Positions 1-64,000 of a stretch of 64,000 nucleotides of DNA are shown here, piece by piece. Origin of the DNA: a virus (Duplodnaviria > Heunggongvirae > Uroviricota > Caudoviricetes); IMG/VR virus record IMGVR_UViG_3300042402_002792. The stretch is one strand, 5' to 3'. The notes below the pieces were generated by a model. That model searched no databases and was not told the DNA's origin. It was given only the letters and a program-made list of their open reading frames with translations. How positions within the stretch are numbered: position 1 is the stretch's first letter; the number at the start of each line of letters is the position of its first letter. The position numbers and the translations under genes were made by a program.

Positions 1-2
1 CA

Positions 3-2069
3 GACAATGATGATATTGACCTACGATCAGGTAGAGATATTGATCTTATCGCGGCAGATGATGTTCTTATTCGAGCTGGCAGCGAATTTAGCCTAACGCT
101 CAATCAGCGTGACGGTCAAGCGGATACCGCCGGCATAGAGATTAGCACAAACAGTACCGCGTCTAATAATGTTTGGACATTTGGATTTGACGGCGATTTA
201 GCTTTACCGCAAGATGGTGGCATAGTATTTGACAGAGCCGATACAACAATCCGTGTGGGCATGGGATTCCACATTGCCAGCGGTGAAGGTATCAGTCTTG
301 ACGCTATTGATCAAACTGCTATACTAACTCTAAGTGGTGCTGGTAATGGTCCAGTAAATCAAACTTATAACAAAACTAACGATACGCTTTATACAGGTAA
401 TAACAACAGTAGTGTCACTGTAGAAAACTTAGGCGGCACTTGGTTTGTATTCATAGATGGTGATGCCAAATACACCAGCAATGATCTCATCGGGTGGGCT
501 CTAAGTACTGGACCTGGACCTGTGCCGGTTGGAGGATTATCAAATGGCTATAAAAGTTGGGGATTTTCTCCAACTGGTAATTTAACATTGCCAAACAACG
601 CTGTAATCCGTACAGACGGTGGAAATGTAGAAGTCGGCAATGTAACCAACTTTAATGTTGAAGCCGCAGGTGTTGTCAACATTTATACCGACGACGGTAC
701 TCATCAATGGCAGTTTGGCGATGATGGTAATTTGACTCTACCAACAGGTGGAGACATTCTTGACAGCACAGGAAATAGTGTTTTAGGTGGTGGCGGTAAC
801 ACAGGCAATGTCACATTCAGCGATCAAATTGTCATGGGCACTGGGACCAATGACGGCGGTGGCGGATTGTATCTAGCCCCTGGACCTAACAGTATTGCTG
901 ACAGCGCAGTACAATACTTGAGAGTACGCGGCGGCGATTTTCCAACTCACATACATCTTGACACTGGCAACAATGCTTATTATGACCAATACTTTGGTGC
1001 CGACTCAAAATATGTAAAGTTAGAAGCCAGCGGCAACATAGTGATCAACGCCGATGATGGTGCGAATGGTGCAACTTGGACCTTTGATACAAATGGTGAC
1101 CTAACAGTTCCTGGCGGGATTAAATCTTCTATCAGCAATAACTTAGCTATAGAAACAGAAAGTTTACCAACTAATCCTCCTACTACCATCGTTATCAGTG
1201 GTGCTGATTTTACAGCAGTGAATTTAACCTACATCAAAGATGGAGCAAATTCAATTTGGTATCCTGCTGGTTATAATCCTGCCACCGATCCTTACATTGA
1301 GTTTGGAATGGGCTTTGGAATTTTTGTTCCAGGATTTAATCAAGCACTTTATGTCAACACTGGAACTTTAAATATACCATTAGTACAGTGGAACACTAAT
1401 CCTCCATTAGGTAGCGTGGCTCCTACAGGTGTATACACTTACTCTGGTACCTACACTCGTGCTTGGACATTTGGCACGAATGGCAATTTAACTATTCCCG
1501 GCGGCATTTCGTCCATAGATCATCTTAATTTAGACGCAGATTACGACGGCGGCTATAGTGTATACATTGGTAGCAATCATCCCACAGCAGGAATGCTTGG
1601 GGGTGTAGTATTAGGTGACACTAGAGGTGGGTTTGTACAAGTTATTTCACAAAAATTAATTGTTGGCGAAACTGCTGTACCTACACATAGTACAGGTGCT
1701 GTAGGTGACGTCGAAGGGCAAGTAGCATTTGATAGCAACTATATCTATTACTGTACTGCTAACTACAATCAAGTGGGTCATCAGGTCACAGGAGCAGACT
1801 ATCTTGGAAGAGGATCACTCAACACCAACGCATTCCAACTGACCAAAACTGCTGACACTCTACAGATCACAGTAGGTGACATTATATCAGATGCTAATGG
1901 TGGGGCGACCAGCACAGTAATAACTGTGTCTAGTGATGCCGACTATACCTATGTGAACACGGGCGGCTTGGCTTATAACGCAGTATTACCATTAACGTTT
2001 ACCAGCACAGATTATGTGTCTGGTGGAAATATTTGGAAGCGTGTGGCCTGGAGTGCAGACACTTGGTAA
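3..2069 (+). CDS. Tail fibre / receptor-binding protein (5'-truncated by window edge)
   Basis: The frame is open from nt 3 (DNDDIDLRSGRD...). It has five W-x-F-x3-G-x-L-x2-P repeats, is Gly/Thr/Asn-rich, and ends in a YIYYCTANY...IWKRVAW motif typical of phage fibre ends. Confidence 0.75.
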   Translation, partial: DNDDIDLRSGRDIDLIAADDVLIRAGSEFSLTLNQRDGQADTAGIEISTNSTASNNVWTFGFDGDLALPQDGGIVFDRADTTIRVGMGFHIASGEGISLDAIDQTAILTLSGAGNGPVNQTYNKTNDTLYTGNNNSSVTVENLGGTWFVFIDGDAKYTSNDLIGWALSTGPGPVPVGGLSNGYKSWGFSPTGNLTLPNNAVIRTDGGNVEVGNVTNFNVEAAGVVNIYTDDGTHQWQFGDDGNLTLPTGGDILDSTGNSVLGGGGNTGNVTFSDQIVMGTGTNDGGGGLYLAPGPNSIADSAVQYLRVRGGDFPTHIHLDTGNNAYYDQYFGADSKYVKLEASGNIVINADDGANGATWTFDTNGDLTVPGGIKSSISNNLAIETESLPTNPPTTIVISGADFTAVNLTYIKDGANSIWYPAGYNPATDPYIEFGMGFGIFVPGFNQALYVNTGTLNIPLVQWNTNPPLGSVAPTGVYTYSGTYTRAWTFGTNGNLTIPGGISSIDHLNLDADYDGGYSVYIGSNHPTAGMLGGVVLGDTRGGFVQVISQKLIVGETAVPTHSTGAVGDVEGQVAFDSNYIYYCTANYNQVGHQVTGADYLGRGSLNTNAFQLTKTADTLQITVGDIISDANGGATSTVITVSSDADYTYVNTGGLAYNAVLPLTFTSTDYVSGGNIWKRVAWSADTW

Positions 2070-2073
2070 ACGG

Positions 2074-2079
2074 TAAATA
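2074..2079 (+). promoter_or_regulatory. T4-like late promoter motif TAAATA
   Basis: TAAATA lies 18 nt upstream of the ATG at 2098. The same motif recurs upstream of many structural genes. Confidence 0.55.
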
Positions 2080-2097
2080 TACTAAAGAGAGTGGATT

Positions 2098-2820
2098 ATG
2101 GCAATTCAATTAGTTAACTTGGGTACTTACGCTAACGACAGCACAGGCGACGATTTACGCACGGCTTTTAATAAAGTTAATGCTAATTTTACAGAATTAG
2201 ACACTATTGTTGCTGTTAACGCTGCAAACTTAGGAACTGGCACTGGGGTGTTTGCTAGCAAAGTTGACGACCCTGGCCTAGGTAATTTGTTTAATTTTAG
2301 AAGTATTGCAGTAGGATCTAATCTTACCTTAAGTCTAGCTAATAATACAATTACAGTTAATACACAAAGCACAATAACTGCTAACTTAATAGGTAATGTT
2401 ACAGGTAATGTTACAGGTAATGTTACAGGTAATGTTACAGGTAATGTTACAGGAAATGCAGATACTGTAACTAATGGTGTTTACACAACATCAAGTATCA
2501 ATGCGTTAGCCGATGTTGACACAGTGACAATTGCACCGACAAACGGGCAGGCGCTTGCATGGAGCGGGACTGCATGGACTCCGCAGACTATTGCAGCAGG
2601 TGTAAGCAGAATCATAGCAGGAACTAACGTAACAATAAGTCCAACTAACGGGTTAGGCCAAGTTACTATTAATTCGTCAGGTGTAAGTGATGTTTTTGAT
2701 CTAGGCGAATTTCAACAAACATACGAAAACCCTATTAGTTACTTACTCGATCAAGTAGGAGTAGACGTTGGTACATTTACTTCGCCAGCATCATTTACCA
2801 TAGACGGCGGAACATTTTAA
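2098..2820 (+). CDS. Baseplate/tail fibre protein with T4 gp9/gp10-like N-terminus
   Basis: The N-terminus LGTYANDSTGDDLRTAFNKVNANFTEL resembles the T4 gp10 N-terminal motif. It also has (GNVT)5 repeats. Confidence 0.7.
   Translation: MAIQLVNLGTYANDSTGDDLRTAFNKVNANFTELDTIVAVNAANLGTGTGVFASKVDDPGLGNLFNFRSIAVGSNLTLSLANNTITVNTQSTITANLIGNVTGNVTGNVTGNVTGNVTGNADTVTNGVYTTSSINALADVDTVTIAPTNGQALAWSGTAWTPQTIAAGVSRIIAGTNVTISPTNGLGQVTINSSGVSDVFDLGEFQQTYENPISYLLDQVGVDVGTFTSPASFTIDGGTF
2392..2451 (+). repeat. Perfect 12-bp tandem repeat (GGTAATGTTACA)x5 encoding (GNVT)5
   Basis: Read directly from the sequence. Confidence 0.95.
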
Positions 2821-2837
2821 AGGTTTAGGAGAACAGA

Positions 2838-4136
2838 ATGGCATTACAAATTCGTAGAGGCACAGCGGCACAAAGAACAGGTATAACACCAGCTGCTGGT
2901 GAGCTCTTATATACAACAGATACAAAGTTAGTATATGTCGGTGACGGAACTACAGCTGGAGGAAACATTATTTCAGGTGGCGGTGGTGGAATAACTGACA
3001 TTGTGAACGATACTACGCCTCAATTAGGCGGCAATTTAGATGTTAATAGTTTTGCTATATTATCAACATCAAACGGCAATGTTACTGTTGTTGCAGACGG
3101 TACTGGAACTGTTACTTTAGGGTCTCTTGTAACTATAGGTAGTAATGCACTAGGGTTAAACGGTAATTTAACTATACTACAAAATGCATTTCAATCGTCA
3201 GGATTTACCTATGCTCAGCATCATTCAACTGTAGATTCTAGTAATTTTCAATTTTTAAGAACCCGAGGCACCGGCACAGCACAAACTGCTACTGTCAACG
3301 GAGACGATATTATTGACATGACATTTTTAGGTCATGATGGCACTACGGCATTTACAGCAGCAGCAATGACTGTATCAATAGACGGCGCCGTAACTACCGG
3401 AAGAGTTCCTGGTAGAATTAGATTTTTCTTGCACGACGGCATCACAACAGGTCAAGCTGGTGTAAGAACAAGATTAGAATTAGTAAAAGACGGTACAGTA
3501 AAAGTTGATAAATTAGGTGGATTGACTAGCACTAGCATAGCTGTACAAAATGGTAATACTATTGACATCGGTGATGTTCGATTGAGTAATAGTGGTTTAA
3601 GCACAGTTAACTCTAATGCTAATTTGTTTATTACAGCTAACTCAAACGGTCGAGTTTACATTGATGGATCAGGCTGGCCTGCTTCATTAGGTACAACAGG
3701 ACAGTTTTTAACTACTGACGGAGCAGGTTCGTTATCATGGGGCAATGCTCCTGGATCAGCTGTAAGAACTACAGCCCAGGCATCTACTACTAGCGTGGCT
3801 AATGGTGGCACTGTTCCTATTCTTATAACAGGATTTAAAACTTATTCATTGTTAAAAATTGAAACCAGTCATGCAGCTTGGGTAAGATTATATGTGTCTG
3901 ACGCTGCTAGAACGGCAGACGCAGTGCGAACTGAAGGTGTAGATCCTGCACCTGGTGCAGGAGTTTTAGCTGAAGTTGTTACAACCGGAGGACAAACTAT
4001 ATTAATGAGTCCTGGAGTATTTGGATGGAGTAACGAAAGTCCAGCAAATACAAACATCCCATGTGCTGTTACAAACAAATCAGGATCAACTGCTATTATT
4101 ACTGTTACTTTAACATTAATTCAACTAGAGGCTTAA
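2838..4136 (+). CDS. Tail fibre protein with Mtd_N/hyaluronidase-like N-terminal domain
   Basis: N-terminus LQIRRGTAAQ...PAAGELLYTTDTKLVYVGDG; DTTPQLGGNLD motif; AGGAG-type SD upstream. Confidence 0.75.
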   Translation: MALQIRRGTAAQRTGITPAAGELLYTTDTKLVYVGDGTTAGGNIISGGGGGITDIVNDTTPQLGGNLDVNSFAILSTSNGNVTVVADGTGTVTLGSLVTIGSNALGLNGNLTILQNAFQSSGFTYAQHHSTVDSSNFQFLRTRGTGTAQTATVNGDDIIDMTFLGHDGTTAFTAAAMTVSIDGAVTTGRVPGRIRFFLHDGITTGQAGVRTRLELVKDGTVKVDKLGGLTSTSIAVQNGNTIDIGDVRLSNSGLSTVNSNANLFITANSNGRVYIDGSGWPASLGTTGQFLTTDGAGSLSWGNAPGSAVRTTAQASTTSVANGGTVPILITGFKTYSLLKIETSHAAWVRLYVSDAARTADAVRTEGVDPAPGAGVLAEVVTTGGQTILMSPGVFGWSNESPANTNIPCAVTNKSGSTAIITVTLTLIQLEA

Positions 4137-4137
4137 T

Positions 4138-6879
4138 ATGAGTATTGTAGATTACATTCGAAAACAAGAATACATTGTCACTGTAAAAAATTTTGCAGAT
4201 TTAGATGTAATCTATGATGAGTTAGAATCTGTTGGAAAAACACCTCCTACTGCGGACTTAGAAAGATCTGTCCATTGTGTACATCGTAAACCATTAAGTA
4301 GGAATACTCATTATCTTCTAGCAGAATGGGAAGCATTAGAATTAGCCAAAGATCCAAGAATATTAAGTGTTGAACTAGCTCCACATCTTAAAGGTATTAA
4401 TCCAGGGTTGTTATACGAAGAAGAAGACATTACTGTATCAGAAGAACAGTTTGAAAACAGTATAGATGAAACTACAGCATCAATTCAACAAACATCTAGT
4501 GGTTGGGATAAATCAGGTTCTACCAGTAATACCATGCGTAATTGGGCACTGCTTCGTTGCATCGAAGGAGTACAACGATCAGGATGGGGCGGTACTGGCT
4601 ATGAAGGCGGTGGTACAGGAACTGCTAGTCAAACCGGAACAATTACTCTAAGTCAAATAGGTCGAAATGTTGACGTTGTAATCTGTGACGAAAATGGTAT
4701 AGTGTGGAACCATCCTGAATATGCTGTAAACGCAGACGGAACTGGTGGTTCAAGAGCTGTTCAATATAACTGGTTCCAGCACAACTTAGCAGTTAAAGGT
4801 ACATCGCCGGGAACTTATTCTTACGGTACAGGAGGCCACTCTACTCACGTGGCAGGCACAGTAGCGGGCAACACTCAAGGTTGGGCTCGAGCTGCTAACA
4901 TCTATAACATTTATTATGCAGCCGGTGACGACAGTAATTACACCTTTCCGTATGTAATGGATTATGTTAGAGAGTTCCACAGAACAAAATCAGTAAATCT
5001 ATCTACTGGTAGAAAAAATCCTACTATTGTTAACAACAGTTGGGGCATGAGTATATTTCCGTCTGAATGGTCATTTTCGGACATTACGGCTGTAACATAT
5101 AGAGGTATTAGATACACACCAGAAACTGGTGCTACAACCTATACTGGTTACAGCGGAGTATGTACTTCTAATCAAAGATTAGCTACTTTACTAGGTGAAG
5201 AAAACTTTGGTAATAGAATTTCAACGGCAGGCCCATATACACCCCCGTCTGGATTTATTGTAAATAAACCAGCTAGTTGGAGTCAAACAGGCCAACAAGC
5301 ATATTTGACACAGTTATCAGAACCAGACGGTACATATACTATTACCGTTGACGGTCCTGCAGATCTAGATCTAATACACAATGTTGCAGTAGATGCTATT
5401 TCAGGTGTAATTAGTTTAGAAGGTGAAATAATAATTTACGACAGCAGTAGTACTGAAGTTACTAGATTTTCTGCTGGACCAGTGAGCGATACTAATGGCG
5501 GAACTATAGAGATTGATATTCGAGAAACATACAGCTTAACAAATAACGAAGTATATACTATTATATTCAATACAATTAGTCAAGCAGATGATCCTGTGGC
5601 ACAATTTGCTACAGCTATGAGTTTAACTGTTAAAACAGAAAGTTCGCCAGCTAGTGCGAGTGTTACTAGTATTACAAATAGTTTACTAGGACCAGCATCG
5701 TTAACAGCGTCAACTACACCAACTGACATCGCAGGAAATACAACTAACCCAAACGACGATGCATTTTGGACATTAAATTTGCCTTTTTCAATTGAATACT
5801 TAGGCAATTCTTATAGCACAATTTATGTAAGCACTAATCATTATCTTACATTTGGTGGTGGATCTTTTAATTATACTGGGTTGGGGCCTTCTAATCCTAA
5901 TTTACCAAAGATCATGTGGTCATGTGCTGATAACTCTATACAAAGAATTTATTACGGAACAGAGGGATCTGCACCAAATAGAACTTATCGAGTTCGTACA
6001 GAAGGCAATGCGTCAACAACTGGCATATTAGGTAGCCCGGGCATGGTATGTGAATGGGTCTTCTACGAAAACAACCCCACGCAAATTGATCTTCAACTAG
6101 GTGTAAACAATAGAAAAACAACTGGTAGCGGCTTTACTACTAACCAGCTTAATTCGTGGGGTTTTATTTCAGGACAACGTATTCCAGTACGTGTTACTGC
6201 ATTAGACACTGACCTTGAAGATGCTTATGCAGAAGGAATTATACAAGTAGGTGCGGCAGGAAACGGACGTTGGAAGCACGATTTGCCTGGCGGATTAGAC
6301 TGGGATAACACATTTGAAATGGGGACACGATATCCTGGTCAAGTATACTATTACATGAGAGGCACTAGTCCTACGGCAAACGATACTGCGGCAGATGGAA
6401 CTTTTGAATTACCTGCTATATGTGTAGGATCTGTTGACACAAGATCCACAGACCAAAAAGTAGTTTACAGTGATTGCGGACCTGGTGTGGACATATGGGC
6501 ACCAGGCACTTACATTATAAGTTCGTATACCGGTGGTGTAAGCGATTCTCGAGGCACTGGCCTAGTTGGTAAATTGTCTGGTACTAGTATGGCAAGTCCG
6601 CAAGTTTGCGGTGTGATAGCTTGTGCATTAGAAAAATATCCTCACTGGAATCAATATCAAGCAAAGCAGTATATACAAGCTATTGCTAGATCAAATCAAC
6701 TAACTGAATCCAACGGTGGGCCTGCAGATGGACAAGACTTACAAAATGCACCTAATTTATTTTTATATTATAAAATAGAAAGACAAACAACTGGATTAGC
6801 ATTTCCTAGTTTAACTAATAGTTTAAGACCGGAGACTGGTGCTGTTTATCCTAGAACAAGAATTAGAAGGACTTACTAA
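4138..6879 (+). CDS. Subtilisin-like S8 serine protease with large insertion, probably virion-associated
   Basis: Catalytic motifs: VDVVICD (D184), HSTHVAGTVAG (H234), AAGNG (N709), SGTSMASPQV (S817). Located in the tail operon. Confidence 0.9.
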   Translation: MSIVDYIRKQEYIVTVKNFADLDVIYDELESVGKTPPTADLERSVHCVHRKPLSRNTHYLLAEWEALELAKDPRILSVELAPHLKGINPGLLYEEEDITVSEEQFENSIDETTASIQQTSSGWDKSGSTSNTMRNWALLRCIEGVQRSGWGGTGYEGGGTGTASQTGTITLSQIGRNVDVVICDENGIVWNHPEYAVNADGTGGSRAVQYNWFQHNLAVKGTSPGTYSYGTGGHSTHVAGTVAGNTQGWARAANIYNIYYAAGDDSNYTFPYVMDYVREFHRTKSVNLSTGRKNPTIVNNSWGMSIFPSEWSFSDITAVTYRGIRYTPETGATTYTGYSGVCTSNQRLATLLGEENFGNRISTAGPYTPPSGFIVNKPASWSQTGQQAYLTQLSEPDGTYTITVDGPADLDLIHNVAVDAISGVISLEGEIIIYDSSSTEVTRFSAGPVSDTNGGTIEIDIRETYSLTNNEVYTIIFNTISQADDPVAQFATAMSLTVKTESSPASASVTSITNSLLGPASLTASTTPTDIAGNTTNPNDDAFWTLNLPFSIEYLGNSYSTIYVSTNHYLTFGGGSFNYTGLGPSNPNLPKIMWSCADNSIQRIYYGTEGSAPNRTYRVRTEGNASTTGILGSPGMVCEWVFYENNPTQIDLQLGVNNRKTTGSGFTTNQLNSWGFISGQRIPVRVTALDTDLEDAYAEGIIQVGAAGNGRWKHDLPGGLDWDNTFEMGTRYPGQVYYYMRGTSPTANDTAADGTFELPAICVGSVDTRSTDQKVVYSDCGPGVDIWAPGTYIISSYTGGVSDSRGTGLVGKLSGTSMASPQVCGVIACALEKYPHWNQYQAKQYIQAIARSNQLTESNGGPADGQDLQNAPNLFLYYKIERQTTGLAFPSLTNSLRPETGAVYPRTRIRRTY

Positions 6880-9479
6880 TGGCTTTGACAATTTGGTCAC
6901 AACCTTCTGGCTATCGATTTGGCACCATTCAAGAACGCACAATTGTTAATCAACAATTACCAGTGTCTTATAGTAGCGGTTTTGATGACAGTACTAATCT
7001 TGACTTTAAAGTTATATCAGGCAAATTACCTGAAGGACTAAGATTAGAAAACGATATGATTGTTGGTACGCCATTTGAAGTGCCTAGAACTACTGATTTT
7101 AAATTTGTTATTAGAGCCACTTACGACAGTCAAATAGCCGATAGGACGTTTTACTGGACTATAGAGGGATCTGATGAACCTAGGTGGGATACACAAGCAG
7201 GATCACTTCCAGTAGGTCCCAACGATCGATATTTTGTTCTTGATAGTAGCTACATAGATTTTCAACTACAGGTAACAGACTTTGATACTGCTGCTGGCCA
7301 AAAACTTAGTTTTTTCCAGCCTAAAGGAGGCGGTCAATTACCGCCAGGATTAATACTAACAAAAACAGGTAGGATAGTAGGTTGGGTACAGCCAGCATTA
7401 GCTATCCCAGAAACTGCTGGTAACGGATCTTATGATGCAAGTTACTTTGATAATGTAGCTTACGATTTTGGTTATAGATCTAGTAACGGGTTTGATAGTT
7501 TTTTATACGAAACTACATTATTTGATTATAGTACCGATTCGTTAATACCAAAAAAACTTAATAGATACTACGAATTTTTAGTAACCGTTACCGATGGCGA
7601 TACTTCGTCAACTAGAAAATTTAAAATATATGTTGTTGGCGACGATTATTTTAGAGCAGATAACGTAGCAGTCAGTGCAGGCAATGGCACATTTACTACA
7701 GACGGAACTTACGTAAGAGCTCCTATATGGGTAACTCCTAACAACCTTGGCATTAAACGTGCCAACAACTATCTAACATTTAAATTAGATACATACGAAT
7801 CAATTAATTTAGGACAAATAACTTACAGACTAGATCCAGTAAATCCCACTATTAGTGCTAAAACATTTACTACATCACCTAATGAAAATAAAATTGGTAA
7901 AAATCTTGTAAGGATAAAAAGTTCTACTGGAGTCCCGCAGATTAATAACAAATTCTGGTTAAGAGATTATATTACAGGAGCAAGCACTACTGTTTATAAT
8001 ATTGTAAACGTACAAACTGTGTCAAGTACAGAATATGTACTAACAGTTCTGCCTACACTTGAAGTAAAATTAGATAATAACAAACTAGTCGAATTTGGCA
8101 CACCTAGTGTTTTACCTCCAGGCATGCAGTTTGATCTCGGAACTGGAGAAGTATTTGGGGTTGTTCCTTATCAGCCTGCAATTACCTTAGATTACTCTTT
8201 TACAATTACTGCCACAAGATACGGCGATCGCGGTGAAACAGCTAACTCCAAACGCACATTTTCTGTAACTACTATAGGCGAAATTGACAGCATAATGTCA
8301 TGGAATAGCTTAGAAAATTTAGGTTCTATTGGTGCTAATTACATCAGTAATTTATTTGTATCAGCGTCATCCACTGTTAAAGATTCTGTTATATTGTATG
8401 TTAAAACTTCTGGAGAATTACCTCCGGGGTTAACATTAAACTTAGACGGAGAAATAACCGGTAAAGTAAAACAATTTTCAACTGGAACTAATGATGGGTT
8501 AACTACAATTGATCAAGGAAATCTTGTTTTAGATAATTCTACAACTTCCGTTGATAGAGAATTTATTTTTACTGTACAAGCTAGAGATATATTAAGCTAT
8601 AGTGCTATAAGCAGAACATTTACCTTAAGAATCGATACCCCTAATGATCGATTGTATAGTAATTTACATGTTCGACCGTTCTTGAAACAAAATCAAAGGG
8701 AACTTTTTAGATCATTTATTACAGATAGTAATGTGTTTGATATTACAGCTATCTATAGACCAAGTGACCCAAATTTTGGTATACAGCAAGATTTAAAAAT
8801 GTTAGTGTATGCAGGCATTGAAACTGTAAATGCTGCAAAAGTAGTTAGTGCTATAGGCAGAAATCATAAACCAAAAAAGTTCTCTTTTGGTGAAGTTAAA
8901 AAAGCTCAAGCTAAAATTAGAGGAACTAATACAGTAGTCTACGAAGTGATCTATTTGGATGTAGTAGATCAATTAGAAAAAGGCAAAACAAAACTACCGT
9001 TACAAATATTTGGATCTAGTCACAAAAAAGCTATAACCGTTGATCAAAATAATCAGTATTATAACGGGCCATTTAATCAAGATACGTACTACTGGGATCC
9101 AGCAGATCCATTTGCTGTCTCAGCAGATTCTAACAATGTATTTGCAGACGATCCTTATACCCAAAGGCGTTTTCCTGTAAGTGTACGATTATGGCGAGAG
9201 CGTATTAAAGCTATTGGTTTACGAGATCGCGATTACTTACCTTTATGGATGCGTACTATACAAGACGGAACATTTAATGAAATTGACTGGGTTCCTGCAA
9301 TACCGTTATGTTACTGTAAACCTGGACGAGGTGATGATATTCTTTTAAATATCAAAAATAGAAATTTTGATTTTAGACAAATCGACTATGTAATTGATCG
9401 CTACATAATAGATTCTGTCACCGGTAATAGCAACGATAAATATATCGTATTTGAGAATGATAGGACAAGTATAACATGA
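6879..9479 (+). CDS. Virion structural protein with putative Ig (He_PIG-like) repeats
   Basis: Repeated LP(P/E)G(L/M)-x-L/F-x3-G-x-I-x-G units; translationally coupled to the protease gene. Confidence 0.65.
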   Translation: MALTIWSQPSGYRFGTIQERTIVNQQLPVSYSSGFDDSTNLDFKVISGKLPEGLRLENDMIVGTPFEVPRTTDFKFVIRATYDSQIADRTFYWTIEGSDEPRWDTQAGSLPVGPNDRYFVLDSSYIDFQLQVTDFDTAAGQKLSFFQPKGGGQLPPGLILTKTGRIVGWVQPALAIPETAGNGSYDASYFDNVAYDFGYRSSNGFDSFLYETTLFDYSTDSLIPKKLNRYYEFLVTVTDGDTSSTRKFKIYVVGDDYFRADNVAVSAGNGTFTTDGTYVRAPIWVTPNNLGIKRANNYLTFKLDTYESINLGQITYRLDPVNPTISAKTFTTSPNENKIGKNLVRIKSSTGVPQINNKFWLRDYITGASTTVYNIVNVQTVSSTEYVLTVLPTLEVKLDNNKLVEFGTPSVLPPGMQFDLGTGEVFGVVPYQPAITLDYSFTITATRYGDRGETANSKRTFSVTTIGEIDSIMSWNSLENLGSIGANYISNLFVSASSTVKDSVILYVKTSGELPPGLTLNLDGEITGKVKQFSTGTNDGLTTIDQGNLVLDNSTTSVDREFIFTVQARDILSYSAISRTFTLRIDTPNDRLYSNLHVRPFLKQNQRELFRSFITDSNVFDITAIYRPSDPNFGIQQDLKMLVYAGIETVNAAKVVSAIGRNHKPKKFSFGEVKKAQAKIRGTNTVVYEVIYLDVVDQLEKGKTKLPLQIFGSSHKKAITVDQNNQYYNGPFNQDTYYWDPADPFAVSADSNNVFADDPYTQRRFPVSVRLWRERIKAIGLRDRDYLPLWMRTIQDGTFNEIDWVPAIPLCYCKPGRGDDILLNIKNRNFDFRQIDYVIDRYIIDSVTGNSNDKYIVFENDRTSIT

Positions 9480-10063
9480 CAATTTCAACAGACATATCTG
9501 CGGCAACTACTGCGGCAACCCAAATTGACCCCACGTTTCCTATTGCAGGTAGAGATAACAACAGTCAAGGTTTTAGAGATAATTTTGACAACATAAAAAC
9601 TGGTATGACTAACATGGTTAGTGCTCTTACAGGCCTAAATACTAGAACACCAAAATTAGACGAAAACAATGATTTTAATGGTCAAGTTATTGAAAACGCC
9701 GAACTACGTCAAGTATACGGTTCTGTTTTAAATAATGGTACTACTAATACTAATGAGAATATTGACTTAAGACAAGGCCAATATTTTACATACACTATTA
9801 ATACAAACCTCACATTGACTTTTAGTCAGTGGCCTGCTGCTGACAAATATGCTCAATTTTACGTTGATTGTAAAAGCGATGGGACTGCAAGAACCTTAAC
9901 ATTTGCTACTACCAGCGGAACAATTGTTCGCCATCCTTCGTTAACACTACCGTATAATCTTAGTGCTAACGCTGACATACGTTCTATTTTTTCTGTATGG
10001 AGTGTAGACGGCGGGAACAAAGTTTTTATTAGATTGGTTGGGGACTTTGATACAACACCATGA
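9476..10063 (+). CDS. Virion structural protein (fibre-like N-terminus)
   Basis: PTFPIAGRDNNSQGFRDNFDNIK motif; GATAAATA late motif at 9435-9442. Confidence 0.55.
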   Translation: MTISTDISAATTAATQIDPTFPIAGRDNNSQGFRDNFDNIKTGMTNMVSALTGLNTRTPKLDENNDFNGQVIENAELRQVYGSVLNNGTTNTNENIDLRQGQYFTYTINTNLTLTFSQWPAADKYAQFYVDCKSDGTARTLTFATTSGTIVRHPSLTLPYNLSANADIRSIFSVWSVDGGNKVFIRLVGDFDTTP

Positions 10064-10290
10064 TACATCCATTAGCAGAAGATTTTAGCAAACTTAAAGA
10101 TAGCGAGATTGACACTCGAATTCAAGAACTAAGTAAGAAATACTGGCAAAGTCGAAATCCTGCTGTTCAAAATCAGATAAGTCTGTTTTTAGATTTATAC
10201 AGAGAGGAACTTCGTCATAGGCAATCAAAGATTTGGCAACAACACCAAAATAAGTCTCCTGAGCTTGACAAATTAATTAATGTCAAGTAA
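10060..10290 (+). CDS. Hypothetical protein
   Basis: ORF with ATGA overlap; helical and charged. Confidence 0.6.
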   Translation: MIHPLAEDFSKLKDSEIDTRIQELSKKYWQSRNPAVQNQISLFLDLYREELRHRQSKIWQQHQNKSPELDKLINVK

Positions 10291-10293
10291 AAT
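10265..10293 (+). promoter_or_regulatory. Sigma70-type promoter TTGACA-17-TAAAAT with inverted repeat CTTGACA/TGTCAAG
   Basis: Read directly; the ATG at 10300 lies 7 nt after the -10 box. Confidence 0.8.
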
Positions 10294-10299
10294 AGCTAG

Positions 10300-10791
10300 A
10301 TGAACATTGATCATCTAGGCAATCCCATATTCAACGAAAAAGATTTATTTGATGCTTTATATCAAGGGCATCAAATACCTTTTTTTACACTAACAGAACC
10401 TTCCAAAGAAGTTGAGCAATTAAAAAAGTATATAGATTTACAGGCTAATGTTTTTGAAGTAATTTCTAAAGAAGAGTTTGATAACAAAAATCAATGCAAC
10501 TGGTTTATGCCAGAAGAGTATAAACAATTAGATATTGAAGGATTTTTAGTGCATGTTTGCCCTAAAGAAAGTTATCAACGATTAATTGATGAATTATGCG
10601 AATTTCGAGAACGCAACATGCTAGATTTACTACGTTGGTTAAAGTATTTTGTAGATACTTGTAGGAAAAATGATATATTATGGGGTGTCGGACGAGGATC
10701 AAGCGTTTCAAGTTATGTATTATATCTTATTGGTGTACATAAAATTGACCCTATTAAGTATAATCTAGACTGGCGTGAATTTTTAAGATAA
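10300..10791 (+). CDS. Stand-alone fragment homologous to DNA polymerase III alpha (DnaE) palm N-part
   Basis: GVGRGSSVSSYVLYLIGVHKIDPIKYNLDWREFL matches DnaE [31 protein letters not shown]. The ORF ends before the DxD catalytic motif. Confidence 0.75.
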   Translation: MNIDHLGNPIFNEKDLFDALYQGHQIPFFTLTEPSKEVEQLKKYIDLQANVFEVISKEEFDNKNQCNWFMPEEYKQLDIEGFLVHVCPKESYQRLIDELCEFRERNMLDLLRWLKYFVDTCRKNDILWGVGRGSSVSSYVLYLIGVHKIDPIKYNLDWREFLR

Positions 10792-10819
10792 GTACATATA
10801 TAACACAAAGGAGATTGCT

Positions 10820-11038
10820 ATGGCAATGAAACCAGCACCAGCTAAAACTTACAGAACTATGCAAGGCAAAGAAATTGATCTTGACAAGTTACGTATTAGA
10901 AATGAAACTGTACTAGCAGTAGGTAACGCTAGATTAAATGCGCGAGGCGATGAATTGGGACCAGGCGGTCGAGTTGTTCGCAAGCGTGAAGATTCTAGTA
11001 CCGAATATCATACTGACAGTGCAGAATTACGCAAATAA
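10820..11038 (+). CDS. Hypothetical basic protein
   Basis: AGGAG SD; GATAAGTA late motif at 10787-10794. Confidence 0.7.
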   Translation: MAMKPAPAKTYRTMQGKEIDLDKLRIRNETVLAVGNARLNARGDELGPGGRVVRKREDSSTEYHTDSAELRK

Positions 11039-11046
11039 GAGGATTT

Positions 11047-11439
11047 ATGTCACAAATGTCACAGATGATGCCAGTACACACTGGCATTAACATTAATGCT
11101 TGGAAAATTTCTTCACTTACCCCGATTAGAGACGGTGTAATTGTAGTTGATATGAATTTTGGTGAACAAAGAAGTAGGGGCGGCCTTGTTCTACTAAGTG
11201 ATGACGGAAAGACTCACGGAATACATCCTAGATGGGCCAAAGTCTATGCAGTAGGGCCTGAACAAAAAGATGTCAAAGTTGGACAATGGATTTTAATGGA
11301 ACACGGTCGTTGGACTCGTGGAATTAAAATAGAAGACGAAGAAGGCGAAAAAATTATTCGTAAAGTTGATATTAACTGTATGCTAATGGTATCAGACGAG
11401 GTACCAGAGAATGATGCAATGTTTGGACAGCCACTATGA
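11047..11439 (+). CDS. groES: GroES-like co-chaperonin
   Basis: PIRDGVIV...SRGGLVL...AKVYAVGP...VKVGQWIL pattern of Cpn10. Confidence 0.75.
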   Translation: MSQMSQMMPVHTGININAWKISSLTPIRDGVIVVDMNFGEQRSRGGLVLLSDDGKTHGIHPRWAKVYAVGPEQKDVKVGQWILMEHGRWTRGIKIEDEEGEKIIRKVDINCMLMVSDEVPENDAMFGQPL

Positions 11440-11846
11440 CAAATCCGTTTAGAGACCAATCAAAATTTATGCGGGCCTGCGATCAAACAGTAGGCGAACT
11501 TAATAAGGATCAATATAAATTATATTTAGACCTTATGGAAGAAGAATGGAAAGAGCTCAAAGCGGCACTGTTAATGGAAGACCGTGTAGAGCAATTAGAT
11601 GCACTACTCGACTTTGTTGTTGTTACTATTGGAGCAATCCATAGTGGCGGATTTGACGGTGAAGGTGGCTGGAAGGAAGTTATGGCAACTAATTTAGCAA
11701 AAATTGACCGAGAAACTGGTAAGGTTCGCAAACGTGAAGATGGTAAAGTACTCAAGCCAGTAGGCTGGGTTGCTCCTAATCTAGCACCATTTGCTGAACT
11801 AGGCAATGGATATATTCCGCCACCACCGGAAGAAGACGCATTTTAA
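11436..11846 (+). CDS. MazG-like/PRA-PH-family (d)NTP pyrophosphohydrolase
   Basis: EEEWKEL...DALLDFVVVTIG...VMATNLAK...REDGKVLKP motifs of DR2231-type all-alpha NTP-PPases. Confidence 0.8.
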   Translation: MTNPFRDQSKFMRACDQTVGELNKDQYKLYLDLMEEEWKELKAALLMEDRVEQLDALLDFVVVTIGAIHSGGFDGEGGWKEVMATNLAKIDRETGKVRKREDGKVLKPVGWVAPNLAPFAELGNGYIPPPPEEDAF

Positions 11847-11851
11847 ATACC

Positions 11852-11876
11852 AAAGGGCTTGACAAAGCCCTTTTTT
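11852..11876 (+). terminator. Rho-independent terminator overlapping a -35 box
   Basis: AAAGGGCTT-gaca-AAGCCCTTT stem followed by T-run. Confidence 0.8.
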
Positions 11877-11888
11877 AACCTGTATAAT
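11859..11888 (+). promoter_or_regulatory. Sigma70-type promoter TTGACA-18-TATAAT
   Basis: Consensus hexamers; the ATG at 11895 lies 7 nt after the -10 box. Confidence 0.8.
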
Positions 11889-11894
11889 ATACAG

Positions 11895-12308
11895 ATGAAA
11901 GTCGGATTCACCTGTTCAACCTTTGATCTATTACATGCTGGACATGTTAGCATGTTACGAGAAGCCAAAGAGCAATGCGATTACCTAATATGCGGATTGC
12001 AATTTGATCCCAGTATCGACCGTGCTAATAAAAATAGTCCCATTCAAACAGTAGTAGAACGTTATACACAACTTAATGCCGTCAAATATGTTGACGAAAT
12101 TATTCCGTATAGCACCGAAAAAGATCTTGAAGATATATTAGAAATGTATCATATAGATATTAGGATACTAGGCGAAGAATATAGAGATAAAGATTTTACA
12201 GGCAAAGACATTTGCCGCAAACGAGGAATTCAATTTTATTTTAATAAACGAGATCATAGATTTTCTAGCAGTGATCTACGTAAACGTATAGCAGGAAAAG
12301 AACAATGA
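11895..12308 (+). CDS. Cytidylyltransferase (TagD/glycerol-3-phosphate cytidylyltransferase-like)
   Basis: TFDLLHAGH (HxGH) and RDHRFSSSDLR motifs. Start reassigned from the TTG at 11859, which is the -35 box. Confidence 0.85.
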   Translation: MKVGFTCSTFDLLHAGHVSMLREAKEQCDYLICGLQFDPSIDRANKNSPIQTVVERYTQLNAVKYVDEIIPYSTEKDLEDILEMYHIDIRILGEEYRDKDFTGKDICRKRGIQFYFNKRDHRFSSSDLRKRIAGKEQ

Positions 12309-12448
12309 ACTGTAATATTTGTCGAAAAGAATATAGCCCCTTATGTGACTTCCAACAAGGACGATGCCCAAATCATCCGCCTTACATTAATTCTCATTCA
12401 ATGAGATTTTTAAATCTGTGGAACGCTATCAAAGGATTGTTTAAATGA
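12305..12448 (+). CDS. Small Cys-rich protein (47 aa, not in ORF track)
   Basis: MNCNICRKEYSPLCDFQQGRCPNH...; overlaps both neighbours by ATGA. Confidence 0.6.
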   Translation: MNCNICRKEYSPLCDFQQGRCPNHPPYINSHSMRFLNLWNAIKGLFK

Positions 12449-12669
12449 ACCAACGAATTAAAGAACTAGCAGTAGAAAGCCAGCCGCCATATGGTAATTT
12501 TGATCACGCAAAATTTGCAGAGCTAATTATTAAAGACATTTTTAGTGTTATGAATGATCGAAAAACCTACAACAGATGTACATACACTACATACGACTTA
12601 GATAAGGCACAATGTGTAGTGCAAGAAGTTATTAAATGCGTTAACGAACACTTTGGAACTAAATTATGA
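12445..12669 (+). CDS. Hypothetical protein
   Basis: Coupled ORF; FDHAKFAELIIKD motif common in phage small proteins. Confidence 0.6.
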   Translation: MNQRIKELAVESQPPYGNFDHAKFAELIIKDIFSVMNDRKTYNRCTYTTYDLDKAQCVVQEVIKCVNEHFGTKL

Positions 12670-13580
12670 AAGAACTATGGGTAGAAAAATACCGTCCTAA
12701 CAAACTTAATGGATATGTGTTTAGAGACGATCATCAAAAAGAACAAGTAAGCACCTGGGTCAAACAAGGAAGTATCCCTCATTTACTGTTTAGCGGAAAT
12801 GCAGGTATAGGTAAAACTACACTGGCTAAAATCTTGTTTAACGAGTTAGATATCAATGATTTAGATATATTAGAAATTAACGCATCTCGTACTAACTCTG
12901 TTGAAGATGTACGAGACAAGATTGTAAACTTTGTACAGATGATTCCATTTGGAGACTTTAAGGTAGTATTACTAGATGAAGCAGATTACTTATCACCTAA
13001 CGCACAGGCTGCACTTCGTGGAGTCATGGAGGAATACCATACGACCGCTCGTTTTATTCTTACTTGTAACTATCCTAATAGGATTATCCCTGCTATCCAC
13101 AGTCGTTGTCAAGGATTCCATATCGAACGAGTTGACATTGACGAATTTACTGCTCGTGTTGCTACTATTCTCGTTGAAGAGAACATAGAGTTTAATTTAG
13201 ATGTATTAGATACTTTTGTTAAAGCAACTTATCCAGATTTGCGTAAATGTATCAATATGGTGCAAATGAACAGTCTTAAAGGATCATTGCACATGCCAGA
13301 AAAAGGAGACGCAGGTGAAGCAGACTACAAACTTGAAATGGTTGAGTTATTCAAGAAAGGCAAAATCTCAGAAGCACGTAAACTCGTGTGCGGCCAGGCT
13401 CGCCCAGAGGAGATGGAAGAAATTTTTAGATGGCTCTACGATAACGTTGCCATTTTTGGAGACGAACCGATCCAAGAAAAAGCTATTCTTATTATCAAGC
13501 AAGGTCTTGTTGATCACACACTGGTCAATGATCCAGAAATTAACCTCGCGGCGACCTTAATTAGATTAAGCCATCTATGA
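12666..13580 (+). CDS. Clamp loader small subunit (RFC/T4 gp44-like AAA+)
   Basis: WVEKYRP, PHLLFSGNAGIGKTT, LDEAD and SRC motifs. Confidence 0.92.
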   Translation: MKELWVEKYRPNKLNGYVFRDDHQKEQVSTWVKQGSIPHLLFSGNAGIGKTTLAKILFNELDINDLDILEINASRTNSVEDVRDKIVNFVQMIPFGDFKVVLLDEADYLSPNAQAALRGVMEEYHTTARFILTCNYPNRIIPAIHSRCQGFHIERVDIDEFTARVATILVEENIEFNLDVLDTFVKATYPDLRKCINMVQMNSLKGSLHMPEKGDAGEADYKLEMVELFKKGKISEARKLVCGQARPEEMEEIFRWLYDNVAIFGDEPIQEKAILIIKQGLVDHTLVNDPEINLAATLIRLSHL

Positions 13581-14086
13581 AACAAAAATATATAGATCTT
13601 TACATGGACTGGGCTAAACGCTGTGCCGAACTTAGTCATGCACGTAGACTTCATGTCGGTGCTGTTATTGTTAAAGACGATACTGTTATCAGCTATGGAT
13701 ACAACGGCATGCCTGCAGGTTGGGATAACAACTGTGAAGACATTGTGTACGACACTGGAGCCGGTGGGTGGATTAGTCCGGAAGAATTTCAAGCAATGTA
13801 TCCTTATACAGAATACGACGAAGATGCTGATGAAGAATATCGTTACGGATTAAAAACTAAACCTGAGGTACTCCATGCTGAATCAAACGCTATTGCAAAA
13901 CTGGCGAAGTCTAACAACTCTGGTCTTGGGGCTGACTTATTTGTTACTCACAGTCCTTGTCTCGACTGTGCCAAGCTCATTTATCAGTCTGGTATTCGTC
14001 GTGTTTATTTTAATGAAAACTATCGTAATGATGCAGGTATAAATTTTTTGCAAAAAAGCGGAGTAGAAGTTATCAATGCAAGCTGA
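13577..14086 (+). CDS. dCMP deaminase
   Basis: VGAVIVK...GYNG, HAESNAI and PCLDC zinc motifs; acidic insertion before HAE. Confidence 0.9.
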   Translation: MKQKYIDLYMDWAKRCAELSHARRLHVGAVIVKDDTVISYGYNGMPAGWDNNCEDIVYDTGAGGWISPEEFQAMYPYTEYDEDADEEYRYGLKTKPEVLHAESNAIAKLAKSNNSGLGADLFVTHSPCLDCAKLIYQSGIRRVYFNENYRNDAGINFLQKSGVEVINAS

Positions 14087-14684
14087 AATTACTGCTCTGT
14101 TTAGTGTGCCAGTATACCAGGCACTAATAGAATCTAGTTTTACCAAAGAACTAGAATTTCTTAAATCTATTGAACTAATTCAAGCAAAAACAAATTCTGT
14201 TTCTAAAAATGTGTCTCTATTAGACTATGCAGAACTTAATCAATGTAAACAAATTTGTCAAGATCATTTAGACATTTATATAAAAAATACATTAGACTGT
14301 AAACAACAATTTTATATTACTAATAGTTGGATAGCTAGATCAAAACCTGGTGAAAAACATCACGTACACTTTCACCCGAACAGTATTATATCAGGCGTGT
14401 TATATCTACAGGCAGCTAAAAATTGTGGGGATTTGATATTACATCATAAATCAAGTTTAAGAAATAATTTTGATTTTAGCTACGATTTGAATTCTTATAA
14501 TATTTTTAATTCACAGACATGGCGGTACAGTGTTACTACCGGAAATATCTTAATCTTCCCTAGTTGGGTAAATCATAGTGTAGAAGAAAATTTCTCCGAT
14601 CAAGATCGAATAATTTTAGGGTTCAACACTTTTGTTAGAGGTACGTTTGGAGAAGCAGAGTATTCTGCTAATTTAAAAATATAG
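14076..14684 (+). CDS. 2OG-Fe(II) oxygenase-like (TIGR02466-type) protein
   Basis: NSW...HHVHFHPNSIISGVLY...LIFPSWVNHSV...RIILGFN. Confidence 0.8.
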   Translation: MQAEITALFSVPVYQALIESSFTKELEFLKSIELIQAKTNSVSKNVSLLDYAELNQCKQICQDHLDIYIKNTLDCKQQFYITNSWIARSKPGEKHHVHFHPNSIISGVLYLQAAKNCGDLILHHKSSLRNNFDFSYDLNSYNIFNSQTWRYSVTTGNILIFPSWVNHSVEENFSDQDRIILGFNTFVRGTFGEAEYSANLKI

Positions 14685-14703
14685 GGGACCAAGTCCCCTA
14701 TAT
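14679..14703. terminator. Bidirectional hairpin terminator between convergent genes
   Basis: Perfect 11-bp inverted repeat ATATAGGGGAC-caa-GTCCCCTATAT. Confidence 0.75.
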
Positions 14704-14704
14704 A

Positions 14705-15424
14705 TCAGTCGTCGCCGTAAATATCAAGTACTTCTTTTACAGCTTCGTGTCTTTCAATATCATGGCTATCAAAATACACTGCATCGATGTGATCTAACCG
14801 GTGACCTTTGATTTTGTCAATAAAGTCAACTAAGCCGTTATCTTTTAGGCGGTCGGCTTGGTTAAGATCTCCTGTAACAACCATCTTAGAATTTTCTCCT
14901 AAGCGTGTTAACAACATCTTCATTTGATTCTGTGTTGCATTTTGCATTTCGTCCGCTATAACGTAAGCATTCTTAAACGTGCGGCCGCGCATATATGCTA
15001 GCGGGCTGATTTCAATTACTCCCTCATAGAGCATGTTTTCAATGTCTTTCTGCTGATAGTATTCTCCTAACACATCAAAAATAGGTCTTGTCCATGGCGC
15101 CATTTTTTCATTAAGCGTACCTGGCAAGAATCCCAAATCTTCATCTACGGAAACGGCAGGTCTTGTGACTATAATTCTATCAATCTTCCCTTCTTGATAG
15201 AGTTTGATTCCCATCTGCACAGCTAACAATGTTTTACCCGTTCCGGCTGGACCGATGGCAAATAAGATATTCTTATTTTCATCGTGCAGTTTAAATAGGT
15301 AAGCTTCTTGATGCTTGTTACGAGGTAACAAGTTGACACGCTGCTTTTTAGCAGGTATATGTGCATGAAAATCAATTACGTTCACATCTGAAGTAAAACG
15401 TTTTTTCACTCGGTTTTTACTCAT
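14705..15424 (-). CDS. phoH: PhoH-like ATPase
   Basis: GPAGTGKT, RPAV...LGFLPG, PLAYMRGRTF, DEMQN and VVTGD motifs. Confidence 0.93.
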   Translation of the reverse strand: MSKNRVKKRFTSDVNVIDFHAHIPAKKQRVNLLPRNKHQEAYLFKLHDENKNILFAIGPAGTGKTLLAVQMGIKLYQEGKIDRIIVTRPAVSVDEDLGFLPGTLNEKMAPWTRPIFDVLGEYYQQKDIENMLYEGVIEISPLAYMRGRTFKNAYVIADEMQNATQNQMKMLLTRLGENSKMVVTGDLNQADRLKDNGLVDFIDKIKGHRLDHIDAVYFDSHDIERHEAVKEVLDIYGDD

Positions 15425-15498
15425 TAAGGTTATCTCCCACTTTTAGTAAAGCAGGACATGTAGCGACCGCCTCGATAACTACAGAGGTCCTACATGTT

Positions 15499-15560
15499 TA
15501 TTTACATATTTGGCTTAGAATTAAACAGTTATGATTAAGTTTTTGCCAGCTAAATAAGTA
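15499..15560. promoter_or_regulatory. Divergent late promoter motifs (TAAATA on - at 15499-15504; TAAATA on + at 15551-15556)
   Basis: One motif upstream of each divergent gene. Confidence 0.5.
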
Positions 15561-15582
15561 TAAAGATATCTGGAAAACTAAA

Positions 15583-16149
15583 ATGCGCGATATACTAGAA
15601 GTAATTAAAAATGTAGAGTCTATCTACAGTTCAAATTCAGCGTTGAGTACACTTAAAGACTTTGAGCGTGTGCTCGACGAAATGAACATGTATGTTTATA
15701 AGAACTGGCAAGACGGCGAGTTAGCATCCGGCCCTAGGGTTGATAGGCACTGGGTAAGTGCTAGTTTTATGTGGCCTAGAGAAAAAATGCCAGATCCTAT
15801 GGCTGCAAAACGTCTTTTAGATTACGGTTGCAAAATCAAATATGAAAAAAGTCATTTGTTAGAACCTAGAAAAATTCAAGATCCAGATGATTTTCGTCCA
15901 GGTACACGAAAGGGCAAGCTAGATCAAACACCTATTTGGATCGTTGAAATTATGATGCCTAAAAAATTAGTTGAAGATACTTACAACGGCTATATGACTA
16001 AAATGAAAGAAAGCATGGGTATTAGGAATGAGCGTGTAGATACTGCGCCGCCACAGGCTGCAGATCAGGCTGCTATGGCTGCACCAGCTGCCGGTGCAGC
16101 ACCTGCAATGCCAGCGGCACCCGGAGGAGCACCAAATGCCGCAGCTTAA
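15583..16149 (+). CDS. Hypothetical phage protein with Ala/Pro-rich tail
   Basis: Long ORF behind a late motif. Confidence 0.75.
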   Translation: MRDILEVIKNVESIYSSNSALSTLKDFERVLDEMNMYVYKNWQDGELASGPRVDRHWVSASFMWPREKMPDPMAAKRLLDYGCKIKYEKSHLLEPRKIQDPDDFRPGTRKGKLDQTPIWIVEIMMPKKLVEDTYNGYMTKMKESMGIRNERVDTAPPQAADQAAMAAPAAGAAPAMPAAPGGAPNAAA

Positions 16150-16870
16150 TGAAGGACTTCTTGCAGGGGACCTTAAGTTTCTTGTTGATAACATCTTTGA
16201 AGTTGATAGCTATGCTTCAAAAATGGGAGAAGATAAGGACATTGTAGTCATTAGCTTTACCGTTAATAGTAAATCTCCAGCAGACGACCTAGTTGAGTTT
16301 GTTGAAAACGGTTATGACTTTGTATTAGATGCTGACATAAGCCCTGGTGAATTAAGCGACGGCAAATATAAAGTATTTGTTGAAATTGAACGTAATCAAA
16401 GGATTCCAGAACAAGTACTAGAATTACTCAATGGTGTTGGCAATCTTACAGAAATTAACGATTTTAAATTTAGGTATTATAAAAGCTTTCACAGTTTAGA
16501 AGCTACTAAAGAAAACTTAAACGGCACTATTCCTAAAAGTAAAAACGACTACGATGTAAGCATACAAGAAAATCATTTAAACAATTTTAGTAACTTCTTT
16601 AATCGCAGTTACTTAGAAGGTATTTCTGTAGACCAGGATGACATTGTGTTTCAACGTAAGTATGCAGAACCATTGCGTATGCGTATTAAAGACTTTGGTT
16701 CAAAGAAAGAAATTTACGATAGCATAGACGGTCCGATTATGTTAGAAGGTAGTTCTATGAGTGAAGTCATGTACTTTACCAAATACTTAGGCAATTATAA
16801 TATTACCAAAATTGGTAATGTTTTTATATTTGAGAACGGCAAATATGCCGTAGCGTTGGAGAAAATCTAA
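16136..16870 (+). CDS. Hypothetical phage protein
   Basis: Start reassigned to the ATG at 16136 behind a GGAGGAG SD (MPQLNEGL...). Confidence 0.75.
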   Translation: MPQLNEGLLAGDLKFLVDNIFEVDSYASKMGEDKDIVVISFTVNSKSPADDLVEFVENGYDFVLDADISPGELSDGKYKVFVEIERNQRIPEQVLELLNGVGNLTEINDFKFRYYKSFHSLEATKENLNGTIPKSKNDYDVSIQENHLNNFSNFFNRSYLEGISVDQDDIVFQRKYAEPLRMRIKDFGSKKEIYDSIDGPIMLEGSSMSEVMYFTKYLGNYNITKIGNVFIFENGKYAVALEKI

Positions 16871-17346
16871 TGTGGCAATTTCAATGGATGCTTAGCCTAG
16901 TACCTGATTGGTTTTGGACTACACTACTTGTTGCTAGTATTGTAGGATTAGCTAGTGCGGCTATATTAAAACGTGTAGTCTTTATTAGTCAATATAGATT
17001 CCCTATTCAGTTAGCAAGTATTATAGGTCTAGTTTTTAGTATCTGGTTTCTAGGTGCTGCTAGTGCCGACGCAGTATGGGAAGCTAAAGTTAAAGACTTA
17101 GAATCTAAAGTAAAACTAGCTGAAGAACAGTCTGCTACAAAAAATGTAGAAATTCAAGAAAAGATTGTTACTAAAACTAAAGTTATTAAAGAAAAAGGTA
17201 AGACGCAGATTGAATATGTTGATCGTGTTATTACACAAGACAAAGAAGTTATAAAATACATCGAACAGTGTCCTGTACCTAAAGCAATCATTGATGCACA
17301 CAATGCAGCAGCTGAAATGAATAAAGCAGCAGAGGGCAAGAAATGA
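16870..17346 (+). CDS. Putative i-spanin (Rz-like)
   Basis: N-terminal TM segments, then a coiled periplasmic region; followed by an overlapping lipoprotein gene. Confidence 0.6.
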   Translation: MWQFQWMLSLVPDWFWTTLLVASIVGLASAAILKRVVFISQYRFPIQLASIIGLVFSIWFLGAASADAVWEAKVKDLESKVKLAEEQSATKNVEIQEKIVTKTKVIKEKGKTQIEYVDRVITQDKEVIKYIEQCPVPKAIIDAHNAAAEMNKAAEGKK

Positions 17347-17609
17347 AATATCTTACTATACTTGCAACTGCTCTACTAATAGGTTGTTCAACCCCTGTGC
17401 CCGTTAAGCCTAAATTTCCAGAAGCTCCGCAGGCATTAAAAGAAAAGTGCGAGCAGTTAAGAAAAATTGAAGGTGACAAAGTAGCAATAACAGAAATGTT
17501 AAAAGTTGTAATACACAACTATACCTTATATTACGAATGTTCAACTAAAGTAGAAGGTTGGCAAGAGTGGTACGATACACAAAAGAAAATATACGAGAGC
17601 ATAAAATGA
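17343..17609 (+). CDS. Putative o-spanin (Rz1-like lipoprotein)
   Basis: Lipobox LLIG-C followed by Pro-rich PVPVKPKFPEAP. Confidence 0.65.
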   Translation: MKYLTILATALLIGCSTPVPVKPKFPEAPQALKEKCEQLRKIEGDKVAITEMLKVVIHNYTLYYECSTKVEGWQEWYDTQKKIYESIK

Positions 17610-17827
17610 AAATTACATTAATCATTGCGGCAATGTTGTTAGCAGGCTGCGCCACTAATCCAGAAGTACAAAAATCAATATCAAAAGATCAAACTATGGA
17701 TAAAATGGCTAAAGCTGCATTAATCAATGAGATGTTAGTTAGTCCTGATGCTCATGTGCGAGCTAAAGGTGCTGCTATTGCAGAAAAGTTTTTAGTAGAG
17801 CCAAAGAAAAATATATTCGGATTTTAA
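17606..17827 (+). CDS. Small lipoprotein
   Basis: Start at ATG 17606; signal peptide with lipobox LLAG-C. Confidence 0.7.
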   Translation: MKITLIIAAMLLAGCATNPEVQKSISKDQTMDKMAKAALINEMLVSPDAHVRAKGAAIAEKFLVEPKKNIFGF

Positions 17828-17838
17828 AGGAGCGATAG

Positions 17839-18402
17839 ATGAGCGTAGTTGACAGCGTATTAAAATTAATTAATAAAGACCCTAAAGATCCGGACGCACC
17901 GAAGCCTCCGGTAGGCTCACGTTCAGAGCGTGAAGCAAAATTAAAAGACAAAGCAGGTATGGTTATTTCTGTATTTGCACTATTGTTAGCAGTTAACGCA
18001 TGGTACGGTGGTAAGTTAGGTAGCACAGTATTAAACAATACATTAGGTGCTAACAACACATGGGCGCAGTATCAAGCCAAAGCAGGTCGTGGCGTTAGCT
18101 ACGAGATTGCGGCCAAGACAACTGCTGATCCAAAACTAAAAGCAGAATTCATGGCTGAAAAAGAGCGTATGGATTCTGACAAGAAAGAGATTGCTGAAAA
18201 AGCTCGTGCTATGGAAGCCGCTCGTGACGAGGCTAAGAAATCTAGTCCCTGGATTGGTTATGCAAGTACAGCTTATCAATTAGCAATCGTTGTTCTATCT
18301 GCTTCTATTCTTGCAGTTAGCATGGCCATGTTCTGGGGCAGTTTTGCCGTTGCAGGCATCGGAATACTACTAAGCCTAAACGGCTTATATCTGTTCTTTT
18401 AA
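17839..18402 (+). CDS. DUF4337-like membrane protein
   Basis: TM helix, then NNTWAQYQAK motif and two C-terminal TM helices. Confidence 0.6.
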   Translation: MSVVDSVLKLINKDPKDPDAPKPPVGSRSEREAKLKDKAGMVISVFALLLAVNAWYGGKLGSTVLNNTLGANNTWAQYQAKAGRGVSYEIAAKTTADPKLKAEFMAEKERMDSDKKEIAEKARAMEAARDEAKKSSPWIGYASTAYQLAIVVLSASILAVSMAMFWGSFAVAGIGILLSLNGLYLFF

Positions 18403-18421
18403 ATACAAGTAGGAGCGACAA

Positions 18422-19057
18422 ATGAGCGAAGCAGTTAAAAGCGCAAGCGAACAAAAGAAAGAAGATTGGATGAATAGCAAATGGCGTCCAATGATGGGCT
18501 GGATGTATATGCTGGTCTGTACTATGGACATGGTTGTATTTCCTATCCTATGGAGTCTATTGCAAACAACAACAGGCACAAACATTACACAGTGGAATCC
18601 ACTAACATTACAAGGTGCAGGTTTATTCCATATCGCAATGGGTGCAGTTTTAGGTATTGCGGCGTTTGGTCGTACACAAGAAAAACTAGGGGGAGCCAAC
18701 AATGGCGGAATACAAGCACCAGGAACAGGATTTGCGGGCGGGGCTCCAGCATTTGGCGCACCTTCGTCAGGCGGATTCGGGGCACCGAGTAGTTTTGGTT
18801 CACCAGCGGCCAACAGCTTTGGGTCACAACCCTTGGGCAGCGGAAGCAGCTTTGGAGGCGCACCTAATAGCTTTGGAGCACAACCGAGACAACCCGGAAA
18901 TTTTAATGCGCCTGCGGCAGCAATGGGTGGCGCAGCAGTAGGAGCAGCCGCAGGCTTTGCAATGGCGCAGGATCCCGCCCAACCTGCACCACCTATGATG
19001 ATACCTCCGCAACCTAGTAGGCCTCCACTGGAAGATGACCATCCAGAATTAGAGTGA
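18422..19057 (+). CDS. Holin-like protein (GTA 3TM-holin type) with Gly/Pro-rich tail
   Basis: W..KWRPMMGWMY motif and TM segments; next to spanin-like genes. Confidence 0.55.
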   Translation: MSEAVKSASEQKKEDWMNSKWRPMMGWMYMLVCTMDMVVFPILWSLLQTTTGTNITQWNPLTLQGAGLFHIAMGAVLGIAAFGRTQEKLGGANNGGIQAPGTGFAGGAPAFGAPSSGGFGAPSSFGSPAANSFGSQPLGSGSSFGGAPNSFGAQPRQPGNFNAPAAAMGGAAVGAAAGFAMAQDPAQPAPPMMIPPQPSRPPLEDDHPELE

Positions 19058-19082
19058 CATCTAAGGAGTCTTGCTATATAAT
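19054..19082 (+). promoter_or_regulatory. Sigma70-type promoter GTGACA-17-TATAAT
   Basis: The ATG at 19089 lies 7 nt after the -10 box. Confidence 0.7.
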
Positions 19083-19088
19083 AGCATT

Positions 19089-19928
19089 ATGGACTACTAT
19101 CAAATATTAGGTGTAAATGAAAGCGCCAGTCAGGATGAAATAAAGTCAGCTTACAAAAAGCTGGCTATGAAAAATCATCCTGACCGAGGCGGTAACACTG
19201 CAAAATTTCAAGAAATATCGCAAGCGTATGACACACTTAGCGATCCTCAAAAAAAAGCTCAATACGATGCACAAAAAAACGGAGGATTTAATCCGTTTGG
19301 AAGTGCTGCCGGTATGGGGCCGGGTTTTCATGATGTAGGTGAAATGTTTAGTTTTGCCTTTGGTCAAGGGTTTTCTGGATTCAATCAACGTCGCAAAAAC
19401 AGAGATCTTTCAATTAGAGTAAAAATAACTTTTAAGCAAAGTTATACCGGAACTCAAATTGAAGCTAGATTTAGTACTCCTTCGGGCAAAGCACAGAATG
19501 TAGTTATTGATATTCCAGCCGGAGTACAAAGCGGACAAACTGTGCGATACAGCGGATTAGGTGACGACAGTATACCCAACCTAGCTAGGGGAGATCTAAA
19601 TGTTACTATCATGGTTGAGGCCGATCCTAAATGGGAACGTCGAGGAAATGACTTATATACAAGACTTTCTGTAAACGTTTTAGAAGCTATGATCGGCTGT
19701 AACAAAGAAATTGAATGCATTGATGGACAAAAGTTGACTCTAAATTTAAGACCAGGAATACAACCTGGTGCTGAATTTTCTAGTGGTGGCCGAGGATTCA
19801 GAGATATTAATTCAGGAAGACCAGGCAGTCTTTTTGTAATAATAGAAGTAGAGATTCCGTCTGTTTCCGATGCAACTCTTAAAAAAGAATTAGAAAAAAT
19901 GTATGCTAGAATTAGTTCAGTATCCTAA
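19089..19928 (+). CDS. dnaJ: DnaJ/CbpA-like co-chaperone (no zinc finger)
   Basis: MDYYQILGV...HPD J-domain, G/F-rich linker, DnaJ C-terminal domain (GDLNV...RRGNDL). Confidence 0.9.
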   Translation: MDYYQILGVNESASQDEIKSAYKKLAMKNHPDRGGNTAKFQEISQAYDTLSDPQKKAQYDAQKNGGFNPFGSAAGMGPGFHDVGEMFSFAFGQGFSGFNQRRKNRDLSIRVKITFKQSYTGTQIEARFSTPSGKAQNVVIDIPAGVQSGQTVRYSGLGDDSIPNLARGDLNVTIMVEADPKWERRGNDLYTRLSVNVLEAMIGCNKEIECIDGQKLTLNLRPGIQPGAEFSSGGRGFRDINSGRPGSLFVIIEVEIPSVSDATLKKELEKMYARISSVS

Positions 19929-20436
19929 TCCTATACTTAAAGAAATACTTCAAGAGTTTGACTTTACAAACCCAGTAGTTGATCCAAAAAAATTAGAAGA
20001 AGACATGATTACAATCATGATCGAAAATAACGGTCGTGGGTTGGCTGCAAGTCAAGTAGGAATCAATGCTAGAGTGTTTGTAATTAAAACAGAAAATATC
20101 AAAGAAGTGTTTACTCCGTTTGCAGTATTCAATCCAAAAGTTATAGCAACCAGTGACGATCTTATTCAAGATTACGAAGGTTGTTTGAGTTTTCCTAATT
20201 TACTGTTGCCGGTTAAACGTCCGGAACATGTAGTGGCCGAATTTCTTGACAGAAATGCAAATACCTGTATAATAAGATTTGACGGTATCGATGCAAGGTG
20301 TTTCTTGCACGAACTAGATCATCTAAACGGAGTTTGTTTTACTGATAATATCAGCAAACTCAAATTGGACTTAGCAATTAAACGACAGAGAAAATTAAAT
20401 GGTAGAACCAAGCACAGAACTACAACTAGTATTTGA
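19903..20436 (+). CDS. def: Peptide deformylase
   Basis: GLAASQVG, EGCLS and HELDH motifs. Confidence 0.93.
   Translation: MLELVQYPNPILKEILQEFDFTNPVVDPKKLEEDMITIMIENNGRGLAASQVGINARVFVIKTENIKEVFTPFAVFNPKVIATSDDLIQDYEGCLSFPNLLLPVKRPEHVVAEFLDRNANTCIIRFDGIDARCFLHELDHLNGVCFTDNISKLKLDLAIKRQRKLNGRTKHRTTTSI
20246..20273 (+). promoter_or_regulatory. Intragenic sigma70-type promoter TTGACA-16-TATAAT upstream of clpA
   Basis: Both hexamers are perfect, lie inside def, and sit 125 nt upstream of clpA. Confidence 0.55.
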
Positions 20437-22657
20437 AAAAGCAATTGACGTTGCTAAACGTCTTAAACACGAATATCTCACAATAGAACATCTATTGTTT
20501 TCCATGCTCTGTGACGAAAGTTTTCACAAATGTGTAACTGGCTACGGAGCTGATGCAGATTTTCTTAAAAAGAATCTTGAACTATATTTGAAAAATAAAT
20601 GCGACGAGATTGTTAACGAAGATCCAGATATTAAGCCTCGTAAAACTAATGCTGTAGAGCGTGTGCTTAATCGTGCATTTACACAAGTTCTTTTTAACGG
20701 GCGTCAAAAAATTGAACCTACTGATGTGTTTTTAGCTATAATGAGTGAAAAGAAATCATATGCACATTATTATATTCAGCAGGCAGAAATTGACAAAGAA
20801 AAATTTGCAGAATATCTTAATTCAGAAATTACTGAAGAAGTAGAAGAAGAAAATCCTAGAGACGGTCAAAGCGAACGTGCATTAAAAGCATTTACTACTA
20901 ATTTAAATGAAGACGTAAAGAAAAATAAGATTGATCCGGTTATCGGCCGAATCGATGAGTTAGAAAATATTGCACTCTCGTTAGGTCGTAGATCTAAATC
21001 AAATGTAATACTTGTTGGCGATCCAGGTGTCGGAAAAACAGCCATTGCTGAAGGACTTGCTCACAACATTGTAAATGGTGCAGTACCAGAATTTTTAAAA
21101 GAGTATACTGTTTACAACTTAGACATTAGTGCTATGCTTGCAGGTAGTAAGTACCGAGGTGACTTTGAAGAACGTTTTAAACTTGTGCTTAAAGCATTAA
21201 GCAAGAAAGGTAAAACAGTTCTGTTCATTGATGAAGCACACATGATCAGTGGAGCAGGTGCCGGTGGACAAAGTAGCAGTAACGACCTTGCTAACATGAT
21301 GAAACCTGCATTAAGCAAAGGAAACATTAAAGTTATTGCTTCAACTACATGGGAAGAATATCGCAAGTACTTTGAAAAGGATCGTGCGCTGATGCGTCGA
21401 TTCCAGCGTGTAACTATTGATGAGCCTACTCCAGAAATGGCTATTCAAATCCTTAAAGGTATTAAAAAGTATTACGAGCAATATCATAAGGTTAAGATTA
21501 CAGATGATGCTATTAAATCTGCAGTCAAACTTAGTGTCAAATATCAAGCAGATAAGAAATTACCGGACAAGGCAATTGATCTTATTGACTGTGCTTGCTC
21601 TAGATTTAATCTTAAATTAGATCAAGAACGTATTATTAACGAAGCATCTATTCAATTTGAATTAAGCAAAATGGTTAATATGCCTAATGAACAAATTGCT
21701 GAACAAGAAAGTAACAACTTGGCTAGCCTTGAGGCTAACTTGCAACAAGAAGTGTACGGACAAGATAATGCTATTACAGAAATTGTAGACAAGATCTTAG
21801 TAAGTCAAGCAGGCCTTAAACCTGATAACAAGCCGGTGGGTAGTTTTGTATTCATGGGTCCAACTGGTACAGGTAAGACTGAAACTGCTAAAGCCCTGGC
21901 TAAACATTTAGGTGTTAAGCTACTTAGATTTGATATGAGTGAATATCAAGAAAAACACTCAGTAGCTAAACTAATTGGTAGTCCTCCTGGGTATGTAGGG
22001 TTTGAAGAAAATGCTGGATTACTAATTACACAAATTCAAGAAAATCCTAATTGCGTATTGTTGCTCGACGAAGTTGAAAAGAGTCATCCAGATGTAAGCA
22101 CTATTCTGTTGCAAATGATGGATAACGGTTTTGTTACTGGTAGTAATGGGAAGAAAGCAGATTGCCGCAATTTAATTTTAATTCTTACTACTAATGCAGG
22201 TGCTCAAGAATCTGAAAAGAATCGTATCGGGTTTAGTACTCAAGAACGTGATTACGAAGACAAAGAACTTAAAAAATTCTTTGCGCCTGAGTTCCGTAAC
22301 CGGTTAGATGCTATTGTTACATTTAGCAAACTTACTAACGAAACTATGATTAAAGTAGTTGGCAAGTTTATGTTAGAAGTTAAAAATCAAGTAAAAGAAA
22401 AAGGCATTAAGATTAAAGTTACAGACGAAGCTATTGATACACTTATTAAACAAGGCTTTGATAAGAAAATGGGAGCTCGTCCGTTGCAACGTGTTATTGA
22501 CAAGGAAATCAAAAGACCTATGGCTAAGCTAATGTTGTTTGGAGATTTAAAAGGTGGTGGCACGTTGACTATTGACAGCAAGGATGATAAAATTGTGCTA
22601 GTTGTCAAGCCAAAGATAAAGGTTACAGATGAAACTGCCGTTATCGATCCAAACTAA
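20399..22657 (+). CDS. clpA: ClpA-type Hsp100 ATPase
   Basis: N-domain HEYLTIEHLL; two AAA+ modules (GDPGVGKT, GPTGTGKT); RFDMSEYQE; IGF loop. Confidence 0.92.
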   Translation: MVEPSTELQLVFEKAIDVAKRLKHEYLTIEHLLFSMLCDESFHKCVTGYGADADFLKKNLELYLKNKCDEIVNEDPDIKPRKTNAVERVLNRAFTQVLFNGRQKIEPTDVFLAIMSEKKSYAHYYIQQAEIDKEKFAEYLNSEITEEVEEENPRDGQSERALKAFTTNLNEDVKKNKIDPVIGRIDELENIALSLGRRSKSNVILVGDPGVGKTAIAEGLAHNIVNGAVPEFLKEYTVYNLDISAMLAGSKYRGDFEERFKLVLKALSKKGKTVLFIDEAHMISGAGAGGQSSSNDLANMMKPALSKGNIKVIASTTWEEYRKYFEKDRALMRRFQRVTIDEPTPEMAIQILKGIKKYYEQYHKVKITDDAIKSAVKLSVKYQADKKLPDKAIDLIDCACSRFNLKLDQERIINEASIQFELSKMVNMPNEQIAEQESNNLASLEANLQQEVYGQDNAITEIVDKILVSQAGLKPDNKPVGSFVFMGPTGTGKTETAKALAKHLGVKLLRFDMSEYQEKHSVAKLIGSPPGYVGFEENAGLLITQIQENPNCVLLLDEVEKSHPDVSTILLQMMDNGFVTGSNGKKADCRNLILILTTNAGAQESEKNRIGFSTQERDYEDKELKKFFAPEFRNRLDAIVTFSKLTNETMIKVVGKFMLEVKNQVKEKGIKIKVTDEAIDTLIKQGFDKKMGARPLQRVIDKEIKRPMAKLMLFGDLKGGGTLTIDSKDDKIVLVVKPKIKVTDETAVIDPN

Positions 22658-23273
22658 ACAAACTATTAGACTTTTTAATGGCAAATACAAATACAAAATT
22701 GTATTGTTAAGTAAGGCTGCAAGTTGGTTTAGAGGTAATGATTACTTAACAACTGTTAAAAAAGGCCTTGCTTCTGCCGATACTAATTCAACATCCTGGG
22801 TAAGAAAGTTAACGTTAGCTGATAAAAATTATGTCTTAAAATTGTTTACAGCAATGACTCCTATGTTAGAATACTCTATTAGAGTAGAAAGTCCTTATAT
22901 AAACTTTTACACTAACAATGAAAATGATGTTGAAAAACTAGCTAAAATTAATAGCGAAAATGTCAAGTATATTAGTTTACCTACTCCAGGGTCGGAAAAC
23001 TTGCTAGATGATAAAAAAGTTTTAGTTAAAAATCTAAATTATTCTTATAAAATCAATATGGGCCGCACTAGATCTAACCATAGTAACTTTGTATTATGGT
23101 GTGAAGATAAGATAGATCGAGTAAGATTACCTAAAACTGCTAAAAGAAATCTTAGCAAAGATAGTGCTTGGGGCGGATATTACTTTTATGTACGCGATGA
23201 TAAAACACTAACTATGGTTAAAATGTTCTTAGGAGAAGGTATAAACTCTGTAGAATCCGTAGTAAAAACCTAA
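22629..23273 (+). CDS. Hypothetical protein
   Basis: Long overlapping ORF with phage-like codon usage. Confidence 0.7.
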   Translation: MKLPLSIQTKQTIRLFNGKYKYKIVLLSKAASWFRGNDYLTTVKKGLASADTNSTSWVRKLTLADKNYVLKLFTAMTPMLEYSIRVESPYINFYTNNENDVEKLAKINSENVKYISLPTPGSENLLDDKKVLVKNLNYSYKINMGRTRSNHSNFVLWCEDKIDRVRLPKTAKRNLSKDSAWGGYYFYVRDDKTLTMVKMFLGEGINSVESVVKT

Positions 23274-23288
23274 CTAAAACTAGTTTCC

Positions 23289-23329
23289 AAAGATCCCTTT
23301 TACGATAAATATTGTAAGAGGGATTTTTT
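23289..23329 (+). terminator. Terminator hairpin whose loop contains late promoter GATAAATA
   Basis: ATCCCTTTTAC (23293-23303) pairs with GTAAGAGGGAT (23314-23324); loop GATAAATATT; followed by T5. Confidence 0.7.
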
Positions 23330-23788
23330 ATGACTAAAACACTTATCGAATACATCGAAGAAGCTGAGTTAGCCGCTACCAGCAACGACATAGAAGCTGG
23401 CGACGATTTTGTATTGGAAATTAATGACGATGTTGCTTTAGAAACGTATGTTATTGAAAGTTGGGACGATAGCGTATTAATTGCAGCAGATGAAGGCGCA
23501 CTACAGTTCTTAGCACAATATTCACAGCAAATTACAGAAGATATTAACGAAGCAGAATATCAAGGACGTAAAGTTGCGTTAGGTAAGCCCATGGCTGGCG
23601 ATGTTAAAAAATCTAAAGTTTATGTTCGCAAACCCAACGGTAGCGTAGTTAAAGTAAATTTTGGTGATAAAAAATTAAGTATTAAAAAACATATCCCAGG
23701 ACGTCGTAAAAGCTTTAGAGCAAGACATAACTGCTCTAATCCAGGTCCTCGTTGGAAAGCACGTTATTGGTCTTGTAGGGCTTGGTGA
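23330..23788 (+). CDS. Putative internal head protein (acidic N-part, basic C-terminal module)
   Basis: INE|AEYQGRKV...RARHNC...KARYWSCRAW basic module. Confidence 0.65.
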   Translation: MTKTLIEYIEEAELAATSNDIEAGDDFVLEINDDVALETYVIESWDDSVLIAADEGALQFLAQYSQQITEDINEAEYQGRKVALGKPMAGDVKKSKVYVRKPNGSVVKVNFGDKKLSIKKHIPGRRKSFRARHNCSNPGPRWKARYWSCRAW

Positions 23789-23792
23789 TAGT

Positions 23793-24158
23793 ATGCATAT
23801 ATTTGAACTTTACAGCCCTAATATGAAACGTGAAGATTTTGATCTTCACGATGACTTAATTTTCTTTATGCGGAATGATCCTGCATTTTATAGAAAAGAT
23901 TATTATCCGTTCTTACAAAAATTTAATCGTCACTGCGATGCAGGACGCTCTGTAAGTGCTAAAGCATTTATCCCTATTGTTAAACATGCCTTTGAATGCT
24001 ATAAAAATAGTTTTCCAGTACAAGGATTAGAAGAGTCACTACAAGATATTGACTTAAAAGAAATATGTGAAAAACTATCTGGCGAAGAGCGACAGTTTTA
24101 TCAAGAAGAAAAAGATCGTAAAGCAGAGAAAGAACATGAAACTAAGAGAACTGTTTGA
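23793..24158 (+). CDS. Hypothetical protein
   Basis: ORF in late cluster, MHIFELY start. Confidence 0.65.
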   Translation: MHIFELYSPNMKREDFDLHDDLIFFMRNDPAFYRKDYYPFLQKFNRHCDAGRSVSAKAFIPIVKHAFECYKNSFPVQGLEESLQDIDLKEICEKLSGEERQFYQEEKDRKAEKEHETKRTV

Positions 24159-25266
24159 AGCTAGACAGCGTTCAGTAGGCATTATATTTGGAAGATTTAA
24201 TCCTCCACATAAAGGACATCGCGCGGCATGGGAAATGGCTAGCGAAAATGACGCTTGGTTTGTAGGTACTAATCAATCAACACAAGGCCCAAAGGATCCA
24301 TTGCCGTACGATGTTAAGATTGAAGCAATGGAGACTATCTATCCTGAGATACGTGGTCACATTATGCCAGAGCAAAGTTGGCTAACTATGGCTAGTGCTG
24401 TGTATAAAAAATACGGAAACGTTGTATTAAATTTATACACAGACGAAGAATGGGTTAGTAAAGCAATTAATCAGTATAACGGTGTAGAAGGTCCACATGG
24501 TCTTTATAAATTTAAAGTTATTAACACACAACCTACCCCTCGTTTAAGTTCAGCAACTGCACTACGTAATGCAGTACAAGCAGAAGATAGAGATGCCTTT
24601 GCTGATGCCGCTGGTGTTCCAGCAGATACGTTAGTAGCAGGTCAAAGTTTCTTTGATTTAGTTGCACAATATCTTAATCCGTATGCTGCCAAAGAAAAAG
24701 CTAAAATTGCTAAAAAGAAAGTAAAAGAACCCGTTGCAGAAAACAACAGTCTTGGTACAATGCCAACTACTGAATATGTTAAAGGTATCTATGCTGCTGC
24801 CGCAGAGAATGGCATGAGTGCTCCAGATGTTGAAGCAGTTAAAAAGCAGATGGTACTAACACCTAACGGTGAAGTTGACATCATGGCAACTATGCAAAAA
24901 GCACTGCAAGTATTTCAAAGTCCTAAATTTAAACAGATGCTTGCAGATTTAGATGCATTAGTTAAACGAGCAGAAGCACAACAGGGCGGGTTAAATGAGT
25001 TATCAAATGAATTGTTAGGTCGTTATAAAAAAGCTGCTGGTGCAGATGCTAGAAAAGCAGATGCTGAAGGTGATTACAAACGAGCCGATAAAAGATTTAG
25101 TGGAATAGTTAAAGCCACTAAAAAACAATTTGCCAACGATGAAAAGAAACATGAGCCAGCAAATGAAGAAGCTGCGGGTGTTGGTATTATTACAAAACAG
25201 AATACCACTGTTGATGTTAACAAAGGTACACCACGTAAAAATCTTAAAGCATTTAGATTAATTTAG
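24136..25266 (+). CDS. Nucleotidyltransferase (HIGH-superfamily) fused to small modules
   Basis: Start MKLRELFE; IFGRFNPPHKGH and SSATALR motifs. Confidence 0.75.
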   Translation: MKLRELFEARQRSVGIIFGRFNPPHKGHRAAWEMASENDAWFVGTNQSTQGPKDPLPYDVKIEAMETIYPEIRGHIMPEQSWLTMASAVYKKYGNVVLNLYTDEEWVSKAINQYNGVEGPHGLYKFKVINTQPTPRLSSATALRNAVQAEDRDAFADAAGVPADTLVAGQSFFDLVAQYLNPYAAKEKAKIAKKKVKEPVAENNSLGTMPTTEYVKGIYAAAAENGMSAPDVEAVKKQMVLTPNGEVDIMATMQKALQVFQSPKFKQMLADLDALVKRAEAQQGGLNELSNELLGRYKKAAGADARKADAEGDYKRADKRFSGIVKATKKQFANDEKKHEPANEEAAGVGIITKQNTTVDVNKGTPRKNLKAFRLI

Positions 25267-25274
25267 GACAAGAA

Positions 25275-25715
25275 ATGGAAGAATTACAAAGAGCAGCCAA
25301 AGTGGCCTTTGCCAGTGAATACAGTTTTTTTATTAAAGCACAAAACTTTCATTGGAACGTAGAAGGTTCTGACTTTTTAGAATATCATGAGTTGTTTGGA
25401 AAAATTTATGAAGAAGTATATGGCAATATTGATGCATTTGCAGAACAGATTAGAGCACTAGGTGCTTATGCTCCTGCTAGCTTTCAAAAGTTTAGTATGC
25501 TTAGTCAAATAGAAGATGAAAATAATATTTTAGATAGAGCTGCTATGTGTGCTGAATTATTAGAAGACAGTCTAAAAATAGCAAAAATATTAAAACTAAC
25601 TTTTCAGCGTAGTGAAGAATTTCAAGAATACGGATTTAGTGATTTTGTAGCAAGTAGATTAGATGCACATCGTAAACATCAATGGATGTTAAGAAGCAGT
25701 TTAAAAAATGGATGA
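25275..25715 (+). CDS. dps: Dps/ferritin-like protein
   Basis: KAQNFHWNVEG...HELF..IYEE...D..AEQIR and H.KH.WML motifs. Confidence 0.9.
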   Translation: MEELQRAAKVAFASEYSFFIKAQNFHWNVEGSDFLEYHELFGKIYEEVYGNIDAFAEQIRALGAYAPASFQKFSMLSQIEDENNILDRAAMCAELLEDSLKIAKILKLTFQRSEEFQEYGFSDFVASRLDAHRKHQWMLRSSLKNG

Positions 25716-25950
25716 GCTTAATCAACTTAAACGACTAGCTGGAATCAACGAATTTAAAGGCTATGTTAAATATGATTCTGCAGATCCATACGGCGGTAGC
25801 AATATCAGTTTAACAGGCAATGAAAAGGGCGAACTACAAAAGAAGCACGATATTAGACCAGGAACACCAGAATGGTTTCAATTATGGTTTAGTTTACCAA
25901 AACTAACTGGAGAAAAACCAGTAGGTTCAGGAATTAGGAGCAAACAATGA
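25708..25950 (+). CDS. Hypothetical phage protein
   Basis: LKRLAGINE and PGTPEWFQLWF motifs. Confidence 0.65.
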   Translation: MDELNQLKRLAGINEFKGYVKYDSADPYGGSNISLTGNEKGELQKKHDIRPGTPEWFQLWFSLPKLTGEKPVGSGIRSKQ

Positions 25951-26579
25951 GTTTTGAATTTGAATTTACATTAGATAAGTTAAAAACATGTATTCACAAG
26001 AATCGTGAACCAGAACTATGGTATAATGCCATGTGCGAATACTTGCCTAAGTTTGGTATTACTACTCCTGCTAGAGTTGCAGGCTTTGTAGCACAATGTC
26101 AACATGAAAGTTTAGACTTTACTATATTAACAGAAAACTTAAACTACAGCGCAAAAGGTCTAAGAGGTTTGTTTGGAAAATATTTTCCAACCGACGAGCT
26201 TGCTAAACAGTATGAGCGCAAACCAGAAATGATTGCCAACAGAATCTATGCTAGTCGTATGGCCAACGGCAATGAACAGAGCGGAGATGGATGGCGCTAT
26301 AGAGGCCGAGGCATACTTCAAATTACAGGTCGTGCAAACTATACACAATGTAGTCGTGACTTGTTTGGGGATACAACCCTTGCAGACAATCCTGATCTAG
26401 TGCGTACACCAGAATATGCTATTATTACAGCCTGCTGGTTTTGGTATAAGAATCAACTAAATGCTATTTGTGATCAAGGTGACATTGTTCTACTAAGTAA
26501 AAAAATCAATGGCGGAACTATTGGTTTAGAAGATCGTATCAAACACTGGAATCAGTGTTTAGATGTTTTTGAAGGTTAA
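25947..26579 (+). CDS. Glycoside hydrolase family 19 lysozyme/endolysin
   Basis: FVAQCQHES, ENLNYS, YRGRGILQITGRANY and INGG..GL.DR motifs. Confidence 0.9.
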   Translation: MSFEFEFTLDKLKTCIHKNREPELWYNAMCEYLPKFGITTPARVAGFVAQCQHESLDFTILTENLNYSAKGLRGLFGKYFPTDELAKQYERKPEMIANRIYASRMANGNEQSGDGWRYRGRGILQITGRANYTQCSRDLFGDTTLADNPDLVRTPEYAIITACWFWYKNQLNAICDQGDIVLLSKKINGGTIGLEDRIKHWNQCLDVFEG

Positions 26580-26580
26580 T

Positions 26581-27627
26581 ATGTTTTTAAGAGAATTAAT
26601 GCAGCGAGTAGATCAAGAGGATTACCATCCAAACGATCCGCCACCTGGTCCAGAAACTAAACCTACAATGCCAGCAGGTACTGTTAAGGTAGATGTTGAT
26701 GACGTATACGATTGGTACAAGTTAGGTCAGCATATTAGTAACATGAAAGGTTTAGGAAAACACGACTTTGGTCAAGGACCTCCTAGCACTATATTCTCTT
26801 TTGGCAGCGAAGAAGAAGAACACAAGTATATTGATGCGTTAAAGAAAACAGGTCTTACAACAACTGATATAGATCCTGTTGACCCTAATCAGCCTAAAGG
26901 CATGCCTCGTCAGAAAACAGATCCTACGTATAATGTAAAAGAAGCTAAAAAACGTAAACGTAAACCTCGTTATGCAGCTTACGGCCCTGGTCCTTACGGA
27001 ATGTACGGATACTATCCAGGTTATAGCGGAGACTCTGGATCCGGCGAAGGCGGTGGGGATGGCGGTATGGAAGAAAACTTTGCAGACGGCCGTAATCCAC
27101 AAGATAAAGGTGACAGCAAACGCCACGGTATTAACACTAAAGCATCAGTGAGTAGTTTACGTAAGACTGCTAAACAAGGTGGTCGTAAAGGACAACTAGC
27201 ACATTGGTTAGCTAACATGAAATCAGGTCGTAAAAAAGCGAATGAAAGTAAAGAAGCAGGATTTGATTTTAAAATATTTGAAGACTTTTTTCCTATTGCT
27301 ATGAAAGTATTAGGTATTACAAAGTTACCTAAAATTAAACTAGTCATGCAAGTTGACGATCCAGACCAACCCACATTCGGTCGTTTTGACAATACTGATT
27401 TAACTATAGAATTAGGAATGGCTAATCGTCATCCTATAGATATACTGCGTACATTAGCTCACGAACTTACACACTTTAAACAGTATCTAAACGATCAACT
27501 AGGTCCTAAAAGTGGAGAAACAGGAAGTCCTGAAGAAAACGAAGCACACGAATTAGCAGGTGTAATTATGCGTCACTTTAACAAGATGCATAGGCATTAT
27601 TTTAACAGTAGGCCATTAGAACCATGA
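26581..27627 (+). CDS. Modular putative head protein with C-terminal HExxH metallopeptidase-like domain
   Basis: Start MFLRELM; LRTLAHELTHFKQ...EENEA. Confidence 0.65.
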   Translation: MFLRELMQRVDQEDYHPNDPPPGPETKPTMPAGTVKVDVDDVYDWYKLGQHISNMKGLGKHDFGQGPPSTIFSFGSEEEEHKYIDALKKTGLTTTDIDPVDPNQPKGMPRQKTDPTYNVKEAKKRKRKPRYAAYGPGPYGMYGYYPGYSGDSGSGEGGGDGGMEENFADGRNPQDKGDSKRHGINTKASVSSLRKTAKQGGRKGQLAHWLANMKSGRKKANESKEAGFDFKIFEDFFPIAMKVLGITKLPKIKLVMQVDDPDQPTFGRFDNTDLTIELGMANRHPIDILRTLAHELTHFKQYLNDQLGPKSGETGSPEENEAHELAGVIMRHFNKMHRHYFNSRPLEP

Positions 27628-27812
27628 AAGTACAGGATATAATTATTAAAGAAACTGCTACAGCAGGTGCTACAAGTGCTGGAAATATAGCATCCGGTCC
27701 TATGTATGCTAACAAACAGGGTAAAACCTACAAAAACAAAGACGGTACAACCAAAAACGCTCAAGATGTAAAAGGTGCAAATCTACTCACTGGCGGCGCT
27801 ATCAAACGATAA
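27624..27812 (+). CDS. Small putative head protein
   Basis: MKVQDIIIKE|TATAGATSAGNIA. Confidence 0.6.
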   Translation: MKVQDIIIKETATAGATSAGNIASGPMYANKQGKTYKNKDGTTKNAQDVKGANLLTGGAIKR

Positions 27813-27837
27813 ATATTAGAAATCGGAGAATTCTCAA

Positions 27838-29112
27838 ATGCATCACGACTTAATGAACAGACCAGACAACCACGAAGCTAAAATGGCTCGTGCTGACTTA
27901 TTCAAACTAGCACAATATAGCTTTAAGCTATTTAAAATGATTAATGAAAATCAAGAACTTGAAGGCTGGGTACAGGCTAAGATTACCAAAGCCGCAGATT
28001 ACATTGCCAGCGTATACCATTATATGGAATACGAAATGAAAGTTAACGAATACGGCGATGCTGTTGAAAACTCAGACATGTATTCAGAAACTATTCGTCG
28101 TTCTTTCCAACAAAAGCTAGTAGAAGCTAAAGAGATGGCTAAGAAGGCTAAAGCTAAAGCTGAAAAGGCTGGAAAAGAATTAGATGAAAATATGGCTGTT
28201 CCACAAAATCCAGACGGTGCTACTGCTCCTCCACCAAAAGGTAAAGATGGAAGGTACCCTATTGTTACTTCAGGTCCTAACAAAGGCAAGCGTTGGAGTC
28301 CACAAACGCCTGGTCCTACTAATCCTGCAATGAAAGAGGGACTTAAAGGCGGACAAAGTAAGTTAGACGCAGACAAAGATGGTAAGTTAGAAAAATCTGA
28401 TTTTGCTAAATTACGTGCTGGTAAAAAAGTCAAAGAAGAATTTGACAAAGTTGGCGATACAAAGAAAACAAAAACTGGTGAGCTTACTAAAACTGACAAA
28501 GGCGTTGTTCATAAACGTACAGATTATACCGATGACGAGCACGGTGAAGCACCTAGCACTGTGAAACAAAAGTCAGCTGCTGAAAAGAAAGCAGATAAAT
28601 CCAATGACATTAAACTACCAAAGCACCAAGGTAATACCTGGGGTATGAAAGGTGGCGAAAAGTTTGGTAAGAAAATGGAAAGTGCTAAGCCAGACTTTTT
28701 AGACATGGACAAAGACGGTGATAAGAAAGAGCCAATGAAGAAGGCCGTTGCTGATAAGAAAAAAAATCCATTTGCAAAAGTAAAAGAAAATACTCAAGCA
28801 GCACAAGCAAGAGCAGACAGAGCCAATGTGGCTAACACTATGGCTAATCAAACAGCGCCAAGTAAACCAGGAGCAACTACTCCTGTGGGAGAAGGCAAAT
28901 GCAATCATACACCTAAAGGTAAATCATGCCCAGTACACGGTTTGAAAGAGTGTGGTGGTATGTATGAAGGCGACAAGTTTGATCCATTAAAGCATGTAAA
29001 GAATCCTACTAAGGGTGAGAAAGATGCTGCTAAAGATGTTAAACGTGGTAGCTATGGCGATCGTGCAGCTATGTTAAAGTCAGCAGAAAAAGACGGTCGT
29101 TTAAAAGGTTAA
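27838..29112 (+). CDS. Lys/Glu-rich modular putative internal head protein
   Basis: GATAAATA at 27808-27815; many x-x-E-delimited modules; two DxDxDG motifs. Confidence 0.7.
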   Translation: MHHDLMNRPDNHEAKMARADLFKLAQYSFKLFKMINENQELEGWVQAKITKAADYIASVYHYMEYEMKVNEYGDAVENSDMYSETIRRSFQQKLVEAKEMAKKAKAKAEKAGKELDENMAVPQNPDGATAPPPKGKDGRYPIVTSGPNKGKRWSPQTPGPTNPAMKEGLKGGQSKLDADKDGKLEKSDFAKLRAGKKVKEEFDKVGDTKKTKTGELTKTDKGVVHKRTDYTDDEHGEAPSTVKQKSAAEKKADKSNDIKLPKHQGNTWGMKGGEKFGKKMESAKPDFLDMDKDGDKKEPMKKAVADKKKNPFAKVKENTQAAQARADRANVANTMANQTAPSKPGATTPVGEGKCNHTPKGKSCPVHGLKECGGMYEGDKFDPLKHVKNPTKGEKDAAKDVKRGSYGDRAAMLKSAEKDGRLKG

Positions 29113-29116
29113 AATT

Positions 29117-29920
29117 ATGGACATGAAGAAAATTCTACAGGCCGTCGACGGAGCTTCTTCGAAGAAGCCTGCTGAAGGTTCTAATGACATGAAACATTTT
29201 ATGCAGATTGTAGAGGGTCGAGGCCCTCTTAATCGTTTAACACAAGCTGAATCTATTGCTATGCAAACAGCAGCTAAGAAAAAAACAATCACTAGTCCTG
29301 TATTAAACGTTAAAGAAGATGCTAAACCTAGTATGATAGGAAAGTATTTTAAAACAGTACAAGAAGAATTATTAGAAGCAGAACAAAAACATAAAGAACG
29401 TTCTAAAAAATTAGCAGAACGTGTAATTGAACGTGTTACTCCTAATGCAGATGGATCATTGCCCGATCCAAGTATCAATCGCCTTACAGGCAAACCTAAT
29501 CCTCCAGCAGCAGAACCAGCACCTACTAATGTAAAGCCAAGTGGCGCAACTGTAGAGTACGGTGGTGCAACTTATAATCTAGTTGGTGTGTTCGGTGACG
29601 GCATTAGACCAAGAATAAGTCGTGGTGATAAAGTTATTCCAGGTAAAGCATATGTTCTTGGTGATAAGATGTATGTGTTATTAGACCAAGGTGTCAGCGA
29701 AGATAGTGATCCTTGCTGGGACAGTCACAAGATGGTAGGTACAAAGAAAAAAGGCGGCAAGACTGTGCCTAATTGTGTACCTAAAGAAAGCGTACAGAAA
29801 AAAGGACCTGCAGGACAGTTAAAAGCCAAAGCTAAAGTTGATGTTAAAGGCACTGTACTAGGATCAAAAGAAAAGAGTCAAAAAGGGTTGAGAGGTAAGT
29901 TAGTAGGTGGCTCAACTTAA
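29117..29920 (+). CDS. Modular putative internal head protein
   Basis: MDMKKILQAVD start; DPCWDSHKMVGTKKKGGKTVPNCVPKE module. Confidence 0.7.
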   Translation: MDMKKILQAVDGASSKKPAEGSNDMKHFMQIVEGRGPLNRLTQAESIAMQTAAKKKTITSPVLNVKEDAKPSMIGKYFKTVQEELLEAEQKHKERSKKLAERVIERVTPNADGSLPDPSINRLTGKPNPPAAEPAPTNVKPSGATVEYGGATYNLVGVFGDGIRPRISRGDKVIPGKAYVLGDKMYVLLDQGVSEDSDPCWDSHKMVGTKKKGGKTVPNCVPKESVQKKGPAGQLKAKAKVDVKGTVLGSKEKSQKGLRGKLVGGST

Positions 29921-30012
29921 GAACACACCTTAGGACCGGTACTCGTTACCGTGTGTGTAGGCGGCTGCTGCCTAGACTAGCGATTCGCTACCGTGATGTT
30001 TAAAGTGAGCAT
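29921..30012. ncRNA. Candidate structured ncRNA with rRNA-matching segments (strand unresolved)
   Basis: Helices: ACACAC/GTGTGT, CGGTA/TACCG, TAGGC/GCCTA, TAGCG/CGCTA. Exact complements of 23S 1920-1931, 23S 1929-1937 and 16S 519-528 (E. coli numbering). Confidence 0.65.
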
Positions 30013-30015
30013 GAA

Positions 30016-30021
30016 TAAATA
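30016..30021 (+). promoter_or_regulatory. Late promoter motif TAAATA
   Basis: 24 nt upstream of ATG 30046. Confidence 0.5.
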
Positions 30022-30045
30022 TATTATAGAAATTTGGGGAACAAA

Positions 30046-31107
30046 ATGGACTTAAAAGCTCTAATAGCAAAGATGGATCAAATTGAAAGTAAGAAGATTC
30101 TTACTGAAGCCGAAGATCGTCCCGATGCTAAAAAGAAAGAAACTACCTGGACAGATAAAGATGGCAAGAAGCATCCTGCTACTCAAGTTCAAGGTCATCA
30201 AAGTGTTAAAGCTGATAAAGAAGCTGACAAAGAAAAGAAAAAAGACATGGACGAAAGTATTGTTCTTCAAAGTGCTATTGCTAAGGCACTAGCTGAAGAA
30301 TTTGGCTACGATTTAGACGAGCGTGTTACTCCTGACGGTAAAGGCGGTTACACTGGTGGATTAAGACCTCAACCAGCAGCAGCACCAGCAGCAAATGCTC
30401 CTGCTAATCCCTGGGCTAATGATCCTGAAAAAGCTAAAGCATGGGGTGCGCTAAGTCCTGAAGATCAAAAATGGTTAGGTGGGGCTGATCCTACTGATCA
30501 ATTTATCCTAGCTCGTGCGCCTAACAAAGGTAAGCCAGCAGCTCCAGCAAGTCTAGCTCCTGCTAGCCCAATGGCAAATAAGACACGCATGCCAGCGGCA
30601 GCACCTGATGCGGCAGCAGGAGCAGCTACTAAGCCAACAGATACAAGCGGTGCGCCAGGCGCACAAGACGATGTTACAGGAGTAGATGCTGCTGTTGCTG
30701 CTCAACAAGATGCTGCTGGACCAACAGATGCAGAGATTGCAGCTAACAATGCTGCATTAGGTAACTTTGATGCTGATGTAGCAGGCGGTAGTGCCGGCGA
30801 AGAGGCTCCTGAGCTTGCAATGGGAGCTGGACAGCCAGCAGCTGGCGGAATTAATCCTACTACATTAAATCGTTACAAAGAATTACTAGATAAATTAGAA
30901 GCTACAGGTAAAGCACCTGCACCTGCAAAACCTACACAAGTTGCTCCTGCTCCTAAAAAGCCAGCAACCGGTGCTGGTACTAAACCAGCTAATAGCTTAC
31001 CAGGAACAGCAGTTCCAGGTGGTGGAAACATTGCCGATAATCCAGCAGCTGAAAGTGTTGATAGATTAGCAGACGATCAAATTTTAGCAATCATTAGAAA
31101 TATTTAA
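30046..31107 (+). CDS. Ala/Pro-rich putative internal head protein
   Basis: MDLKALIAKMDQIE start behind GGGGA SD; low-complexity modules. Confidence 0.7.
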   Translation: MDLKALIAKMDQIESKKILTEAEDRPDAKKKETTWTDKDGKKHPATQVQGHQSVKADKEADKEKKKDMDESIVLQSAIAKALAEEFGYDLDERVTPDGKGGYTGGLRPQPAAAPAANAPANPWANDPEKAKAWGALSPEDQKWLGGADPTDQFILARAPNKGKPAAPASLAPASPMANKTRMPAAAPDAAAGAATKPTDTSGAPGAQDDVTGVDAAVAAQQDAAGPTDAEIAANNAALGNFDADVAGGSAGEEAPELAMGAGQPAAGGINPTTLNRYKELLDKLEATGKAPAPAKPTQVAPAPKKPATGAGTKPANSLPGTAVPGGGNIADNPAAESVDRLADDQILAIIRNI

Positions 31108-31108
31108 A

Positions 31109-32236
31109 ATGGATAAGATAGTTTTAGAATCTCTTAATAAGATTAGAAATTTAGAATCTAAAGAAGTTCTAACCGAATCCACGGCGGCAGCTCCAGTTGC
31201 CCAAGCAGCTAGTAAAGGCATAGGTAGATTTATTCCAGGTGTTGGTGCTGCCTTAGGTGCATACGATGCGTATAATCGTGCTAAAAAAGGAGACTGGACT
31301 GGAGCAGCAATGTCTGGTGCAGGAGGTTTAGCATCTCTTATACCGGGTGTTGGAACAGCAGCTAGCTTAGGGATTGCTGGGGCTCAGGCACTACGCGATA
31401 AACAACGTACTGGTAGTTACATGCCAGACGATAACGAAATTGCGGCAGCTGTAGCTAAAGATAATCAACAACCAACTGCTCAAGCAACAGCACCTACTCC
31501 AGCTACACCTACACCCCCAGGTGCTGATCCAAAAGTACTTGCACTACAACAACAATTAATTGCCAAAGGTGCTAAGATTAAAGCAGACGGAAAGATGGGA
31601 CCAGCTACACAAACAGCTATGAAACAATTTCCAGATGTAAAAATGGCAGAAGATAACGAGGAAAATAAGATGTCAGAATCACAAAAAATTGCAGAATTAA
31701 TGAGCCGTCTTGCTCAATTAGAACAAGCTCAACCACAAGTAGCAGACGAAGGTATTGCCGACTTAGCTAAAGGTGCTTGGGGTGCTGCTAAAAACTTTGG
31801 CAGTGCTGTTAAAACAGGTTTTACAAATCCTGAATATGCCAAAGTTGCTGGCATGGCTACTAGAGGTGCCAACAAAGGACAAGTTGTCAATAAGGCAGCT
31901 AGTGCAGGTGCTAAGACTGGCAAGGCTCTAAACACAACTGCAAAAGTTGGTGCTGGTGCCGCAGTCGGTGCAGGTACTATGGCTGCATTAAGTGGTGGTG
32001 CTGGTACAAAAGAAAAAGACCCTGTTAAACCAACAGTTAAACCAACAGCTACTCCGCCAACAGCTACTCCGCCAACAGCTAGCACCGGGGGACTTACACC
32101 ACAAGAGGAACAAGAATTAGCCTTGTTAGCAGCCGACATGGCTAAGCTTAAAGGTCAAAACAGTGAGTTAGATGCTCTTATTGATCGTCATTTAAAAATA
32201 CGACCCGATGCTGGAACCATAGCTAATCCAGAATAA
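31109..32236 (+). CDS. Gly/Ala-rich virion protein with peptidoglycan-binding-like motif
   Basis: Glycine-zipper-like segments; DPKVLALQQQL..KG...ADGKMGPATQTAM resembles PG_binding_1. Confidence 0.6.
   Translation: MDKIVLESLNKIRNLESKEVLTESTAAAPVAQAASKGIGRFIPGVGAALGAYDAYNRAKKGDWTGAAMSGAGGLASLIPGVGTAASLGIAGAQALRDKQRTGSYMPDDNEIAAAVAKDNQQPTAQATAPTPATPTPPGADPKVLALQQQLIAKGAKIKADGKMGPATQTAMKQFPDVKMAEDNEENKMSESQKIAELMSRLAQLEQAQPQVADEGIADLAKGAWGAAKNFGSAVKTGFTNPEYAKVAGMATRGANKGQVVNKAASAGAKTGKALNTTAKVGAGAAVGAGTMAALSGGAGTKEKDPVKPTVKPTATPPTATPPTASTGGLTPQEEQELALLAADMAKLKGQNSELDALIDRHLKIRPDAGTIANPE
32042..32081 (+). repeat. 15-bp tandem repeat CCAACAGCTACTCCG x2.7 (PTATP linker)
   Basis: Read directly from the sequence. 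Confidence 0.85.
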
Positions 32237-32551
32237 TCAATGAAAGTTGCCCTGGTAACAGTGGCGAATCTCATGCCCCACATCATGTAATGTGGGGTTT
32301 CTTTTTGTATAAATGGTACAAGTTCTAGTTGTAAAATTCCAAAATGAGCAAGCATCAACTTGATAGTTGAAACCGCCAAATCCTCTGCGCTTGTACTCAT
32401 CCTGACAGACTTTCTGTACATTATCAACAGGCTTCCATGTAATCAGCATAGTCTCATGCTCATTTTCTGTTGTAGGAAAAGGCGCTTTTGGATTTTCTGC
32501 ATTAGCAGAACTTGCAATTACTAAACTTAGTCCAATTAAAAACTTTTTCAC
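32237..32551 (-). CDS. Small secreted protein with HExxH motif
   Basis: Signal peptide MKKFLIGLSLVIASSANA; GHEIRHC; TAACTA late-like motif on - strand at 32565-32570. Confidence 0.7.
   Translation of the reverse strand: MKKFLIGLSLVIASSANAENPKAPFPTTENEHETMLITWKPVDNVQKVCQDEYKRRGFGGFNYQVDACSFWNFTTRTCTIYTKRNPTLHDVGHEIRHCYQGNFH
32275..32306 (+). terminator. Rho-independent terminator for the late head-protein operon
   Basis: GCCCCACAT-catgta-ATGTGGGGT followed by TTCTTTTT; lies inside the antisense gene. Confidence 0.7.
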
Positions 32552-32641
32552 AGGTATGCCAAAGTAGTTAATAATGCAAGTATTTTACTATCAAAAAATA
32601 TTTTGGTCAATGCATTTGGCAGATAACTATATACTGCACTG

Positions 32642-32670
32642 TTGACTTTCTATAAATTTACAGCTATAAT
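32642..32670 (+). promoter_or_regulatory. Sigma70-type promoter TTGACT-17-TATAAT
   Basis: The ATG at 32677 lies 7 nt after the -10 box. Confidence 0.8.
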
Positions 32671-32676
32671 ATACCC

Positions 32677-33324
32677 ATGCAAGACGTTTACATACACCAT
32701 TTTCCAAATTATGGATATCTTTCAATTAAGCTTACTGATGAGCAAGTTAAACCTATTTTAGATGAAGTTAGAGAAATTGAAACAGATTTCTCTAAGGCAG
32801 AACCAGCAAACTACGGTCTTGCTGGAAATATCAAAAAAGAATTTAGATTAATAAAATCAAAGCAATATGCTGAACAGCTTATTTTTCCATTCTTAAATGA
32901 TTATGATTCTCATTTTTACTATACTAAAAGTATAAAACTATTAAGTGATCACTTACCAGTGTTCTTACAAGAGACCTGGGTAAACTTTCAATCCAAAGGT
33001 GAATTTAATCCTTTACACGATCATTCGGGGATCTATTCATTTGTATTATGGCTACAAATACCTTATAAAATTGAAGACGAGATGGCACTCGATTCAGGTC
33101 GGCAATCTGGTAATCCGTCTGCAGGACATTTTGAATTTCAATATAATGCGTCTACAGGTAAAATAAGACCCTGCCTTATTCCTGCAGATAAGACATTTGA
33201 AAATACACTAATAATTTTTCCTGCTAGCTTAACCCATTGTGTTTATCCATTCTTTTCATCAGACGAATATAGAATTAGTGTATCAGGAAATTTTTCTTTA
33301 AACTCATCACAACAAAGGAACTAA
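32677..33324 (+). CDS. 2OG-Fe(II) oxygenase-like protein
   Basis: WVNFQ...FNPLHDHSG...IIFPASLTHCVYP...RISVSGN. Confidence 0.8.
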   Translation: MQDVYIHHFPNYGYLSIKLTDEQVKPILDEVREIETDFSKAEPANYGLAGNIKKEFRLIKSKQYAEQLIFPFLNDYDSHFYYTKSIKLLSDHLPVFLQETWVNFQSKGEFNPLHDHSGIYSFVLWLQIPYKIEDEMALDSGRQSGNPSAGHFEFQYNASTGKIRPCLIPADKTFENTLIIFPASLTHCVYPFFSSDEYRISVSGNFSLNSSQQRN

Positions 33325-33325
33325 T

Positions 33326-33592
33326 ATGTCTACAAGAATGTACGGCCCAGAAGAGAAGGCCAAACTTGAACGCCTTATTAACGAAGGATCTACTGTACTT
33401 CGTGAAATTGAAGATCTTAAAGAAGGTCTCAAAGAAACTGTTAAAGCGGTTGCGGAAGAACTTGAAATTAAACCTTCAATTATTAATAAAGCAATTACTA
33501 TTGCACACAAAGACAATTGGAAAGAACATGAATCTGCATGGGAAGATGTTGAAATGATCTTAGGCGTCACTGGACGCTTACCTAAGGATTAA
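33326..33592 (+). CDS. dsDNA-binding protein (T4 DsbA/GapR-like)
   Basis: EIEDLKEGLKETVKAVAEELEIKPSIINKAITIAHK pattern. Confidence 0.6.
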   Translation: MSTRMYGPEEKAKLERLINEGSTVLREIEDLKEGLKETVKAVAEELEIKPSIINKAITIAHKDNWKEHESAWEDVEMILGVTGRLPKD

Positions 33593-33892
33593 ATGGATCA
33601 AATAACAAACACCGTTGCAGGTATATACGATTGGGCTCGTAAAGATTTTCGAGAATGGCCGTTAAGATTCATTTTAGAAATTTCTGCATGGGCTATGAGT
33701 ATTGCCTGTTCAGTGACCATGGCGTTGACTGTGCCAACACCTCCATTTTTAATTCTATATCCGCTGTTTATTGCACAATGCGCTATATTTTGCTGGGCTG
33801 CTTGGACTCGGCGATCAACCGGTATGGTGGCTAATTATATGTTATTAGTCGCTATCGATACGGTTGCTCTTATAAGACTGATAAGTATATAA
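33593..33892 (+). CDS. Small membrane protein (3 TM)
   Basis: Hydrophobic; resembles 49715-50005. Confidence 0.65.
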   Translation: MDQITNTVAGIYDWARKDFREWPLRFILEISAWAMSIACSVTMALTVPTPPFLILYPLFIAQCAIFCWAAWTRRSTGMVANYMLLVAIDTVALIRLISI

Positions 33893-33893
33893 T
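33864..33893 (+). promoter_or_regulatory. Composite promoter: TTGCTC-18-TATAAT with overlapping GATAAGTA late motif
   Basis: Upstream of the DNA polymerase leader. Confidence 0.5.
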
Positions 33894-33964
33894 AGAAGGC
33901 AGGCGAGGCCACAACCCGCACCACAGGTATTTGCAAGCCAAAAAATTGCATAGGAGAAAAATTA

Positions 33965-36628
33965 ATGTACGTAGACGCTTACTTTCAGCGTGATTCTGAT
34001 ATTATTAAAGTAGTAGAAAGAACCGCAGAAGGCAAAAGACAATATAAAGAATTTCCAGCTAGGTATACATTTTATTATGCAGACCCTAAGGGAAAATATC
34101 AATCAATTTACGGCGAACCTTTAAACAGGGTAGTTTGTAAAAACTCAAAAGACTTTCGTAAAGAGTTATCAATTAACTCAAATAAGAAACTATACGAAGC
34201 CGACATCAATCCACTGTTTGTAGTATTAAGTGAAAATTATCTAAATGCAGAATCGCCTAAGCTACACGTAGCTTTTTGGGATATTGAGGTTGACTTCGAT
34301 CCAGAACGTGGCTATGCTAGTCCAGACGATGCATTTATGCCTATTACTGCTATTGCAGTTCACCTACAATGGTTAGACACTTTAATTTGTTTAGCTATAC
34401 CTCCTAAGGGGATGACTGTTGAACAAGCACAAGAACAGGTTAAAGAATTTCCTAATACACACATCTTTGATAACGAAGCAGACATGCTAGATACATTCTT
34501 GAATTTGATTCAAGATGCAGATGTGGTTAGTGGATGGAACAGTGAAGGTTTTGATATGCCTTATACTGTTAATCGTATTACCAAAGTACTCAGCAAAGAT
34601 GACACTCGCAGATTGTGTCTATGGGATCAATTTCCAAAAAAACGTGAGTACGAAAAGTTTGGCAAAACTGCTACAACATACGACTTACATGGTCGTGTAC
34701 ACATGGACTATCTCGAACTATACAGAAAGTACACTTATGAAGAAAGACATACCTATCGATTGGATGCTATCGGAGAAATGGAAATTGGAGAACGCAAAAC
34801 AGTCTATGAAGGCACGCTCGACCAACTATACAACAATGACTTCCGTAAGTTTGTGGAATATAACAGGCAAGACTGTGCGCTACTCAACAAACTTGACCAA
34901 AAGCTCAAGTTCCTGGATCTAGCTAACAAACTAGCACACGATTGTACTGTGTTGTTGCAGACTACTATGGGTGCTGTAGCAGTTACTGAACAAGCTATTA
35001 TTAACGAATGTCATCGTAGAGGTATGCAGGTTCCTAATCGTCCTAAGATGGATGATAGAGAAGATGCTGGTGCTGCCGGCGCTTATGTTGCATATCCCAA
35101 AGAAGGTATTCAAGACTGGATCGGTTCACTGGATATTAACTCACTATACCCCAGTGCGATTCGTGCATTGAACATGGGTCCGGAAACTATTATTGGACAG
35201 TTAAGACCTATAGCTACTAATTCATTTATTGAAGAACAAATTGCTAAAGGTAAATCATTTGCGGCTGCTTGGGAAGGTATGTTTGGTAGCTTAGAATACA
35301 CTGCCGTAATGAACAAAGAAGTTGGTACAGAAATTACCATAGACTGGCAAGATGGTAATGTAGATATACTAAGTGCCGCAGAGGTATATAAATTAATCTA
35401 CGAAAGTAATCAACACTTTATGCTATCGGCAAATGGTACTATTTTTACTTACGAAAAAGAAGGTATCATTCCAGGCCTACTAAAGCGTTGGTATGCTGAA
35501 CGTAAAGAAATGCAGGCTAAACTAAAAGAATCAATTGCTGCCAGCAATAAGATTGAAGAAGAATACTGGGACAAACGCCAACTAGTTAAGAAGATTAACT
35601 TAAACAGTTTGTATGGTGCTATTCTTAATCCTGGTTGCAGATTCTTTGATAAACGCATCGGACAATCAACTACACTAACTGGTCGTCAGATTGTTAAACA
35701 TATGGCTAGTAAAGTTAATGAAATTATTACTGGCGATTACGACTACAGAGGTAAGTCTATTATCTATGGTGACACTGACTCATGTTACTTTAGTGCCTAC
35801 AAAACTCTACAAAAAGAAATCGGTAATGGTTCTATTCCTTGGACTAAAGAAACTGTAATTCAACTTTACGATCAAATAGGTTCCGAAGTTAACAATACAT
35901 TCCCACAGTTCATGTTGGATGCATTTCACTGTCCAAAAACACGTGGCGAAGTTATTAAAGCAGGACGTGAAATTGTTGGATCAAAGAGTTTGTTCATTAC
36001 TAAAAAACGTTATGCTGTTCTTTACTATGATAAAGAAGGCAAGCGACAGGACGTAGAAGGTAAGCCTGGTAAGATCAAGGCTATGGGACTTGATCTCAAG
36101 CGTTCAGATACTCCTGAATTTATTCAAAACTTTTTAAGTGATGTACTAGAACGTGTGCTGTCCGGTTCTACTGAAAACGAAGTGCTTGATATGATTACAG
36201 CGTTTAGATCTGAATTTAAAGCTAGACCCGGTTGGGAAAAAGGCTCGCCTAAACGTGCTAACAATATTACAGAATATCAAAAGAAAGAAGAACGTCAGGG
36301 TAAAGCTAATATGCCAGGACACGTTAGAGCCAGTATTAATTGGAATACGCTCAAACGTATGTACAATGACAAATACTCAATGAATATTACAGACGGTGCC
36401 AAAGTTATTGTCTGTAAACTTAGAGACAATCCACTGGGATTTACTTCAGTAGCGTATCCAGTGGATGAATTAAGATTGCCCAAATGGTTTAAGGATTTAC
36501 CATTTGATCACGAAGAAATGGAAGCCACCATTATTGACAACAAATTAGAAAACCTTATCGGTGTTCTAAATTGGGATATTCGCAGTACAGAGCAGACAAA
36601 TACTTTTAATAAATTATTTGACTTCTGA
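33965..36628 (+). CDS. Family B DNA polymerase (T4 gp43-like)
   Basis: Exo I DIE, Exo II NSEGFD, Exo III YNRQD; DINSLYPS, KINLNSLYG and YGDTDS. No intein. Confidence 0.97.
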   Translation: MYVDAYFQRDSDIIKVVERTAEGKRQYKEFPARYTFYYADPKGKYQSIYGEPLNRVVCKNSKDFRKELSINSNKKLYEADINPLFVVLSENYLNAESPKLHVAFWDIEVDFDPERGYASPDDAFMPITAIAVHLQWLDTLICLAIPPKGMTVEQAQEQVKEFPNTHIFDNEADMLDTFLNLIQDADVVSGWNSEGFDMPYTVNRITKVLSKDDTRRLCLWDQFPKKREYEKFGKTATTYDLHGRVHMDYLELYRKYTYEERHTYRLDAIGEMEIGERKTVYEGTLDQLYNNDFRKFVEYNRQDCALLNKLDQKLKFLDLANKLAHDCTVLLQTTMGAVAVTEQAIINECHRRGMQVPNRPKMDDREDAGAAGAYVAYPKEGIQDWIGSLDINSLYPSAIRALNMGPETIIGQLRPIATNSFIEEQIAKGKSFAAAWEGMFGSLEYTAVMNKEVGTEITIDWQDGNVDILSAAEVYKLIYESNQHFMLSANGTIFTYEKEGIIPGLLKRWYAERKEMQAKLKESIAASNKIEEEYWDKRQLVKKINLNSLYGAILNPGCRFFDKRIGQSTTLTGRQIVKHMASKVNEIITGDYDYRGKSIIYGDTDSCYFSAYKTLQKEIGNGSIPWTKETVIQLYDQIGSEVNNTFPQFMLDAFHCPKTRGEVIKAGREIVGSKSLFITKKRYAVLYYDKEGKRQDVEGKPGKIKAMGLDLKRSDTPEFIQNFLSDVLERVLSGSTENEVLDMITAFRSEFKARPGWEKGSPKRANNITEYQKKEERQGKANMPGHVRASINWNTLKRMYNDKYSMNITDGAKVIVCKLRDNPLGFTSVAYPVDELRLPKWFKDLPFDHEEMEATIIDNKLENLIGVLNWDIRSTEQTNTFNKLFDF

Positions 36629-36646
36629 TAAAAAAACCTATATACT
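36618..36646 (+). promoter_or_regulatory. Sigma70-type promoter TTGACT-17-TATACT
   Basis: Overlaps the pol stop codon; AAAGGA SD follows. Confidence 0.7.
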
Positions 36647-36664
36647 AATAATAAAGGAAACAAT

Positions 36665-37399
36665 ATGAAAGACATTTTAACAGACATTGTAGCACATACA
36701 CATAACTTAGGCTTTTTACCTTTGCTTAAAATCACAGGTGAGACAGCAGCTACTACTATCGAAAGCATGGCTGAGGACCGTTCAGTCATTCTAGTTGGTA
36801 AAACTAAATCAGCTATCGACGAATTTAAAGATGCTGTGTTTGGCATGCCAAACTTAGACAAGCTAAATCTTCATTTGAAGAATCCAGAATATAAAGAAAA
36901 AGCCAAAATTGAAGTAGTTGTTGGTACTAGAAATGGTGTAGACATTCCTACTAATTTACACTTTGAAAACGAAACAGGTGACTTTGTCAACGACTATCGT
37001 TTTATGAATACAGAAATCATTAACGAAAAATTAAAGACTATTAAATTCAAAGGTGCAAGTTGGGATGTAGATTTTGAACCTAGCGTAGCAGCCGTTACTA
37101 GATTAAAATTACAAGCGGCAGCACACTCAGAAGAAAACACCTTTCAGGTTAAAACTGAAGACGGAAACTTAGTATTTTCGTTTGGCGATGCTTCAACCCA
37201 TGCCGGTAACTTTGTATTTCAAACAGATGTTAAATCTAAGCTCAAGCAATCATGGGCTTGGCCGGTTAGTCAAGTTATGAGTGTGCTTAATCTTGACGGT
37301 GACAAAACCATGAAGATCAGTGATCAAGGTGCTATGATGATCACTGTAGATAGCGGACTAGCTGACTATCAATATATCTTACCAGCACAGAGTAAGTAA
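36665..37399 (+). CDS. Sliding clamp (T4 gp45/PCNA-like)
   Basis: 244 aa, beta-rich and acidic, directly downstream of polB; clamp loader present in the window. Confidence 0.65.
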   Translation: MKDILTDIVAHTHNLGFLPLLKITGETAATTIESMAEDRSVILVGKTKSAIDEFKDAVFGMPNLDKLNLHLKNPEYKEKAKIEVVVGTRNGVDIPTNLHFENETGDFVNDYRFMNTEIINEKLKTIKFKGASWDVDFEPSVAAVTRLKLQAAAHSEENTFQVKTEDGNLVFSFGDASTHAGNFVFQTDVKSKLKQSWAWPVSQVMSVLNLDGDKTMKISDQGAMMITVDSGLADYQYILPAQSK

Positions 37400-38568
37400 T
37401 GGGAAATTTATTATTCATTATAGCGGCCATGGTTTTTGTACCATGGCTGTTATTAAAAATTACACGTTTAGAAAAGTGGATACCAGTGCCAATGGCGCAG
37501 ATTGCCTTTGGCATTTGTCTTGGACCAAGTGCGCTTGGTTCAAGTTGGCCTGAACTATGGACTACAGTATTCACTCAACCTATTAGAACAGGTCTCGACG
37601 CTATACAAATTCTAGCAATTACTATCTTTGCGTTTATTGCAGGTATTGAATTAAAGCCAAAAGAAGTCATTGCCGAACAAGGTAATGCTATCTGGGGCAA
37701 AGCGTTCCACGTTATTCTAGTACCAATTGTACTTGCTGGTGCAGCTTTTATGGTATTCTTCGATGATCCAGTTTGGCATAATCCTGACGTACCATTTTGG
37801 AAGTATGCTTGGACTATGGGTGTAGCCACTTGTATTACTGCAATGCCTATGCTGGTAGTGGCCAGTCAAAATTTAGGAATTTATAACACTCCTAATTTCC
37901 GTAAGCTGTTAGCCCTAGTGACCTTTGATGATTTGATCCTATGGTTAACTGTAGCAGTTGTTGTCAGTATGGGAAAGTTAGCCATTAACGCATCAATTTT
38001 CTTTGCTGTATTATTTGTACTATACTATGCTTGGCCAAAGATTCTAGAGTTTGCTGGCGAACAATCATATCCTACGTTGACTGTTGCACTAGCATTAAGT
38101 ATGGCGGCATTCAGTTATTGGGCTGGCTTGCATTGGGTATTAGGTGCATTCTTTGCAGGTATGATTACTCCTAGACATGCTATCAAATGGAACGAAGGTA
38201 TGGCTACACAACAGATGTTTTGGTTAATGCCTGTGTTCTTTATCTGGACTGGATTAAAAACAAGCTGGACTTTGGACTTGTCTACAATTTTACTCGGTGC
38301 TATCGGTATGTTTATCATAGCTGTTGCTACTAAGTTTGCAGGTGTTTGGTTAGCCTACAGAGATCAAGGTATGAGAATAGTCTGTTTAAAGACAGCATTA
38401 TTACAAACTAAAGGTCTAATGGAAATCTTTTTGGTCACTATGCTGTTGACAGCAGGCATTATTAGTGTTAATATGTTTGCTGCCGTGGTAATAATGAGTC
38501 TAATCAGTACCGTAGTTGTTGTTCCGCTTGCTCGTTTATTTTATAAGCCTGAGGTAGACAATGTTTAA
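37399..38568 (+). CDS. Cation/H+ antiporter (CPA2, Na_H_Exchanger family)
   Basis: About 12 TM helices; GICLGPS, FIAGIEL, TFDD and LGAFFAG motifs. Confidence 0.85.
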   Translation: MGNLLFIIAAMVFVPWLLLKITRLEKWIPVPMAQIAFGICLGPSALGSSWPELWTTVFTQPIRTGLDAIQILAITIFAFIAGIELKPKEVIAEQGNAIWGKAFHVILVPIVLAGAAFMVFFDDPVWHNPDVPFWKYAWTMGVATCITAMPMLVVASQNLGIYNTPNFRKLLALVTFDDLILWLTVAVVVSMGKLAINASIFFAVLFVLYYAWPKILEFAGEQSYPTLTVALALSMAAFSYWAGLHWVLGAFFAGMITPRHAIKWNEGMATQQMFWLMPVFFIWTGLKTSWTLDLSTILLGAIGMFIIAVATKFAGVWLAYRDQGMRIVCLKTALLQTKGLMEIFLVTMLLTAGIISVNMFAAVVIMSLISTVVVVPLARLFYKPEVDNV

Positions 38569-38794
38569 ATGGTTCTGGAAGTGGGTAGACCCTAGAGAGT
38601 ACGATCCGTTAATCGAAGGTGTCTACGCACATCAGTATCATAACGAAGATGTAAGACAACGTATTATACAGGCATATAAAGAAAAATATATGCCACCTAC
38701 AACACCTCTTACTAATCCGGAGTTATACGATCCTATGAATCCACCAGAAGGTTGGGTGTATGACCCCTACTACGAAATATGGTTAGAAATATAA
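38561..38794 (+). CDS. Hypothetical protein
   Basis: GAGGT SD; PPEGWVYDPYYEIW motif. Confidence 0.6.
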   Translation: MFKWFWKWVDPREYDPLIEGVYAHQYHNEDVRQRIIQAYKEKYMPPTTPLTNPELYDPMNPPEGWVYDPYYEIWLEI

Positions 38795-38796
38795 CA

Positions 38797-40350
38797 ATGA
38801 ATAAAAATTTAACAGCTACACAAAACGATTACGCATACTTCTTGCCAGCTACGTCCGGCTTTTACAGTACGTTTATCGGAAAACAACGATACAGTAATTA
38901 TGTAGATCCTGCACGTATTCCCGCAAGTTTTAAAAACGGGGTTGAAAGTTTAAACTACTTAGACCCTGACAAAGGTGCTTTTTACTATGATCATTGCTTG
39001 TATTCTGCAGGACATGCTAACTTAGATCTTAACAAGACCGACGAAAGCGAAGATATGTTCCGTAATCGCAATCGTGCTACTAGTTGGGTACTAGGTGACT
39101 CAGGTGGCTTCCAGATCGGTAAAGGTGTTTGGCCTGCTGATTGGAAAGATCCTAACTGTCCTAAGGCACAAAAGAAACGTGAACAAGTATTAACTTGGAT
39201 GGACACGTTAATGGACTATGGCATGATTCTTGATATTCCAGCTTGGGTGGCTCGTAGTCCAGCAGGTCGTGCGGCAACTGGTATTAACAGTTATGCAGAA
39301 GCAGTACAAGGTACATACATTAACAACGACTGGTTTATCAATAATCGAAACGGTAATTGTAAGTTCTTAAACGTCTTACAAGGTGAAAATCATGCTGATG
39401 CTGATGATTGGTATGATCGTATGAAGAAGTATTGCGATACAACAATCTATGGCGATCGTGCATTTAATGGTTGGGGTATGGGTGGGCAGAATATGTGCGA
39501 TATCCATCTTGTACTAAAAAGATTAGTAGCATTACGATTCGATGGGTTACTCGAAAAGGGGCAACATGACTGGATGCACTTCTTAGGAACTAGCAAATTA
39601 GAATGGGCTGTGTTGTTAACGGATATTCAACGTGCAGTTCGCAAGTATCATAATCAAAATTTTACTATCAGCTTTGACTGTGCCAGTCCGTTCCTTGCAA
39701 CTGCAAACGGTCAAATCTACATCCAGACCGAAACAGAAGATAGAACCAAATGGGTATACAGAATGCAGTCCTCCGCTGACGATAAGAAATATGCATCTGA
39801 CACTAGACTCTTCAAGGACGCAGTCGTTCAAGACAAGATATTCGGCAATTTTGAATCCAGTCCTATCATTGATCAAGTTGAAATGAAAGATATCTGCATC
39901 TACAAACCAGGCGACCTAAATAAGATAGGTAAAGAAGGTAAAACTTCCTGGGATTCATTTAGTTACGCTATTATGATGGGTCATAATGTTTGGATGCACT
40001 GCAATGCTGTACAAGAAGCTAATCGTCAATATGACGCAGGACGTATACCAGCTATGCTAGTACAAGAAAAATTCGATAGACTGTTCTTTAAAGATATCGT
40101 AGAAGCTATTTTTGCAACCAGTGATCGCGGAACTGCTGATGCTGTTGTTGAAGAATATAGCCGTTTTTGGATGAGTATTATTGGTACTAGAGGTGCAACT
40201 GGTAAAAAGACTGTTAATGCTAGTACTATGTTTGCCAATCTATTTGACGAAGTTAACGCTGAGAGTGTACAATCTGAACACGGTGATGAATTTACCGATG
40301 AGGAAGAATCCAAATTAAACCAGCTAGAATTACAGGCAAAAGAAGAATGA
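38797..40350 (+). CDS. TGT-fold transglycosylase (DpdA-like, deazaguanine DNA insertion)
   Basis: TGT motifs in order: GDSGGFQ, MILDIP, VLQG, GWGMGG, HFLG, SFDCASP. Confidence 0.8.
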   Translation: MNKNLTATQNDYAYFLPATSGFYSTFIGKQRYSNYVDPARIPASFKNGVESLNYLDPDKGAFYYDHCLYSAGHANLDLNKTDESEDMFRNRNRATSWVLGDSGGFQIGKGVWPADWKDPNCPKAQKKREQVLTWMDTLMDYGMILDIPAWVARSPAGRAATGINSYAEAVQGTYINNDWFINNRNGNCKFLNVLQGENHADADDWYDRMKKYCDTTIYGDRAFNGWGMGGQNMCDIHLVLKRLVALRFDGLLEKGQHDWMHFLGTSKLEWAVLLTDIQRAVRKYHNQNFTISFDCASPFLATANGQIYIQTETEDRTKWVYRMQSSADDKKYASDTRLFKDAVVQDKIFGNFESSPIIDQVEMKDICIYKPGDLNKIGKEGKTSWDSFSYAIMMGHNVWMHCNAVQEANRQYDAGRIPAMLVQEKFDRLFFKDIVEAIFATSDRGTADAVVEEYSRFWMSIIGTRGATGKKTVNASTMFANLFDEVNAESVQSEHGDEFTDEEESKLNQLELQAKEE

Positions 40351-40598
40351 CCTTACCTGATGAACGGTATCGTGCTGTTAGAATGGCAGAACAACTGTTA
40401 AAAGATTTGTGTGACCATACTATTACTCCTAGAGTTCCTAAAATTATTAGGCAGCGAGCTAGTGGTTGCTTACGTCATTATCCTAGTAGTTGGGATATGC
40501 AACAAGCTGCCGAAGGAACTCCGCATGTATTTCAAGAACGTATGGAGCCAGTGACCCGTCTATTCAAACAATACGAGCAAAGCAAAAATGAATCGTGA
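40347..40598 (+). CDS. Hypothetical phage protein
   Basis: MTLPDERYRA...PRVPK..R..A..CLRHYP; coupled ORF. Confidence 0.7.
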   Translation: MTLPDERYRAVRMAEQLLKDLCDHTITPRVPKIIRQRASGCLRHYPSSWDMQQAAEGTPHVFQERMEPVTRLFKQYEQSKNES

Positions 40599-41112
40599 TT
40601 ATACAAACGGTGTTGCCAAAGACGTAGTATTTTTCTTTGGCAAAGAAGTAGAACACACACCTGCATACGGAATGGATACATTGTTTATTACCGGAGTGCA
40701 GCCTATTAGTGCTATCGAAAGTGTTTTAAATATACCAAAAAAAGAACCTAATCATATTTTCTTTGGTGCAAATCATAGTTTTAATCCTCAAACATACGAA
40801 GAACACAAACTATGGGAAGAAATGATCCGGTTCTTCTTAGATAAAGATTATCTTTGTTCATTAGATATTCCTATCAATCAAGTAGAAGAATTCAACGAAG
40901 GCGGACTCTGCGAACACGATAATTTTATTCCGCAGATAAGAGTGCCAATTCCTTATGTAAAACTTTGGAATTATAATACAATGCTTAAAATCGATGACAA
41001 AGATTTTAAGGCAACTAATCCCGGTGTATGGTCCCACAGTCTACATACATTAATGGATCGTAGTAAGTTTACAGACTGGTCACAATATAAAAACGATGAG
41101 ATCGTTAAATGA
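40588..41112 (+). CDS. Hypothetical protein within deazaguanine cluster
   Basis: Coupled ORF; EVEHTPAYG and HIFFGANHSF motifs. Confidence 0.75.
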   Translation: MNRDYTNGVAKDVVFFFGKEVEHTPAYGMDTLFITGVQPISAIESVLNIPKKEPNHIFFGANHSFNPQTYEEHKLWEEMIRFFLDKDYLCSLDIPINQVEEFNEGGLCEHDNFIPQIRVPIPYVKLWNYNTMLKIDDKDFKATNPGVWSHSLHTLMDRSKFTDWSQYKNDEIVK

Positions 41113-41498
41113 TTATTAGACAAGACATTCGCCCAAATAAAATGATATGGGTTACCTTTCGCAAAGAAGGTATGCACAAGTATCCTGCCGCACTTACAGA
41201 TCCTGCACTTGCAACAGGTGACGAATATGATGTAAGTTTTCTAGGCTATCCGCATCGTCACATTTTCCACTTTAAAGTTTGGATCGGTGTTACACACGAT
41301 GATCGCGATATTGAGTTTATTCAGTTTAAACGCTGGTTGGAAAAACTGTACTCTGAAGGTACATTACAACTAGACTACAAGAGTTGCGAGATGATGTCAG
41401 GCGATTTGTATGACGCTATCTCCAATAAGTATCCTGACCGTGAGGTTTGGATTGAGGTCTCCGAAGACGGAGAAAATGGTTCTTTTATCAAGTATTAA
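41109..41498 (+). CDS. QueD-like T-fold protein of DpdL type
   Basis: LGYPHRHIF (LxxxHRHxF), EFIQFK, SCE and EVSEDGENG; lacks the QueD CxxxHGH motif. Confidence 0.7.
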   Translation: MIIRQDIRPNKMIWVTFRKEGMHKYPAALTDPALATGDEYDVSFLGYPHRHIFHFKVWIGVTHDDRDIEFIQFKRWLEKLYSEGTLQLDYKSCEMMSGDLYDAISNKYPDREVWIEVSEDGENGSFIKY

Positions 41499-41515
41499 AA
41501 CAAGGAAAGCTAATT

Positions 41516-41776
41516 ATGGCTAAGAATAACTATAAAGACGTTAACTACTTTGAAAATCGTCCTGACATTGTTAAGATTTTTGACGATCTAGAAAAGCTTC
41601 ACGATTTTTGTAGATTTGAAATGCTTCCATTTAATGAAGCAGATCTTTATAACAGACAAAGTGATGTTTGGAACAGATACTTCCAAAGCACACGCCCACG
41701 TAGGCCGCGCGGTGAATGGAACAATAATAGAGAATACAACCGAAGCGGAAATGGAAACCGCAACTATCAACGATGA
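41516..41776 (+). CDS. Hypothetical protein with Arg/Asn-rich tail
   Basis: AAGGA SD; ORF. Confidence 0.65.
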   Translation: MAKNNYKDVNYFENRPDIVKIFDDLEKLHDFCRFEMLPFNEADLYNRQSDVWNRYFQSTRPRRPRGEWNNNREYNRSGNGNRNYQR

Positions 41777-42861
41777 TTTATATTGTTGATTTAGAGGCTG
41801 TAGAAACACGCTACACAGCACAATGGAAAGAACATGTACCTAAAATTCTTAAAAGGGCAGGACACAATGTCAACATTATATCAGGTCCTACGGACATTCC
41901 TAGTGCTACCACTCCTGGAGCATTTCTCAACTTTGGCGGCACTAATATATACAAAGCTAGTCAAGTGGAGCAGATGGGCCGTTTATTTTGTAACGGATCC
42001 ATTAATCCCGGCGATCATTTTGTGTTTACTGATGCTTGGCATCCAGGTATCATTAATCTAAAGTACATGAGTGAACTGCTGGGCATTCCAGTAGTCACAC
42101 ACGGTCTTTGGCATGCTGGCAGTTATGATCCTCAAGATTTCTTAGGTCGTCTTGTTGGTAAGAAGAAGTGGGTTAGACATGCTGAGAAATCATTCTTCCA
42201 CGCATTTGATCATAACTACTTTGCTACAGATTTTCACATTAGAATGTTTGTAGACAACTTATTAGAAGATGGTTATAAGAGTGAGAACCCTTGGTACGAG
42301 GAAGATTACGACGACTTACAAACTAGCGGCAAGATTGTACGCACTGGATGGCCTATGGAATATCTTAAAGATATTCTAGTTCCTTACAAAAATATGCCTA
42401 AGCGCGATTTAATTTTATTTCCTCATCGAATCGCCCCTGAGAAGCAAGTTGAAATTTTTAGAGATTTAAAACATTATTTGCCTCAATACGAGTTTGTTGT
42501 CTGTCAAGATCAACAGTTAACTAAGAACGAGTATCACAACTTATTAGGTGAAGCAAAGTTAGTTTTTAGTGCTAACTTACAAGAAACATTAGGCATTAGT
42601 TGTTATGAAGGTGCTATTGTAGATGCTATTCCTATGGTGCCTAATAGACTTAGCTACACAGAAATGTATTTTGATACATTTAAATATCCTAGCGAATGGA
42701 CTGAAAATTTCGAAGCATATCAGACACACAGACCTTATGTTGCCAAAGCTATCATAGAGCATATGGAGAATTATCGAACAAGGCTTCCTATGCTTATTAA
42801 ACAAACGGAGGCTCTGCATGAGCAATTCTTCTCAGCAAACAAACTTGTATCAAGGTTTTGA
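41773..42861 (+). CDS. GT-B fold glycosyltransferase
   Basis: FPHRIAPEKQ and ETLGISCYE (E-x7-E) signature of retaining GT-B enzymes. Confidence 0.8.
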   Translation: MIYIVDLEAVETRYTAQWKEHVPKILKRAGHNVNIISGPTDIPSATTPGAFLNFGGTNIYKASQVEQMGRLFCNGSINPGDHFVFTDAWHPGIINLKYMSELLGIPVVTHGLWHAGSYDPQDFLGRLVGKKKWVRHAEKSFFHAFDHNYFATDFHIRMFVDNLLEDGYKSENPWYEEDYDDLQTSGKIVRTGWPMEYLKDILVPYKNMPKRDLILFPHRIAPEKQVEIFRDLKHYLPQYEFVVCQDQQLTKNEYHNLLGEAKLVFSANLQETLGISCYEGAIVDAIPMVPNRLSYTEMYFDTFKYPSEWTENFEAYQTHRPYVAKAIIEHMENYRTRLPMLIKQTEALHEQFFSANKLVSRF

Positions 42862-43243
42862 AGCTAAAGATATAGAAACTTTAATAAAAGAATGTACTAT
42901 TGATCTTAGTGGAACTGGTGCAAACATGAATGATATGTCTATTACTAATTCATATAGTGGTCAATCTTACAGTTACACTACTGCTACTCCTACAATAACT
43001 ATCGGCACAGGCGGTGCAAGTACTTACTCTATAGGCACATTGAGTACTACTGATATAATTACAATGGATAGTAGTAGTTTTACATTTAATCTACCAACAG
43101 AATGGATAGATTGCTTACCTCCACTAGATCGTATTCAAGATATGTGTGAAAAATATCCCGGATTAAAAATTGCATTTAATAATTTCAAAGTTGTATATGA
43201 GATGGTAAAGGACGATTATGATAATCCAGTTCCTAAAAAATAA
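42818..43243 (+). CDS. Hypothetical protein (Thr/Ser-rich)
   Basis: Overlapping ORF; C-terminal MCEKYPGLKIAFNNFK.VY motif. Confidence 0.6.
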   Translation: MSNSSQQTNLYQGFEAKDIETLIKECTIDLSGTGANMNDMSITNSYSGQSYSYTTATPTITIGTGGASTYSIGTLSTTDIITMDSSSFTFNLPTEWIDCLPPLDRIQDMCEKYPGLKIAFNNFKVVYEMVKDDYDNPVPKK

Positions 43244-43697
43244 ATTTTTTCAACTGTTAGAACGTAACGACCGTAAAAGAATTATTATGGATCGTGTGGA
43301 CAATGAACCATATCTTGAACGCTACTATGTGTTTCTTAAAGATAGAACATGGTTTCCATTTAATGTATTCTTACACAAGTTTCTTAAATCAGATCCAGAT
43401 GATGTACATGATCATCCATGGCCCTATGCAACACTAATACTTAAAGGTGGGTATTATGAATGGATTCCAGAATTTAACAGCAAAGGCGAAAAGATTAGTG
43501 AGATTGCAAAGTGGCGAGCTCCTGGTCATTTTCGTTTTTGTAGTGCTACTAGTTATCACAGGATTGAATTAGACCCCAATGTAGAATGTTGGACTATGTT
43601 TATGCCTGGACCGCAAAAGAGAGAATGGGGATTCCTCGTAAAGAATAAATGGATACCGAATGGCGACTACCTTAAACAACGTAAAATCAGCGGGTAA
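43218..43697 (+). CDS. Cupin-fold protein
   Basis: HDHPW...LKGGYYE...YHRIEL motif. Confidence 0.7.
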   Translation: MIIQFLKNKFFQLLERNDRKRIIMDRVDNEPYLERYYVFLKDRTWFPFNVFLHKFLKSDPDDVHDHPWPYATLILKGGYYEWIPEFNSKGEKISEIAKWRAPGHFRFCSATSYHRIELDPNVECWTMFMPGPQKREWGFLVKNKWIPNGDYLKQRKISG

Positions 43698-44034
43698 TTT
43701 AGTTTATACTACTAATAGTACAGCCGGGCAGTTTTTAACAAGTACTGGATCTAACGGCACTAGTTGGACTACAAATACCGTATCATCATATGACAATGTA
43801 ATGGTTGTTAGCGGTGGCGATCCGGCCAGTTTAGAAGTTAAAGGCAGAATGGTAATTAACGGACGAGACTTAGAAGAACGGTTAGACACTATTGAAAAAG
43901 TCTTGCAGATTCCTGAAAGAGATGTTAAACTAGAAAAGAAGCACCCGAAGTTAAAGAAACTGTATGATGAATACATTAATGCCTTAGGTAAGTATAGAAC
44001 ATTTGAAGCAATTAAAGGAGAAGAAAATGACTGA
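43660..44034 (+). CDS. Hypothetical protein
   Basis: Overlapping ORF; C-terminal LEKKHPKLKKLYDEY resembles 42818-43243. Confidence 0.6.
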   Translation: MATTLNNVKSAGNLVYTTNSTAGQFLTSTGSNGTSWTTNTVSSYDNVMVVSGGDPASLEVKGRMVINGRDLEERLDTIEKVLQIPERDVKLEKKHPKLKKLYDEYINALGKYRTFEAIKGEEND

Positions 44035-44230
44035 GTTAATGATTAAAGATAGTCCAGGATTTCAATTACGTCTTAAAAAATGGGAGTGTTTAAGCCCTAA
44101 AGGTTTATATGCGGTTCATTTCATACAGGCAACTAAAGATCAAGATGGCAACATTGATAACGAATCAACATATGAATTCTTTATGGATGCCGAAGAACTG
44201 TCTAACTTATCTAACGCTTTGGTAAAATGA
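44027..44230 (+). CDS. Hypothetical protein
   Basis: AAAGGAG SD before ATG 44027. Confidence 0.6.
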   Translation: MTELMIKDSPGFQLRLKKWECLSPKGLYAVHFIQATKDQDGNIDNESTYEFFMDAEELSNLSNALVK

Positions 44231-44811
44231 AAAAAGTTTATTACTCATGGCGGCAGATCGAAGGTGCAGTTGTAGATATTGCTAGACAACTACAAAAAGA
44301 TCAATGGTATCCAGACTATATAGTTGGCATTACTAGAGGGGGTGCTATTCCTGCTGTAATGCTTAGTCAATACTTAGGTGTACCAATGCGACCATTAGCA
44401 GTAAGCCTAAGAGACGGTGGTGAATGTGTTAGTGATTGTGGCATGGCGGAGGATGCGCTAGGTTATCCTAAACAAGAACGATTTGTTGCTGACGAAAATG
44501 ACATTGGTAGTGTTTTAGATGCTGCTAGTTCAATGTTAGAACAAGGCGAAAACTTTAAAAATATTCTTGTTGTAGATGACATTAATGATAGTGGTGCTAC
44601 TATTGCATGGATTAAAAAAGACTGGCCTAGTAGCTGTTTGCCAGATGACCCAGATTGGCAACATGTTTGGAGTAACAATGTAAGATTTGCTACACTTACT
44701 AATAACTTAGCCAGTCAAGAAACAGTAGATTATTCGGTATGGGAAGTAAACAAATCAGAAGAAGATTGCTGGCTTGTTTACCCGTGGGAGGAGTTTTGGA
44801 AAAATGACTGA
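44227..44811 (+). CDS. Purine phosphoribosyltransferase (type I PRTase, XGPRT-like)
   Basis: YIVGITRGG and ILVVDDINDSGAT PRPP-binding motif; WLVYPWE. Confidence 0.85.
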   Translation: MKKVYYSWRQIEGAVVDIARQLQKDQWYPDYIVGITRGGAIPAVMLSQYLGVPMRPLAVSLRDGGECVSDCGMAEDALGYPKQERFVADENDIGSVLDAASSMLEQGENFKNILVVDDINDSGATIAWIKKDWPSSCLPDDPDWQHVWSNNVRFATLTNNLASQETVDYSVWEVNKSEEDCWLVYPWEEFWKND

Positions 44812-45193
44812 TTTAGAAAGGGCATTAGATGAAAAAAGAGCACCGTGGACAGAAATCGAGTTTCGAACAGAAAAATTTTGGATATTCAGAGACGCTTATC
44901 CAGTTACCCAAGGGCATTTGTTATTTGTGCCTACCCAAGAACGATTTGAAAATATCATGGAGTGCTACAAAGCGGCCTACAAATGGGGGTTCGACGGAGT
45001 CCAAACAGAAAGTTGGCAGGCTTTTAATGTCGGACAAAATGTAGGGGAAGCCGCTGGTCAAACAGTAATGTATCCGCATATTCACATGATTCCTCGTAGA
45101 TCAGGTGATATGACCGATCCTCGTGGCGGTGTGCGTCACGTTATACCAGAAAAAGGAAATTATCGTGTACAAAAGCAGAATACAGATGCTTGA
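44804..45193 (+). CDS. HIT-family nucleotide hydrolase
   Basis: D.YPVTQGHLL.VP; NVG..AGQTV.YPHIHMIPR. Confidence 0.88.
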   Translation: MTDLERALDEKRAPWTEIEFRTEKFWIFRDAYPVTQGHLLFVPTQERFENIMECYKAAYKWGFDGVQTESWQAFNVGQNVGEAAGQTVMYPHIHMIPRRSGDMTDPRGGVRHVIPEKGNYRVQKQNTDA

Positions 45194-45362
45194 AGAAAGT
45201 CATCGATTGCTAGACAAGCAGATTACTGAAGGCAATTATACTGAAGAACAAATTTCAGAAATGAAAAAGCGTAAACTTATGCTTAAAGATGAAATTGCCC
45301 GACTAACTAAATTACAATGGATTGAAGATCATGAGAGCGTTGACTTCGACGACGACAGATAA
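45165..45362 (+). CDS. DUF465/YdcH-like coiled-coil protein
   Basis: GTG start after AAAGGA; LEESHRLLDKQI...KRKLMLKDEI. Confidence 0.6.
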   Translation: MYKSRIQMLEESHRLLDKQITEGNYTEEQISEMKKRKLMLKDEIARLTKLQWIEDHESVDFDDDR

Positions 45363-45567
45363 GACATTCCCCCACGAAGTTGTTGTCCCTTGGCATAGTG
45401 AACAAGGCACTGTCTGGTGGAATGAAACTTGCGCTATGGTATTAGAAGTGTTTGGTTTGCCTGGACATAGGTTTATGTATAGACCTTATCTAGACTATAT
45501 GGTTTTCGAGTTTGAATCAAAAAAAGACGAACAACTTTGCAGAATACTATTAAGTGAAAGAATATGA
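45322..45567 (+). CDS. Hypothetical protein
   Basis: Coupled ORF; start uncertain. Confidence 0.55.
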   Translation: MKIMRALTSTTTDKTFPHEVVVPWHSEQGTVWWNETCAMVLEVFGLPGHRFMYRPYLDYMVFEFESKKDEQLCRILLSERI

Positions 45568-45755
45568 AATACGCTATTGGTGCTATTATTGCCACTATAT
45601 GTTGGATGATTGTTTTATCCCTTATTCCTATGCCCGAAGAACGTGTTCGTATCTATGACTGCGGCATGGCAGAGTGGCACCCTGATATTCCGTCAGATGT
45701 TAAAGAAGCTTGTAGGAAACGATTTAAAAAGGCGCCTGCCGGTCCTCAAACATGA
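45564..45755 (+). CDS. Small membrane-anchored protein
   Basis: N-terminal TM; YDCGMAEWHPD.P.DVKEACR. Confidence 0.6.
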   Translation: MKYAIGAIIATICWMIVLSLIPMPEERVRIYDCGMAEWHPDIPSDVKEACRKRFKKAPAGPQT

Positions 45756-46030
45756 TTAACTTTTTTATTAGAATTAGAAATCCTTTTAGCCATAAGTTTG
45801 TTAACTTATGGTCTCGTACATTTAAAACGCCATTTAAAAAGAAATTTATCGAATTAGAGTTTTATCGTGACAGTAGTTTGTTAGCATGTACGATTGACTG
45901 GACAGTAAGACAAAATCACGCAGGATTAAATTTAGAATTAGGTATTGCCGGTTATTGTTTTAATTTTACATTCTACGATAGTAGGCATTGGAATCATGCA
46001 GCTGGTAGATACGAATTGTATAACGAATGA
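45752..46030 (+). CDS. Hypothetical protein
   Basis: Coupled ORF. Confidence 0.55.
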   Translation: MINFFIRIRNPFSHKFVNLWSRTFKTPFKKKFIELEFYRDSSLLACTIDWTVRQNHAGLNLELGIAGYCFNFTFYDSRHWNHAAGRYELYNE

Positions 46031-46842
46031 CACAATATAATATGTTTGATATGCCTAAAATAGGAATAGTCGGTGCTGGATTTGTAGGAGGTGCCATTGC
46101 CGTTTGTTATCGAGAACGAAACTTCGATGTGATTTGTGTCGATGCAGATCCTGCAAAAAGCACAGGTACATATGCAGACTTAGAAGATTGTGAAGCTGTG
46201 TTTGTATGTGTGCCTAGCCCTAGTAAAGAAACTGGAGATTGCGATACTAGTATTTTAAATACAGTCCTATATCTGCTTAGAAATTTTAAAAATGTTATTA
46301 TTAGTAAAACAACTGCGCCGCCTGCATTTTATGAAAAAATGCAAACTGTGTATCCTAACTTAGTACATGTTCCCGAATTTTTAACTGCTAACAACGCTGT
46401 TCATGATTTTTTTAATCAAGACAATGTAATTATTGGAGGACAAGTATTAGCTTATCAACGAGAAGCAGAAAGAATACTAAGAGGTGTGCAACAGCTTAAA
46501 CAAGTACAGTTTACTAGTATAGGCGAAGCTGCTTTAGCCAAATATATTATCAATTCATTTTTAGCTACTAAAGTAGTCTTTATGAACGAAATGGAAGAAC
46601 TAGCAAGAGCTCATAATTATGAATGGAAAGATATTGTTCATTCAGTTATGATGGACAAACGTATCGGGCCTAGTCATTTACAAGTACCCGGTCCGGACGG
46701 ATTTTACGGGTTTGGTGGAATGTGTTTTCCTAAAGATACTAATGCGTTAGTAAAATATGCCAGTAAGTTAGGCGTACAATTGAACATATTGAAGTCCGCA
46801 ATTAAGAAAAATGTCCTATTAAGGTTGCAAAAACCTAAATAA
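46027..46842 (+). CDS. UDP-glucose/GDP-mannose dehydrogenase-like (lacks C-terminal domain)
   Basis: GAGFVG, FVCVPSP, PEFL, KY..NSFLA.K..F.NE and GFGGMCFPKD. Confidence 0.88.
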   Translation: MTQYNMFDMPKIGIVGAGFVGGAIAVCYRERNFDVICVDADPAKSTGTYADLEDCEAVFVCVPSPSKETGDCDTSILNTVLYLLRNFKNVIISKTTAPPAFYEKMQTVYPNLVHVPEFLTANNAVHDFFNQDNVIIGGQVLAYQREAERILRGVQQLKQVQFTSIGEAALAKYIINSFLATKVVFMNEMEELARAHNYEWKDIVHSVMMDKRIGPSHLQVPGPDGFYGFGGMCFPKDTNALVKYASKLGVQLNILKSAIKKNVLLRLQKPK

Positions 46843-46853
46843 TCTAGTACAAT
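46825..46853 (+). promoter_or_regulatory. Promoter TTGCAA-17-TACAAT with TAAATA in the spacer
   Basis: Upstream of folE. Confidence 0.6.
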
Positions 46854-46891
46854 GTACAACAGTCATCCACGACAATAACTCGGAGAATAAT

Positions 46892-47638
46892 TTGACAAAC
46901 AAAAATGAAACAGGCCTGGACGCAATGGCAGGCGACGGTGGCTATCAAGAAGCTTACCTAGGCGATCATATTCGCTTTAAAATGAAACGTGACGGTAAAA
47001 GATTTTGGGCTGGGGATAATATCAGTGAATATCTTTGGCAAGGCGATATAGAACGTTTAATCGACGAAGCAACACCAGCGTTTGAACAAGTGCTAGATAA
47101 ATTACTTATTGATCGTGAGAACGATCCTAACTCAAAAGGCACAGCAAGACGTCTTGCTAAAATGTACTTTAACGAAATAATGGCAGGTAGATATGAAACA
47201 GCACCAGACGCAACAGCGTTTCCAAATGATTCAGCAGACCGTTACGAAGGCATGCTTGTTGTCCGCAGTGAGCTTCGCAGTATGTGTAGCCATCATCATC
47301 AGCCCGTTAGTGGCGTGGCATATATCGGGATCATTGCCGCCAACAAACTCATTGGGCTTTCCAAATACACTCGTATCGCACAGTGGTGTGCCAGGCGCGG
47401 GACGCTTCAAGAAGAGCTCTGCAATGACATTGCCCGTGAAATCATGCGAGCCACTGACTCAGAAAATGTAGCAGTGTACATTCAGGCTACACACGGCTGC
47501 TGTGAAAATCGCGGTATTATGGCACATAGCAGTCTAACACAGACTACTGTACTCAAAGGTGCGTTTAAAGATGACATGGGTACTAAGAAAGAGTTTTTTG
47601 ACAATATTAAAATGCAACAAGAGTTTGCACCACGTTAA
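46892..47638 (+). CDS. folE: GTP cyclohydrolase I
   Basis: T..RLAKMY, SMCSHHHQP, GLSKYTRI, LQEEL and HGCCENRG. Confidence 0.93.
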   Translation: MTNKNETGLDAMAGDGGYQEAYLGDHIRFKMKRDGKRFWAGDNISEYLWQGDIERLIDEATPAFEQVLDKLLIDRENDPNSKGTARRLAKMYFNEIMAGRYETAPDATAFPNDSADRYEGMLVVRSELRSMCSHHHQPVSGVAYIGIIAANKLIGLSKYTRIAQWCARRGTLQEELCNDIAREIMRATDSENVAVYIQATHGCCENRGIMAHSSLTQTTVLKGAFKDDMGTKKEFFDNIKMQQEFAPR

Positions 47639-47647
47639 GGAGATAAC

Positions 47648-47839
47648 ATGGCAACTAGAAAAAAGAAAGAATTAGAAGTAGAAACATGGCCTAAAATCAT
47701 TGTTGGCAGTCATAGTACACGTACAGAATATGAAGACGGTCGTGTTGAATTAGTTACTGACTGGGAAGCACTACAGAGAGATGTTCGAGAGGCTATTGCT
47801 AGTGTAGAAACTAAACCAAAACGCAAGGCAAAGATATGA
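47648..47839 (+). CDS. Hypothetical protein
   Basis: AAGGAG SD. Confidence 0.6.
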   Translation: MATRKKKELEVETWPKIIVGSHSTRTEYEDGRVELVTDWEALQRDVREAIASVETKPKRKAKI

Positions 47840-48351
47840 GTCAAGTATATCTAATCAAACCACTTGAAAAGAAAAGTGTTGTCTACCACGTAGAGATGTT
47901 TAGAGAAAATGCAGACGGTAGTATTAGTTGGTTTAACATAGACGAAACTTATCGCTGGGGTCAAGGCTTTGTGGAAGGTGATTTAGATTGCAATCTTCCA
48001 TGGGAAGGCGATGATGTTGCCTATGCTCGAGCAGATGCAGGGTGGGGTTGCGAATTCGATGATAGTTGTAGCGTCGAATGGGAGTTCAGTGACGACATTG
48101 ACGAAATGGAACAACAAGAACTCAAAGAATTGTATTACGAAGGCGGTGCTGGTTGGTTGTTCGACGGTGAACACGATTGGCAAGAAGAAGATACTGCTGT
48201 ACACGTTATTGCACCATATCAAGTTAGTTTATGTGATGAGCTAACAGGCGAAGTTATTGAAGAAAATGTTAAATTAAAGACTCGTCCAAATCCAAATACT
48301 GCATGGCCATTTAGTGAAGCATTTCCAAAAGATAGTGAACAAGGTGAATAA
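47836..48351 (+). CDS. Acidic Trp-rich hypothetical protein
   Basis: Coupled ORF. Confidence 0.65.
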   Translation: MSQVYLIKPLEKKSVVYHVEMFRENADGSISWFNIDETYRWGQGFVEGDLDCNLPWEGDDVAYARADAGWGCEFDDSCSVEWEFSDDIDEMEQQELKELYYEGGAGWLFDGEHDWQEEDTAVHVIAPYQVSLCDELTGEVIEENVKLKTRPNPNTAWPFSEAFPKDSEQGE

Positions 48352-48352
48352 T

Positions 48353-48568
48353 ATGAACTCAGTTGATATGGCTAATAATCTAATCTCTCGTGCAAGGAAT
48401 CTAAACGAATTTACTGTTACTACAGAAGTTCCAGAAGATCTTCGCTTTAATGGTGAGATTCCATTTGACATGCAGATTAAAGATAGTATAATAACAGCTA
48501 AAGTGTGGGCTGTAGACTTCGACGAGGCTGCAAAAAGATTAGATGATTTTTTAGGAACATGTAAATGA
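48353..48568 (+). CDS. Hypothetical protein
   Basis: AAGGTG SD before ATG 48353. Confidence 0.6.
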   Translation: MNSVDMANNLISRARNLNEFTVTTEVPEDLRFNGEIPFDMQIKDSIITAKVWAVDFDEAAKRLDDFLGTCK

Positions 48569-48861
48569 AATGGTTTAAAAAGATGTTGTGGCGGTGGAGC
48601 TATCAAGGTCAAGAATTAGAAGAACAGACTGGTAAAATTCCTAGAGGATTAGTCACCTCAAGAGACTCAGAAGCCGTATGTGGTGACGAGCCTGTGTTAA
48701 ACTTTAAAGTTTATTCGGCAGTAGGTGGTAAGGTTGTAGAGTTTAGACGTTATGACCGCCATAAGGATCGCAATGATACTACTACTTACATTATTACTAA
48801 TGATCAAGACTTCGGTGAAAGAATTAGTAAAATTGCAACAATGGAAAAATTAAAGTTATGA
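48565..48861 (+). CDS. Hypothetical protein
   Basis: Coupled ORF. Confidence 0.6.
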   Translation: MKWFKKMLWRWSYQGQELEEQTGKIPRGLVTSRDSEAVCGDEPVLNFKVYSAVGGKVVEFRRYDRHKDRNDTTTYIITNDQDFGERISKIATMEKLKL

Positions 48862-49715
48862 GCAAAATTAAAATTGCAGAGCTGTTTTACAGCATACAAG
48901 GTGAAGGACGCTATATGGGTGTGCCTTCTGTTTTCTTACGTACATTTGGCTGTAACTTCAAATGTCAAGGTTTTGGTATGCCACGTGGTGAACTAAGTCA
49001 AGAAGCAAATAATATTAATCCTTTAGAATTTAAAACATACAATGAACTTCCGCTCGTTAGTACTGGTTGCGATAGTTATGCTTCTTGGGACCCACGTTTT
49101 AAGGACCTTAGTCCTATGCTTACAACAGACGCCATCGCAGATAGAATTACGGAGATACTGCCCTACAATGAGTGGAAAGACGAACATCTAGTTATTACAG
49201 GCGGTGAGCCATTACTAGGTTGGCAACGTGCTTATCCAGACTTACTAGATCATCCCAAGATGGCAGGGTTAACAGAGATTACATTTGAAACTAACGGTAC
49301 TCAACAGTTATCGCCAGAATTTAAAGAGTACTTAAAAAAATGGCAAATAAGGGCTTGGCACAACGGTGGTCCTGTACGTGAGATTACATTCTCAGTAAGT
49401 GCCAAACTTCCGTGTAGTGGAGAGAAGTGGGAAGATGCTATCTGTCCAGAAGTAGTATGCGAGTACGAACAAGTTGGTACAGCCTATTTGAAATTTGTTA
49501 TTGCTACCGAAGATGATTTTGATGACGCAATAACAGCTACTCTCGAATTTCGTAAGGCAGGATTTAGAGGGCATGTGTATCTAATGCCTGTAGGTGGTGT
49601 TGAAAGTGTTTACGCATTAAACAATCGTACAGTGGCAGACTTAGCTATGAAGCATGGGCTACGCTACAGTGATAGATTGCAAGTGCCGTTGTTTAAAAAC
49701 GAGTGGGGTACCTAA
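48858..49715 (+). CDS. queE: 7-carboxy-7-deazaguanine synthase (radical SAM)
   Basis: ELFYSIQGEG...G.PSVFLR..GCNFKC...CDS, VITGGEPLL, ETNGT and SDRLQ. Confidence 0.9.
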   Translation: MSKIKIAELFYSIQGEGRYMGVPSVFLRTFGCNFKCQGFGMPRGELSQEANNINPLEFKTYNELPLVSTGCDSYASWDPRFKDLSPMLTTDAIADRITEILPYNEWKDEHLVITGGEPLLGWQRAYPDLLDHPKMAGLTEITFETNGTQQLSPEFKEYLKKWQIRAWHNGGPVREITFSVSAKLPCSGEKWEDAICPEVVCEYEQVGTAYLKFVIATEDDFDDAITATLEFRKAGFRGHVYLMPVGGVESVYALNNRTVADLAMKHGLRYSDRLQVPLFKNEWGT

Positions 49716-50005
49716 TGACACTATGGCAAAAAGTTAAAGATTTTTGGATTCGTAGTTATACTAGCGACCGTCGTGCATTTTATTACGAGACAATTGCCAG
49801 TGTCTGTGTATTTGTTTCAATGACCTGGATTAGTGTTACTGCTCAACACCCGCCGATGCAGTTGATCTACCCTATTAGTTTTACAGGTGCAGTTTTTAGT
49901 ATACTGGCATTTGTTAGGAGAGGAGCAGGTTGGCCGCTAGTTATGACCTGTTATTTTGCCTGCTTACATGTATTTGGTTTTGGAAGAGCTATGGGATGGT
50001 ATTAA
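49715..50005 (+). CDS. Small membrane protein (3 TM)
   Basis: Hydrophobic; similar to 33593-33892. Confidence 0.6.
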   Translation: MTLWQKVKDFWIRSYTSDRRAFYYETIASVCVFVSMTWISVTAQHPPMQLIYPISFTGAVFSILAFVRRGAGWPLVMTCYFACLHVFGFGRAMGWY

Positions 50006-50006
50006 T

Positions 50007-50456
50007 ATGAAAAATTTTATTAAAAAATTATTTGGCATTGCCGAAATGGAAGAAGCGTTAGCTGAAACTCAAAAAAAGATTGCTGAGGCGGAGGCACAAG
50101 TTACCAAAGCCAAAGAGTCTGCAGAAAAGGCTCTTCAAGACGAAGCTCAAGCAAAAATGACTCCTAAAGAAAGAGCTAATGCAAAGGGAGAAGCGTGGGT
50201 TAGTGTTTTAGATACTCATGTTAATAAAGATAATATTAAGAATGGCTTTTTTGAGCTTGACTGGAATGATCTTTTTATAGTACAATTGAAACAAGCCGGT
50301 TATGGATTCGACGGTGATCCAGAAGAAGAAATTGTAGATCGTTGGTTTAGAGATATTGTAAGAAATATGCTAGCTGATGAAGGTATGGATACTGGTCGAG
50401 GTGCTGGTTATATAAATGTAATTCCAATTAACAAAAATCAATCAGAGGTTTCATGA
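50007..50456 (+). CDS. Hypothetical phage protein
   Basis: Coiled N-part; GFFELDWN motif. Confidence 0.7.
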   Translation: MKNFIKKLFGIAEMEEALAETQKKIAEAEAQVTKAKESAEKALQDEAQAKMTPKERANAKGEAWVSVLDTHVNKDNIKNGFFELDWNDLFIVQLKQAGYGFDGDPEEEIVDRWFRDIVRNMLADEGMDTGRGAGYINVIPINKNQSEVS

Positions 50457-51439
50457 ACTATATTCTCGTAGATACTGCTAACACATTCTTTCGTGCTAGA
50501 CATGTAATTAGAGGAGATGCTGACACTAAACTAGGTATGGCTCTTCATATTACCTTTAACAGTATCAAAAAGGCATGGCAAGACTTCGGCGGTAGTCATG
50601 TAGTGTTCTGCCTCGAAGGTCGTAGCTGGCGCAAGGACTTTTATAAGCCTTATAAAGCTAATCGAGCAGAAACTCGTGCGGCAATGACTGTAAAAGAACA
50701 AGAAGAGGACAAACTGTTTTGGGAAACGTTTGATACGTTTAAAGACTTCATTATTAATAAAACAAATTGTACAGTATTACAAAATGGACAATTAGAAGCA
50801 GATGATTTGATTGCAGGCTTCATTCAAACGCACCCTAACGATAACCATATTATTATTTCAACAGACAGTGATTTTTATCAGCTGATTGCTCCTAATGTGC
50901 GACAATACAACGGTGTAATGGAAACTACTATTACACACGAAGGTATTTTTGACAAGAAAAATAAGAGTGTACTAGATAAAAAAACTAAAGAACCTGTAGG
51001 TGCTCCTAATCCAGAATGGTTATTGTTTGAGAAATGTATGCGTGGCGACAGCTCAGACAATGTATTCTCGGCATATCCCGGTGTGCGTGTTAAGGGTACT
51101 AAGACTAAAGTTGGCTTGCAAGAAGCATTTGAGGATCGTAACAAGAAAGGATATTCTTGGAATAATCTCATGTTACAACGTTGGGTTGATCACGAAGGTG
51201 CCGAACATAGAGTATTAGATGACTACGAACGTAATCGCACACTTATTGATCTTGCCGCACAACCCGAAACTGTTAAAGAACTAATTGCTACTACTATTAG
51301 ACAAGCTACTAGTGAACCTAAAAACATTAGTCAAGTTGGTATTAGACTATTAAAATTTTGTAATCTATATGATATGCAAAAGATTTCAGATAACATTCAG
51401 CAGTATGCTGAACCCTTTCAAGCGAGATACACACAATGA
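50453..51439 (+). CDS. rnh: RNase H / 5'-3' exonuclease (T4 rnh, FEN-like)
   Basis: ILVD..N, WRK.FY.PYKANR, LEADD, ISTDSDF and GDSSDN. Confidence 0.88.
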   Translation: MNYILVDTANTFFRARHVIRGDADTKLGMALHITFNSIKKAWQDFGGSHVVFCLEGRSWRKDFYKPYKANRAETRAAMTVKEQEEDKLFWETFDTFKDFIINKTNCTVLQNGQLEADDLIAGFIQTHPNDNHIIISTDSDFYQLIAPNVRQYNGVMETTITHEGIFDKKNKSVLDKKTKEPVGAPNPEWLLFEKCMRGDSSDNVFSAYPGVRVKGTKTKVGLQEAFEDRNKKGYSWNNLMLQRWVDHEGAEHRVLDDYERNRTLIDLAAQPETVKELIATTIRQATSEPKNISQVGIRLLKFCNLYDMQKISDNIQQYAEPFQARYTQ

Positions 51440-51912
51440 ATATTAAAGCCAAACCTGTTGTAGACGGTAAATTTTGGATTATTGAGGACGACGGTGAAAA
51501 GGTTGCTATTCTACACAAAAAAGAAGGCAACAAATACATGATAAGTAGCAGTAAAGGTGATACGTATTTTACCAAAAAAGACGAGTTACTTAAAACATTT
51601 GGTAGAGACTTTTTTCAAGTTAGTGAAAAGACTACTATTACCGTAGATGATTCTAGAGACGTCTATGGATACCCCACTAGTTGTAAGCCGTATAATCCGC
51701 TGTTCAATGTACAGCGTAAACTACCATTGTTTACTAAAAGCAGTGCCAGCAAGAGTTTATATTGTGCTGGCTACTACACTATTAAATTTGACAAAGGCTG
51801 GGTAAAAAGCTTTTGTCCAAAACTAATTACCATCGAACGGTATCCTTACAAAGGACCGTTTAAAGATGAATTAGAAATGAAACAGGTGCTAAGTAATGCC
51901 AAGTCCGATTAA
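51436..51912 (+). CDS. Hypothetical phage protein
   Basis: Coupled ORF; LPLFTKS..SKS.YCAGYY. Confidence 0.7.
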   Translation: MNIKAKPVVDGKFWIIEDDGEKVAILHKKEGNKYMISSSKGDTYFTKKDELLKTFGRDFFQVSEKTTITVDDSRDVYGYPTSCKPYNPLFNVQRKLPLFTKSSASKSLYCAGYYTIKFDKGWVKSFCPKLITIERYPYKGPFKDELEMKQVLSNAKSD

Positions 51913-52138
51913 TACTAATCCTATACAGCAGTTTTTACAACAGGTAAAGGCTGCTGATCTTTCACAACAAAGAGAGATCAAAATGGATATTAAAACAGCT
52001 AAAGCACTGGCCTACTGTCTAGGCGAAGTTAGTGCTAAACTTCTAGAAGATTACGATACTATACTTAAAAAGCTAGAATCGAGCACAGGAGCGTCTGTAA
52101 CAGTTAGTATGGATGGGGGTGGCTTCGGGTCAAATTGA
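51896..52138 (+). CDS. Hypothetical protein
   Basis: Overlapping ORF. Confidence 0.6.
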   Translation: MPSPINTNPIQQFLQQVKAADLSQQREIKMDIKTAKALAYCLGEVSAKLLEDYDTILKKLESSTGASVTVSMDGGGFGSN

Positions 52139-52167
52139 TAAATATATGCGTAGATAATAGGACGCAT

Positions 52168-52452
52168 ATGAGCAGACCCAAGCCAAAAGTACTGTTAGAG
52201 CACATTAATAAGAAAAATTATAAATGTGAACAAATTCTAGAAGCTGACGCTATCTGGGCAGTGTTCTATAAGAACGAACCTTTCAATCTAAAATCTTCTA
52301 GTGCAGTTACTAGCTATCCCGGACCAAAATATAAAAAGGTCAGTTTTTCTAATCCTGGCCATGCTCATAATCTAGCCAAAAAACTCAACCAAATGTTTAA
52401 CTGTTCTGACTTCCAGGTAGTTAAACTTACCAGCGGTGAAATTATTAAATGA
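52168..52452 (+). CDS. Hypothetical basic protein
   Basis: GATAAATA at 52137-52144; AGGA SD; start MSRPKP. Confidence 0.7.
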   Translation: MSRPKPKVLLEHINKKNYKCEQILEADAIWAVFYKNEPFNLKSSSAVTSYPGPKYKKVSFSNPGHAHNLAKKLNQMFNCSDFQVVKLTSGEIIK

Positions 52453-52874
52453 TTTCAAAAGAGACTTATACCAAAATATTTCTACAACAAAAAGACCGCT
52501 CAACTGATCCTGCTAATGTAAAGTTACACCTATTCAAATGGTGGCAAAGTCATCGCTCAAAAGACATAGGCGGATTGAGACTAAGTGACGACGGATTTGA
52601 GTTCTTGCAAAAAGAACTGGAACTACAATGCTACGAAATTCCGTTTACTGAGCCAATCGATTTGAGTCCTCAAACTATCATATTTTTTGATAGAAGCATG
52701 GACAGTCCATACTACTTAACAAACCAAAGTATTACTGTATTCTCTGAACGCAAGAGTTTTGAGCTAATGTTGTTTTCTGACGACATTCGTAAATATGGAC
52801 TAATTAAGGCTATGAATAAGCAGGATAGCCAAAATGACAAAATAGAAGAAAATACTGTTGACAGCGACGACTAA
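52449..52874 (+). CDS. Hypothetical protein
   Basis: Coupled ORF; GGLRLSDDG motif. Confidence 0.7.
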   Translation: MISKETYTKIFLQQKDRSTDPANVKLHLFKWWQSHRSKDIGGLRLSDDGFEFLQKELELQCYEIPFTEPIDLSPQTIIFFDRSMDSPYYLTNQSITVFSERKSFELMLFSDDIRKYGLIKAMNKQDSQNDKIEENTVDSDD

Positions 52875-52886
52875 TGACACTATAAT
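52858..52886 (+). promoter_or_regulatory. Consensus sigma70 promoter TTGACA-17-TATAAT
   Basis: Perfect consensus upstream of the AAA gene. Confidence 0.85.
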
Positions 52887-52932
52887 AGACACATAGATAG
52901 TTAATTCAACCGCTTGTTTTACAGGAGATTAT

Positions 52933-54024
52933 ATGAGCGAAATTAGTTCACGTACCGTTGGCCCTAAGGCAGCTAAAAAATCTTTGCGCCGTGCTTTTAA
53001 AGCCAATCGTCCTTTGTTCCTTTGGGGTCCTCCAGGTATCGGTAAATCCGATATCGTTAAGCAAATGGGTGAAGAACTCAATGCTCACGTAATTGACATT
53101 CGCCTGTCACTATGGGAACCTACTGATATTAAAGGTATTCCGTATTTTGATAGTAACGCTAACCGCATGAACTGGGCTCCGCCTATTGAATTGCCCGATG
53201 CTGAAATGGCTGCTCAGCATGACAAGATCATCTTGTTTATGGACGAAATGAACTCTGCGGCTCCTAGCGTACAGGCAGCGGCTTATCAGCTAGTTTTGAA
53301 TCGTCGTGTTGGTACTTATCGCTTGCCCGACAACGTGCTCATCGTTGCCGCTGGTAACCGTGAAACTGACAAAGGTGTTACTTACCGTATGCCTGCTCCG
53401 TTGGCTAACCGTTTTGTTCACTTGGAAATGAAAGTTGACTGGGACGACTACTTTGGTTGGGCTGTTGACAATCGTATTCACAAAGACGTAGTCGGCTTCT
53501 TAACATTCTCTAAGAAGGACTTATACGACTTTGATCCTAAGAGTGCATCACGTGCCTTTGCTACTCCTCGTTCTTGGACGTTTGTGTCTGAGTTGTTGTT
53601 TGATGACGAAGAAGATACAGATACATTGACCGATTTGATCTCGGGTGCGGTTGGTGAGGGTTTGGCTGTTAAGTTTATGGCTCACCGTAAAGTTTCTTCT
53701 AAGCTTCCTAATCCTACAGACATTCTTAAGGGCAAGGTTAAGAAAATGGACACTAAGGAAATTAGTGCCATGTACTCTTTGACTGTGTCGTTATGCTATG
53801 AGCTCAAAGATGCTAGCGATAAGAATGCCAAAGACTGGAACGATCAAGTTAATTGCTTCTTTGAGTTTATGATGACTAACTTCGAAACTGAGTTAGTTGT
53901 TATGGGTACCAAACTTGCATTGACTCAATATCAGTTGCCTTTGGATCCAGACGAGATCAAGTGTTTCGACGACTTCCATGCCAAATACGGCAAGTATATT
54001 GCGGCTGCTACTGAAAAGAAATAA
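52933..54024 (+). CDS. MoxR-type AAA+ ATPase
   Basis: GPPGIGKS, FMDEMN, AAGNR and ANRF.H. Confidence 0.88.
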   Translation: MSEISSRTVGPKAAKKSLRRAFKANRPLFLWGPPGIGKSDIVKQMGEELNAHVIDIRLSLWEPTDIKGIPYFDSNANRMNWAPPIELPDAEMAAQHDKIILFMDEMNSAAPSVQAAAYQLVLNRRVGTYRLPDNVLIVAAGNRETDKGVTYRMPAPLANRFVHLEMKVDWDDYFGWAVDNRIHKDVVGFLTFSKKDLYDFDPKSASRAFATPRSWTFVSELLFDDEEDTDTLTDLISGAVGEGLAVKFMAHRKVSSKLPNPTDILKGKVKKMDTKEISAMYSLTVSLCYELKDASDKNAKDWNDQVNCFFEFMMTNFETELVVMGTKLALTQYQLPLDPDEIKCFDDFHAKYGKYIAAATEKK

Positions 54025-54041
54025 TTTGGCAAATAAGCCGT

Positions 54042-54070
54042 TTGACAGGGTCTTCGGACCCTGTTATAAT
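54042..54070 (+). promoter_or_regulatory. Consensus promoter TTGACA-17-TATAAT whose spacer is a C(TTCG)G hairpin
   Basis: ACAGGGTC-ttcg-GACCCTGT (54045-54064). Confidence 0.85.
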
Positions 54071-54096
54071 ATATACTATATAAACAGGAGCAAAAT

Positions 54097-55266
54097 ATGA
54101 GCAATCTCGATCCTATTGTAGATAAAATTGTAATCGCCCGGGTTGGACTGTTACTTCGTCATCCGTTTTTTGGTAACATGGCTACTCGTCTTAAAATTGT
54201 AGAAGCTAGCGAGTGGTGCGCTACTGCCGCAACAGACGGACGTCATCTATATTATAGCAAAGACTTCTTTCAAGACCTTACAGTTAAACAGGTTGAGTTT
54301 GTTGTAGCACACGAAATCCTACACAATGTTTTTGAGCATATGCTCCGAGTAGAAGGTCGTGATCGTAGTATTTGGAATGCCGCGGCAGACTATAGTGTTA
54401 ACGGTACTCTTGTACGTGACAAGATTGGCGAAGTTCCCCCTAAGATCAAAATCTTCCACGATACCAAACACTACGGTAAAAGCACTGAACAAATCTATGA
54501 CGAAATTTACAACGACATGGATGAGCAAGAATTGAGTGCATTGGGTCAATTGCTTGACGAACACATCGACTGGGAAAAGGACGGAAAAGGTAATCGTCCG
54601 CAGTATAGCAAAGAAGAACTCAAACAGATTCGTGACGAAATCAAAGAACAAATGATGGCGGCTGCTCAGGCGGCAGGTGCAGGCAATACTCCTGCCGAGA
54701 TCCAACGTATGATCCGTGAACTCACTGAGCCTAAGATGAACTGGCGTGAAATTCTGCGCCAGCAAATTCAAAGCACTATTAAAAACGATTATACCTTTAT
54801 GCGTCCTAACCGCAAGGCTTGGCACATGAACGCTATTCTTCCAGGTACTAACTTTGATGAAACTATTGACATCTGTGTTGCTATTGATATGTCAGGTTCT
54901 ATCGGAGACGATCAAGCTAAAGACTTTATTTCAGAAGTCAAAGGTATTATGGACGAGTACAAAGAATACAAGATTAAATTGTGGTGCTTTGATACTAGAG
55001 TTTATAACGAACAAGACTTTGACGGCTACGGTGCCGACATTATGGAGTATGAAGTAATGGGCGGTGGTGGTACTGAGTTTATGGCTAATTGGGACTACAT
55101 GAAAGAGAATGATATTAGTCCTAAAAAGTTCATTATGTTCACCGACGGTTATCCATACGGTTCATGGGGTGACGAAAACTACTGTGACACTTTCTTTGTG
55201 ATTCATGGTAACAATACTATTGTGCCTCCGTTTGGTGCTCACGCATACTATGAATTTAAAAATTGA
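54097..55266 (+). CDS. vWA-domain protein with putative metallopeptidase domain (DUF2201-like)
   Basis: TAATDG, AHEILH (HExxH), IDMSGS MIDAS, GGGT.F and TDG. Confidence 0.85.
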   Translation: MSNLDPIVDKIVIARVGLLLRHPFFGNMATRLKIVEASEWCATAATDGRHLYYSKDFFQDLTVKQVEFVVAHEILHNVFEHMLRVEGRDRSIWNAAADYSVNGTLVRDKIGEVPPKIKIFHDTKHYGKSTEQIYDEIYNDMDEQELSALGQLLDEHIDWEKDGKGNRPQYSKEELKQIRDEIKEQMMAAAQAAGAGNTPAEIQRMIRELTEPKMNWREILRQQIQSTIKNDYTFMRPNRKAWHMNAILPGTNFDETIDICVAIDMSGSIGDDQAKDFISEVKGIMDEYKEYKIKLWCFDTRVYNEQDFDGYGADIMEYEVMGGGGTEFMANWDYMKENDISPKKFIMFTDGYPYGSWGDENYCDTFFVIHGNNTIVPPFGAHAYYEFKN

Positions 55267-55807
55267 TAGTGATGCATTTTCAGCGGGCCAAGTTGAAAGT
55301 AAGATTTGGGCCGCTGAAGAATTAGAACGTATTTCTGCCCATATCAACATCTTGCGTATTAGTATGCTAGGTGGTTGGTATGGGCTTTTTCATTTTATAC
55401 TTAAGACTCGTGGACGACAGCAAGTAGAATGGTGTCGTAGTTACGATTTAGATGCGAGTGCGTGTTCTGTGGCAAATACTGTTAATAACACCTGGAGTCA
55501 TGAATGGCAGTTTAGAGCTATGCCTAAAGATGCTAATGAACTCAACTTTAACGACGGCACTAACTGTATTGTAAATACTTCTACAGAACATTTTGGCAGC
55601 AACGAATGGTTTGATCATATTCCAGAAGGTTACCTATGTGTACTACAAGGCAACGATCTAAAAATTGATGATCATATTAACTGTCCAAAAAATTTAGAAG
55701 ATTTTAAAAAGAAGTATCCGCTTTCAACAATGTTGTTTGAAGGTACTAAACATTTCAATTTTGAAACAAATCCCTATACTAGATATATGATTATAGGTCA
55801 CAAATAA
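55250..55807 (+). CDS. Class I SAM-dependent methyltransferase-like protein
   Basis: SKIW..., MLGGWYG motif I, SYDLD and IVNTSTEH. Confidence 0.6.
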   Translation: MNLKIDSDAFSAGQVESKIWAAEELERISAHINILRISMLGGWYGLFHFILKTRGRQQVEWCRSYDLDASACSVANTVNNTWSHEWQFRAMPKDANELNFNDGTNCIVNTSTEHFGSNEWFDHIPEGYLCVLQGNDLKIDDHINCPKNLEDFKKKYPLSTMLFEGTKHFNFETNPYTRYMIIGHK

Positions 55808-56085
55808 TGGCTTTAAAAAACGGCAAGGTAAACAAACTTAATACTCTGGGGCTTAGAAAAGTTACTTTCCCAGCACATCATTTTCATTATACTAATATTG
55901 CAAAATTTACCCCTAGCTATCTTAAACGTATAGATACATGGATTTATAATAATCTAAATCATAGATATTATATAGGACAAGGCGTTGATCTAATAGATAA
56001 CACTATTGTCTTTGTTACTAAAATCGGATTTGAACAAGAAAAAGAATTAAGTTTCTTCAAACTTGCATGTCCTGATTTAACTTAA
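55807..56085 (+). CDS. Hypothetical protein
   Basis: Coupled ORF. Confidence 0.65.
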   Translation: MALKNGKVNKLNTLGLRKVTFPAHHFHYTNIAKFTPSYLKRIDTWIYNNLNHRYYIGQGVDLIDNTIVFVTKIGFEQEKELSFFKLACPDLT

Positions 56086-56126
56086 ATGATAACTATATGC
56101 ATACTTAATCCATTTAAGGAGATCAT

Positions 56127-56348
56127 ATGACCGAAGAAACAGTACAAGAAACTACGCAACAACCAGCAACTACTCAAGAATCTACAGAGTTAACGCTTAA
56201 CGATTTAGCGGCAATGAAGATGATTATTGATATTGCTGCTCAACGAGGTTCTTTTAAACCAAACGAAATGATACTAGTAGGACAAACTTACACTAAACTT
56301 GCTACATTTTTAGAATCAGTTTCTAAACAACCTAAACAAGGACAATAA
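56127..56348 (+). CDS. Hypothetical protein
   Basis: GATAACTA at 56088-56095; AAGGAG SD. Confidence 0.7.
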   Translation: MTEETVQETTQQPATTQESTELTLNDLAAMKMIIDIAAQRGSFKPNEMILVGQTYTKLATFLESVSKQPKQGQ

Positions 56349-56351
56349 GCT

Positions 56352-56993
56352 ATGGCTACTAATTTAAAACATGTAGGAAGAATTAAATCTACAGGTCGAC
56401 GTTGCATGGTTGTTTTTAGAACACTACCCAACGATGCTTTTAACTGTCTTATTATACAATCAGAAAGCTTAGAACCAGATTATCACGACCAACTAATTAG
56501 TCTAGTTGAATCGCCTGCGGCACAGAACGCTAATGAATTTAGTGAAGTTCTTGCTCGCTCAATGTTTTCTGATGGTAGCACTATGTTACCTAGTTTACAT
56601 GTCAAAGGACTATTAACTAAGGTTGCAACAGATCAAGTTGAATTAGTTCCAAATATGCAAACTACTATTTTGCTCTCAGACCTTAATCAAGCCATTGCAG
56701 AACAACAGGGTGTTAGTGTTCAAGATTTAGCCATGAGAGGTAGTCCTAAAGAAGCTGCCGAAGTTCAAGAAATTGCTAAAGTACAGAAAGTTCCGCCTAC
56801 AACTCCAGAACTAGACGAAGGTCGTACAACTAGCAGTTCTGTTAATCAACAAGATCAAACGTTTGAAACACCAGAGTCAGAAGCCAAGTATTATCGTAGT
56901 CAAGCAGATAAGCTAGCCAAACAAGCTGCCGATTTGCGTAGACGTGCAGAAGAACTTGTACCTACTAAGAAGAAAACCGCTGTAACGTCGTGA
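56352..56993 (+). CDS. Hypothetical phage protein
   Basis: LKHVGR...VVFRTLP motif; long ORF. Confidence 0.7.
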   Translation: MATNLKHVGRIKSTGRRCMVVFRTLPNDAFNCLIIQSESLEPDYHDQLISLVESPAAQNANEFSEVLARSMFSDGSTMLPSLHVKGLLTKVATDQVELVPNMQTTILLSDLNQAIAEQQGVSVQDLAMRGSPKEAAEVQEIAKVQKVPPTTPELDEGRTTSSSVNQQDQTFETPESEAKYYRSQADKLAKQAADLRRRAEELVPTKKKTAVTS

Positions 56994-57310
56994 CCAAGGG
57001 GAAGAAGTTCCCCGACGAAATCATAGAACATTGGCCTGAAGTTTTCGGCGATATAACTCTGAACGTTGTTCCTATACAATATTTAGAATCTATTACTGTA
57101 AATTTTAAAAACAAAAAAGTCTGGGAAATAAAGATTAATAATAGTCAAATTAAGGCCGATTGGGAATCTTTTGAGTCTAATCTTAAACAGATGTTAGCTA
57201 CTTACGAAAGTGATATAGAAAATGTTGATTTTAAGTTAGATACTACTAAGATTAAAAAAGACATGATTAAAGACACTAATAGATTTCTAAAAAGAAAAAA
57301 ATTAAGGTAA
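56990..57310 (+). CDS. Hypothetical protein
   Basis: GTG start coupled to upstream TGA. Confidence 0.65.
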   Translation: MTKGKKFPDEIIEHWPEVFGDITLNVVPIQYLESITVNFKNKKVWEIKINNSQIKADWESFESNLKQMLATYESDIENVDFKLDTTKIKKDMIKDTNRFLKRKKLR

Positions 57311-57909
57311 TGAACGGTGAACTTCATCCATTATTTCCTATACCAGTCTACAAAGAAAAACTTAGACTGTTATCTAAAGATGAATTAATTTTCCTAAACA
57401 ACTTAGAAGTATGTGAACAAACACTAGGAAATAAATCATCTGTTAATACTCATGTACTCGATAGTTTAGAACTTTGTTGTATTAAAAAACTAATAGAAGA
57501 AAAAATAACCGAGTACTGGAAGTCTTTTTTATTAATCGACACAGACATATACATTACAAATAGTTGGATTAACACAAACGATGTTAACCAACAACACTTC
57601 CTCCATAATCATAGTAATAGCATATTATCTGGTGTATATTATATCAATGTCGAAGATAGTTTACCGTTAATCACTTTTAACAAAATGCAATTGCCATTTC
57701 TGTTGAATTTTATACCTAAAGAGTTTACAATGTTTAACTCAACAGAATGGAGCATACCAGTTGAAAATGGTTCGTTGGTCATTTTTCCTAGTACGCTCTA
57801 TCATTATGTCAAACCAAATACTTCTAACAAAACAAGACTAAGTTTAGCATTCAATACGTTTGTTAAAGGTAACATTGGTTTTAACCAAGGATCAGAATTA
57901 ATATTATGA
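57310..57909 (+). CDS. 2OG-Fe(II) oxygenase-like (TIGR02466-type) protein
   Basis: NSWIN...HFLHNHSNSILSGVYY...IFPSTLYHYV...RLSLAFN. Confidence 0.8.
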   Translation: MNGELHPLFPIPVYKEKLRLLSKDELIFLNNLEVCEQTLGNKSSVNTHVLDSLELCCIKKLIEEKITEYWKSFLLIDTDIYITNSWINTNDVNQQHFLHNHSNSILSGVYYINVEDSLPLITFNKMQLPFLLNFIPKEFTMFNSTEWSIPVENGSLVIFPSTLYHYVKPNTSNKTRLSLAFNTFVKGNIGFNQGSELIL

Positions 57910-58589
57910 ATGTCAAACTTTTATCCTATTCACAGCCAACAGAAGAATTTACAAACTTAGGAATTACTGACGCTCAAGAACTTGTTGCTTACTGTGCTAG
58001 AGTTTCAAATCCGAGTAATCAACTTAATATCGAAACTTCAGAAAAGCTTATTCGCTATCTTATTAAACACCAGCACTGGAGTCCATTAGAAATGGTGTCG
58101 GCTTGTTTAGAGATTACGACAACAAGGGACATTGCAAGGCAGATTCTACGCCATCGTAGTTTTAGTTTTCAAGAGTTTAGTCAACGATACGCAGACCCCA
58201 CAAAGGACCTTAGCTTTGTTACAAGAGAAGCTAGGTTACAAGACACAAAAAATAGACAAAACAGTATAGAAATTGATCGTCTAAATGAAGAACATACTGC
58301 TATTGAGCGTGAATGGTACGAACGTCAAATAGATTTAATTGAATACGTTCGAGATACGTATACTTGGGCGGTTGCTAACGGTATTGCTAAAGAACAAGCC
58401 CGAGCTGTATTACCAGAAGGATTAATGGAAAGTCGTTTATATATGAACGGTACGCTACGTAGCTGGATTCATTTTATTGAACTACGTAGCGGCAACGGTA
58501 CACAAAAAGAACATCAAGAAGTAGCAAGAGCTTGTGCTTCTGTAATAGCTTCAGTATTTCCGTTAACTTCAGATTTAGTTTCTTCTTGA
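57906..58589 (+). CDS. thyX: Flavin-dependent thymidylate synthase
   Basis: HWSPLE and RHRSFSFQEFSQRY ThyX motif; AR.VLP. Confidence 0.93.
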   Translation: MNVKLLSYSQPTEEFTNLGITDAQELVAYCARVSNPSNQLNIETSEKLIRYLIKHQHWSPLEMVSACLEITTTRDIARQILRHRSFSFQEFSQRYADPTKDLSFVTREARLQDTKNRQNSIEIDRLNEEHTAIEREWYERQIDLIEYVRDTYTWAVANGIAKEQARAVLPEGLMESRLYMNGTLRSWIHFIELRSGNGTQKEHQEVARACASVIASVFPLTSDLVSS

Positions 58590-59659
58590 TCTAAAAACAT
58601 TTCTGGAGGAAACAATTTGATGTGCGCCTCAAATTGTTCTTTTAACCAGTTGTAATCATTAATCATAGCAAGGGCGTTTTTATCGCCCTTGTATGTTTTT
58701 CCGTACCACTCTCCTGCACTTGCACCACCTTTTACATATTCGCCTAAAGGTCGACTTCCGCCTTTTGAAGTCCAAGCTGAAAGACGTTCGTCTGTTTCTG
58801 TTTGCACTTGTCTATCAATAACACCCGATGCTAATTTAACACATTCTCTAAATGCGCCGCGCCAGGCGTTAAATGGGCTAGTTGCAAAGTTGTTAATGTT
58901 TGATATCTCATCCATTACTTTAATATTTGCACCAATACTAGTAGTAATGTCAACTGCGGTGTCTTCGTCAGCAGTTAAAATTAAGTGTTTTGGAATAAGT
59001 TTAACTCCACCATGACCGTATTCTAGATGATTAATAGGATTTACACTTTTCCAAATATGCACTACATCAAAATCCCATTCTGGAACTGTATAATGAAAAT
59101 CAAATGCGTCTATTACTGTCGCATCTGCGTCTACTACCCAGAAAAAGTCTGTATTTGATTGTTTAGCTGCTTCTAAGTGTGCATTAAAAATTCCTTTAAT
59201 ATCTGATATTACTTTTACATCAGATCGCTTTTCTTTAACATATCTTAAATTTTTTGATGCATTGTTTTCATCATAAGAAATAAAGAAAACATTAAAAGGT
59301 GTTGGTTTAATTGCGTCAGTTTTAATAACTTTCTTATCTAAAAAATCATTAGCAGTTTTATCAAACTTTACATCACGTGGTACTAGATAAGCCTTGGTAG
59401 ATTTAGATTCAAAAATATGTAGATATTCTTTATCCCAGGTTTCAACGTTGTATGATATTAAAGTGTCCCAACCTATAGTATCTAACTCAAAAACCCAGAA
59501 GAAATCAGTTTTTGATTCTTTTGCAACTTGGCTGATAAATTGAAAAATACTGCCAGAAATTAATTTAAATTTTGCGTGTGGAAATTTTTCAGATATAGTT
59601 TCTATTAATTCTCTATTGCTTGTTGTCTTTTTTCGATAATAAAAAAATAAGTCTTTCAT
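58514..59659 (-). CDS. GT-A fold glycosyltransferase-like protein (duplicated domain)
   Basis: FISYDE, FWVVDADA (DxD), GHGGVKL and AWR..FRE; paralog of 59656-60573. Confidence 0.7.
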   Translation of the reverse strand: MKDLFFYYRKKTTSNRELIETISEKFPHAKFKLISGSIFQFISQVAKESKTDFFWVFELDTIGWDTLISYNVETWDKEYLHIFESKSTKAYLVPRDVKFDKTANDFLDKKVIKTDAIKPTPFNVFFISYDENNASKNLRYVKEKRSDVKVISDIKGIFNAHLEAAKQSNTDFFWVVDADATVIDAFDFHYTVPEWDFDVVHIWKSVNPINHLEYGHGGVKLIPKHLILTADEDTAVDITTSIGANIKVMDEISNINNFATSPFNAWRGAFRECVKLASGVIDRQVQTETDERLSAWTSKGGSRPLGEYVKGGASAGEWYGKTYKGDKNALAMINDYNWLKEQFEAHIKLFPPEMFLDQEETKSEVNGNTEAITEAQALATS

Positions 59660-60573
59660 TCTTTTTCTAGGAATCCGTATCCTGTCCTATATTGTTGTAT
59701 GTGTACTTCTTTAAAAAATTTACTAGCATCTGCATCAAGATTTGCAATTTCTAAATCAAGTGTATTTTTTAATTCTGTTCCTAACCAGTTAATTCGATAA
59801 TCCAACTCAGTTGCAGGGCCGTGACCTTTATCTTGCCAGTGACTTGCTAGCCAATCAAAGTCTCGAACATTAACATAGTCCCAATCAGTACAGTTGGTCA
59901 TATAACAGCCTTCTCGGGCTCCTAATATTGCCCAGTCACCGTTTGGCGCATCTCTACCAACATTTAACCAAATTAACAAGCGTTGTAAATTTTTCCAATG
60001 GATTTCTTTTTTAAATTCTTTATTAGCTGTTTTAACTCCGCGATCTAAGCTCATCTTAACACCTTCACGGAAGCCTGCACGCCATGCTTGAAACGGAGTA
60101 GCATTATTGTAAACATCACTAAAACAACTATTCATTTGAATATACTCTGCATCCCAACAAAAGTCTACTTGAGCATTAGGATCATCGGCGGGTGCGTTTT
60201 CATGTGTTTTCATATCTAGCACATACTGTTTAGGCCATAATTTTAATCCACCATTGCCATACATTAGACCGTTAACTACGTTATACCCTGCCCATGAAAT
60301 TACACATTTTGATAAATCTTTGTGTTCGTCAAAGTCTAATTCTTGATTTAAAAAATCTTCACGTATAATATTGTCACCATCTACTGTGACAAATCGATCA
60401 GTTTCGCTTAATCTAGCACAGGCTTTATGTGCTTCGTCACTGCCTTTGACTCCGTGGACACGTTTAGCCCAAGGTACTTTTGCCAATAGATCAGCATAAT
60501 TTTTTTCAGCGTTTGGTTCGTCGTAGCTGAGATATATAATATCGTAATCTAAAATTTTAAATTTCTGTGTCAT
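59656..60573 (-). CDS. GT-A fold glycosyltransferase-like protein
   Basis: YLSYDEP, VTVDGDN (DxD), YGNGGLKLW and AWRAGFREG. Confidence 0.7.
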   Translation of the reverse strand: MTQKFKILDYDIIYLSYDEPNAEKNYADLLAKVPWAKRVHGVKGSDEAHKACARLSETDRFVTVDGDNIIREDFLNQELDFDEHKDLSKCVISWAGYNVVNGLMYGNGGLKLWPKQYVLDMKTHENAPADDPNAQVDFCWDAEYIQMNSCFSDVYNNATPFQAWRAGFREGVKMSLDRGVKTANKEFKKEIHWKNLQRLLIWLNVGRDAPNGDWAILGAREGCYMTNCTDWDYVNVRDFDWLASHWQDKGHGPATELDYRINWLGTELKNTLDLEIANLDADASKFFKEVHIQQYRTGYGFLEKE

Positions 60574-61180
60574 ACAATACCTGATATCCTGTTGTTGAAA
60601 AAAACTTTTTTACAAAGATTTTTTTGTTATTAAATTCATTATCTGAATTAAATTCTACATAAAATTTATCATTATAAAGCAAATCTGATAACTGAACTTT
60701 TATTGATCTAATTAATATGTTGAAGTTATTAGGATTAACTATAAAAATTTCAATTAGTGTGTTTAAATTATATTTTTTAAAAATTTCTTTTTGGTCTGGT
60801 CGTAACTGAAAACCCCATTTTTTTAACAATGGATAATTTTCTATAGTAAAAGTGTTATCCCAATGAGTAACTTCTTCTACTTCTTCAATCATAATTATAT
60901 CAACATCTTCTGTGTTTTTATTCACAATTGCCGGTGTAGTTTGATCTATAAAAATAACTTTATGATCATTAATAGATTTATTTTTTATAAAAAAATCTTT
61001 GACTAGGTCGTATTCTAATTCGATAGAATTTGTGTATTCAAAACTTTCTTCATTAGTAATTGATAATATATTACCAGTTTCTTTATCAAAGTAAACTTTA
61101 TATAAAGGAGGAACATTACTAATTTGTAATGCTGCCTGTAGTAATTCATAAGGAATAATGTCTTCTTCTGGATTATACAT
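60557..61180 (-). CDS. Hypothetical protein
   Basis: Coupled ORF; very AT-rich. Confidence 0.65.
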   Translation of the reverse strand: MYNPEEDIIPYELLQAALQISNVPPLYKVYFDKETGNILSITNEESFEYTNSIELEYDLVKDFFIKNKSINDHKVIFIDQTTPAIVNKNTEDVDIIMIEEVEEVTHWDNTFTIENYPLLKKWGFQLRPDQKEIFKKYNLNTLIEIFIVNPNNFNILIRSIKVQLSDLLYNDKFYVEFNSDNEFNNKKIFVKKFFSTTGYQVLYDTEI

Positions 61181-61997
61181 TTAGATTCTCTATAATTCTG
61201 TCAGTAAGAAACTTATCTTCAACATAATGCATTATTCCATGTTGTCTAATGTTGTTAAAATAAAGTTCACTTTTTTTATTAAAATTTATTAATGTTTGAC
61301 TAAGATAAGATTCTGGTATAGGATCCCATCCTTGTATAGCTGGTTTCATGTGAGTAAAAACAAACGGTGAGTTGACATTTGTAATTTCAGTATCTATACC
61401 TAAAATCTTTGCGGCAATGGCAACACTAACGTCCATACTATACCATTTTTGAGTATGTTTTGGTGTAATCTCGTAATAAATTTTTTGCCAGTTATATGTA
61501 ATAAACTCTAATACTTTAAAAAACTCTAAAGACTTATCTGACTTTTTAAAATAGTAAAGTCCTGAATATAGATTTGGTAATTCATTTTCAATAAATGTTT
61601 TTCTATATGTTGTATCAACAACTGTTCGATGTTTATAATCAACAACCTTTGATGTAAAAAATAAATCTCGACCGGTTGCATATGTCCATAAAGACTCCAT
61701 GTTTTCTAAAAATAACATGTCGGCATCAAGAACTATAGTTTCGTCGTACGGTGTGGCATGATATAGTTTCCATCTGTTTTCAACTTTCCACTGGCTATCA
61801 ACAGCATGATCACCAAATGGAATTGAAATAATTTTATCAAAAACTAGTTTGTATTCGTCTGGTACAACGTCATTAGTTACTAAACTAATATTATTAATAG
61901 TTGGTTGAAATTTCTTAATACTTAAAGCAAGAGCATACGCTTGCCTAATATAATTTATGTCACTGTTTTGTGCTAAAACTACGTACCCTTTTGTCAT
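61173..61997 (-). CDS. GT8-like glycosyltransferase
   Basis: TPYDETIVLDADMLF (DxD); terminal HY motif. Confidence 0.72.
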   Translation of the reverse strand: MTKGYVVLAQNSDINYIRQAYALALSIKKFQPTINNISLVTNDVVPDEYKLVFDKIISIPFGDHAVDSQWKVENRWKLYHATPYDETIVLDADMLFLENMESLWTYATGRDLFFTSKVVDYKHRTVVDTTYRKTFIENELPNLYSGLYYFKKSDKSLEFFKVLEFITYNWQKIYYEITPKHTQKWYSMDVSVAIAAKILGIDTEITNVNSPFVFTHMKPAIQGWDPIPESYLSQTLINFNKKSELYFNNIRQHGIMHYVEDKFLTDRIIENLNV

Positions 61998-62830
61998 TGT
62001 AGAACTCCATCTACAATTCTAGTTAAACTATATTTGTTCATAACATGAACATCAATGTTTGAAGTTTTTGTTGCTATGTACTCGCCTGCGTAGCTTTTCT
62101 TTTCTACTAAAAACTTTAATGAAGTGTCTTTAATATCAACTAAAATATCCTTATCTAAGATATAGTTCATTTTGCCGGGTAAGTTTCCAACAAACTCATT
62201 TCCCATCATATTGATAGCTATTGAAAATGCAAAATCATTTCTAAATGCTGTAGAGTCAATATTATACAATGCTCTATAATAACTCCAATTATTTTGTATT
62301 TGTTTTATAATTTGAAAAAATGCTTTTGTATAAGAAGTCTTTTTAAAATAAAAAGCAGTGGCCCAATAAAAAGGAACAGATAATTGATTAATATATCTAA
62401 AACTGCGATCATCTCGCCACTGAGCAATATCAAAACTATCTTTGTAAATTAAAAAATCAAACTTATTATCCCATATGTTTAACAAAGTTTTGCTTGAGAT
62501 AATGTAATCAATATCTATTACCAGTGTTTCATCGTACGGAGATAGATCAAAGCAGTCTGCTCTAGAAAGATTTTTCCACGTTAAAATCTTAGAAGCTAAT
62601 GTACCGTCATGGAATCGTTTTGTTTGATTTGTTTCTGAACTAATAGGAATAATTTTATCAAACAATGCTTGAGCAGTTGGCTGACTTTTTAATAGCCAAT
62701 CTTTACTGTCTGTAACAATACTTACAGGTACATTTAAAAATTGCTCAACTCGAATGGCTGCAAATACTGCTAATTTATTATAGTCAATATCTGAATTATT
62801 TTGAGCAAAAAGTAATACGCCTCGGGTCAT
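61994..62830 (-). CDS. GT8-like glycosyltransferase
   Basis: SPYDETLVIDIDY, FRNDFAFSIA and HVMNK; paralog of 61173-61997. Confidence 0.7.
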   Translation of the reverse strand: MTRGVLLFAQNNSDIDYNKLAVFAAIRVEQFLNVPVSIVTDSKDWLLKSQPTAQALFDKIIPISSETNQTKRFHDGTLASKILTWKNLSRADCFDLSPYDETLVIDIDYIISSKTLLNIWDNKFDFLIYKDSFDIAQWRDDRSFRYINQLSVPFYWATAFYFKKTSYTKAFFQIIKQIQNNWSYYRALYNIDSTAFRNDFAFSIAINMMGNEFVGNLPGKMNYILDKDILVDIKDTSLKFLVEKKSYAGEYIATKTSNIDVHVMNKYSLTRIVDGVLQ

Positions 62831-63180
62831 AGCTCAACTAAAGCCTCTACCTTTCTTTTTATTTTTAAATCTGCATATTTTGAAAGATAATCGTTAGTTG
62901 CTTCGGCGTATATATTTAAAATCTTTGTAAGAAATTCTTGAAGATTTGTTATATTAACTGGAATATTATTATCATCTAAAATAATAGATTCAGTGTTACC
63001 GACATCAATTAGTACTTTAACAAAAGAAATAAGTTCTTGATGTATTGTGAACGTAGCACCTTGTGTGTAATACACTAAACTTTGATTAAATTCTTCTAAA
63101 ATTACTCGTCTTAAATTAGACAAACTAGCCATATAGTTGGCTGTTTGAAACGCTTTTTCGAGTCTTTCATCCATAGACAC
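62827..63180 (-). CDS. Hypothetical protein (possibly fibre-assembly/DUF4376-like)
   Basis: AGGA SD suggests a start at ATG 63174; ILDDNNIPV motif. Confidence 0.6.
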   Translation of the reverse strand: MSMDERLEKAFQTANYMASLSNLRRVILEEFNQSLVYYTQGATFTIHQELISFVKVLIDVGNTESIILDDNNIPVNITNLQEFLTKILNIYAEATNDYLSKYADLKIKRKVEALVEL

Positions 63181-63231
63181 TCCTAGACATTACTGATAAT
63201 ACAGTAATTAGTCTAAGAGGCAATTAGTATG

Positions 63232-63999
63232 TTATAATCCTGACTGCGAAGCAGTAGGTGTAGCTACAGAAACATTTGATCCGGAAGGTCTATTTTGAGC
63301 TACGGTACTAGTAAGTGTCGGCTGGACATCTTCGTCAAAGGTTGGATCACCAGCGTCGTTATCTCTAAACTCAATTTGAAAAATTACTTGCGTATTATCT
63401 GCACTTTTTCTAGCATAGATATAATAAATGTTTTCAGCATATGCGCCAGCTGGTGCTAGTTTTTCTCCAATCAATTGATTAGAAGTTGTTAGATCTTCAA
63501 AACCGATCGCAGAACCTGTTGCACTTGATCCAGTGTATGTAGTAGAAGTATAGTTCATAACAAATGTTCCCATTTGTGTAAACATAGTATTCCATGCATT
63601 ATTTTTTGCTGTGCCGGTTGTAATACTTGCTGAGATTCTGAGTGTTCCGCCGGCATTAAAGAAATAACGTAAATTAGAAGCAGATCCGTCGCCTGAAGTT
63701 GCTCCAGTAATAGTTACTGTATGAGTTAATGTGCCGTTCCATGCAGACCCTCTTGTACCGGTAATTAACGTTTCTAAAGAAAGCTGGCCGCCTACATTAT
63801 CTGTGTCTACACTGTATCTATTACTTTGTATTGTAGAAGCCATATTAGCAAATTGTGACCGCAATGCTTCAGTAATTTGTGATCCACTAGCTGGCAGGAC
63901 TAAATTTCGACCGTCAGTTGCTGTACTTGTACCAACAGCACTACCAATTTGGTGTTGCCTAGCTTTAACCATATCAGTTCTAAGATTTAACCACTGAGC
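63232..63999 (-). CDS. Virion structural protein (5'-truncated by window edge)
   Basis: The frame is open to the window end (AQWLNLRTDMVKARQHQ...); RYFFNAGG motif; Thr/Ser/Gly-rich. Confidence 0.65.
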   Translation of the reverse strand, partial: AQWLNLRTDMVKARQHQIGSAVGTSTATDGRNLVLPASGSQITEALRSQFANMASTIQSNRYSVDTDNVGGQLSLETLITGTRGSAWNGTLTHTVTITGATSGDGSASNLRYFFNAGGTLRISASITTGTAKNNAWNTMFTQMGTFVMNYTSTTYTGSSATGSAIGFEDLTTSNQLIGEKLAPAGAYAENIYYIYARKSADNTQVIFQIEFRDNDAGDPTFDEDVQPTLTSTVAQNRPSGSNVSVATPTASQSGL

Positions 64000-64000
64000 A

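Follow-up and report, generated by a model that had tools for sequence, protein, structure and literature searches.

A conserved pseudoknotted RNA of large lake-water phages with unpaired loops complementary to 23S rRNA

The species 1 and 2 RNAs of phage T4, rnaC and rnaD, are orphan stable phage RNAs of about 120-140 nt, of unknown function, which are encoded among the ipI-ipIII internal-head-protein and lysozyme genes. They are, by context, the nearest analogue of the element presented here. The rRNA guide and chaperone RNAs (box C/D, H/ACA and U3-type) rely on a structured scaffold combined with short antisense segments to conserved rRNA, and to our knowledge no such system has been described in bacteria or phages. 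Base-pairing sRNAs of bacteria and phages are short and structured, with conserved single-stranded, seed-like loops. Intergenic conservation and covariation in metagenomic phage contigs, as found for the present element, also characterize orphan structured motifs, namely the Weinberg/Breaker motifs of Rfam and the candidates from IMG/VR. Fremin et al. 2023 (PMC10690425) give 10,006 such candidate structured RNAs from IMG/VR, and the motif described below may be among those left unnamed.

The element lies on the + strand of a 64,000-nt stretch of DNA, called the window in the following, whose source is a large phage. The DNA runs containing it are lake-water metagenomes. The relevant features of the window are listed here by position.

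20399-22657: Lon-like protease
29117-29920, + strand: upstream ORF of 267 aa, of low complexity and without a named family, the TAA stop of which (29918-29920) abuts the element
29919-30011, + strand: whole structured element, about 93 nt
30013-30029, + strand: AT-rich, late-promoter-like motif GAATAAATATATTATAG for the next gene, outside the RNA
30046-31107, + strand: downstream ORF of 353 aa, Ala/Pro-rich, without a family
33326-33592, + strand: gene of an 88-aa DsbA-like dsDNA-binding protein, a syntenic marker followed by polB
33965-36628: family-B DNA polymerase, downstream of the DsbA-like gene

The intergenic gap extends over 125 nt, from the TAA stop to the ATG at 30046, and all genes around the element in the window are on the + strand. 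The two flanking ORFs were taken for head-protein genes in the original prediction. Both encode low-complexity proteins, Lys-rich or Ala/Pro-rich, and neither belongs to a named PHROG or Pfam family, so that this label stays a guess. The (C/G)GATAAATATT motif found at 30013-30029 recurs upstream of the genes at 23330 and 27838. A minus-strand TATAAT at 30023-30028, proposed as a promoter, does exist, but it sits within this + strand late-promoter-like AATAAATAT motif, recurrent upstream of other genes.

The fold of the element consists of five helices and a pseudoknot, with the following parts.

29924-29929, + strand: 5' strand of helix P1, pairing with 29952-29958
29930-29936, + strand: bulge UUAGGAC, core of the conserved motif CCUUAGGAC, antisense to 23S 1922-1930
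29937-29951, + strand: P2 hairpin CGGUA/UACCG with loop CUCGU, obtained by RNAalifold on the MAFFT alignment
29959-29973, + strand: P3 hairpin AGGC/GCCU with a 7-nt loop GGCUGCU at 29963-29969; all four pairs change on both sides
29974-29977 with 29998-30001, + strand: P4, which encloses P5 and covaries
29980-29982 with 29992-29994, + strand: P5, which covaries
29983-29991, + strand: loop L5, AUUCGCUAC, 9 nt, antisense to 23S 1930-1937
30002-30011, + strand: 3' tail AAAGUGAGCA, pseudoknot partner of the P3 loop

The core of this assembly is the pairing of the P3 loop GGCUGCU with the 3' tail AGU(G)AGC, which involves 29964-29966 with 30010-30008 and 29967-29969 with 30006-30004, G30007 being bulged, while P4 and P5 are nested in the connecting strand. 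Such a loop-tail pairing, accompanied by compensatory changes, corresponds to the definition of a hairpin-type (H-type) pseudoknot. The compensatory versions of the P3 loop and tail are the following.

GGGUGCU with GUGACCA, in family variants
GGCCACU with AGUGGC, in family variants
GGCUACU with GUAGC, in family variants
CCGUUGA with UCAACGG, in the related sequence L065
GCUGU with GCAGC, in Pseudomonas phage PA5oct

The pseudoknot helix (helix 4) is 95.8% paired, with three pairs changed on both sides. Over the whole model-guided alignment A2, 90.5% of the cells are paired, compared with 77% in shuffles, and none of 500 shuffles reaches the observed value; the pairing falls to 31-44% in slid-partner controls on the same alignment. 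Covariation of the helices in relatives had been put forward as a check, and it is observed, with 347 cells of A2 changed on both sides versus 119 in shuffles, a count that none of the 500 shuffles reaches either. Covariation is seen at every pair of P3, P4 and P5, and RNAalifold applied to the unfitted MAFFT alignment independently recovers P2, P3, P4 and P5. For P1, pair 7-44 switches from A-U to U-A in nine sequences, and in the window copy the (AC)n/(GU)n repeats allow slippage of the register. P2 shows a compensatory CUGG...CCA in one relative, and is replaced by a different hairpin or missing in others. The conserved motif CCUUAGGAC is bulged in the window type; other, simpler subfamilies have it as a hairpin loop. 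A kissing interaction between loops 1 and 5 was considered and rejected, as only 3-bp complements were found, differing by class.

Taken as a single sequence, the gap has an ordinary minimum free energy on both strands (z = -0.69 for + and -0.27 for -). The earlier statement that it folds into helices thus finds no support in the single-sequence energy, but is supported, for P1 to P5 and the pseudoknot, by the covariation among relatives. The well-supported helices contain 40 G-U cells versus 3 A-C cells, which designates the + strand as the folded one. We consider it practically certain that the element belongs to a real structured RNA family of the + strand. As regards expression, one metatranscriptome contig (29742-29955) links the upstream ORF to the 5' half of the element, and a second one covers 29998-30252. 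Both were found in a single run, with none in four other runs; they are of low depth, could be DNA carry-over, and give neither ends nor strand.

The extent of the family was delineated with three seeds in IMG/VR. The 16-mer ACCTTAGGACCGGTAC gave at least 120 matches, and all those listed carry the same element of about 95 nt, in 85 distinct versions. A second seed, without this 16-mer, also gave at least 120 matches and adds variants with other P2 hairpins. The third seed, restricted to the P3 loop and tail, again gave at least 120 matches, mostly new among those listed; they reveal a wider superfamily with several 5'-domain architectures, and this set includes at least 176 distinct sequences. 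A covariance model, R1, was built from the first seed set. In cmsearch, it scores the element at 100.5 bits (E 6.7e-25), as the sole significant match in the 64-kb window. With R1, related loci have a single copy each. Five large contigs, 128-345 kb in length, likewise have one significant match apiece, the longest of them (345 kb) being 99% complete.

Outside these uncultured phages, the 16-mer ACCTTAGGACCGGTAC has 13 chance matches in representative genomes of bacteria and archaea (596 Gb), none of which is the element, and a blastn search of 50,697 cultured phage records with the window copy gave no match. The covariance models alone recover a member in a cultured phage, a diverged copy in the Pseudomonas jumbo phage PA5oct (MK797984.1, 115466-115561, + strand), which scores 30.6 bits for R1 and 37 bits for R2. 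It occupies an unannotated stretch separating gp189 from gp190, and ten sister phages carry it with 99% or full identity. Four ncRNAs have been reported for PA5oct (PMC7318152); they are located elsewhere in the genome and the element is not among them. R2 gave no match in T4, QD01, fENko-Kae01, Vibrio 2.275.O, SCTP-2, Atu_ph07 and Phosso.

The original prediction did not recognize a named RNA family, and this is borne out by Rfam 15 (4227 models), which gives no match to the element up to an E-value of 10, nor any at gathering level in 12 diverse related loci. ARAGORN detects no tRNA or tmRNA in the window, and in related loci the tRNAs and tmRNAs are separate genes. The sequences of the element were not found in an RNA context in the papers searched. 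The family is large, single-copy and phage-specific, common to hundreds of lake-water large phages, and uncatalogued.

A genomic landmark is shared by many members. In 120 of 192 loci, a DsbA-like gene of about 86-88 aa is found no more than 4 kb downstream, in many cases adjacent to the RNA, with a DNA polymerase after it. Homologues of the 33326-33592 product are annotated DsbA in phages MIJ3 and QD01, and in cultured jumbo phages the DsbA-annotated homologues are also just upstream of the DNA polymerase, but without the RNA. The immediate neighbours of the element are heterogeneous and mostly of unknown kind, so that a fixed adjoining gene was rejected. An association with tRNA clusters was rejected as well, the link being present in only 4 of 60 loci. 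Stop-codon read-through was rejected since the upstream stop codon occurs in all three frames relative to the element in related loci, and there is therefore no conserved extension peptide or read-through product.

The complementarity to rRNA has to be considered in this structural context. Three strings had been singled out in the gap, ACCTTAGGACCG at 29927-29938, GCGGCTGCTG at 29961-29970 and TTCGCTACC at 29984-29992, and they are found exactly there. Comparison with the E. coli K-12 rrnH sequence confirms that they are exact reverse complements of 23S 1920-1931 (12 nt), 16S 519-528 (10 nt) and 23S 1929-1937 (9 nt), respectively. Two further antisense matches exist, a 9-mer to 16S 349-357 and an 11-mer (29976-29986) to 16S 1338-1348, the latter being attributed to chance because it lies in a stem that is variable across the family. 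The chance level was estimated from 20,000 shuffles of the element, giving a probability of 0.032 for a 12-mer, 0.020 for three matches of at least 10 nt, and 1e-4 (2 of 20,000) for a 12-mer together with an abutting 9-mer. A lone 12-mer is uninformative, since the whole window contains 26 rRNA matches of at least 12 nt. The abutting pair has a single instance in the window, versus roughly 0.25 expected. Conserved 8-mers of the family have 109 matches to antisense rRNA versus 57-85 in sense and reversed controls, a modest excess.

The proposal that a + strand RNA pairs with rRNA has to be divided at this point. Its 16S part is refuted, because the segment concerned, GGCUGCU, is the pseudoknot loop and varies together with its internal partner, the 3' tail. 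Its 23S part is viable and has support at the level of the family. Both 23S-matching segments coincide with the two conserved unpaired loops of the family, and the conserved cores are CCUUAGGAC, antisense to 23S 1922-1930, and UUCGCUAC, antisense to 23S 1930-1937, two sites which abut on the target. In some subfamilies, the contiguous antisense run is extended to 13-15 nt, in either direction, and in one architecture, a simple hairpin, the entire 13-nt loop CUACCUUAGGACC is antisense to 23S. In two other loop-5 classes, the loops contain ACGCCAUUC, antisense to 23S 1968-1976, or UUACGCCA, antisense to 23S 1971-1978. When both 23S and 16S are scanned, all antisense matches of at least 8 nt that lie inside loop-5 loops fall within 23S 1927-1978, the remaining ones extending into variable stems or closing bases.

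The reading that we tentatively favour from these sequence comparisons, at somewhat less than an even chance, is that of a pseudoknot scaffold presenting anti-23S loops. The RNA would be co-transcribed with the upstream gene and would persist as a compact molecule, the rigid pseudoknot core displaying the two conserved unpaired loops. These loops would pair with abutting sites of the host 23S domain IV, at about 1917-1937, a segment covering the helix 70 region and the 3' strand of helix 69; for the second loop, the target would instead be 23S 1968-1978 in some subfamilies. In the 70S ribosome, this region of domain IV is folded and contributes bridges B2a and B3. The target being base-paired and buried in mature ribosomes, which is a point against the mechanism, the likely substrate would be nascent or immature 23S, or free 50S subunits, with an effect on late 50S assembly or subunit joining. 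An antisense PNA directed against helix 69 inhibits translation, and MazF-type toxins cleave helix 70 in free 50S subunits, which suggests that the site is accessible. No contiguous target for the 16-mer is encoded in the phage DNA examined, namely the window and five jumbo contigs; any trans target would be in the host. The more specific version, an RNA clamp whose two loops would hybridise to the abutting, universally conserved domain IV sites (helices 69-71, in the inter-subunit bridge region) in nascent or free 50S, is put forward with more reserve, at appreciably less than an even chance.

Other observations are less favourable to the anti-23S reading. The rRNA-matching segments were expected to be invariant in relatives, and they are not: of the 91 sequences in the motif-unbiased seed set, 65 keep CCTTAGGAC, 47 keep TTCGCTAC and 38 keep both. 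A 23S complement exists for loop 1 and for three loop-5 classes; no convincing one was found for the loop-5 class AGUCGUG, the second commonest with 21 members, or for the CCGGGAAU class, and some loop-1 variants (CCCUAGGAC, GGUC) would mismatch 23S. Loops 1 and 5 both contain CUACC in some subfamilies, where their targets overlap by up to 5 nt, and they cannot therefore both pair fully at once. In one class, the ACGCC of loop 5 is matched by a partner within the RNA itself, GGCGU.

This variability of the loops, with several loop-5 classes devoid of a 23S complement, is what would be expected if the RNA is real but its loops serve otherwise, for binding of a phage or host protein or for tertiary contacts, the 23S complementarity being fortuitous. 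We regard this alternative as the main rival, though short of an even chance by a clear distance. Chance matches to rRNA are frequent, common loop words such as UUCG/CGAA may contribute to the complementarity, and the synteny with a small DNA-binding protein gene could indicate a protein partner, but no such partner has been identified. The setting also resembles that of T4 rnaC and rnaD among internal-head-protein and lysozyme genes, and rnaD has a similar hairpin, ACCGG-GUCGCUA-CCGGU. A fortuitous origin accounts less easily for two matches that abut on the target and are carried by two unpaired conserved loops, or for the independent lengthening of the match to 13-15 nt in subfamilies. It would also have to explain why two further loop-5 classes fall within 50 nt in the same 23S domain, a clustering for which the rough joint chance, given the loop-1 site and with generous margins allowed, is at most 1e-3 by an analytical estimate that is partly post hoc, as are the statistics for the 23S link in general.

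The position of the element at the end of a gene calls for a different comparison, with a cis-acting 3'-end element (terminator, insulator or exonuclease block) that would close the upstream late unit before the next promoter, ancestrally that of a dsbA-polB early operon. In most related loci, the element starts at most 13 nt from the upstream + strand stop. Promoter-like sequences are found downstream of it in relatives, some of the AT-rich ATAAATA (late) type and others of the TTGACA-17-TATAAT (sigma-70) type, and its placement upstream of dsbA-polB is conserved, but the PA5oct element lies far from dsbA. T-runs of at least four within 12 nt of the tail occur in 52 of 172 members (about 30%), which leaves 70% of the members, among them the window copy, without one. 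Moreover, there is a single copy per 300-kb genome despite the many unit boundaries, and a terminator or stabiliser has no need for 9-13 invariant loop nucleotides. We consider this explanation improbable.

The pseudoknotted core, the conserved junction and loop nucleotides and the covarying stems, together with an intergenic phage location and variable neighbours, would also fit a new class of self-cleaving ribozyme or ligand-binding aptamer. The conserved nucleotides are located in terminal loops rather than in the junction core, no known ribozyme or riboswitch model of Rfam matches, and there is no consistent downstream gene. A promoter separates the element from the next gene, which leaves no expression platform. 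Such a function appears very improbable. For the conserved loop motif, a CsrA-type GGA loop was rejected, GGA being lost in the GGGC and GGUC variants, and so was a Shine-Dalgarno-like AGGA.

Hardly any credence can be given to the two other options raised initially, a minus-strand RNA that would imitate the 530 loop and helix 69 and so titrate toxins or factors, or an I-CeuI-type decoy at the DNA level: the minus strand of 29927-29951 does resemble 23S 1908-1931, with the TATAAT at 30023-30028, and shares CGGTCCTAAGGT and GGTAGCGAA with the I-CeuI homing site in 23S rDNA, but the G-U excess and the + orientation of all genes here favour the other strand, the H69-like hairpin P2 is altered or missing in many members, the 530-loop-like segment covaries with the tail, and where a LAGLIDADG site of this type is contiguous over about 19-26 bp (23S rDNA around 1910-1937), the longest contiguous match of the element is 12 bp, its 9-bp piece lying 45 nt away in reversed order, with no endonuclease or intron nearby.

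If the clamp is true, large phages infecting many hosts could steer ribosome assembly or subunit joining by means of one small RNA, which would then be the first natural regulatory RNA directed against rRNA in the bacterial world. If the 23S pairing is functional, it would more generally represent a new viral route to the host ribosome, through RNA-RNA pairing at the helix 69-71 bridge region, and a natural precedent for antisense targeting of this region. If it is not, the element remains an unexplained conserved pseudoknot worth solving.

Among known systems, T4 rnaC and rnaD are close in context and differ in structure. The hairpin at the start of T4 rnaD has the loop GUCGCUA, in which UCGCUA(C) is common to loop 5 of the element. 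With filters off, R1 finds in the T4 region only a 20-nt local match on this hairpin (E 1.6), and R2 finds no match on the whole T4 genome. In contrast with the element, the T4 RNAs are members of a tRNA cluster with tRNA-like CCA ends, and have neither the CCUUAGGAC motif nor the GGCUGCU/AGUGAGC pseudoknot. Calicivirus TURBS are also mRNA segments complementary to rRNA and located at a stop codon, but they lie upstream of an overlapping stop/start and pair with 18S h26, whereas the next start codon of the element is at least 95 nt away, behind a promoter-like sequence, and its complement is in 23S. Like bacterial and phage sRNAs, the element is probably derived from a 3' UTR, and neither a clear promoter of its own nor a Rho-independent terminator was found for it; it differs from them by its candidate target, rRNA rather than mRNA, and by its pseudoknot core. 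It differs from the orphan structured RNA motifs in that no Rfam model matches it.

Under the anti-23S reading, the closest likeness is with the box C/D, H/ACA and U3-type snoRNAs of archaea and eukaryotes, in which short segments antisense to rRNA are displayed on a scaffold. The pairing with 23S, by two segments that are not collinear, would also resemble that of EBS2 and EBS1 in group II introns. Unlike snoRNAs, the element has no C/D or H/ACA boxes and no associated modification enzyme is known: C (RUGAUGA) and D (CUGA) boxes were looked for, as was a hairpin-hinge arrangement with ACA 3 nt from the 3' end, but across the aligned members neither CUGA nor a terminal ACA is conserved, and the GUGAUGU at 29993-29999 is present in the window copy only, in variable stems. 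The element thus fails the tests for Rfam families, tRNA/tmRNA, C/D and H/ACA boxes, the homing site and T4 rnaC/rnaD. The class is rated new, with neither homologue nor model, and fits only the generic hairpin-type pseudoknot. Next to the orphan RNAs of T4, it adds to large-phage biology a widespread, single-copy class of structured RNA, with a tractable member in the model jumbo phage PA5oct.

The element, a pseudoknotted RNA on the + strand, lies within a row of low-complexity coding sequences, some of which share an upstream motif.
26563-31107, + strand: four successive ORFs encoding low-complexity Lys-, Ala- and Pro-rich proteins
23295-23320, 27800-27825 and 30013-30029: motif (C/G)GATAAATATT, recurring at three genes of the cluster
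No family match was found for these low-complexity proteins, which could be candidate internal virion proteins; two of the three translated sequences begin with MD(M/L)K-. The motif stands 15-30 nt upstream of the start codon of the three cluster genes, and its counterpart in related loci is often TTTACGGATAAAT. It is similar to TATAAATA, the late promoter of T4, and in this phage group it probably has that role.

Further downstream, two adjacent genes were compared between the window and loci L278, L279, L280 and L283-L286.
33326-33592: DsbA-like protein gene (88 aa), homologous to proteins annotated DsbA
33965-36628: family-B DNA polymerase gene, directly downstream
The small protein is modelled by AlphaFold as three helices (pLDDT 86). 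Its gene is found immediately 5' of the polymerase gene in the window, and the same order is seen in jumbo phages that have been cultured, namely Phosso, Atu_ph07, PA5oct, SCTP-2, Vibrio 2.275.O and fENko-Kae01; dsbA-polB is a module conserved over very distant jumbo phages. In PA5oct (L279, 6312-11538), the polymerase gene is annotated as split in two parts by a Hef-like homing endonuclease gene.

In two related phage contigs carrying the element, a tmRNA gene is located about 1.1-1.3 kb from it.
L053, region 29-7678, and L041, region 8374-8779: each with a tmRNA gene on the strand opposite to the element
The L053 contig also contains 17 tRNA genes, and these phages are rich in RNAs related to translation.

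Two further similarities were detected in the window. One, which is weak, involves a feature within the Ala-rich ORF.
30592-30719: long imperfect hairpin
Its match to the microRNA model MIR7526 (E 0.016, far under the gathering score) is most likely a by-product of repetitive GCA/GCU-rich coding sequence. The other is an 11-nt stretch (29976-29986) exactly antisense to the universally conserved 16S 1338-1348, which was rejected as a meaningful complementarity because it sits in P4/P5, stems that vary freely across the family. It provides a useful internal example of an rRNA match arising by chance.

Loop 5, the 9-nt loop of the P5 hairpin, also recalls one of the small stable RNAs of phage T4.
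T4 (L277), 5148-5167, minus strand: 5' hairpin of rnaD (species 2 RNA), ACCGG-GUCGCUA-CCGGU
The word UCGCUACC, antisense to 23S 1929-1936, is common to this starting hairpin and to loop 5, a sequence likeness that may reflect either distant kinship or coincidence.

What the first reader, a model, noticed from the sequence alone, without database searches (positions are those of the whole stretch)
38797..49715. 7-deazaguanine DNA-modification cluster lacking QueC and canonical QueD but carrying a DpdL-type T-fold enzyme
Seen: a TGT-fold protein with all catalytic motifs (38797-40350), a T-fold protein with LxxxHRHxF instead of the QueD CxxxHGH motif (41109-41498), FolE (46892) and QueE (48858). 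No QueC, QueF, ArcS or canonical QueD is in the window. Established: FolE-QueD-QueE make CDG from GTP, QueC converts CDG to preQ0, and DpdA-family transglycosylases exchange deazaguanines into DNA. As I recall, LxxxHRHxF marks DpdL, a CDG decarboxylase giving unsubstituted 7-deazaguanine; this needs verifying. Inference: the genome carries dDG or dCDG (or a further-modified derivative) in place of some G, as an anti-restriction measure. QueD activity would come from the host, from elsewhere in the genome, or from the T-fold protein itself.
Basis: partly seen in the sequence, partly recalled or inferred. Interest (0 to 1): 0.8.

Follow-up and report, generated by a model that had tools for sequence, protein, structure and literature searches.

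The report
Phage guanine-replacement (7-deazaguanine) gene module
A giant lake-water phage carries the known "DpdL-type" gene set for swapping guanine in its DNA for a 7-deazaguanine base; the apparently missing QueD gene lies just outside the window, and a tightly linked sugar-transferase hints that the final base may carry a decoration nobody has yet described.

Summary
The window has a TGT-fold protein with the catalytic motifs (38779-40350), a DpdL homologue with LGYPHRHIF (41109-41498), FolE (46892-47638) and QueE (48858-49715). It has no QueC or QueD.

The "missing QueD" is a window-edge artefact. The window comes from a 363,992-bp metagenomic phage contig, a relative of Pseudomonas jumbo phage PA5oct. 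That contig has a PF01242 (PTPS/QueD) gene about 11.8 kb before window base 1. Its CxxxHGY motif matches the QueDs of the published DpdL phages phiST and ACP17.

QueC is absent from complete PA5oct and from five related 150-223 kb contigs. The gene set therefore equals the published DpdL signature (Cui et al. 2023): DpdA, FolE, QueD, QueE, DpdL and no QueC.

- The transglycosylase is a very divergent, unclassified DpdA. It is detectable only by fold and profile, and is nearest DpdA2, not DpdA3.
- A GT4-like glycosyltransferase is linked to DpdL in at least 7 phage lineages, but is absent from phiST, the only DpdL phage with measured dDG.
- A Gpt-like phosphoribosyltransferase recurs in such clusters.

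The product is probably 7-deazaguanine or a further-modified, possibly glycosylated, derivative. The scan had already flagged the glycosyltransferase on this window.

The parts
38779..40350 (+). Divergent DpdA-like DNA transglycosylase candidate (TGT fold, 523 aa; P0001)
   Evidence: AF2 pLDDT 90.5. Foldseek to TGT, E 5e-7. VIA Z 14.4-17.4 to ArcTGT, QTRT2, TGT and DpdA. hhalign to E. coli Tgt 89%, VH7D DpdA2 96.2%, ACP17 DpdA 96.8%, phiST DpdA3 56%. Invariant D107, D152, D300 in 53 homologues.
40347..40598 (+). 83-aa BPSL0761-family small protein, function unknown
   Evidence: NF041728, 2.4e-16. Present in 18 of 22 relatives.
40588..41112 (+). 174-aa conserved orphan, overlapping and presumably translationally coupled to dpdL
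   Evidence: No family hit. Present in 22 of 22 relatives, always just before DpdL.
41109..41498 (+). DpdL homologue (Cys-less QueD-like protein; proposed CDG decarboxylase)
   Evidence: Motif LGYPHRHIF. phrog_17812, 1.9e-31. tblastn to the ACP17 and phiST DpdL. Family invariants H23, H49, H51, H63, E69, C93, E94, E119, D120.
41516..41776 (+). 86-aa conserved orphan
   Evidence: Present in 22 of 22 relatives. No family hit.
41773..42861 (+). GT4-like (GT-B) glycosyltransferase linked to DpdL (P0153)
   Evidence: 34% identity to ACP17 ASD50404, E 3e-62. EX7E motif E271-E279. Four of 6 family members hit PF00534, best 6.8e-12. Atlas GT1 clusters. Adjacent to DpdL in 7 phage lineages. Present in 22 of 22 relatives.
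42818..44034 (+). Three conserved orphans (141, 159 and 124 aa)
   Evidence: Present in 20, 22 and 21 of 22 relatives. No family hits.
44227..44811 (+). Gpt-like (xanthine/guanine) phosphoribosyltransferase
   Evidence: PF00156, 2.4e-11, and NF006613, 3e-12. PRPP motif ILVVDDINDSGAT. Only 8 phage records match, all DpdL phages or next to FolE. Present in 17 of 22 relatives.
44774..45193 (+). HIT-family (HinT-like) nucleotide hydrolase/transferase, accessory
   Evidence: PF01230, 2.5e-8. Present in 13 of 22 relatives. The parent-contig gene call is 129 aa.
46027..46842 (+). Truncated UDP-glucose/GDP-mannose dehydrogenase-like protein (N-terminal and central domains only)
   Evidence: PF00984, 5e-22, and PF03721, 3e-20. 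Present in 17 of 22 relatives, sometimes relocated to just upstream of the DpdA-like gene.
46892..47638 (+). FolE, GTP cyclohydrolase I
   Evidence: PF01227, 1.3e-39, above the cut-off. phrog_2197, 1e-44. Present in 22 of 22 relatives.
48858..49715 (+). QueE-like radical-SAM CDG synthase
   Evidence: phrog_2076, 9e-51. Several NCBIfam QueE models at 1e-10 to 1e-15, below cut-off. 28% identity to PA5oct QueE. Present in 21 of 22 relatives.

Best explanation
This is the guanine-replacement module of an uncultured ~364-kb freshwater jumbo phage distantly related to Pseudomonas phage PA5oct. It sits in the replication gene block, between the family-B DNA polymerase and the 5'-3' exonuclease.

Proposed pathway:
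- GTP is converted by FolE (in the window), QueD (on the same contig, ~11.8 kb before the window) and QueE (in the window) to 7-carboxy-7-deazaguanine (CDG).
- There is no QueC, so the pathway does not go on to preQ0.
- DpdL is inferred, following the literature proposal, to decarboxylate CDG to 7-deazaguanine.
- The divergent DpdA-like TGT-fold enzyme is inferred to exchange that base for G in phage DNA after replication, using the conserved Asp pair.
- The Gpt-like PRTase most plausibly recycles the displaced guanine to GMP and GTP to feed FolE.
- The invariably linked GT4 glycosyltransferase may decorate the base further.

Shown here: gene identities, folds, motifs, synteny and co-occurrence. 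Inferred: every enzymatic step beyond family assignment, the DNA substrate, and the identity of the final base.
For: TGT fold and aligned catalytic motifs. Profile similarity to VH7D DpdA2, an experimentally validated DNA transglycosylase (PMC10516641).

The DpdL homology and motif are confirmed.

FolE and QueE are present. QueD lies on the parent contig, and that contig's gene calls match the window exactly.

No QueC in PA5oct or in five related contigs. Two of those contigs together span about 325 kb around the locus.

No canonical PF01702 TGT in PA5oct, ACP17, Phosso, G002 or G003, so the divergent TGT-fold protein is the only transglycosylase candidate.

Same synteny in PA5oct. PA5oct DNA resists five G-containing restriction enzymes and is attacked by nucleases that sense modified G (PMC12191111).

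The module is conserved in 22 of 22 environmental relatives.
Against: DpdL's decarboxylase activity is only a published prediction. Co-expression of dpdL and dpdA from phiST and ACP17 in E. coli gave no dDG (PMC10516641).

I could not confirm the T-fold of P0002 independently. hhalign against QueD gave only 48.6%, with no Pfam or PDB hit.

The transglycosylase belongs to no named DpdA subfamily by sequence.

The GT4 linkage suggests that plain dDG may not be the end product.
Confidence: 0.78

Rival explanations
1. The end product is not dDG but a glycosylated (or otherwise sugar-linked) 7-deazaguanine derivative. After DpdL and DpdA act, or on the free base, the GT4 enzyme transfers a sugar. 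The donor would be supplied or tailored by the variable sugar-nucleotide genes (UGDH-like here; Gfo/Idh/MocA plus ADH, PIG-L deacetylase or a second GT in relatives).
For: The GT4 homologue is adjacent to DpdL in PA5oct-like phages, Phosso, ACP17, BUDD/X1, BCSR5 and BUCT-ZZ01, and in 22 of 22 environmental relatives.

Sugar-chemistry genes vary within the same clusters.

phiST, the only phage with measured dDG, lacks the GT.

ACP17 dpdA plus dpdL alone gave no dDG in E. coli, and the authors themselves suggest another enzyme may be needed.

PA5oct behaves as 'hypermodified' DNA.
Against: 7-deazaguanine has no obvious hydroxyl acceptor.

RHph_I1_18, Bakedbeans and Ahp1 carry close DpdL homologues without the GT, so the GT is dispensable for DpdL function.

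The GT could instead glycosylate a protein, a lipid or another base.

The structure prediction for the GT failed (pLDDT 46.9).
Confidence: 0.3
2. Pre-replicative route. The Gpt-like PRTase converts the free deazaguanine base with PRPP into a nucleotide. Kinases and ribonucleotide reductase then turn it into the dNTP, which the phage polymerase incorporates. The TGT-fold protein would play a minor or different role.
For: The Gpt-like PRTase lies inside or beside deazaguanine or FolE operons in every phage record where tblastn finds it. It is also present in PA5oct next to DpdL.

The module adjoins the DNA polymerase.

By established knowledge, the toyocamycin pathway uses a PRTase on preQ0.
Against: The TGT-fold protein keeps all catalytic residues under strong conservation.

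The PRTase is missing from 5 of 22 relatives, while DpdA and DpdL are in 22 of 22.

The literature finds a DpdA in every 7-deazaguanine phage and argues for post-replicative insertion.

Guanine salvage explains the PRTase equally well.
Confidence: 0.12
3. The module acts on RNA (tRNA queuosine- or archaeosine-like modification, or host tRNA manipulation) rather than on DNA.
For: The closest solved structures are tRNA-guanine transglycosylases.
Against: The tRNA-TGT zinc motif (CxCxxC...H) is not conserved (invariants; the hhalign alignment ends before it).

There is no QueA, QueG, QueF or QueC.

The profile is closer to the DNA-acting DpdA2 (96%) than to Tgt (89%).

The genes sit in a replication-gene context.

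PA5oct DNA is restriction resistant.
Confidence: 0.04

Closest known systems
[quoted passage not shown]
   Same: The gene set is the same: a DpdA-family transglycosylase, FolE, QueD, QueE and DpdL with LxxxHRHxF, and no QueC. The genes sit next to the replication genes. The QueD is of the CxxxHGY type. Like ACP17, this phage also has the GT4 gene next to DpdL.
   Different: The transglycosylase has no BLAST similarity to the phiST DpdA3 (259 aa) or the ACP17 DpdA2-type protein (424 aa); only hhalign links them. QueD is about 50 kb away from the rest of the module. phiST lacks the GT4. The product is unmeasured here, whereas dDG replaces 100% of G in phiST.
Pseudomonas jumbo phage PA5oct locus EST35_0316-0322 (MK797984)
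   Same: The order is syntenic: DNA polymerase, DpdA-like (33.6% identity), GT4 (43.6%), DpdL (57%), PRTase-like, QueE, RNase H-like exonuclease. QueD lies about 53 kb upstream and there is no QueC. PA5oct is the only cultured relative with experimental hints of modified G (PMC12191111).
   Different: In PA5oct FolE sits with QueD, not with QueE. PA5oct lacks the 174-, 86-, 159- and 124-aa orphans, the HIT gene and the UGDH-like gene. Its DpdL has F instead of R in the motif (HFH). PA5oct has two PTPS paralogues.
DpdA2 of Vibrio phages VH7D and nt-1 (experimentally validated DNA transglycosylases)
   Same: TGT fold. The DSGG(F/L)Q, LD, (V/I)LQG, H(F/M)LG and IS(F/Y)D motifs align, with hhalign 96.2% and E 2.5e-9.
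   Different: No BLAST-level similarity. VH7D and nt-1 co-occur with QueC (and QueF or ArcS), and insert preQ0 or preQ1 at low frequency.
Bacterial tRNA-guanine transglycosylase (Tgt) and bacterial DpdA (PDB 7ui4)
   Same: (beta/alpha)8 TGT fold and the catalytic Asp pair.
   Different: No zinc-binding subdomain motif is conserved. There is about 200 aa of extra C-terminal helical region. Sequence identity is 13-15%. The context is phage replication genes.

Membership tests
DpdA / TGT superfamily transglycosylase | TGT-type (beta/alpha)8 barrel fold | tested here: met
   AF2 pLDDT 90.5. Foldseek TGT, prob 1.0, E 5e-7. VIA Z 17.4, 16.1, 15.6 and 14.4 for ArcTGT, QTRT2, TGT and DpdA, against 11.8 or less for other TIM barrels.
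DpdA / TGT superfamily transglycosylase | Catalytic aspartates and substrate-binding Asp (E. coli Tgt D89, D143, D264) | tested here: met
   hhalign aligns D107, D152 and D300 with them. All three are invariant in 53 homologues.
DpdA / TGT superfamily transglycosylase | Assignment to a named phage subfamily (DpdA1-4) | tested here: inconclusive
   No BLAST hit to any of them. hhalign gives 96-97% to DpdA2-type proteins (VH7D, ACP17) and 56% to the phiST DpdA3. No tree was built.
DpdA / TGT superfamily transglycosylase | Exchanges G in DNA for a 7-deazaguanine | not testable with these tools
   Inferred from context only.
tRNA-guanine transglycosylase (Tgt, PF01702) | Pfam PF01702 match and the CxCxxC...H zinc site | tested here: not met
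   No PF01702 hit. No conserved Cys in the A1 invariants.
DpdL | Sequence homology to the named DpdL proteins (phiST CGPG_00067, ACP17) | tested here: met
   tblastn 54.6% (3e-35) to ACP17 and 31% (6e-8) to phiST.
DpdL | LxxxHRHxF in place of the QueD CxxxHGH; three His and two Glu retained | tested here: met
   L45..H49-R-H51-I-F53. H23, H49, H51, E94 and E119 are invariant in 8 DpdLs.
DpdL | T-fold / QueD-like structure | tested here: inconclusive
   hhalign of the DpdL profile against a QueD profile gives 48.6%, E 1.8e-4, over the C-terminal 45 columns only. No Pfam or PDB sequence hit. The literature reports HHpred 99.89% for the phiST DpdL.
DpdL | Genome context: DpdA, FolE, QueD and QueE present, QueC absent | tested here: met
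   FolE, QueE and DpdA-like are in the window. QueD is on the parent contig. QueC is absent from the window, from PA5oct and from 5 relatives. The own contig could not be searched as a whole.
DpdL | CDG decarboxylase activity | not testable with these tools
   Also unproven in the literature.
QueD (PTPS, PF01242) | A PF01242 gene with the catalytic Cys motif in the genome | tested here: met
   None in the window. A 175-aa PF01242 gene lies on the parent contig ~11.8 kb upstream. A contig with the same gene order and lengths (L099) carries the equivalent gene with HSHCSLLHGY. TIGR03367, 2.7e-8, below cut-off.
FolE (GTP cyclohydrolase I) | PF01227 above the gathering score | tested here: met
   136 bits against a cut-off of 27.
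QueE (radical-SAM CDG synthase) | QueE family profile match | tested here: met
   phrog_2076, 9e-51 over the full length. NCBIfam QueE equivalogs at 40-55 bits, below their cut-offs. 27.7% identity, E 3e-32, to a Stenotrophomonas phage QueE homologue.
GT4-like GT-B glycosyltransferase | Glycos_transf_1 domain with the EX7E motif | tested here: inconclusive
   P0153 itself has no Pfam hit. Four of 6 aligned family members hit PF00534, best 6.8e-12. E271-x7-E279 is invariant. Atlas neighbours are GT1 clusters. The AF2 model was unusable.
Type I purine PRTase (Gpt-like) | PF00156 above cut-off and the PRPP-binding loop | tested here: met
   43.7 bits against 26.3. NF006613 xanthine PRT, 3e-12, below cut-off. 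Motif VVDDINDSGAT.

The most novel reading that the evidence does not exclude
In most DpdL phages (this abundant lake jumbo-phage clade, PA5oct, ACP17, Phosso, BUDD/X1, BCSR5 and the cyanophage BUCT-ZZ01), DpdL and DpdA work together with a dedicated GT4 glycosyltransferase. The result would be a sugar-bearing 7-deazaguanine in DNA, a hypermodified purine not yet described. A Gpt-like PRTase would close a guanine-recycling loop that sustains high-level replacement of G.
Probability: 0.27. Interest if true: 0.85.

Novelty: new member of a known kind. Interest (0 to 1): 0.55.

Why it matters
Only the phiST group has chemical data for DpdL-type systems, and the key enzyme DpdL has never been shown to work.

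This window shows the same system in an extremely abundant clade of freshwater jumbo phages: 540 related IMG/VR contigs, and more than 8000 90%-identity clusters of the linked GT. It ties that clade to a cultivable proxy, PA5oct, whose DNA is already known to resist restriction at G-containing sites.

Two accessory genes recur and are not mentioned in the defining paper. They give concrete candidates for the "other unknown enzymes" invoked to explain the failed reconstitution:
- a GT4 glycosyltransferase linked to DpdL in at least 7 lineages;
- a Gpt-like PRTase found almost only in such clusters.

They also make the question "what base do these phages really carry?" directly testable.

The case also shows that a "missing" pathway gene in a 64-kb window of a 364-kb genome should not be read as absent.

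Tried and rejected
- Megablast of the cluster against GenBank phages found no match.
- Pfam, NCBIfam and PHROGs on the TGT-like protein gave nothing. A profile search against PDB sequences also gave nothing. Fold search was needed.
- The window's own assembly is not held. DNA of the 363,992-bp parent contig is not retrievable, so QueC and QueF could not be searched genome-wide. ENA contigs cannot be used as the genome search handles.
- AF2 of the glycosyltransferase with a shallow MSA (78-100% identity) failed, pLDDT 46.9. I ran no fold search on it.
- The DpdL profile against PDB sequences gave only chance thioredoxin hits. DpdL against a single QueD sequence gave hhalign 0.9%.
- Atlas searches on the 174-aa and 159-aa orphans were uninformative.
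- The N-terminal 260 aa of the Bakedbeans 'fused' DpdL ORF has no homologue in any other cluster, so it offers no Rosetta-stone link.
- A weak phmmer hit of a PA5oct PTPS to window ORF 23330-23788 (14 bits) was not supported by Pfam.
- The supplementary tables of PMC10516641 are not held. I could not see how its authors classified the PA5oct proteins.
- I rejected the idea that the T-fold protein doubles as QueD, because a separate QueD exists on the contig.
- I rejected the DpdA3 label for the transglycosylase, because profile similarity is better to DpdA2.

Full report
**What is in the window**

The region 33.9-51.4 kb is one co-directional block on the + strand. In order it encodes:
- a family-B DNA polymerase (33965-36628);
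- a 244-aa protein;
- a Na+/H+ exchanger (37399-38568);
- a 523-aa protein, P0001 (38779-40350);
- ORFs of 83 and 174 aa;
- a 129-aa protein, P0002 (41109-41498);
- an 86-aa ORF;
- a 362-aa protein, P0153 (41773-42861);
- three small orphans;
- a phosphoribosyltransferase (44227-44811);
- a HIT protein;
- a truncated UDP-glucose-dehydrogenase-like protein (46027-46842);
- FolE (46892-47638);
- QueE (48858-49715);
- a 5'-3' exonuclease (50453-51439).

**Observation check**

FolE is unambiguous: PF01227, 1.3e-39. QueE matches phrog_2076 at 9e-51 and several NCBIfam QueE models below their cut-offs.

P0001 has no Pfam, NCBIfam or PHROG hit. I collected 980 representative homologues, aligned 53 of them (A1) and folded the protein, giving pLDDT 90.5.
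- Foldseek puts Z. mobilis tRNA-guanine transglycosylase first (E 5e-7, prob 1.0).
- An exhaustive VIA-align search ranks ArcTGT (Z 17.4), QTRT2 (16.1), bacterial TGT (15.6), bacterial DpdA 7ui4 (14.4) and Cap10 (13.8). All stand above the generic TIM barrels, which score 11.8 or less.
- hhalign of A1 against E. coli Tgt (89%, E 2e-6) aligns GDSGGFQ, LD, VLQG, GWGMGG, HFLG and FDCASP with the Tgt catalytic motifs.
- D107, D152 and D300 are invariant in the family.
- The tRNA-TGT zinc motif is not conserved.

So "a TGT-fold protein with all catalytic motifs" is correct.

P0002 carries LGYPHRHIF. It is 54.6% identical to the ACP17 protein and 31% to the phiST protein that Cui, Hutinet et al. named DpdL. 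[quoted passage not shown]

An 8-sequence DpdL alignment keeps H23, H49, H51, H63, E69, C93, E94, E119 and D120 invariant.

I could not independently confirm the T-fold.

**The "missing QueD" is a window-edge artefact**

The window's assembly is not held. Exact-protein look-ups nevertheless place the window on a 363,992-bp JGI contig whose gene calls match the window gene for gene.

Walking upstream on that contig shows a 175-aa PF01242 (PTPS) gene. In window coordinates it lies at about -12288 to -11761, that is ~11.8 kb before base 1. It sits behind a 2499-aa giant gene.

A contig with the same gene order and gene lengths across this stretch (L099) supplied DNA for the equivalent gene. Its product has HSHCSLLHGY. 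This CxxxHGY type aligns with the annotated QueDs of ACP17, phiST and one of the two PA5oct PTPS paralogues.

In PA5oct and in two related 212- and 223-kb IMG/VR contigs, QueD also lies 46-53 kb upstream of the transglycosylase gene. Synteny mapping puts the window's left end roughly 10 kb short of it.

Within the window, tblastn and phmmer with six QueD and two QueC queries find nothing.

**QueC**

PF06508 is absent from the complete PA5oct genome and from five related contigs of 150-223 kb. Two of these contigs together span about 162 kb upstream and 163 kb downstream of the locus. No canonical PF01702 TGT exists in PA5oct, ACP17, Phosso or the two large contigs.

I could not search the window's own contig as a whole.

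**What kind of DpdA**

P0001 finds only PA5oct-like phages, Phosso and one Vibrio phage by tblastn. It finds no named DpdA.

The ACP17 transglycosylase turns out to be DpdA2-type: 34-36% identical to the experimentally validated nt-1 and VH7D DpdA2.

The P0001 family profile matches:
- ACP17 (96.8%, E 2.7e-10);
- VH7D DpdA2 (96.2%, E 2.5e-9);
- the BUDD and BUCT-ZZ01 proteins (94-95%);
- the phiST DpdA3 at only 56%.

It is therefore a remote, unclassified DpdA clade nearest DpdA2. It is very common in metagenomes, with 540 IMG/VR loci.

**Accessory genes**

P0153 is 34% identical to the ACP17 gene between dpdA and dpdL (E 3e-62) and 43.6% to PA5oct EST35_0317. The family has an invariant EX7E motif. 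Four of six members hit PF00534. Atlas neighbours are GT1/GT4 clusters. AF2 failed on a shallow MSA.

Homologues lie within 3 kb of DpdL in PA5oct-like phages, Phosso, ACP17, BUDD/X1, BCSR5 and BUCT-ZZ01. They are present in 22 of 22 environmental relatives. Whole-genome HMM searches find none in phiST, RHph_I1_18, Bakedbeans or Ahp1.

Variable sugar-chemistry genes accompany the GT:
- a UGDH-like gene here, in 17 of 22 relatives;
- Gfo/Idh/MocA plus ADH genes in one relative;
- a PIG-L deacetylase in BCSR5;
- a second GT in BUCT-ZZ01.

The defining paper does not mention glycosyltransferases or phosphoribosyltransferases.

The PRTase resembles Gpt and has the PRPP loop. In 50,697 phage records it hits only eight: five phiST-group phages, BUCT-ZZ01 (inside the operon) and two Brevundimonas phages (next to FolE). 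PA5oct has a weaker homologue beside DpdL.

**Mechanism**

Shown here: family assignments, motifs, synteny and co-occurrence.

Inferred:
- GTP goes through FolE, QueD and QueE to CDG.
- With no QueC, DpdL decarboxylates CDG to 7-deazaguanine. This is the literature proposal and is unproven.
- The DpdA-like enzyme exchanges that base for G in DNA.
- Gpt-like salvage returns the displaced guanine to GTP.
- GT4 may add a sugar.

Indirect experimental support comes from PA5oct. [quoted passage not shown]

**Verdict**

This is a new member of the published DpdL-type 7-deazaguanine systems.

The open and interesting part is the conserved GT4 and PRTase linkage, together with the unknown chemical identity of the base in the GT-bearing majority of DpdL phages. 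I tested their conservation and family assignment here.

Noticed in passing
parent contig, about 19 to 9 kb upstream of window base 1 (seen via L098/L099): Three radical-SAM genes (459, 351 and 420 aa, one with a faint SPASM hit), followed by the QueD gene, UvdE, Fe/Mn superoxide dismutase, an Fe-S biosynthesis protein and a 2499-aa giant protein with an E1_FCCH hit.
   Followed up: no
window 37399-38568: Na+/H+ exchanger gene (PF00999, 1.8e-23) wedged between replication genes and the DpdA-like gene. It is present in only 1 of 46 related IMG/VR loci. In many relatives the UGDH-like gene occupies this position, so this looks like a recent insertion or swap.
   Followed up: partly
window 14076-14684 and 32677-33324: Two 2OG-Fe(II) oxygenase (PF13759) genes. 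Nearby are a MazG-like PRA-PH protein (11436-11846), a cytidylyltransferase-like protein (11859-12308) and a dCMP deaminase (13577-14086). These are nucleotide-metabolism genes that might bear on DNA modification.
   Followed up: no
L003/L004 (PA5oct 169215-169715 and 171534-171944): PA5oct has two PTPS/QueD paralogues, one with the canonical CxxxHGH and one with CxxxHGY, next to its FolE. Relative G002 carries a CxxxHGH-type gene, whereas L099, the contig that mirrors the window's own contig here, carries the CxxxHGY type.
   Followed up: partly
L116 (Burkholderia phage BCSR5) and L106 (Xanthomonas phage BUDD): Both DpdL clusters hold a PAPS-reductase-domain (PP-loop ATPase superfamily, like QueC) protein. 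BCSR5 also has a PIG-L family deacetylase and an AAA_28 protein between DpdL and the GT. This suggests carboxylate activation and amino-sugar chemistry.
   Followed up: no
L114:5212-6363 (Vibrio phage Bakedbeans gp176): DpdL is annotated as the C-terminal third of a 383-aa ORF. The N-terminal 260 aa has no homologue in other DpdL clusters, so this is either a fusion or an over-extended start.
   Followed up: partly
L112:6247-7140 (Stenotrophomonas phage Marzo): The second gene annotated 'QueC-like' is really a QueE homologue (27.7% identity, E 3e-32, to the window's QueE). This looks like an annotation error in the public record.
   Followed up: partly
L107 (ENA contig, 79% GT identity): A close relative has Gfo/Idh/MocA and Zn-ADH-like genes upstream of the 171-aa gene, and lacks the HIT gene.
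   Followed up: no
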